A stretch of DNA of 24,000 nucleotides, from the NCBI RefSeq assembly GCF_042684865.1, contig NZ_JBHUML010000005.1, positions 204,186 through 228,185 on the forward strand, written 5' to 3'. Every line of letters starts with the position of its first letter. Position 1 is the stretch's first letter. The notes below the pieces were generated by a model. That model ran no database searches. It saw only the letters and a program-made list of their open reading frames with translations, and was not told where the DNA came from. A program made the position numbers and the translations under genes. This DNA comes from Salibacterium lacus (GTDB lineage Bacteria; Bacillota; Bacilli; Bacillales; Marinococcaceae). Shown piece by piece: positions 1 to 24,000 of this stretch.

Positions 1-35
1 TCAGGATTTATTTATACACAAAACGAAGGAGGAGA

Positions 36-752
36 ATGACGGTGAAAAACATTCAATGGAAGCTGACCGCTGATCTATTGAGAAAACAGGCAACATGGAC
101 CGTCTCGCTGCTGGCTGCCATCGCTGCGTTATATATTGTCATGATTGTCGTTGCCGCACAGGGGAATACTCCCGCAAACTTCCTGACGTTTTTCTACGAG
201 CCGGCAAAACTGTTTATGCTCGTGATTGCGATTTTTCTTTCTTACTCGTTTCTGGATACGTACATCAAGCTGGGGGTGACGCGGAGGCAGTTTCTTACCG
301 CCAATGGCATGACAGCTGTGCTGCTGGCGGCAGGTCTGACTGCCGCCGCCGGGGTTCTTACAGGCATTCAGTACGCTGCGATGAATGGGATGGGGTGGTC
401 TTCGATGATAAACACGAATACCTTCATGAGCCTGGATATCGGCATGGCTGCTGCCCTTCCTATCTGTTTTCTCAATCTGATCATGTATCACTTCGTCGGC
501 TGGCTGATCGGAGCAGGATTTCACCGCTATGGATGGCTTCCGGGCATAGGATTTGCCGCAGGGGGGATTGCTCTCTCAGCCGTCTCTGATATGTTATGGG
601 GATTCGAAACCATCGAGGTGCTCTCCGTGTTATTATCCCTGGAATCGGGAGCGGTCGCAGGCGTCCTTTCCATCACAGCCGCCGTGCTGTTGATCCCCCT
701 TGTCTTTTTCTTCATTTGGCAGATTACGAGGAAAGCAGCGGTTCGTTCTTAG
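36..752 (+). CDS. multi-pass membrane protein, function unknown (possibly ABC-2-type permease-like)
   Basis: Complete 238-aa ORF. AAGGAGGAG Shine-Dalgarno sits just upstream of ATG 36. Several long hydrophobic segments. Followed by a rho-independent terminator. No diagnostic motif recognised. Confidence 0.8.
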   Translation: MTVKNIQWKLTADLLRKQATWTVSLLAAIAALYIVMIVVAAQGNTPANFLTFFYEPAKLFMLVIAIFLSYSFLDTYIKLGVTRRQFLTANGMTAVLLAAGLTAAAGVLTGIQYAAMNGMGWSSMINTNTFMSLDIGMAAALPICFLNLIMYHFVGWLIGAGFHRYGWLPGIGFAAGGIALSAVSDMLWGFETIEVLSVLLSLESGAVAGVLSITAAVLLIPLVFFFIWQITRKAAVRS

Positions 753-957
753 GAAAAAAATAAAGGGAACCCCGATGCACGCATATGACGCTGCGGCATC
801 GGGGTTTTTCTCGATCGATTCTCGTGATTTCCTGATTGATTCTGTTATTTCTCGATCAATTCTCAGTCGATTCCTGTATTTCTCGATTGATTCTCCCGAT
901 TTCTCGATTGATTCTCTCGATTTCCCGATCGATTCTCCACATCTCCGCTTCGATCCC
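738..957. repeat. copy A of a ~200-bp repeat: gene 3' end and terminator hairpin plus a phased array of GAT(T)TCTC-like half-sites
   Basis: Aligns by eye at roughly 85% with 3287-3492. Contains 13-14 half-sites (TTCTC/TTCTG/TTCCT cores at 810, 821, 831, 842, 851, 862, 873, 882, 893, 903, 914, 924, 935, 943) spaced 8-11 bp apart. Confidence 0.85.
770..810 (+). terminator. rho-independent terminator of the 36..752 gene
   Basis: Stem CCCCGATGC (770-778) pairs with GCATCGGGG (796-804). The loop is 17 nt and the stem is followed by TTTTT (805-809). Confidence 0.7.
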
Positions 958-1170
958 CGACTTTATCTACCTGGATAGCAGCTTGCTCTTCATAAAAGGA
1001 GAGTAAGGCCGCCGGGACCAAAGCGTGTCCTGCCTTCATCCGCGGCAGTTCCCTCCAGAAACGAAAGCACCCGCCTCCGCCGTTCCACGACCTGCTGTGT
1101 AAAAGTCAGTCATGTTTTCTTCTCCAAGTTATGATTATTTGGTTATCCCGGGGTCGGGGGCGGATTCAGT

Positions 1171-2730
1171 CTATTCCGGTTGATTTTTTTCTTCCGATCC
1201 TTCAATACCCTGTTCCACTGCCATCTGCTTTGCCACTCTGGGAGCCAGCCACAGCACAGGCAGCATAATAATCGATACCGGAATCGCGGCGATAACAACG
1301 AACGACTGCAGCGCATCAATTCCGCCTTCTCCGATATTAATCAGAATAACCGCTATGATTCCCATAATAAGGGCCCAGAAAACGCGGACCGCTTTTGGCG
1401 GATTTTCTTCCCCCGTCACTCCCATGGACATCGAGTACGACATCGAGTCGGCCGTTGTGACCACGAATAAAATCGTCATAATCAGAAAGACCGTCGGCAT
1501 CAGCCACGCCAGCGGCATCTGCTGGGTCACCGCGATCATGGCAGCAGGGAGGCCGGCTTCATTCAACGGGCCGCTGACAGAGCCGGGATTCTCCATTTCA
1601 TAATGAATGCCGGATCCTCCGACGACGGTGAACCAGAAATTTGAAGTGACTGCTGTCAAAATAGATACAGCCACAAACACCTGACGGATCGTTCTTCCTC
1701 TTGAAATCCGCGCCACCAAAATCGCGACAAGCGGGCCGAAACCGATAAACCAGCCGAAGAAAAACAACATCCAGAAGCCGAGCCATCCTTGATCCTGCCG
1801 GTGGGTATGGATATTCATAAACTCGTTCAGATACGTGCCGTACGACGAAACAAAAGAATTAATAATAAATCCTCCAGCACCAAACACGACCAGAAAGCCT
1901 GCAACGATAATGGCGGTCCATACATTCAGACGGCTCAGACGCTGGATTCCTTTATGAATCCCCGTCACCGCCGAAATAATGACAATCGCGATCAACGCAC
2001 CAATAACAATCATCTGGGTCATAAACGCATCCGGAATCCCGTACAGCGCATTCAAACCATAACTGACCTGAAGGCCGAGAAACCCGATCGGTCCGATGGT
2101 TCCGGCGGCCGCTGCAATGATACAAAACGCGTCAATGACCGATCCCCATTTACTGGTTTCAAGCTTATCGCCGAAAATCGGGTACAGCATCGTCCGCGGC
2201 TTCAGGGACATCCCTTTATTGTAGTGGGCGTACATGATAATCAATGCACTTACCGCCCCGTACAGGGCCCATGCCGTGAAACCCCAGGACATGTAGCTCT
2301 GAGCCAGCGCCGGTGCGATGGCATCCGCTGTTCCCGCTTCAATACCGCTGTGCATCGGCGGCACTTCCATGAAATAATACATCGGCTCCGCTGCCGCCCA
2401 GAAGACGCCGCCCGCGCCCAGCCCCGATACGACAATAATGGATGTCCATTTGAACATGCTCATTTCCGGGGTGTTCCTGTTCCCCAGTTTCACTCTGCCG
2501 TACTTGGATATCGCCAGAAATACCCCAACGAAAAATGTAGCCAGCAGAAGAATCTGCCAGTACGCACCAAAATAATTAACAGAAAAATTGAATCCGGATG
2601 ATACAAATTGCGCTACGGCGTCAACGTTAATGAGTGCAACAAGCACAAATACCGTTAACAACCCTCCGCTGATGGAAAGAACGGGCCAGTCTATCCGCTC
2701 TTTGACCTGCTGCCAGGAATGACTGCTCAT
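1171..2730 (-). CDS. BCCT-family (betaine/carnitine/choline) transporter, OpuD-like
   Basis: 519-aa ORF with strong SD (AAAGGAGGAGGAAAAG-ATG). About 12 hydrophobic segments. BCCT signature region GWLGFWMLFFFGWFIGFGPLVAILVARISRGRTIRQ. Confidence 0.93.
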   Translation of the reverse strand: MSSHSWQQVKERIDWPVLSISGGLLTVFVLVALINVDAVAQFVSSGFNFSVNYFGAYWQILLLATFFVGVFLAISKYGRVKLGNRNTPEMSMFKWTSIIVVSGLGAGGVFWAAAEPMYYFMEVPPMHSGIEAGTADAIAPALAQSYMSWGFTAWALYGAVSALIIMYAHYNKGMSLKPRTMLYPIFGDKLETSKWGSVIDAFCIIAAAAGTIGPIGFLGLQVSYGLNALYGIPDAFMTQMIVIGALIAIVIISAVTGIHKGIQRLSRLNVWTAIIVAGFLVVFGAGGFIINSFVSSYGTYLNEFMNIHTHRQDQGWLGFWMLFFFGWFIGFGPLVAILVARISRGRTIRQVFVAVSILTAVTSNFWFTVVGGSGIHYEMENPGSVSGPLNEAGLPAAMIAVTQQMPLAWLMPTVFLIMTILFVVTTADSMSYSMSMGVTGEENPPKAVRVFWALIMGIIAVILINIGEGGIDALQSFVVIAAIPVSIIMLPVLWLAPRVAKQMAVEQGIEGSEEKNQPE

Positions 2731-2797
2731 CTTTTCCTCCTCCTTTATTTCCCATTTATTTCAAACGGTCCTTTAACACGAAAAACATTCTTTATGT

Positions 2798-3290
2798 TCA
2801 AACAGTCCTGCATATGTACCACTTCCCCGGCAAAATCACGAATCCCGCCGGAATCTTTTCATCCACCAGCTCCTTTTCTGCATTAAAATGGGAGGCATGC
2901 ACAAAGACATATCCAGCCCGGAAAAACAGCCTGCGATCAGCTTTAACTGATTTTCGCTGTCCATCCCAAGACCTTGTGGCGGCGTGTACGGACAGGCGCC
3001 AGATCAAATAAATTTTTCAGTGCCCCGGTAAACGATCCCTGAAAAATCGGCGTGCCGATAATATCATAATCCGCCACCTTCATTTTCTGAATGACGCGCC
3101 GGGTATCGCCTTGATACGCCCATGAGCCGCGCCCGTCGCAAAACGGAAGTTCATAATCCTTTACGTTCAGAAATTCCCCCTCGATATGCGAATCATGATA
3201 TTTTACCAATTCCAATGTTTTCTGTACAGCGTAAGCGCCCTGGGCAGCCACGAGTGGCTCTACGTCGCACAGAAAATGTAAGCGCCTCCG
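2798..3290 (-). pseudogene. NAD(P)H-dependent FMN reductase, decayed (5'-truncated and frameshifted)
   Basis: Central part reads as a flavin reductase (DYELPFCDG..., ADYDIIGTPIFQGSFTGALKNLFDL). The N-terminal beta1/phosphate-loop region and a credible start are missing where repeat copy B begins. The C-terminal part (...FVHASHFNAEKELVDEKI...) continues in another frame (ORF 2798..3007), so there is a frameshift near 2950-3000. Confidence 0.65.
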
Positions 3291-3492
3291 TCCGTTCTCA
3301 GGAGAAAAATAAAGAAAACCCCGATGCACGCACATGACGTTCGCGGCATCAGGGTTTTTCCCAATCAATTCTCCAAATTTCCTGATCGATTCTGTTATTT
3401 CTCGATCGATTCTCAGGCGATTTCTGTTTTTCTCGATTGATTCTCTCGATTTCTCGATCGATTCTCCGGATTTCTGCATCGATTCTGATTCT
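3287..3492. repeat. copy B of the ~200-bp repeat (orphan terminator hairpin plus phased half-site array)
   Basis: Hairpin CCCCGATGC (3319-3327) pairs with GCATCAGGG (3346-3354), followed by TTTTT, with no plus-strand gene upstream. 12-13 half-sites have cores at 3371, 3381, 3392, 3401, 3412, 3424, 3432, 3443, 3453, 3464, 3474, 3485 and 3491, a mean spacing of about 10.4 bp. Confidence 0.85.
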
Positions 3493-3506
3493 TTTTGCAT
3501 CACTCC

Positions 3507-3550
3507 CCCCCTTTTTTACCTGTGTCCCCTTATATAACAGGAAAAGGGGG
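3507..3550 (+). promoter_or_regulatory. inverted repeat / RNA hairpin that would sequester the Shine-Dalgarno of the wHTH gene
   Basis: CCCCCTTTT (3507-3515) pairs with AAAAGGGGG (3542-3550, the SD). Inner stem CCTGT (3519-3523) pairs with ACAGG (3537-3541). There is a 3-nt bulge and a 13-nt loop. The ATG is at 3558. Confidence 0.4.
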
Positions 3551-3557
3551 AACCGCT

Positions 3558-4235
3558 ATGGAACAGATTCAATCCGACGCCCATATGGAAACCGCTGTCC
3601 GCTATTCTTATTTTTCCTCGATCGACCAAATGGACCGGCACGTCAAAAAGCACCGCCGCACGCTCACCTGGCAGTCGACGGAGGACGCCGTGCTCTGCCT
3701 GCTCGCCCGGCGCTCACTCTCCTACCCCGGCACGAGCTGGATGAAAGTGAAAACGATCGCCGCCGCGGTCGGCAAAAGCCCGCGCACCGTGAACTACGCC
3801 CTGGCCGCCCTTGAGGAAAAAAAGATCATCCGCCGCATCCCGGTCATGCGCGAAACAAACGGCGGAAGCAGCAGCAACGTCATCGCGATCCTCCCGTATG
3901 CCGCGGATTGCAGCCCGTCTCCTGCAGACCGCCAAAACGCCGGAACCCCTTGCCGCGCAGGCGCTGAAGCGTCGGAGGCGTCCGGGGAATCAGTTTCTTT
4001 AGAATCACTTAAACAAGAAAAATATAAATATATGAGCTATTTGAATTTTTCCTGGTTAATTCATCACAAATGGAAAGACAACTGCGTGAAGCACGGCTCG
4101 GCTTATATGGAAAAAGTCGTCGAGTCGTTGATGCGGGAATATGAATACCGGCAGATGAAAGAACGCCTCCGGAAGCCCCGCCCGCGCCGCATGCCGCGGC
4201 CTGCGTTTCTCGACTATAACTGGCTTGAGCATTAA
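3558..4235 (+). CDS. winged-helix-turn-helix DNA-binding protein, plasmid/phage replication-initiator-like
   Basis: SD AAAAGGGGGA lies 7 nt before ATG 3558; 225 aa. The wHTH-like segment is AVLCLLARRSLSYPGTSWMKVKTIAAAVGKSPRTVNYALAALEEKKIIRRIPV...GGSSSNVIAILP. The C-terminus is basic. The gene sits immediately downstream of the phased repeat array. The ORF-track start at 3495 has no SD. Confidence 0.75.
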   Translation: MEQIQSDAHMETAVRYSYFSSIDQMDRHVKKHRRTLTWQSTEDAVLCLLARRSLSYPGTSWMKVKTIAAAVGKSPRTVNYALAALEEKKIIRRIPVMRETNGGSSSNVIAILPYAADCSPSPADRQNAGTPCRAGAEASEASGESVSLESLKQEKYKYMSYLNFSWLIHHKWKDNCVKHGSAYMEKVVESLMREYEYRQMKERLRKPRPRRMPRPAFLDYNWLEH

Positions 4236-4247
4236 TCGCTTTTCCGT

Positions 4248-4307
4248 AAAAAAAGCGCCATCGTTACGTTTGCCGTCTTTTTTCCCCGACAAACGTAACC
4301 ATGGCGC
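4248..4307 (-). terminator. rho-independent terminator (minus strand, downstream of the AraC-family gene)
   Basis: 18-bp inverted repeat GCGCCATCGTTACGTTTG (4255-4272) / CAAACGTAACCATGGCGC (4290-4307) with 1 mismatch and a 17-nt loop. A-run 4248-4254 on the plus strand gives a U-run after the hairpin on the minus strand. Confidence 0.6.
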
Positions 4308-4341
4308 TGTCATGATGACGTTTTTTCATCAAAAGCCGTCT

Positions 4342-4404
4342 CTAAACGTAAGGATGACACGTTCATGGTGACGTTTAGCTGTCTTCGGACAGGTATAAAC
4401 GTCA
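4342..4404. repeat. cluster of nested inverted repeats sharing an AAACGT/ACGTTT core
   Basis: GTGACGTTTA (4368-4377) pairs with TAAACGTCAC (4395-4404) and encloses CTGTC-TTCG-GACAG (4379-4392). CTAAACGT (4342-4349) pairs with ACGTTTAG (4371-4378). Counting the terminator arms, the ACGTT core occurs 7 times in about 150 bp. Confidence 0.55.
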
Positions 4405-4405
4405 C

Positions 4406-5284
4406 TTAAGAAGATGTCCGCTGGACCGGGATCCAGATTTCACTGCGGAAGCTGGTGGATGTCGTGTCGCTGCTTTCATTCCAGAGAATCTCCGGACCTT
4501 CCGCCGCTTCATAGCCGGAGCCGGGAAACCATTCGGAGTAAATCCGGCCCCAGACGTCCTGCAGCGCATCCGGAAACGCGCCGGCGGCTTCAAATACCGC
4601 CCACTCGGACGCCGGGACGCGCAGTTCATCCCAATGCACGGGCACATCGTTTGTAGTCGCCGCGCCGATGTAATGATCAAACGTCCCGTTTTCCTCCATA
4701 CGTCCTTCAGAAAAATGGGTGGACGCACTGATCAAGCCGGAAGGTTCGGTGTTGGACAAGGCTTTCAGCTCCTGGATGTTCGCTGAATCAAGCGACTGCC
4801 ACATCTCCTCAATCTCCGGACTCACCCCGTGGAACTGCACAGCCACTCTTTTTTTCAAGCCGGCGATGGAAAACGATTCTTTTTGTACGATACGATACTT
4901 CATGCTTTCTCCTCCTTGGATTGTCAGCTGGAAGGTCATCGGAGGATAGGCCTGCAGCGGTGCCCCATCCTTTTTCGCGCGGGAGGGGGAAACTCCGTGC
5001 TGCGCCTGGAACGCCCTCGTGAAAGCATCCGGCGAGTGGTATCCGTATTTCACCGCGGTATCCACGACTTTCGCACCGCCCTGCTGCAGCTCAACAGCCG
5101 CCAGCGTCAAGCGGCGCCGACGGATGTATTCGCCCAGTGTCATGCCGGCGAGAAACGAAAACATCCGCTGGAAATGGTAAGCCGAACTATAAGCGGTCCG
5201 CGCCGCTTCTTCCATATCAATCGTGTCAGCCAGATGCTCCTCCACATAGCGGAGCGCGTCATTCATCCGTTGCAGTGAATCCAC
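4406..5284 (-). CDS. AraC-family transcriptional regulator with C-terminal GyrI-like effector-binding domain
   Basis: N-terminal AraC HTH region ([37 protein letters not shown]...[22 protein letters not shown]), followed by a GyrI-like half ([16 protein letters not shown]...EIWIPV). The probable start is GTG 5284, preceded by GGGAGG with 7-nt spacing. The ORF itself is open to 5338. Confidence 0.9.
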
Positions 5285-5404
5285 ACGATGACCTCCCTCT
5301 TTGTAATCCTTTCTCCTGTATCGTATCAACAACAGCACCCGGCTTCCCGACTTTTTCTGCCCGATGCCGCAGGATTACCCTATAGAGCTGTGGAGATCTT
5401 TAAT

Positions 5405-5929
5405 TTATTCGGCTGATTCATAAAGTACATTTCCATTTTGACCGTAAATATTCACTTTCCAATCCGCTTTGAGGTTCATATCCTTTTCGTTCCTATTATA
5501 AAACATTATGAATCCTCGTTTATCTTTCACTAATTTTGATACAGTTTTACCATCATTAAAAACCACTTCTACTGTTTCTGCGTTTTGAATTAAATGTTTG
5601 TCATTTATGATAACGAAAGCGTGAGGAGCACTTCCTGTACTAGTCATCCCTGTGGATATCTTTCCCTGCCCATCACCAGACCAACTCGAATAGTTTTCTG
5701 TTATTTCCCCGTTACTTTTTGTAATTGTATACAAGCTGCTTTTACATAAAATAAAAGTTACGCCTCCGGTAGTTTCGATGGCTAAAGGCTCAATGTTCTT
5801 CTTTTCTATCATTTGTTCAATTTCCTCTTGTGATGGTGCAGAATAGTTTGACCCCTCCGCACCATTTGAGCACCCTATAGTTATTGATAAGATTATAGCT
5901 GAAAAAATAAATTTAGTGAAATGCTTCAT
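5405..5929 (-). CDS. lipoprotein, function unknown (AT-rich islet)
   Basis: Signal peptide plus lipobox MKHFTKFIFSAIILSITIGC-SNG. ATG 5929 is preceded by GGAAGGG. The gene is much more AT-rich than its neighbours. Confidence 0.75.
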   Translation of the reverse strand: MKHFTKFIFSAIILSITIGCSNGAEGSNYSAPSQEEIEQMIEKKNIEPLAIETTGGVTFILCKSSLYTITKSNGEITENYSSWSGDGQGKISTGMTSTGSAPHAFVIINDKHLIQNAETVEVVFNDGKTVSKLVKDKRGFIMFYNRNEKDMNLKADWKVNIYGQNGNVLYESAE

Positions 5930-6005
5930 AAAGACCCTTCCAAACATTCAATTTATTAAGCTGTATAAAACTTCCCTTTGGCCTGGTAGATAAGCAATAT
6001 CCTAT

Positions 6006-6407
6006 CTATTCGACAATTTGAACCAGTGGAATAGAGACTCTGTTCATCATGGAGAAAAAGCTGTACAACCCCGTGCCCATTAAAAACAGGACACAGGGAA
6101 CGGCGCTCAAGAGATACGTCCGCCGTCCTCCCGGGATGCGGGTGCGGTGCCACATGACGGCGAGGTACGCATAGTGAAGCACCGGCAGGAGAAAAATCAG
6201 GATGCGGTAGGAAGGAAACATAGTGAGGGTTAAAACTATAACGATGTGCACCATAACATACAGTGATTTATCTATGTATTTGTGCCGCTTATTAACATAA
6301 TCGGGATCAGACGCCGGAAGTTCTACAATGCCGCCCCGGCGCAGTATGTATGACAGGAATTCACTTAACACAGCAATGCCGGCTATAAGGGCAACTGGCA
6401 GCAGCAT
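6006..6407 (-). CDS. small integral membrane protein, function unknown
   Basis: ATG 6407 is preceded by AAGGAGAG. 133 aa with about 4 hydrophobic segments. The upstream part of the 163-aa ORF overlaps the neighbouring gene and has no SD. Confidence 0.65.
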   Translation of the reverse strand: MLLPVALIAGIAVLSEFLSYILRRGGIVELPASDPDYVNKRHKYIDKSLYVMVHIVIVLTLTMFPSYRILIFLLPVLHYAYLAVMWHRTRIPGGRRTYLLSAVPCVLFLMGTGLYSFFSMMNRVSIPLVQIVE

Positions 6408-6460
6408 CGTTTCGATTCTCTCCTTTTCTCTATCGATACTCAAAAGGCCGGTATCGCTTG

Positions 6461-6925
6461 TTATTCGGAATACGGCACACTCCGCGCCCGGCACCACTGC
6501 CGCATAAATTCGAGATACCCATCGAGCCGGTAAGCGTTCCAGTCTTCCTGAAGGCCGAGCTCCACGACGCGGTCCTGAAAACGTCGGAACCGGCCCGTCC
6601 CGGTCAACTCCCGCTCGAGCATCGTCCGCATCATCGGGTTGGAAAGCTCCCGGACAAATGCCTCCATCAGCGCGGACTCATCCACCTCGAGCCGGTTCGG
6701 CAGCGGCAGGTAGTCATCCTCTGTCGCCGCCACTACATCAGCGGCCGCGCGGAATTCCTCGTCATCACGCGCATCCGGCGCCTGCAGCTGCGCCCGCCGC
6801 AGCACGTCATCGCTGATCCGCAGGACCTCTCCCGTCTTTCGGTGCAGAAACATCGTCACCCCGTCCGGCGCATTCCGGACCGCTTCGAGCAGAGAGGATA
6901 GATTCACAGACTGTTCCACCTGCAT
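6461..6925 (-). CDS. UPF0158-family protein
   Basis: Strong SD (GAAAGGAGGAG-ATG). The acidic protein carries the family-typical features ...TGEVLRISDD..., DDYLPLP and TGTGRFRRFQDRVVELGLQEDW...WC. Confidence 0.8.
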   Translation of the reverse strand: MQVEQSVNLSSLLEAVRNAPDGVTMFLHRKTGEVLRISDDVLRRAQLQAPDARDDEEFRAAADVVAATEDDYLPLPNRLEVDESALMEAFVRELSNPMMRTMLERELTGTGRFRRFQDRVVELGLQEDWNAYRLDGYLEFMRQWCRARSVPYSE

Positions 6926-6958
6926 CTCCTCCTTTCCATTATGGTTCGCTGTACTATT

Positions 6959-7921
6959 TTAATCGTCACGTATCAAAAAACGCGGAACGACACGTATATA
7001 AACGAGTTCGCTGACAAGCTCTATCATCGTCTGGGTAATAACAACAGCAGCCACGATAGTGCCAATTTCCGGTATAGTCAGGGCAATAGGCAGCACAACG
7101 AGCGAATTCCGCGTGGAACAGCTGAAAATAAGAGCCCTTCCTTCGCCCGGCGCTAATCCAAACCACCGCGCCGCGTACTTCGCCACAAACGGCATCACCA
7201 TCATAAACACGATATATAACGGAATGACTTTTACAACCTGATCCGCATAATCCGGCAGTTTTGTCATTTGAGACGCCGTCACGACAAACAGCGTCAACAT
7301 CATAAAAGGAACCGGCAGCCACGCCGAACCTCGCAGCATCTTTTCACCAAATGCCCTGTTTTTCCCGACAAACTGTAACAACAGCGCTGCCGCGAGTGGA
7401 AGGACGATCAACCCAAAAAACGCTTCAAAGAAAGGAGCAGGCTTCACCATCGCGGCAGCATCCGCCCCCATAAACAGCCACAAATACACGGGCAGCAGAA
7501 CCATCTGCACGACGAATAATATCGGGGTCGACGTTAACACCAGGTTCTCATCTCCTTTTCCTAAGGAGGTAAACACAATGACATAATCAATACAAGGCGT
7601 TAACAGCACCAGGTAAAATCCAAGCAGCAGCGCAGGATTCTCAGGAAGCAGCTGGGATAACAGCCAGACTACGACCGGCACCAGGATAAAATTAACCAGA
7701 AGAAGCGCCTGGATATACGTTCTGTTCCGAAAAGCCTCTCTTAACGAAGCAAACGGAATCTGGGAAAACATACTGTACATTAACAATGCAATGATGATTG
7801 AAATCACAGCACCCAGGCGCTCCGCGTAAGATGGCAGCAGAAATCCGAATCCAGCCGCCATGATGAAACTTATGATATACATCCCCACCTGCTTCGTTTC
7901 CAGCTGCTCCTTCGTGACCAA
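6959..7921 (-). CDS. ACR3/bile-acid:Na+ symporter (BASS)-superfamily transporter ('arsenic resistance protein'-like)
   Basis: About 10 TM segments. The sequence style matches ACR3/BASS-like permeases (LVTKEQLETKQ...; LLTPCIDYVIVFT...; FSCSTRNSLVVLP). The likely start is TTG 7921, with GGAGG 8 nt upstream. The ORF is open to 7957, and ATG 7882 is an alternative start. Confidence 0.85.
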   Translation of the reverse strand: MVTKEQLETKQVGMYIISFIMAAGFGFLLPSYAERLGAVISIIIALLMYSMFSQIPFASLREAFRNRTYIQALLLVNFILVPVVVWLLSQLLPENPALLLGFYLVLLTPCIDYVIVFTSLGKGDENLVLTSTPILFVVQMVLLPVYLWLFMGADAAAMVKPAPFFEAFFGLIVLPLAAALLLQFVGKNRAFGEKMLRGSAWLPVPFMMLTLFVVTASQMTKLPDYADQVVKVIPLYIVFMMVMPFVAKYAARWFGLAPGEGRALIFSCSTRNSLVVLPIALTIPEIGTIVAAVVITQTMIELVSELVYIRVVPRFLIRDD

Positions 7922-8075
7922 TATCCTTCCCTCCCATTCTTCACAGACCTTTTCCAATAAATTATACAGAAAGACACCCCATTTTCACAAAAAACCAACG
8001 ATCCTTCAGAAAACAAACACCGCTTTCCGTATTTCTACCGGATGCGGTGCTGCTTCTCTTTTTCCACCCAACCTG

Positions 8076-8084
8076 TGGTATAAT
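8076..8084 (+). promoter_or_regulatory. extended -10 promoter element (TGgTATAAT) upstream of the 44-aa ORF
   Basis: TGGTATAAT at 8076-8084, 33 nt upstream of ATG 8117. No good -35 element is visible. Confidence 0.35.
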
Positions 8085-8116
8085 GATAAAAACATCTCCA
8101 CGCAGGAGGACAGGCC

Positions 8117-8251
8117 ATGGAACAAAAAATGGACGCTGTCATAGATGCGTTCAACGCATTTCAAGAAAAGTTCGGCACGCATCACCAAGGGATACTAGAA
8201 CGAATGAAAGCCTTAATAATATTGAATACAGTTGCTACATTTTATTACTGA
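8117..8251 (+). CDS. 44-aa ORF spanning the core/island junction (possible truncated or chimeric gene)
   Basis: AGGAGG lies 7 nt before ATG 8117. The 5' part is G+C-rich and the last ~15 codons are AT-rich island sequence (MEQKMDAVIDAFNAFQEKFGTHHQG | ILERMKALIILNTVATFYY). Confidence 0.35.
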   Translation: MEQKMDAVIDAFNAFQEKFGTHHQGILERMKALIILNTVATFYY

Positions 8252-8317
8252 TCTCACAGGGTTTTAAACATTGCATAAAAAAATTTCCTCGCTTCACATT
8301 AATTTAACTCTCTTTAG

Positions 8318-8347
8318 TTTACGAAAACATGTTCCTTTTGATATAAT
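8318..8347 (+). promoter_or_regulatory. sigmaA-type promoter of the M-V-R operon
   Basis: -35 TTTACG (8318-8323), 18-nt spacer, extended -10 TGaTATAAT (8339-8347). The palindrome AACATGTT (8326-8333) and ATATAA-tt-TTATAT (8341-8354) overlap the promoter. Confidence 0.45.
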
Positions 8348-8396
8348 TTTATATGTCAAAAACATTCCCAGATAAATTCCTGAGAGGCTGATTAAC

Positions 8397-9698
8397 GTGA
8401 TTAAGGAACATAAGGTAACAAAAGTTGGACAAATGAGGGAATCATTAAACCTTTCGGTTAAAGAAATTGCCCGTATTCTAGGTAAAAGTGAACGGACAAT
8501 ATATCGATGGGAAAAAGGAGAGGCCTCCCCACATCCACAATCTCTATATGAACTGGAGACACTCTACAATAGAACTTTTGAAAAAAATTCAGGAACTGAC
8601 AGGTTGTTTACTTTTATAGATCTGTTTGCTGGGATAGGAGGGTTACGGAAAGGAATGGAGTCAATTGGAGGAGAATGTATTTTCACAAGTGAATGGGACA
8701 GTGCTTGTAGAGAAACTTATCGAGCCAACTTCAATTGTGATCATCCACTCGAGGGAGATATAAACAGTGTTCCCATTGGTGAAATTCCCTCACATGACGT
8801 ACTTCTCGCTGGATTTCCATGCCAACCTTTCTCAATAGCCGGGGTCTCAAAAAAACAATCGCTGGGAAAAGAAACCGGATTTAAAGATCTTGCACAAGGT
8901 ACACTTTTTTTTGATCTTGCTCAGATACTTGAATATCATCGTCCCAAGGCCTTTGTTCTTGAGAACGTTAAAAACTTAGTTAGCCACGATAAGGGTAACA
9001 CTTTTGAAGTTATATGGAAAACCTTGACTGAGGATCTTGGTTATAACGTGGACTATAAAGTTATTGATGCTAAAGGGTGGCTTCCCCAGCATAGAGAACG
9101 AATTTTTATTGTAGGTTTTCTAAATGAAACTGATTTCTCTTTTGAAAATATGAATATAAAAAATCCGGCAACAGGGCCGACACTATCCTCAATTCTTCAT
9201 CCAGAGGATGGAAGTGAAGAGCCGGAATCTCCATATACGTTAGAAAAAAATGCTGAGGTAAATAAAAAGTATACTTTAACGGACAAATTGTGGAGTTATC
9301 TTCAAAATTATGCAGCAAAGCACAAAAAAAAGGGAAACGGATTTGGTTTTGGATTAGTAGGCCCTAACGATACTGCCAGGACACTTTCTGCCCGTTATTA
9401 TAAAGATGGATCTGAAATTTTAATTTATCAAGGTGAAAATACCAATCCGCGTCGCTTAACACCAAGAGAGTGTTCCAGGTTAATGGGTTTTGATGAACCT
9501 GAAAAACCACCTTTCCGTATCCCGGTATCTGATACTCAAGCCTATAAACAATTTGGTAATTCAGTTTCAGTTCCCGTTGTGAGAGATATTGCTAAATTTA
9601 TGTTGCCGTATTTACTAAAAGAGCTTCGCATCAAAAAGTTTAAGCAACTCAGTCTCATAGAAGCTGAGGAAATTAAGGAAGCAGAAGAATATGTCTGA
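8397..9698 (+). CDS. dcm: DNA (cytosine-5)-methyltransferase, Dcm/EcoRII-type, with N-terminal XRE-like HTH domain
   Basis: Motif I FIDLFAGIGGLRKG, IV GFPCQPFS, VI ENVKNL, VIII QHRERIFIVG, TRD RTLSARYYKDGSEILI, IX LTPRECSRLMGF, X QFGNSVSVPV. N-terminal HTH LSVKEIARILGKSERTIYRWEKGE. Starts at GTG. Confidence 0.95.
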   Translation: MIKEHKVTKVGQMRESLNLSVKEIARILGKSERTIYRWEKGEASPHPQSLYELETLYNRTFEKNSGTDRLFTFIDLFAGIGGLRKGMESIGGECIFTSEWDSACRETYRANFNCDHPLEGDINSVPIGEIPSHDVLLAGFPCQPFSIAGVSKKQSLGKETGFKDLAQGTLFFDLAQILEYHRPKAFVLENVKNLVSHDKGNTFEVIWKTLTEDLGYNVDYKVIDAKGWLPQHRERIFIVGFLNETDFSFENMNIKNPATGPTLSSILHPEDGSEEPESPYTLEKNAEVNKKYTLTDKLWSYLQNYAAKHKKKGNGFGFGLVGPNDTARTLSARYYKDGSEILIYQGENTNPRRLTPRECSRLMGFDEPEKPPFRIPVSDTQAYKQFGNSVSVPVVRDIAKFMLPYLLKELRIKKFKQLSLIEAEEIKEAEEYV

Positions 9699-10149
9699 TA
9701 TAATGTCTGATGAATTGCGCAGCAAGGTAATGTCCCGGATTAAAAACAGCAATACTAAACCTGAGCTTATTATCAGAAAAGGTCTTCACGCTTTAGGCTT
9801 TCGCTACAGGATTAATGTTAAAAATATGGCTGGAAAACCTGATTTAGTTTTACCAAAATACAAAGCTGTTATCTTTGTAAATGGATGTTTTTGGCATGGC
9901 CATGGTTGTTCTCTATTTCAATGGCCAAAGACAAAAATAGAATTCTGGGAGAATAAGATAACTTCCAATATCAATAGAGATTTAAATAACACACGTTATT
10001 TAAATTCAGTAGGTTGGAAAGTTGGAACCATATGGGAGTGCTCTCTCAGAGGAAAGTACAGAAAAGATACTGATGTTGTAATTAATAGCATATCCAAGTG
10101 GGTAAAGCAATCAGATGATAACCTTGAAATCAAAGAACACGATCATTAA
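9691..10149 (+). CDS. vsr: very-short-patch repair endonuclease (Vsr)
   Basis: NTKPELIIRKGLHALGFRYR, GKPDLVLPKYKAVIFVNGCFWHGH, FWENKI..N..RD, GWKVGTIWEC. The start overlaps the methyltransferase stop (ATGTCTGA, 8-nt overlap). Confidence 0.95.
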   Translation: MSDIMSDELRSKVMSRIKNSNTKPELIIRKGLHALGFRYRINVKNMAGKPDLVLPKYKAVIFVNGCFWHGHGCSLFQWPKTKIEFWENKITSNINRDLNNTRYLNSVGWKVGTIWECSLRGKYRKDTDVVINSISKWVKQSDDNLEIKEHDH

Positions 10150-10194
10150 AGGCAGGCTAAGTAAATCTTTTATTCTATGGGTGGTGAGTACAGT

Positions 10195-11418
10195 ATGAAA
10201 CAGGGATATTTATCACAATATTTTCAGGGAGTCGTATTTAAACGTTTGAGCAGTGTTGAGATTAATCCCAGCAGCTCAAACCAGCATGAAATAAATGGAA
10301 CGATAAAGTTAAAAGAGATATTCGGCTCGGACAGAAAAGATTTCAGTGGTTATTTTTTTTGGATAGGCTCTGAAAATGAAGGTGCTTCAGCAAACGGTAG
10401 CGTAACTTGGTATGATGCACGGGCCAACCATCCAACCAGATCAGAATTTAGACTTTATTACAGTGATAAAGAAGTTGTTACTTCTTGTGATCCAGGCGAC
10501 CTTTTAGTTATAGCTAAACGTTCTGATCAAGAAGTTCTTTTCTTAACAGCTCCTGAAGGTAGTACTACTGAGAACCAGTTGCTTTGGCTTTTCGATATAT
10601 CGTCTACCAGTTACTCCTTTAGTTATCAAATATTTAATAAAGAAAAAAGCACTGAAATGGACTTCGTTTCTCGTTTTATACTAGAGGAAATGGGAATAGA
10701 AATCCATGAACCTGAAACTGATAAAATAGATAAAATCCTGGAACCATACTTATACCGAAAGTTTCCACCTACTAAGAAAGTAGCTGAACTGGCACGTGAA
10801 ACAGCGCTTACTTATTCTCCAGTGCACAATCCCGACGTTACATTAATGACATGGGCAGATTACGAAGAACGACTTTTTCGCAGATTAGAACGTTATGAAT
10901 TAAGTGAGCGCTTAAAAGAGGGATTTTATGATTATCAACACGACGAGAGTGACGTAGATGGATTTATCAGCTACTCTTTACGAGTTCAGAACCGTAGAAA
11001 ATCCAGAGCTGGTCTTTCACTTGAACATCATTTAGCTCATATATTTGAACAAAACAACATTAAGTTTTCTCAAGGTCAAACAACAGAGAATAAGTCCAAG
11101 CCCGACTTTTTATTTCCTGACATTGAAACTTATCAAAATACTAGTCAACCAGAAGCTAAATTAACAATGCTTGGAGCCAAATCCACGTGTAAAGATCGGT
11201 GGCGCCAAGTTTTATCGGAAGCCGACCGTATCACAAATAAACACTTACTAACTCTCGAACCAGCTATAAGTGAGCATCAAACCAATGAAATGATCAACAG
11301 TAAATTACAACTTGTTCTTCCTTCAGCTCTACATGAAACTTATACTGAGAAGCAAAGAGAATGGCTTATGACCCTTCACGAATTTATTGACATGGTAAAA
11401 GCCAAGGAAATAAAGTGA
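10195..11418 (+). CDS. type II(E) restriction endonuclease, EcoRII family
   Basis: The C-terminal catalytic half matches remembered EcoRII blocks: NRRKSRAGLSLEHHL, KPDFLFP, LGAKSTCKDRWRQVLSEADRI, HLLTLEP, LVLPSAL...LMTL. The N-terminus has an EcoRII-N-like VFKRLS segment. ATG 10195 is preceded by GGTGGTGAG; ATG 10177 is an alternative start. Confidence 0.9.
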   Translation: MKQGYLSQYFQGVVFKRLSSVEINPSSSNQHEINGTIKLKEIFGSDRKDFSGYFFWIGSENEGASANGSVTWYDARANHPTRSEFRLYYSDKEVVTSCDPGDLLVIAKRSDQEVLFLTAPEGSTTENQLLWLFDISSTSYSFSYQIFNKEKSTEMDFVSRFILEEMGIEIHEPETDKIDKILEPYLYRKFPPTKKVAELARETALTYSPVHNPDVTLMTWADYEERLFRRLERYELSERLKEGFYDYQHDESDVDGFISYSLRVQNRRKSRAGLSLEHHLAHIFEQNNIKFSQGQTTENKSKPDFLFPDIETYQNTSQPEAKLTMLGAKSTCKDRWRQVLSEADRITNKHLLTLEPAISEHQTNEMINSKLQLVLPSALHETYTEKQREWLMTLHEFIDMVKAKEIK

Positions 11419-11485
11419 GATTTGATGCCGCTTTGACCCATTGTTGGGCTTTTCTATATATATTCGTTGTTTACCAGCACAACTG

Positions 11486-11791
11486 TTATTCAATCCTTGA
11501 ACGAATTGTTTTCCAATCCGAATCTTGTTCATCTATTACAGTTAAAGCTTGATTAACTGGCATTTGGTGAAACAAACCTTTGTGTTCATTGTATAAACCC
11601 AAATGATGTAATACTCCTGCGGATTGAAACCCTTTTGAAACAAGCGGCGATAGATTAAGAATGTCCTCGTCCAGTTGACGGTGGGGTTTGAAATAGAAAA
11701 GATATTCATATACAATTTGATTTATTGATGCTTCATCGTAAAGTTTAAATTCACGCGATCTCAGTGATGGACGAAGGGGTGGCAAGTACAT
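11486..11791 (-). CDS. hypothetical protein (101 aa)
   Basis: AAGGAGAG lies 5 nt before the ATG. AT-rich island composition. No domain recognised. Confidence 0.6.
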   Translation of the reverse strand: MYLPPLRPSLRSREFKLYDEASINQIVYEYLFYFKPHRQLDEDILNLSPLVSKGFQSAGVLHHLGLYNEHKGLFHQMPVNQALTVIDEQDSDWKTIRSRIE

Positions 11792-11842
11792 TTTTTCTCT
11801 CCTTTTGTTAAACTGGTCCTGTAATTAACGAGGTAAGATATC

Positions 11843-12133
11843 ATGTATAATACGATTCTTTATTATCAAATGAATCAGGGACAAAGTTCAGAGACTATCA
11901 TTCCATATATGGAGCAGGTTATCTCAAAGATTAAAGAACTACCTGCCCATATACATGGGGTATTTATTGACGCTCCTGACGAGTACAAAGAATTTGAAGA
12001 GCTTATTGATAAACCCTTGAAACATATTGATTATATTTATCTAAACAGACAATTAAAAGATCCTTTCTATCACACAATGCTTGAACAAGTCTTAATAAAT
12101 GAATCTGTGTGCACAAAATATTTTGAGCTATAA
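11843..12133 (+). CDS. hypothetical protein (96 aa)
   Basis: GAGGT lies 8 nt before the ATG. Divergent from the 101-aa gene across only 51 bp. No domain recognised. Confidence 0.6.
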   Translation: MYNTILYYQMNQGQSSETIIPYMEQVISKIKELPAHIHGVFIDAPDEYKEFEELIDKPLKHIDYIYLNRQLKDPFYHTMLEQVLINESVCTKYFEL

Positions 12134-12162
12134 TACTTTTTCATACTAGAATGTGCCTATTG

Positions 12163-13402
12163 TCACGCCTGTTGATTTGACACAAATATCCATGAAAATA
12201 TGTACAAAAAGAGACATCCTCATCTAGAATGGCGTTGCGACACAACATTCAAGAAAGGATGTCTCTCTTGAATCATCGTATAACATTCCCGAACTTACTC
12301 CAAAAACCAGATCTGGATGATAAGCTACAGGAGCTCTTAGAAAACCTTCGGTTATATCGATACCGGCCGCAAACTGACGGTCTTTACCCTGCTTCACTAC
12401 GTAACGAATGCTTCGGCTCATGCATGGACGGGCTACCGCCAAAGTGCTTTGGAAGGGCCCCGGCATGAGCTGCCGGAGGTGGGAACATTCCTCGCTTTCT
12501 AAAAAAGCGGGAGATGTTCCTTATACGATTTTTAAAAAGCTGATCCATACGTTGGTATCCATGTGCAACCGCCCTACCCGCCGGGCTTTGAACCTCGATA
12601 AGAATCTGCTTGTTATCAATGCCACGATGATCACCGCAGGGGAAAACCGGCTACCCTTGGCGCTTTATCACAGCAGGCGTTCCGGCGTGAAGCTTCATAT
12701 AGCCTATACACCTTCTACGGGACGAGGAGACCGGGGCGCGAAAACATATCGGCCCATCGGGCCATCGTTGAACCATCGTGGTTCGATTCTTGTCGAAGAC
12801 CGCGCTTATTTTAAGATCCAGCGCATCGATTCCTTTTTAGGGGAGAAGCAGTCATTTGTCATCCGAATGAAAGAGAATGTAGAAATTGTCCGACCCAAAT
12901 ACTTAAAAGCGCTGAAAACCAAATACTCCCGTGTCACTCGTGATATCACCTGCCAGCTCGGTTCTGCTTAGGTTCGCTCCCAGCAACGACATCGCGTGGT
13001 ATTTTTCCAAGATGACGATGGGAACGATATGCGCGTCGTGACGGACCTCATGAACATATCGGCGGAAATCATTGCCGACATTTATCGGAAACGCTGGCAG
13101 ATTGAATTTTTTCCGCTGGACCAAGCAGCATTTGAACATTCCGACGTTGTTTGGAACAACGCCAAATGCCGTGTTCCACCAACTTTACGCCGCTTTGATC
13201 ACTTATATCCTGCTGCGCTGGTTATATCAGCGTACCTCCAAAGGAGAAGTGATGGAAACGCTGTCCTTTATCTCCTTCACACGCCATTTTCTGGCTCAAA
13301 GTCTACCGATTGACTGGCTGAGTGAAATGGCTGCTTCCTTAAAAAGATGGAGGCAGGCTCACGGGACAAATATGTTAAATGGTGGATAATAAACAGGCGT
13401 GA
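12163..13402 (+). mobile_element. decayed IS4-superfamily insertion sequence
   Basis: Terminal inverted repeats TCACGCCTGTT (12163-12173) / AACAGGCGTGA (12392+1000, i.e. 13392-13402). The interior encodes transposase fragments in three frames. G+C is higher than the surrounding island. Confidence 0.75.
12229..13389 (+). pseudogene. IS4-family DDE transposase, multiply frameshifted
   Basis: Fragments include ...LLVINATMITAGENRLPLALYHSRRSGVKLHIAYTP..., ...ILVEDRAYFKIQRID... and ...IADIYRKRWQIEFF / FFRWTKQHLNIPTLFGTTPNAV... (Y-x2-R-x3-E-x6-K signature). They are split over ORFs 12229.., 12408.., 12996.. and 13072... Confidence 0.8.
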
Positions 13403-13546
13403 TGTGTGATATCTCTGCCATCCCTTATAACATTTTATTGATGTATGACGGCCAAGAAAGGCTCCTACAAACGGCAATTAAAATCACTTAAGAACTTATC
13501 ATCTATTAAAATTTAAATCCACTATTTTCTATAATTCTAAAAATAA

Positions 13547-14581
13547 CTATGAAACTGAACCAATTTTATCAAGTAATGACATAAAATATTCCCCTTGAAT
13601 TTTAGAGACTCCTGGGGGAAAAGCATTGCCAATCATCTGTGCCAAAGAAGTCTTATTCTTTAAAACAGGAAACCTGTAATCAATAGGAAATGTCTGAAGT
13701 AGAGCGGCTTCTCTTGCTGAGATACTTCTGTTTTGTTCAGGGTGTAAAAACCTCCCTTTAGACGGGCTTAAACAACCACTTGTAATAGTTGATGATAACT
13801 GATCCCAACTAAGCCTCCCATATACATCTGAAAAACCTACGCCCCCCTTCTTATGGCATTCAAGCCAATATTCTTGAGGCAGGTCCTTTCGACTCCCACC
13901 ATCACCAGGGATTAATGTAATCATTTTCTTTATTCTGTCATTATGCTTTGAGTGAATAGAATGTAGTGAATCATCAGTTTCTTCAGGTTTTTCTAAGCCA
14001 TATATGCAATCTCTAACAGTTGTTTGTTTAACTGAATCCCCTATAGGAACCTTTATATTTTTATTAAGCAAAGAACCCATTAAAACTAATCTTTTTCTTC
14101 TTTGTGGCACTCCAAAATCAGCCACATTAATAATTTGATAATCTATCCCATAACCTAAATAGGTTAACTCCTGAATTGCTTCATTAAAATGTAAGTAATC
14201 TTTCAGCCCTGGTACATTTTCTACCATAATAAAAGTAGGCAATAATTCTTTGACGATTCTAATGAATTCAAATATCAATTCATTTCTTTTATCTTTCAAA
14301 CTATTCTTTTTCTTTTTTGTTTTGAGTGTAGAAAACCCTTGGCATGGTGGACACCCTGCAATTAATGTAACATCCTCTCCAATTTTTTTAATCAGTTCTA
14401 CACCACTTACTTCTTTTATATCTTTGTTTACTAATTTCGTGGATGGGTGGTTTTCAATGTAAGTTTGAGATGCAGTTTGATCTATTTCAACTGCTCCTCT
14501 AACATCAAAGCCAGCCTGTTTCAAGCCTTCACTTAACCCTCCACAACCCGAAAATAAATCAATTGCTACTGGTTTCAACAT
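13547..14581 (-). CDS. DNA (cytosine-5)-methyltransferase (second, unrelated specificity group)
   Basis: Motif I AIDLFSGCGGLSEG, IV GCPPCQGFS, VI ENVPGL, VIII QRRKRLVLMG, IX ISAREAALLQTFP, X IGNAFPPGVS. ATG 14581 is preceded by GGGAGGGAGA and lies 23 nt inside the upstream ORF. Confidence 0.95.
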   Translation of the reverse strand: MLKPVAIDLFSGCGGLSEGLKQAGFDVRGAVEIDQTASQTYIENHPSTKLVNKDIKEVSGVELIKKIGEDVTLIAGCPPCQGFSTLKTKKKKNSLKDKRNELIFEFIRIVKELLPTFIMVENVPGLKDYLHFNEAIQELTYLGYGIDYQIINVADFGVPQRRKRLVLMGSLLNKNIKVPIGDSVKQTTVRDCIYGLEKPEETDDSLHSIHSKHNDRIKKMITLIPGDGGSRKDLPQEYWLECHKKGGVGFSDVYGRLSWDQLSSTITSGCLSPSKGRFLHPEQNRSISAREAALLQTFPIDYRFPVLKNKTSLAQMIGNAFPPGVSKIQGEYFMSLLDKIGSVS

Positions 14582-16418
14582 TCTCCCTCCCATCTTTCAA
14601 TACATCTTTATTTATCATACCAAGAAATTCATCTAAAATCGCATATATTATATTATAGTTAGAATCTTTTTTCTCTATCCAATTATTAATTAATATGTTT
14701 TCCATAGTGTCCATTGAGTTTGAATCTGTTTTTCCTATATGATTTTCGCAGGCCTTATATATTTTTTCTTTATTCGACTCGGCATTAGAAACATTTATAT
14801 GTTTCTCTTCACCAATTAATGATTTTATAAAGCATTCATCCCAAATTATATCTTCTGGAATTTGAAGAGGAAAATATCTAACATTAGATTTATAAAAAGA
14901 TATGTATTTTTCTTGTGCTTCAACTATCTGGTCTGACCGATCTTCTCCTGAACCTCCATCTTTAGTAAAAAATATATCAATATTAGTGAATTCTTTAATT
15001 TGATTACTGTAGAAGTCCTCGTTCCTATTACCAATAGAAACAGAGTTAAGGTCAATAATTTCTTCGTCGGGCTGTTGATCTCCATCTAATATTACAAAAT
15101 TATTTTTATTAACGTCTTGAGAGTAATAAGTAATTAGGTTCTTTTTTATATAACTTTCTCCACCCGGACAAAAAATAACATTTATATCCTCAAATTTATC
15201 TTCTTTTTCCAAAATGATCTTTAAAATCTTCTCTGCTAATTCATCTTCGACAGTTATGGTGGCATTATTATAGGTAGAGGGTAGTCCAAGGAACCTAAAT
15301 GCTTCACTTGGAAAACACTCATTTATAATATCAATCTTTTTCGTTTCTGGATTCCTCATAAATCTTTTAATGGCTCTTCTAGGTAATCCTTCTGTAAAAG
15401 CAGGGGAATGAGTTGCAATTACTACTTGATGTCTTTTTCTTTTTATTTGTTCTAACAGAAAAGACATCAACTTTTTTTGAGCTCCAGGATGTATAGAAAC
15501 TTCCGGTTCATCAAGGAGTATTAAACTTTTTTCTTTTGCTCTTAATACTTCATAAACTAATTTAACAACAGATATTTCTCCACTACCTGCGTGTGCTTCT
15601 GAGTAAGTTAATTCATCTGTATTTAGTATTACTGAAGTTCCCCAGTCATAAAAAAATTTGTGCTTAATTACTTTTCCAGAAGTATATTTTTCTTGTAAAA
15701 TAAAAGAAATTGCATTTATTTCTTCTTTTGTCAAATCAACTACCAATTCATTTTGTTCTTGATTTTTCAATTTATAAACCTTTCGATTATCAATTGCATT
15801 TTTTAATTTTTTAGATTGATTTCTCAAATAATCTTTTTTTGCAGCTTTTTTCTTTTTCAAAGTAGACTGCCTCAATTTAACTTTTGATTGAGGTAGACTG
15901 CCAAAATAAAAATATTTATCAAATGCACTTAACTCACCTTTAAAGTCAAGATAAACTACGTCTTTTTTAATAATATTACCTCTTTTTTCAGAAGTATCCA
16001 TGCCATATTTCTCTAGTGGTTTACTAGTCTCCCAGTAATCATAATCATTTCTACCTTTATGAAAAATTCGATGGTATAAAACCGTTTCACTAGTATTTCC
16101 GTCTTGATATTCATATATGAAACTATGTTTTTTATCTTTGTCGGTATCACCAAATTCTTCAATAGGGTCTAAATTTGTTGAAAACCAAAAATCACTTATA
16201 GATAGTAACTTGGGTGCACCATATAAAGAGTGTAGAACTGAACTTTTACCTGATCCATTTTTACCCACCAAAAGTGTAAGAGGAAAGTCAAATGATATAT
16301 CGGTATCAAAAGTGAAATTTTTATATGATGGATATCTTAGACTGGTAATAAAACTATCAAAAACTTGAAGCTCAAACAGACGTTCAAGAGTCGATATCAA
16401 GTCTGTTTTTTCTTCCAA
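14559..16418 (-). CDS. ABC-type (AAA_15/OLD-like) ATPase with C-terminal Toprim/DUF4435-like region
   Basis: Walker A LLVGKNGSGKSS, signature-like HAGSGEISV, Walker B LILLDEPEVSIHP, H-loop VIATHSP. A long Lys-rich insertion lies between Walker A and the signature. The C-terminal E...GG...DxD pattern is ITVEDE / CPGGES / VILDGDQ. The likely start is TTG 16418 (GGGGG 6 nt upstream); the ORF is open to 16433. Confidence 0.9.
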   Translation of the reverse strand: MEEKTDLISTLERLFELQVFDSFITSLRYPSYKNFTFDTDISFDFPLTLLVGKNGSGKSSVLHSLYGAPKLLSISDFWFSTNLDPIEEFGDTDKDKKHSFIYEYQDGNTSETVLYHRIFHKGRNDYDYWETSKPLEKYGMDTSEKRGNIIKKDVVYLDFKGELSAFDKYFYFGSLPQSKVKLRQSTLKKKKAAKKDYLRNQSKKLKNAIDNRKVYKLKNQEQNELVVDLTKEEINAISFILQEKYTSGKVIKHKFFYDWGTSVILNTDELTYSEAHAGSGEISVVKLVYEVLRAKEKSLILLDEPEVSIHPGAQKKLMSFLLEQIKRKRHQVVIATHSPAFTEGLPRRAIKRFMRNPETKKIDIINECFPSEAFRFLGLPSTYNNATITVEDELAEKILKIILEKEDKFEDINVIFCPGGESYIKKNLITYYSQDVNKNNFVILDGDQQPDEEIIDLNSVSIGNRNEDFYSNQIKEFTNIDIFFTKDGGSGEDRSDQIVEAQEKYISFYKSNVRYFPLQIPEDIIWDECFIKSLIGEEKHINVSNAESNKEKIYKACENHIGKTDSNSMDTMENILINNWIEKKDSNYNIIYAILDEFLGMINKDVLKDGRENVETSSN

Positions 16419-16551
16419 TTTAATCCCCCACAATAACGTATAGTGCTTTATTATATGATAAAATACTCTTCAAATCCGTAATTATCTTTTATTTTACCAT
16501 TTTTCTTCTTAACTCTAAAGTTGCATAATCACAAACAGGAATATCTAATAG

Positions 16552-17807
16552 GATGAATATTTCACTTTGGAGCTTGCATATCTCCTTAGGCAATCATCAA
16601 CTCTTTTTCAAGAGACTGCAGGGACACGCCCTTTTGGGCTTTCTGATAAACATAGAGCAGGAGAGAACGGCGTCTTTCCTTGTCAGCCCGCCAATATCCT
16701 GTAGAGAATTCCTGCTGGTAATGCTGCGCGATAAATGTATAGGCAAGTTGAAGTACCAGCATGTACCGCTTAATAGCAAAAAGGGATCGCAGCCTGTAAT
16801 CCCCCATATAAAGTTTGTCTTTCGTTTCCTGAAAAAAGGTTTCGATGTTCCAGCGTTCAGCGTAGAAAAGCAGGATCTTTTGGGCGGTTAAGCTGGAATC
16901 TGTGCTGAAGAAATAGCGAACCGATGATTCGCTGGGTGCTGTATTCGTAGGCCGGCACGCCAACACTGTTCCCTGGAGTCCGCCTTTCAGCGCCCCGTCA
17001 TAGCGATGAACGTAGTAGGAAGCATCTCCTACGGTGACGATGCAGGATGTTTGGTCTTCCTTTTGTTGCGCCCATTCCCTGACGGGTTGAGAAACGCGGT
17101 CATTCAGCAGAACACGGTTGCTTTTCAGACCTCCGATGAAATGCCATCCACGTTCTTGAATGTAGTCAATTAGGAATGTGGCAGCATACCAGCTGTCTGT
17201 CAGGACATAAATGTCCCGCGTGCCGTCCGGTATTTGATCCATATGGTCCCGGGCCATATCAAGTTTCGAATAGTCTTCTTTTACATAAGGCGTCATGGCA
17301 AAGGGTAGAAAGGAGCCGCGGGCTCCTATCATCGTCGTTACCCACTGATGAGCGTAAATAGGTTTTTCTTGTTTGTGATCAAAGGGATAGGAAGCTCCTT
17401 CTGTCGGTTCCAAAGCCTGTGACGAAGGCTTGGTTTTTGGACAGATGCTGTCATCGATAATAACCATCAAGGGATCCTCGGAAGAGGATATCTGCTGAAC
17501 CTGTTGATAGATAGACCTCTGCAGCTTTCGCTGTACGCCCTGCTCGTTCCACTACCCATATTGAAAAAATCGCGTTACGGATGGGAGGTGGCGGTGCCAG
17601 AAGCTGCTGTTCCGTAGTACGGTCATACTACCATTCCGTCGCTCTTGAATCATCCCCTGCAGGAGGTGGGAAAGATGCCGGTATGCCGGTTTTGGTACAT
17701 GGAGAGACACATTAATACGATTTAAGAAATTGTCGATAGATGATGACTGTGCTACAGTAGACATATGGCAGAATCCCTCTGTGTACGTGATTGGTGGTAC
17801 ATTCATC
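16552..17807 (-). mobile_element. IS4-superfamily (IS701-like) insertion sequence, boundaries approximate
   Basis: Candidate imperfect terminal IRs GATGAATATTTCAC (16552-16565) / GTGGTACATTCATC (17794-17807), matching 11 of 14. Host-like G+C within the AT-rich island. A single transposase reading frame fills the element. Confidence 0.65.
16586..17806 (-). pseudogene. DDE transposase interrupted by one in-frame TAG
   Basis: ORFs 17552..17806 and 16586..17470 are in the same frame (1221 nt = 407 codons), separated only by TAG at 17552-17554 (...FFQYG*WNEQGV...). DDE blocks are VIIDDS, LTDSWY and YAERWNIETFFQETK. Confidence 0.8.
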
Positions 17808-17819
17808 GCATGAGCAGAT

Positions 17820-18176
17820 TTGGAGGATCTGTCTTTTTATAAACATTTATGGAATTTTTTTCTATTAATTATGCAACTTCAGAGTAAAACATTGTTCGGA
17901 AAACCGGATATCGCCATAAAAAAGTATAAGGTTGTAGTTTTCATTGATTCGTGTTTCTGGCACTGCTGTCCCGAGCACGGCAACTTCCCAAAAAGCAATC
18001 AGGATTTCTGGAAACAAAAGCTGCAGCGCAATGTGCAGAGAGATCAAGAAGTGAATGATTATTACAATGCTGTCAACTGGAATATAAAGAGGGTATGGGA
18101 ACACGAGGTGAAACAGGATTTAGACCAAGTGATTGATGAACTCAGCGGATTTATCGAATCCTGTAAAAATCATTGA
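17820..18176 (+). pseudogene. vsr: vsr remnant (N-terminally truncated very-short-patch repair endonuclease)
   Basis: GKPDIAIKKYKVVVFIDSCFWHCCPEHG, FWKQKLQRNVQRD, NWNIKRVWEHE align with the intact Vsr at 9691. The ~20-aa N-terminal SxxMxxIKxxNTKPE block is absent and the sequence begins 13 bp after the IS end. There is no ATG/SD, only a TTG. Confidence 0.75.
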
Positions 18177-18296
18177 TTCATTCTGAACCTTATTTCAACG
18201 TTTTATGCACCATTTAAAGTGGCGCACCCCATTTCTCCCCGGTTTTTTAGTACGACATCCCTCGCTGATTCAATAACTTCTCCAGCATTTCTTATT

Positions 18297-18599
18297 TTAA
18301 TTACGCTGATATGTCTTATGTATACTAATAACCAATCTATAAACCCCCGCTCCTCCCAGATAGGCAGCGAGGTCGAGCGGATCGCTGGTACTTCCCGGGA
18401 CGTAAAACGGAGCCGCGTATTCCCAGAACAGGCCGGCACCAGCTGTGACGGCGATCTGGAACGCTCCGTTGTAGATAAGCTGGTGCGGGCGGTAACGGCT
18501 GATACCAGCGAGAATCTGCAGAACCGCGATCATGAACCAGCCGGCGAGCGCATCGTTGGCATAGAACTGGTACCACGACGGAAGATGGGTGTCCCCCAT
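18297..18599 (-). CDS. integral membrane protein, function unknown (possibly the 3' part of a frameshifted gene)
   Basis: Open frame 18297..18704. The first plausible start is ATG 18599, with a weak SD. Hydrophobic segments, ending ...SDPLDLAAYLGGAGVY. The last ~12 codons are AT-rich. Confidence 0.5.
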   Translation of the reverse strand: MGDTHLPSWYQFYANDALAGWFMIAVLQILAGISRYRPHQLIYNGAFQIAVTAGAGLFWEYAAPFYVPGSTSDPLDLAAYLGGAGVYRLVISIHKTYQRN

Positions 18600-18649
18600 C
18601 CATTCATGACAAATATAAAGTACAGCTATCAGCAGCAGCGACACGCCGT

Positions 18650-18856
18650 TTATAGAAAAGATGCTATGATAATGGCAACAACAACGGCTCCTACAATACC
18701 CCAAAACCCCAGGCCCTGTCCTTCCCGTTCCGGTCGCGGCGGTGGCGGTGGTGACGCCTGGTTTCTCAACGGATGGCCGCAGTTCGGGCAGGTCCTTGCC
18801 TGCAGTGATACGTCGTGATCACATGCCGGACATTTTGTTAATTGGTTCTGACTCAT
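18650..18856 (-). CDS. zinc-ribbon protein with C-terminal transmembrane anchor
   Basis: CPACDH...CPNCGH zinc ribbon, a Pro-rich linker, then TM GFWGIVGAVVVAIIIASFL. ATG 18856 is preceded by GGTGA with 5-nt spacing. Confidence 0.65.
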   Translation of the reverse strand: MSQNQLTKCPACDHDVSLQARTCPNCGHPLRNQASPPPPPRPEREGQGLGFWGIVGAVVVAIIIASFL

Positions 18857-19027
18857 TTGGTTCACCTACTATGTAAAAATCGGTATCATACACATCTTAC
18901 CAGATCAATTGATTGGTGACGATTCTTTTAAAAAAGACGTTTAAACGATTTTTTAAAGGGGAAAAATATTTTAGATCTGTTTGGTTTCATTACCTAACAT
19001 AACTATTATTACGTTGGAGTGTCAGTT

Positions 19028-19870
19028 ATGGATGTTGTTTATCAGGAAGGGCAGAATATACGGGCGTTTCTGGAAGCGAACCAGAATATATTTGAAGAAC
19101 AACTGCTGCAGGAAGCGGGGGATGTCCGGGAAAAGATTGAGGAAATTCAGCGGATTGGGAACATTGATTTGATTGCGAATGCGCATAAACTCGTGCGTTA
19201 CATCATCGATCAGCACGAAGAGGATTTAATCGCTTTTTCGGAACAGGAAGGCGAGGCGTGGGCGAAGTATTCGCTGACGCTGACATTCAAACTGGAATGG
19301 GTGCAGGCCATCCGCCGGACGATTTGGCGTTTTGTCGAGCGGTACGAAGAACTGCTTCCGGAACAGCGGGAGACAAAGGATTTTTTCGCGCTCGAGAAGC
19401 GGATTAACGATTTTGTGGACAAGTTTTTAAATTCATTTTTCCTTAGTTATTCGAGGTATAAAGACCGGCTGCTGGAATCGCAGCAGCAGCTTGTCGAAAA
19501 TCTGTCGGTACCGTTCATTCCGGTAAGTGCGTCCATGTGTGTGCTGCCGCTTATCGGCAAGCTTGATCTGGAGCGGATGAACATTATTGAAGAAAAAGTT
19601 CTGATGCAGATCAGCGACCAGGGGATTAAGATTCTGCTTATCGATCTCTCCGGCATTGCCCATATCGAAGGAGATGTGGCAGAGCGCCTCATCCGGGTCA
19701 TCGACGGCATACATATCATGGGAAGCCAGGCGGTCATTACAGGAATGCGTCCGGAAGCGGCCCGGAAGATGATAGAGTTGGGTATCAATTTTGAAGGCAA
19801 GGTGGAAACAAAAGGAAGCCTGCAGCAGGCACTCTCCGATTACTTTGTTTCAACAGCCGAAGAACTGTAA
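19028..19870 (+). CDS. RsbR-like stressosome protein (N-terminal sensor domain plus C-terminal STAS domain)
   Basis: STAS region VPFIPVSASMCVLPLIGKLDLERMNIIEEKVLMQISDQGIKILLIDLSGIAHIEGDVAERLIRVIDGIHIMGSQAVITGMRPEAARKM. GGAG lies 8 nt before ATG 19028. Confidence 0.9.
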   Translation: MDVVYQEGQNIRAFLEANQNIFEEQLLQEAGDVREKIEEIQRIGNIDLIANAHKLVRYIIDQHEEDLIAFSEQEGEAWAKYSLTLTFKLEWVQAIRRTIWRFVERYEELLPEQRETKDFFALEKRINDFVDKFLNSFFLSYSRYKDRLLESQQQLVENLSVPFIPVSASMCVLPLIGKLDLERMNIIEEKVLMQISDQGIKILLIDLSGIAHIEGDVAERLIRVIDGIHIMGSQAVITGMRPEAARKMIELGINFEGKVETKGSLQQALSDYFVSTAEEL

Positions 19871-19874
19871 TAAA

Positions 19875-19916
19875 AGCGGCGGGTTGTGCATTAAACACAG
19901 CCCTCCGCTTTTTTCT
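19875..19916 (+). terminator. rho-independent terminator of the RsbR-like gene
   Basis: AGCGGCGGGTTGTG (19875-19888) pairs with CACAGCCCTCCGCT (19896-19909), 12 of 14 paired, followed by TTTTTT. Confidence 0.8.
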
Positions 19917-19936
19917 TCAGAGAACAAGGAAATGGT

Positions 19937-20116
19937 TCACCTTTCCTCATCGAGAAATATGTGTTTAGCCGTCACGTTGGCATAGTATAATCCAAACAAA
20001 TATAAATAAATGAATATATTGGAAGACGTATAGTAAATATATATGCCAATCGCTGCAAGAATAACCGTTATGATATTTATTGTATGTTTTATCATTCTTT
20101 CCAACACCTTAAACAT
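19937..20116 (-). CDS. small membrane protein (59 aa)
   Basis: Two hydrophobic segments. ATG 20116 overlaps the stop of the upstream gene (ATGTTTAA), suggesting translational coupling. AT-rich. Confidence 0.5.
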   Translation of the reverse strand: MFKVLERMIKHTINIITVILAAIGIYIYYTSSNIFIYLYLFGLYYANVTAKHIFLDEER

Positions 20117-20348
20117 CCATGATAAGAATGGTGATGATGGTAACAAAAATCCCCAACGCCATATACAGAATCATCTCTTTCCATTGTTTTTTTCTGTAGG
20201 ACAGAAAAATTAATACAACAGATGTCATGAAATAAATGATATTCATCGTAACGTAATCCTGAGTCTCCTCCATCTGACCAGCGGAAGAATAGAGAGCTGT
20301 ATAACCTATAAGAACTTGAGTGACAAACAGTAAGAAAAAAAGAAACAT
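20109..20348 (-). CDS. small membrane protein (79 aa)
   Basis: AGGAG lies 7 nt before ATG 20348. Three hydrophobic segments. AT-rich. Confidence 0.6.
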   Translation of the reverse strand: MFLFFLLFVTQVLIGYTALYSSAGQMEETQDYVTMNIIYFMTSVVLIFLSYRKKQWKEMILYMALGIFVTIITILIMDV

Positions 20349-20370
20349 AGCAGTACTCCTATATATCAAA

Positions 20371-20392
20371 GTTGGCGGTTTAAACCGCCAAC
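20371..20392 (-). terminator. perfect 22-bp palindromic hairpin (terminator/attenuator-like)
   Basis: GTTGGCGGTTTAAACCGCCAAC lies between the stop of the 192-aa gene (20403) and the next start (20348). Only a short T-run (TTT) follows on the minus strand. Confidence 0.5.
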
Positions 20393-20402
20393 TTACATTT
20401 TA

Positions 20403-20981
20403 TCAAATTGGTAGTACTAGTGTAATAGTTTTTGCAATGATATCTGCTGCCCATTTAGGGATTGCAGAAGTATCAGTTATTGCGTTAGAAATAGCTTCTT
20501 CAACACTCTCTACAATCCCTACATAGTGTTCCATTGCATTTATAATACTAACAATTGACACTGTTTCTTTCCAATTTTCTTTCACTTTGTCTTTGACAAA
20601 TGGAATTTTTTCAATTCCATCATCTATTGCGTGGTCAATTTTAATTTTATTCTTTTTCATGTAATCTATAGCTGCTTTAACAGCTATACTGCCTTTACTT
20701 TTAGGCTCAATTTGTGGAGGCTCTTTTTCAGCTTGAATGTGTGAATTTAATTCTTCAAATGATTTTTCAGCTTCGAGTGCATCTTCTTTAGTCATACCTA
20801 AAGAAATTGCTTTGTCCACATTGAATTCAAAACCAGAGTAGTTAGTTTCAAGACTCATTGAAACAATTTCTTCTTTTGAATAATCCATAGATGCATTTTG
20901 TGCAGCTGACACAGTAGGAGTCAAAACGGACAGCATCATGACAAAAATCATAAAGGATACGGCCAATCTCTTACTGAACAA
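20403..20981 (-). CDS. secreted protein, function unknown
   Basis: Sec signal peptide (M)FSKRLAVSFMIFVMMLSVLTPTVSA-AQ. The mature part is Lys/Glu-rich and predicted helical, with a hydrophobic C-terminus (IPKWAADIIAKTITLVLPI). The start is uncertain: TTG 20981 lies 19 nt from AAGGAGGG. Confidence 0.7.
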   Translation of the reverse strand: MFSKRLAVSFMIFVMMLSVLTPTVSAAQNASMDYSKEEIVSMSLETNYSGFEFNVDKAISLGMTKEDALEAEKSFEELNSHIQAEKEPPQIEPKSKGSIAVKAAIDYMKKNKIKIDHAIDDGIEKIPFVKDKVKENWKETVSIVSIINAMEHYVGIVESVEEAISNAITDTSAIPKWAADIIAKTITLVLPI

Positions 20982-21174
20982 TGTTTTAAAGATAACAAAT
21001 CCCTCCTTTATTTTTTACATTTAAATCCTATCAAAGAATTTTATTACTTTCAATACATTTAATAGAATATTATTGTTTTTTTACAAACTATATATGATTT
21101 ATGATAGTACTCTGATCTGCAGTTGGCTCCGGCTCCCTATGCCGCCTCGGTCTCCGTATTCCGCTTTTATTCCT

Positions 21175-21516
21175 TCACAACACAAACAACAAGATACATA
21201 CCAATCCCAATACCAGCGTCAACAGGGTCGTCACCGGGTATCTTGCATCCCGGAGGAAGATCTGCTCCATCACAGCCTGGTAGAGAAGCAGCACGGTCAG
21301 AAATCCTGTCCAGAATCCAGGACTTTCCCGTCCGGGCTCAGACTGCAGGACAGTGAAAACAATCACAATTCCCACCGCTGCTATAATGCCGATTCCTGTC
21401 AGATAAATCATTTTCCCTGACGTCTCTTTTATTTTTCTACGTTCTTTTCCTATCATCATTCGGCCAAGTATTTCATACACGACGGCCATCACGCCGAGGA
21501 CCACGGTGATTCCCAT
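21175..21516 (-). CDS. small membrane protein, paralogue 1 (possibly DUF4181-like)
   Basis: Strong SD GGAGAGGGGAG. 113 aa. Shares GK(E/D)R, GK.IY.TGI, LYQA.ME, (A/P)RY, TLLTL and IL(L/F)FVL with the ORF at 21795..22124. Confidence 0.75.
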   Translation of the reverse strand: MGITVVLGVMAVVYEILGRMMIGKERRKIKETSGKMIYLTGIGIIAAVGIVIVFTVLQSEPGRESPGFWTGFLTVLLLYQAVMEQIFLRDARYPVTTLLTLVLGLVCILLFVL

Positions 21517-21558
21517 AGATTACTCCCCTCTCCTGCGTTTCCGCGGACTTTCCTGCTG

Positions 21559-21768
21559 TTATGTATTCTCGGAATCTTTTATTGTATCGTTCTCCGCACG
21601 TGTGTCACTGTCGAATACGTCACCATAGTGATCCCGGGGCCTCTCCGGAATGCCAAGTTCTTTTTTGATAATACCAATCTCTTCAATAATAATCCTTGTG
21701 TTGATCCAGGCGGCGATGGATCCGGTAATAGCAAGAATGGCAACCATCGTAATGATCACATGGAACAT
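21559..21768 (-). CDS. small single-pass membrane protein with acidic C-terminus (69 aa)
   Basis: AGGAGG upstream with ~11-nt spacing. N-terminal TM VIITMVAILAITGSIAAWI. Confidence 0.55.
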   Translation of the reverse strand: MFHVIITMVAILAITGSIAAWINTRIIIEEIGIIKKELGIPERPRDHYGDVFDSDTRAENDTIKDSENT

Positions 21769-21794
21769 AATATCCCCGCCCTCCTTTTAAACAG

Positions 21795-22124
21795 TTACAG
21801 AACGAAAAACAGAATGTACACAAGCGCCGCAGCCAGGGTCAAAAGCGTGACGATGTAATACCTCGGGTCCGGAAGATACAATCGCTCCATCAGTGCCTGA
21901 TACAGCATAACGCTGATCATAAGAAGCGTCCCGAATGCGATATCTGCTTTCGCTTCCATAGCAGCAAAGACAACTAAGCCCGTAATCACCAGTACGGTGA
22001 TGCCCGTATAATAGATGGTTTTTCCGTCTGTATCACCGACATTTTCTCTATCTTTTCCCATTACGGCCCGGGCCAGTGTCTGATGGACAATTGGAACTAT
22101 CGTGATAAGCAGGCTCCAGGTCAT
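21795..22124 (-). CDS. small membrane protein, paralogue 2 (possibly DUF4181-like)
   Basis: 109 aa, SD AAAAGGAAGGA. Collinear similarity to the ORF at 21175..21516 along its full length. Confidence 0.75.
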   Translation of the reverse strand: MTWSLLITIVPIVHQTLARAVMGKDRENVGDTDGKTIYYTGITVLVITGLVVFAAMEAKADIAFGTLLMISVMLYQALMERLYLPDPRYYIVTLLTLAAALVYILFFVL

Positions 22125-22349
22125 ACCAATCCTTCCTTTTCCATACGGATTCCATATTTCATTATTTCAGCAGATGGCTGGAAATTCAATATCTATGTGG
22201 AAAAGGAAAAATTCGTGGAAGAAAAACACATGTGCCATTCATTCCTAATACATTTCGTTTGAAATTTTGTTGTAGGGTGGTAAATTAGTTTGGTCCTCAG
22301 TAAATAATTTACTGAAAATCACCAATGAACAGCAATCGGAATCAGCTGG

Positions 22350-23027
22350 ATGGGTGTAATGATTGCATTAGCCAATTTCCAAAATAAGTTCAATACGTGG
22401 AATGGTGCAGATAATTCTACTATTAAACGGGTGAATGAAGATATTGCGACAGATATGCAGCGAAATGTTAAACCGCTCCAGCTGCCGCAGCTGTTTGGCA
22501 TTTTAGGAATTGGGATGGCAGGTTCTTATATCATTCGTGTACTTGCAGGTATGGACTTTATTCCAAAAAGTGATATTATGAGCACGTCCACCTGGTCGTT
22601 TATTATCATTACGGCTGTTGGAATCGCTCTTTCCTTCACAAAAGTAAGAAACCTCGAATACTACGGGGCCAGTAAGATCGGTTATTTAGGAATATTTTTA
22701 TACTTACCCGGTATCGGGGCACAGGCGAATTTAGCAGATATTGTGCAGTCCCCGCAATTCCTGCTGATGGGCGTAGTTTGGTTGTCCATCCATATCCTTT
22801 GCATCTTTGGTGCTGCCAGATTATTAAAAGCCCCGCTCTTCTTCGTGGCTGTCGGATCCCAGGGGAATATCGGCGGAACCAGTTCTGCCCCGATTGTGGC
22901 TTCGGTCTTCCAGCCGGCGTTGGCGCCTATTGGACTACTCATGGGTATTTTAGGTAACGTTGTCGGAATCTATGCCTATGCCGCCTTACTATGTGGACAG
23001 CTCGCACGCATGGTCGCAGGAGGCTAG
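22350..23027 (+). CDS. DUF819-family membrane protein, C-terminal half only (probably a 5'-truncated pseudogene)
   Basis: ...FVAVGSQGNIGGTSSAPIVASVF...GLLMGILGNVVGIYA... resembles the C-terminal half of ~400-aa DUF819 proteins. In-frame TGA at 22326-22328. No SD before ATG 22350 and no ORF for the N-terminal half. Confidence 0.55.
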   Translation: MGVMIALANFQNKFNTWNGADNSTIKRVNEDIATDMQRNVKPLQLPQLFGILGIGMAGSYIIRVLAGMDFIPKSDIMSTSTWSFIIITAVGIALSFTKVRNLEYYGASKIGYLGIFLYLPGIGAQANLADIVQSPQFLLMGVVWLSIHILCIFGAARLLKAPLFFVAVGSQGNIGGTSSAPIVASVFQPALAPIGLLMGILGNVVGIYAYAALLCGQLARMVAGG

Positions 23028-23214
23028 GCAGAAAGCCGCCAGCTTATCGAGTGATTCAGCCGATCACTAACAAAATGATCCCGTAATCATGGAGACGGCC
23101 ATGATTACGGGATCGTTTTTTACGGCTTGGTCACGATAACATGAAACACATGACACCCTCCCCTATTTCACCTTCTCCCAAGGAAAACTCCTGTCTGCAA
23201 AGAAGAATCCGGCC

Positions 23215-23526
23215 TTAGCGAAGGGCGTCATCCATACCAAACAGCAGTCCCATGATCATAGGCACCAGTAAATAATAGAGACCCAGGAGGAAAGGAGACC
23301 CGATTCCTATATATTTTTTCTTCTCCGGCTCCCCTCGGAAAAGGGCTGTAAGTCCACTTATAAATCCCAAAACCATCAAAAATAAACCTAACTTAAACAA
23401 CCATTCTATCAGAAAGGCGGTTAAACCTTGTGGTACATCCGGCGCTGCGTAGCTGAGCATATAAAAAAAGAAACCCGTTATGCTTGTTAAAGCAGCCCAG
23501 AAGCTGTACGTTTTACTGCCTATCAT
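23215..23526 (-). CDS. small membrane protein, function unknown (103 aa)
   Basis: GGAAGGG lies 7 nt before ATG 23526. Three to four hydrophobic segments. Confidence 0.7.
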   Translation of the reverse strand: MIGSKTYSFWAALTSITGFFFYMLSYAAPDVPQGLTAFLIEWLFKLGLFLMVLGFISGLTALFRGEPEKKKYIGIGSPFLLGLYYLLVPMIMGLLFGMDDALR

Positions 23527-23807
23527 CCCATTATCCCTTCCCCAATCCGCAGAATGTACACCAGACCGGTGGCATATGTCAGCAGGCTGAAAGTATTCCC
23601 CGCCGTCTGCTTTTCTTTCCCTGCCAATACACGGCCCATACCCTTGTGCACCGCCGTCCTAACCGTAAACATCCGTGTCAGATTCATGCGTTTTATTCTT
23701 TTTCATATAGTGGTTTCTTCCAATTGTTTCAACCCTTCCGGTAACAGTCAATGACCATTCTGAGGTTCCATGACTGCTGTTGGGAAAGGGTGCGGGGGGG
23801 CCTGCGG

Positions 23808-24000
23808 TTATACCTCTATATCGTATTCCATTCTCTTCGCTGTTTGTTTCGCAGCCGGTTTCCCGATAAGGCGGGACACCACATGAAAAGACATATTTAT
23901 TCCTGCTGAAATACCGCCGGACGTAATAACAGATCCTTCATCCACGTACTTCACGTCACGCACGACCGATACGGCAGGAAACTCTTTTTCCAACCTGGCT
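23808..24000 (-). CDS. DJ-1/PfpI-family protein, 3' part (the gene continues beyond the window end)
   Basis: C-terminal region ...KYVDEGSVITSGGISAGINMSFHVVSRLIGKPAAKQTAKRMEYD is typical of DJ-1/PfpI (GATase1-like) proteins. The frame is open to position 24000. Confidence 0.8.
   Translation of the reverse strand, partial: ARLEKEFPAVSVVRDVKYVDEGSVITSGGISAGINMSFHVVSRLIGKPAAKQTAKRMEYDIEV

Follow-up and report, generated by a model that had tools for sequence, protein, structure and literature searches.

We found that a two-gene cassette in a 24,000-nt stretch of the Salibacterium lacus genome (the window) pairs a C5 DNA cytosine methyltransferase (MTase; M) with an OLD-family ABC-ATPase/Toprim nuclease (A). 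Because this nuclease and its methyltransferase are almost always found together across bacterial phyla, the pair is probably an undescribed kind of restriction-modification (R-M) system that cuts with a Toprim nuclease. As to the cassette itself, its sequence leaves the chances evenly balanced that it is a two-gene, ATP-dependent system of the R-M kind in which the OLD nuclease does the restricting. The first-pass annotation had offered two readings, and the one in which the nuclease is the restriction component is favoured by the sequence comparisons.

Both genes are on the minus strand (Table 1) in a cassette of ~2.9 kb with a GC content of about 30% (0.29-0.35). The ORF list gave the nuclease gene as 14559..16433, with 624 aa counted from the first TTG. 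The true start is likely TTG 16418, which is preceded by a GGGGGA Shine-Dalgarno sequence and yields a 619-aa product identical to database protein P0001. The MTase ORF extends from 13547 to 14593 and encodes 348 aa from its first ATG or 344 aa from ATG 14581. The junction reads ...AAAGATGGGAGGGAGAATGTTG..., with the nuclease stop TGA at 14561-14559. As first annotated, the MTase start and its Shine-Dalgarno sequence, seen here as GGGAGG, are located within the last 23 nt of the upstream ORF, and this overlap supports the proposed operon. The two ORFs are not due to chance, because they are long ORFs in a 29-35% GC stretch and have hundreds of full-length homologues. Promoter and terminator scans gave only chance-level signals. 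Through the ORF list and Pfam, no nuclease, helicase or AriB-like gene besides the cassette was revealed between the flanking IS sequences, in agreement with the earlier claim that no PD-(D/E)XK, HNH or GIY-YIG endonuclease, GajB-like helicase or separate AriB is present.

Table 1. Features of the cassette and its flanks (positions in the window).
Feature	Position	Strand	Evidence or remark
C5 DNA cytosine methyltransferase M, 344 aa	13547..14581	-	Pfam, PADLOC, TIGR00675
Gene junction	14559..14596	-	Shine-Dalgarno GGGAGGGAGA and MTase ATG 14581 within nuclease gene 3' end; 23-nt overlap
OLD-family ABC-ATPase/Toprim nuclease A, 619 aa	14559..16418	-	Pfam, PADLOC, AF2 model, Foldseek
ABC ATPase head (aa 23-350)	15369..16352	-	Pfam, alignment, PDB search, AF2 model
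Walker A LVGKNGSGKSS (aa 50-60)	16239-16271	-	Invariant in 26 homologues
ABC signature AGSGE (aa 277-281)	15573-15590	-	Invariant in 26 homologues
Walker B LILLDEPEVSIHP (aa 299-311)	15486-15524	-	Invariant in 26 homologues
H-loop ATHSP (aa 335-339)	15399-15416	-	Invariant in 26 homologues
Toprim-type nuclease domain (aa 386-520)	14859..15263	-	Invariant columns, PADLOC, secondary structure
E391 (TITVEDE)	15246-15248	-	Invariant; follows predicted beta-strand
G419-G420 (CPGGE)	aa 419-420	-	Invariant; follows predicted beta-strand
D445-G-D447 (VILDGDQ)	15078-15086	-	Invariant; follows predicted beta-strand
C-terminal helical domain (aa 521-619), clade-specific	14562..14858	-	Alignment, AF2 model
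Degenerate DDE-transposase (IS) remnant, bounds cassette 3' side	12224..13480	+	Pfam DDE_Tnp_1 on 12408-12971
IS element, frameshifted DDE transposase	16509..17888	-	21-nt inverted repeats 16509-16529 / 17868-17888; Pfam DDE_Tnp_1
5'-truncated vsr remnant	17820/17889-18176	+	Pfam Vsr 6.6e-12

The nuclease matched Pfam AAA_15 (1.6e-23), AAA_21 (1.2e-21) and SMC_N, and the PADLOC profiles HEC-04 (6.6e-35) and ATPase-Toprim_I-B (1.8e-24). Foldseek with the full-length AF2 model (pLDDT 84.5) placed TsOLD (6p74) on top with E=5e-13 over 560 columns, followed by GajA and retron Eco8, and 6p74 was also the best PDB sequence match. The Walker A, signature-like SGE, Walker B and H-loop motifs of the first-pass annotation were all recovered. 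A helical insert at about aa 165-245 of the ATPase head holds the Lys-rich stretch that had been noticed earlier; the stretch is real, but 10 of its residues form an insertion peculiar to the A of the window and modelled with low confidence.

The E...GG...DxD pattern proposed for the C-terminal third was confirmed in 26 homologues, and T478, D487 and Q497 of the Toprim domain are likewise invariant, as are P517, P521, W526 and K550 in the C-terminal region. The secondary-structure order is b1-a-b2-a-b3. Among PADLOC TOPRIM profiles the isolated C-terminal domain matched HEC-01B (2.9e-6), and 13 of 15 family members matched HEC-04 (best 6.4e-7). The Pfam families AAA_15 and AAA_21 that had been suggested for A thus matched, but the last 265 aa, searched in 25 members, gave no Toprim, Toprim_OLD or DUF4435 match. 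Profile searches with the C-terminal region retrieved only 587 clusters among 1.84 billion representatives and nothing meaningful among PDB sequences, and in an hhalign comparison of the A family with P2 Old the alignment was confined to the ATPase C-lobe. When the isolated C-terminal model was submitted to Foldseek, nothing reached E<=1e-3; the BpOLD C-terminal region (6nk8, E=0.1, suggestive only) and AriB were only ranked 2-3. By its sequence and predicted structure A is an OLD-family nuclease, because of the AAA_15/AAA_21 matches, the TsOLD and GajA folds, the invariant E391/GG/D445-x-D447/K550 and the HEC-01B and HEC-04 matches of its C-terminal domain. It carries a Toprim nuclease domain with conserved Glu and DxD, for which activity is predicted.

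The methyltransferase contains the complete set of canonical C5 motifs (DLFSGCGG, GCPPCQGFS, ENV, QRRKR, REAALLQTFP and GNAFPP), which point to an intact MTase gene, and it matched Pfam DNA_methylase (3.1e-62), PADLOC MTase_II (2e-89) and TIGR00675. The partner MTases of related loci belong to one orthologous lineage. Their target-recognition domain is conserved and gap-free (93-96 of 96 positions), with a mean identity of 44% against 48% in the core, as would fit a conserved nuclease whose target is fixed. The Vsr association in related loci implies that these MTases would form 5-methylcytosine (5mC) in vivo.

A C5-MTase shares the gene cluster with A in 77 of 80 homologous loci and in all four peripheral family members examined. 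The loci come from Bacillota, Bacteroidota, Pseudomonadota, Verrucomicrobiota, Cyanobacteriota-related and other lineages, and the linked MTases are exclusively of the C5 type. The two genes are directly adjacent in 33 loci, with gaps of -35 to +43 nt, and their pairwise identities correlate (r=0.77, Mantel p=0.001). The most frequent architecture is A+M with no further gene; it turns up repeatedly, in several distinct clades of the A phylogeny and in phyla that are far apart. The distribution is sporadic, as expected of horizontal transfer, and the islands concerned are low in GC and also carry IS and R-M genes. At one locus (L046) no C5-MTase accompanies A, no homologue of A was found in the phage collection, and the plasmid collection contained one distant homologue (32%) with no MTase nearby. 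The second earlier reading, in which M was an orphan MTase, is contradicted, since M is a conserved and co-diverging partner. Of the outcomes named in the first-pass annotation as speaking against its proposal, the two that sequence comparison can reveal, lack of a nuclease domain and lack of preferential MTase linkage, were both looked for and neither was seen.

Around this constant core of nuclease and methyltransferase, accessory genes vary, including Vsr, GHKL/paraMORC, histidine-kinase/receiver, helicase, C-protein and canonical REase genes. Vsr is adjacent in about 25 loci and missing from most, and the GHKL protein is missing from most two-gene forms. About 33 of the 80 loci are M-GHKL-...-Vsr or M-HK-RR-...-Vsr operons, where A comes next after M-GHKL or M-HK-RR, the place held by HNH_2, MvaI_BcnI or EcoRII-C endonucleases in the paraMORC and two-component R-M operons of the literature (PMC8011034, PMC2292703). 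For the GHKL partner proteins and those with a receiver domain, sequence searches of the PDB were negative. Homologues of R-M controller (C) proteins lie upstream of A in three loci (L065, L066 and L069). A complete Type II R-M system precedes A in about 10 loci (M-R.HpaII-A, V-M-BsaWI-like-A), and the MTase of that system belongs to another lineage. A also co-occurs with R.HpaII, R.Eco47II, DrmA/DrmB-like helicase modules and a UvrD-PD-(D/E)XK fusion, the last in only one of the 80 loci (L030).

In the window the cassette is bracketed by IS sequences within a 10-kb island, which also contains a complete Dcm-Vsr-EcoRII-like R-M system at 8397-11418, 2.1 kb from the cassette. M is not the partner of that EcoRII-like enzyme, which has its own HTH-Dcm and Vsr. 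The upstream IS element is inserted 75 nt before the start of the nuclease gene, and its far end directly adjoins the vsr remnant; the IS remnant on the other side has a GC content of 0.47 against 0.29-0.35 in the cassette. The two flanking IS elements have no common repeats, so a composite transposon was rejected. The truncated vsr reported earlier covers only profile positions 39-68, the C-terminal half, with none of the N-terminal part left of the IS, and its truncation was caused by this element. Its best match is the Vsr (66% identity) of the closest related A-M cassette (L004), so that the earlier idea of an ancestral M, Vsr and nuclease module gains support; the remnant is most likely a former third cassette gene.

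OLD nucleases have so far been classed as stand-alone, Gabija, retron and PARIS. Class 1 enzymes (phage P2 Old, Thermus scotoductus OLD) are like A in size, single polypeptide, helical-insert ABC ATPase, C-terminal Toprim plus helical region, and E-to-DxD spacing (about 54 residues). However, they are stand-alone genes by definition, whereas the A clade is almost always operonic with a C5-MTase, and the C-terminal region of A is too diverged for Pfam or PDB sequence matches. HEC-04 and the retron type I-B ATPase-Toprim are the best PADLOC matches, with alignments running through the Toprim catalytic core; but the best stretch of the HEC-04 match covers only profile positions 153-385 of 494, and A has about 125 aa more. 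While HEC-04 needs no partner and the retron effector works with RT/msDNA, the A clade goes with a methyltransferase. Gabija GajA/GajB (class 2) and PARIS AriA/AriB (class 4) have the OLD-type ABC ATPase chemistry and Toprim nuclease in common with A. Gabija was ruled out because there is no helicase in the window: UvrD-like GajB is absent, without any helicase ORF between the flanking IS, and the GajA profile covers the ATPase only. PARIS was ruled out because no separate AriB exists and AriA profiles match only the ATPase part (aa 43-346 in PADLOC); AriB is a separate DUF4435 protein, whereas the Toprim domain is fused in A and gives no DUF4435 match.

Type II/III R-M systems with C5-MTase, Vsr and C-protein resemble the cassette in MTase-nuclease coupling (here the junction overlap, the conserved adjacency and the correlated divergence), in the Vsr and controller genes of related loci, and in the mobile low-GC island, but the cassette nuclease is predicted to be ATP-dependent and of Toprim fold. 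To our knowledge, the restriction enzymes known so far have folds other than Toprim (PD-(D/E)XK, HNH, GIY-YIG, PLD, half-pipe). PrrC and RloC, ABC ATPase-nuclease fusions inside Type I R-M operons, may serve as a model for the M-R.HpaII-A loci. Whereas PrrC is an anticodon RNase and guards a Type I enzyme, A has a Toprim nuclease, a C5-MTase partner and often no REase; the window operon has none, and REases (R.HpaII, R.Eco47II, BsaWI-like) accompany A only in about 10 related loci. No ABC-ATPase/Toprim component is mentioned in the papers on paraMORC/GHKL and HEF_HK/Response_reg_2 operons (Iyer 2008, PMC2292703; Genome Biol Evol 2021, PMC8011034), and the window cassette differs from these operons in having no GHKL or two-component genes. 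We found no description of a C5-MTase/OLD pair in the literature, though the ABC ATPase survey of Krishnan et al. 2020, outside the scope of our search, may mention such operons. The OLD gene of the PluTI paper belongs to a Gabija pair instead, and WonAB is unrelated.

In a restriction-modification system of this kind, M would mark host DNA at one fixed target, and A, whose ABC ATPase would bind or scan DNA and is fused to a putative two-metal Toprim nuclease, would nick or degrade DNA without the methyl mark. Translational coupling would ensure that the MTase is made whenever the nuclease is made, and Vsr would have repaired T:G mismatches from 5mC deamination before the IS destroyed it in this genome. 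Methylation would then protect against a site- or methylation-sensitive nuclease, and the system would restrict phages or plasmids. This is consistent with the near-obligate linkage, adjacency and co-divergence of A and M, the single MTase lineage with its gap-free target-recognition domain, the invariant catalytic, Walker A, Walker B and H-loop residues, the endonuclease slot filled by A, the C-protein and Vsr genes, and the low-GC, IS-flanked position beside another R-M system. As precedents, GajA is a site-specific OLD nuclease (PMC8136825), and the single-gene HEC-04, an ABC ATPase-TOPRIM protein toxic on induction, requires Walker A and E/D/D for defence (Payne et al., bioRxiv 2024.01.29.577857). 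Against it, characterised class 1 OLD enzymes are non-specific (PMC10568477), and the literature prefers a backup-effector role for OLD-ABC/TOPRIM modules in methylation-based systems (PMC12839542). Moreover, A showed no separate domain for DNA recognition or 5mC reading, L046 has no C5-MTase, and in about 10 loci A is neither the only nuclease nor in need of an M1-type partner.

We consider it unlikely that A is instead a guard or backup (abortive-infection) effector, a latent OLD-type toxin that is held by or monitors the MTase or R-M complex and is freed by a phage anti-restriction or anti-methylation factor, as in the analogues PrrC-EcoprrI/Stp and PARIS/Ocr. The ATPase is indeed nearest to sensor-type OLD-ABC proteins (AriA, PtuA and HEC-04 profiles; AriA and PtuA in PDB), about 10 loci have A in third place in canonical R-M operons, HEC-04 confers defence on its own with no MTase involved, and surveys see OLD-ABC+TOPRIM modules in BREX and R-M-like loci as backup suicidal effectors (PMC12839542). 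But the MTase is the sole partner in the window and about 30 other loci, where an MTase alone is no defence to back up; the linkage is to one co-diverging MTase lineage and not to R-M systems generally, and C-protein control and Vsr fit the classical R-M layout.

We give little credence to A as an accessory processive nuclease without its own self/non-self discrimination, which would enlarge or degrade from the nicks or breaks of a site-specific partner (REase, Vsr, GHKL- or RR-linked nuclease), the two-gene forms being reduced remnants or using an unlinked partner. OLD enzymes act as 5'-3' exonucleases and linearise circular DNA as well (PMC10568477), A does occur alongside R.HpaII, R.Eco47II, the UvrD-PD-(D/E)XK fusion and DrmA/DrmB-like modules, and an EcoRII-like system lies 2 kb off in the window; yet decayed remnants would hardly be the commonest form in separate clades and distant phyla, and it is M that stays constant while accessory genes vary. 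Highly improbable is a damage-control cassette for a mobile C5-MTase, in which the ABC ATPase (MutS-like), GHKL (MutL-like) and Vsr would act in T:G very-short-patch repair and the Toprim/5'-3' exonuclease would excise the nicked strand. The M-GHKL-A-Vsr operons do hold analogues of Dcm, MutL, ABC ATPase and Vsr, the exclusively C5-type partners are deamination-prone, and Iyer et al. raise a possible repair recruitment of paraMORC systems (PMC2292703). But most loci lack Vsr and most two-gene forms lack GHKL, the sporadic island distribution also speaks against repair, the C-protein regulators point to a toxic gene, and the ATPase falls in the OLD clade, not the MutS clade.

With restriction-modification as the preferred reading, we tentatively propose, at somewhat less than even confidence, that the clade is a fifth, MTase-dependent OLD class and includes the first Toprim-fold restriction enzyme. 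To a core of A and M that runs on ATP and has one fixed 5mC target, different lineages would have added MORC-like GHKL ATPases, a histidine-kinase/receiver pair, DISARM-type helicases, C-proteins or ordinary Type II enzymes. If true, methylation is the restraint, a testable answer to what triggers or restrains stand-alone OLD nucleases, and Toprim joins the short list of restriction-enzyme folds. A is also an unnoticed component of Bacteroidota paraMORC and two-component 'R-M-associated' operons, and the compact two-gene cassette is easy to clone and test.

The nuclease gene A, which encodes a 619-aa OLD-family ABC-ATPase/Toprim protein, and the C5 DNA cytosine methyltransferase gene M (344 aa) downstream of it form, judged from sequence, a clear and strongly supported genomic association, the mechanism of which is open to test. 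A probably starts at TTG 16418, with a GGGGGA Shine-Dalgarno sequence ahead; the product from this codon is the 619-aa database protein of Salibacterium lacus (100% identity), already labelled 'ATP-dependent nuclease' by automated annotation. As the first-pass annotation had described, the ATG of M and its Shine-Dalgarno sequence (GGGAGG) lie inside the final 23 nt of A, which stops at TGA 14561-14559. Every ATPase and Toprim-like motif listed there for A was located again at its given position, and aligning 26 homologues (identity 39-54%) showed no variation in any of them. A Lys-rich stretch (…KVKLRQSTLKKKKAAKK…) at about 15830-15870 (aa 183-195 of A) contains ten inserted residues that the Salibacterium protein shares with no other member of the 26-homologue alignment; they are modelled with low confidence (pLDDT 56-65).

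Through Pfam search, AAA_15/AAA_21 was found at aa 43-346 of A. The top PADLOC profiles were HEC-04 (6.6e-35, aa 223-460) and the retron type I-B ATPase-Toprim (1.8e-24, aa 269-460), both of them ATPase-TOPRIM fusions; lower-ranking matches to NsnB, AriA, PtuA, GajA and Old covered the ATPase portion only. By sequence, the best PDB match was 6p74, the Thermus scotoductus class 1 OLD nuclease. An AlphaFold2 model derived from the family alignment (pLDDT 84.5) likewise matched 6p74 best (E=5e-13, 560 aligned columns), with GajA and retron Eco8 next.

The C-terminal 265 residues gave no Pfam or PDB sequence match, the divergence being too great, and with this part modelled alone (pLDDT 85.6) Foldseek ranked the C-terminal region of BpOLD second (E=0.1) and AriB third, which is at most suggestive. 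The family shows no variation at E391, G419-G420 and D445-G-D447, which lie at the C-terminal ends of three consecutive beta-strands, one per strand, with helices in between; Glu and DxD are separated by 54 residues, compared with 56 in HEC-04 (E319/D375/D377). The isolated domain matched the TOPRIM profile HEC-01B (2.9e-6) exactly over the E...DxD core, and HEC-04 in 13 of 15 family members. Payne et al. (bioRxiv 2024.01.29.577857) reported that HEC domains have the metal site of BpOLD in common and that HEC-04 defence requires its E/D/D and Walker A residues. The invariant residues on the strands, the HEC profile matches and these published data together establish a Toprim domain in A; with both defining domains tested and present, A belongs to the OLD family. 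T478, D487, Q497 and K550 are also invariant and, going by published descriptions, may lie at the positions of the second-metal and lysine ligands of OLD enzymes.

Searching 1.84 billion representative proteins with a profile of the C-terminal region yielded only 587 clusters, 431 of them at E<=1e-10, and the match was invariably C-terminal in proteins about 600 aa long; these few clusters and the constant position mark a compact, distinct branch of the OLD family. A is outside every published OLD class. It is related to HEC-04, yet the match to that profile is not full-length. Among the known systems considered, class 1 OLD was ruled out for A by the conserved partner gene, Gabija for the A-M cassette by the absent helicase, and PARIS by the fused Toprim and the lack of DUF4435; a retron effector was also rejected. 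A full-text literature search found no description of a C5-methyltransferase/OLD pair, and earlier mention, for example in ABC-ATPase surveys, is possible.

One genome per species was scanned, giving 80 loci with A homologues (34-52% identical) from Bacillota, Bacteroidota, Pseudomonadota, Verrucomicrobiota, Gastranaerophilales, Patescibacteria, Acidobacteriota and others; the ORFs were called, clustered and searched with both methyltransferases of the window, with a tblastn re-check. A C5-methyltransferase was present within the gene cluster of A in 77 of the 80, and two of the other three loci end at contig edges. The sole genuine exception, L046, has A without any C5-methyltransferase and is probably a different mobile element; there (1716-9516) A lies between two pairs of genes, one for a large serine recombinase and a DUF2924 protein, the other for an HNH protein and an 808-aa protein without matches. 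Peripheral family members from an exhaustive search had an overlapping C5-methyltransferase directly downstream in 4/4 cases. A and M are direct neighbours in 33 loci, separated by -35 to +43 nt, and homologues of R-M controller proteins lie upstream of A in three loci (L065, L066, L069). No A homologue was found among 50,697 phage genomes, and one, distant, among 72,556 plasmids.

Gene orders around A homologues, with neighbours assigned by Pfam and PADLOC (V, Vsr)
Arrangement	Loci	Remark
A-M	~21	arrangement of the window
M-A	~10	
M-GHKL-A-(V), M-A-GHKL-V	~14	
M-HK-RR-A-(V)	~19	Bacteroidota; HATPase_c_3+HEF_HK+HATPase_c kinase (~990 aa) and Response_reg_2 protein (~550 aa); operon M-kinase-Response_reg_2-A-Vsr at ~300-8200 in L009, L011, L015, L018, L022, L025, L027, L029, L033, L034, L037, L038
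M-R.HpaII-A	7	complete HpaII R-M system, with A in translational coupling at its end (L041, L042, L044, L045, L058, L070, L080)
V-M-(BsaWI-like)-A	1	A after a weak BsaWI-like gene (L061)
M-R.Eco47II-A-M	2	
M-(UvrD-PD-(D/E)XK)-A-V	1	L030
DrmA-like helicase-DUF1998/MZB-M-A	1 intact	L014

Directly upstream of M-A in L014 (237-7797), and on their strand, is a DISARM-like pair: an SF2 helicase (about 940 aa) and a DUF1998/MZB protein (about 605 aa). A stands where a DrmC-type nuclease would be; the same two gene families occur in L077 (5986-13743) downstream of A on the opposite strand. The 973-aa UvrD-helicase/PD-(D/E)XK fusion between M and A in L030 (3017-5938) has GajB-like profile matches, and this locus is the single Gabija-like hybrid in the clade.

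The methyltransferase lineage of the window was found in 64 loci, in which pairwise identities of the A and M proteins are correlated (r=0.77, Mantel p=0.001). On a rough NJ tree, the A and M core is constant while accessory genes vary clade by clade. The target-recognition regions of M aligned without gaps and had a mean identity of 44%, against 48% in the catalytic core (r=0.88). Such conservation in length and sequence across phyla is unusual among R-M methyltransferases, and because the region is nearly as conserved as the core, the alignment suggests that the partner methyltransferases have one common conserved recognition sequence. HpaII and BsaWI-type enzymes both have CCGG-containing target sites, and one idea is that the M lineage has a target perhaps related to such sites. 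The methyltransferases of the HpaII-type loci and L061 belong to the Dcm/HpaII lineage, unlike that of the window.

The simplest account of the cassette is restriction-modification logic, because a catalytically intact ATP-dependent nuclease is hardly ever seen apart from a single methyltransferase lineage that diverges along with it; M would mark self DNA and A would attack DNA without the mark. We consider the chance of this reading to be about even. It fits the translational coupling, the controller proteins of some loci, the presence of Vsr, the location in a mobile island and the operon position of A: in paraMORC and two-component operons, A takes the slot of the HNH_2, MvaI_BcnI or EcoRII-C endonucleases in the published ones (PMC8011034; PMC2292703), the descriptions of which do not mention an ABC-ATPase/Toprim component. 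GajA is an OLD enzyme capable of site specificity (PMC8136825).

About 10 loci, in which A stands behind a complete Type II system with a methyltransferase of another lineage, are the chief evidence against restriction-modification logic and favour a PrrC/PARIS-like guard model for A; OLD-ABC/TOPRIM modules in methylation-based systems have also been seen as backup suicidal effectors (PMC12839542). We regard a guard function as credible but unlikely. That A serves as an accessory exonuclease is improbable, and that the cassette is one for very-short-patch repair is very improbable.

The cassette lies in an island, about 10 kb long and low in GC, between ordinary host functions (bases 1-8000 and from about 18200 on, GC 43-50%), and the flanking host genes encode a BCCT transporter, an AraC/GyrI regulator, an SBF transporter and a STAS protein. 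The GC contents of the two cassette genes are 29% and 35%, against 46-47% in the flanking IS sequences. The island holds two C5-methylation systems; of its two vsr genes, one is broken.

Features of the island, in window coordinates
Feature	Position	Strand	Remark
HTH-fused, Dcm-like C5-methyltransferase (HTH-Dcm)	8397-9698	+	EcoRII-like system, complete (8397-11418)
Vsr of EcoRII-like system	9691-10149	+	overlaps methyltransferase gene
EcoRII-C endonuclease	10177-11418	+	EcoRII-like system
Two small divergent ORFs	11486-12133	-, +	101 aa (-), 96 aa (+); no Pfam match for either; between EcoRII-like gene and IS remnant
IS remnant	~12224-13480		between EcoRII-like system and cassette
M	14581-13547	-	
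A (ORF)	16433-14559	-	
Second IS	16509-17888		21-nt terminal inverted repeats, 90% complementary
DDE transposase, broken into two ORFs	17552-17806, 16586-17470		within second IS
5'-truncated vsr	17889-18176		beyond second IS

The first-pass annotation had proposed that the cassette derives from an ancestral module of M, Vsr and nuclease, and this is supported, since the vsr fragment is closest to the Vsr encoded beside A-M in Gracilibacillus alcaliphilus (L004; 66% identity), where the A-M pair is the closest relative of the cassette. With the window's own second Vsr, the fragment shares only 35% identity. The missing N-terminal codons of the fragment, about 40, were sought at the opposite flank of the IS and not found. 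In L004 a PIN_8-domain protein (5767-7197, minus strand), with no counterpart in the window, lies between the methyltransferase and vsr. The right end of the second IS abuts the vsr fragment, and the other end is 75 nt upstream of the A start. A promoter-like site for A straddles the IS end, with the -35 hexamer (16514-16519) inside and the -10 beyond it, in a region where promoter matches are at chance level; it may possibly be a hybrid promoter.
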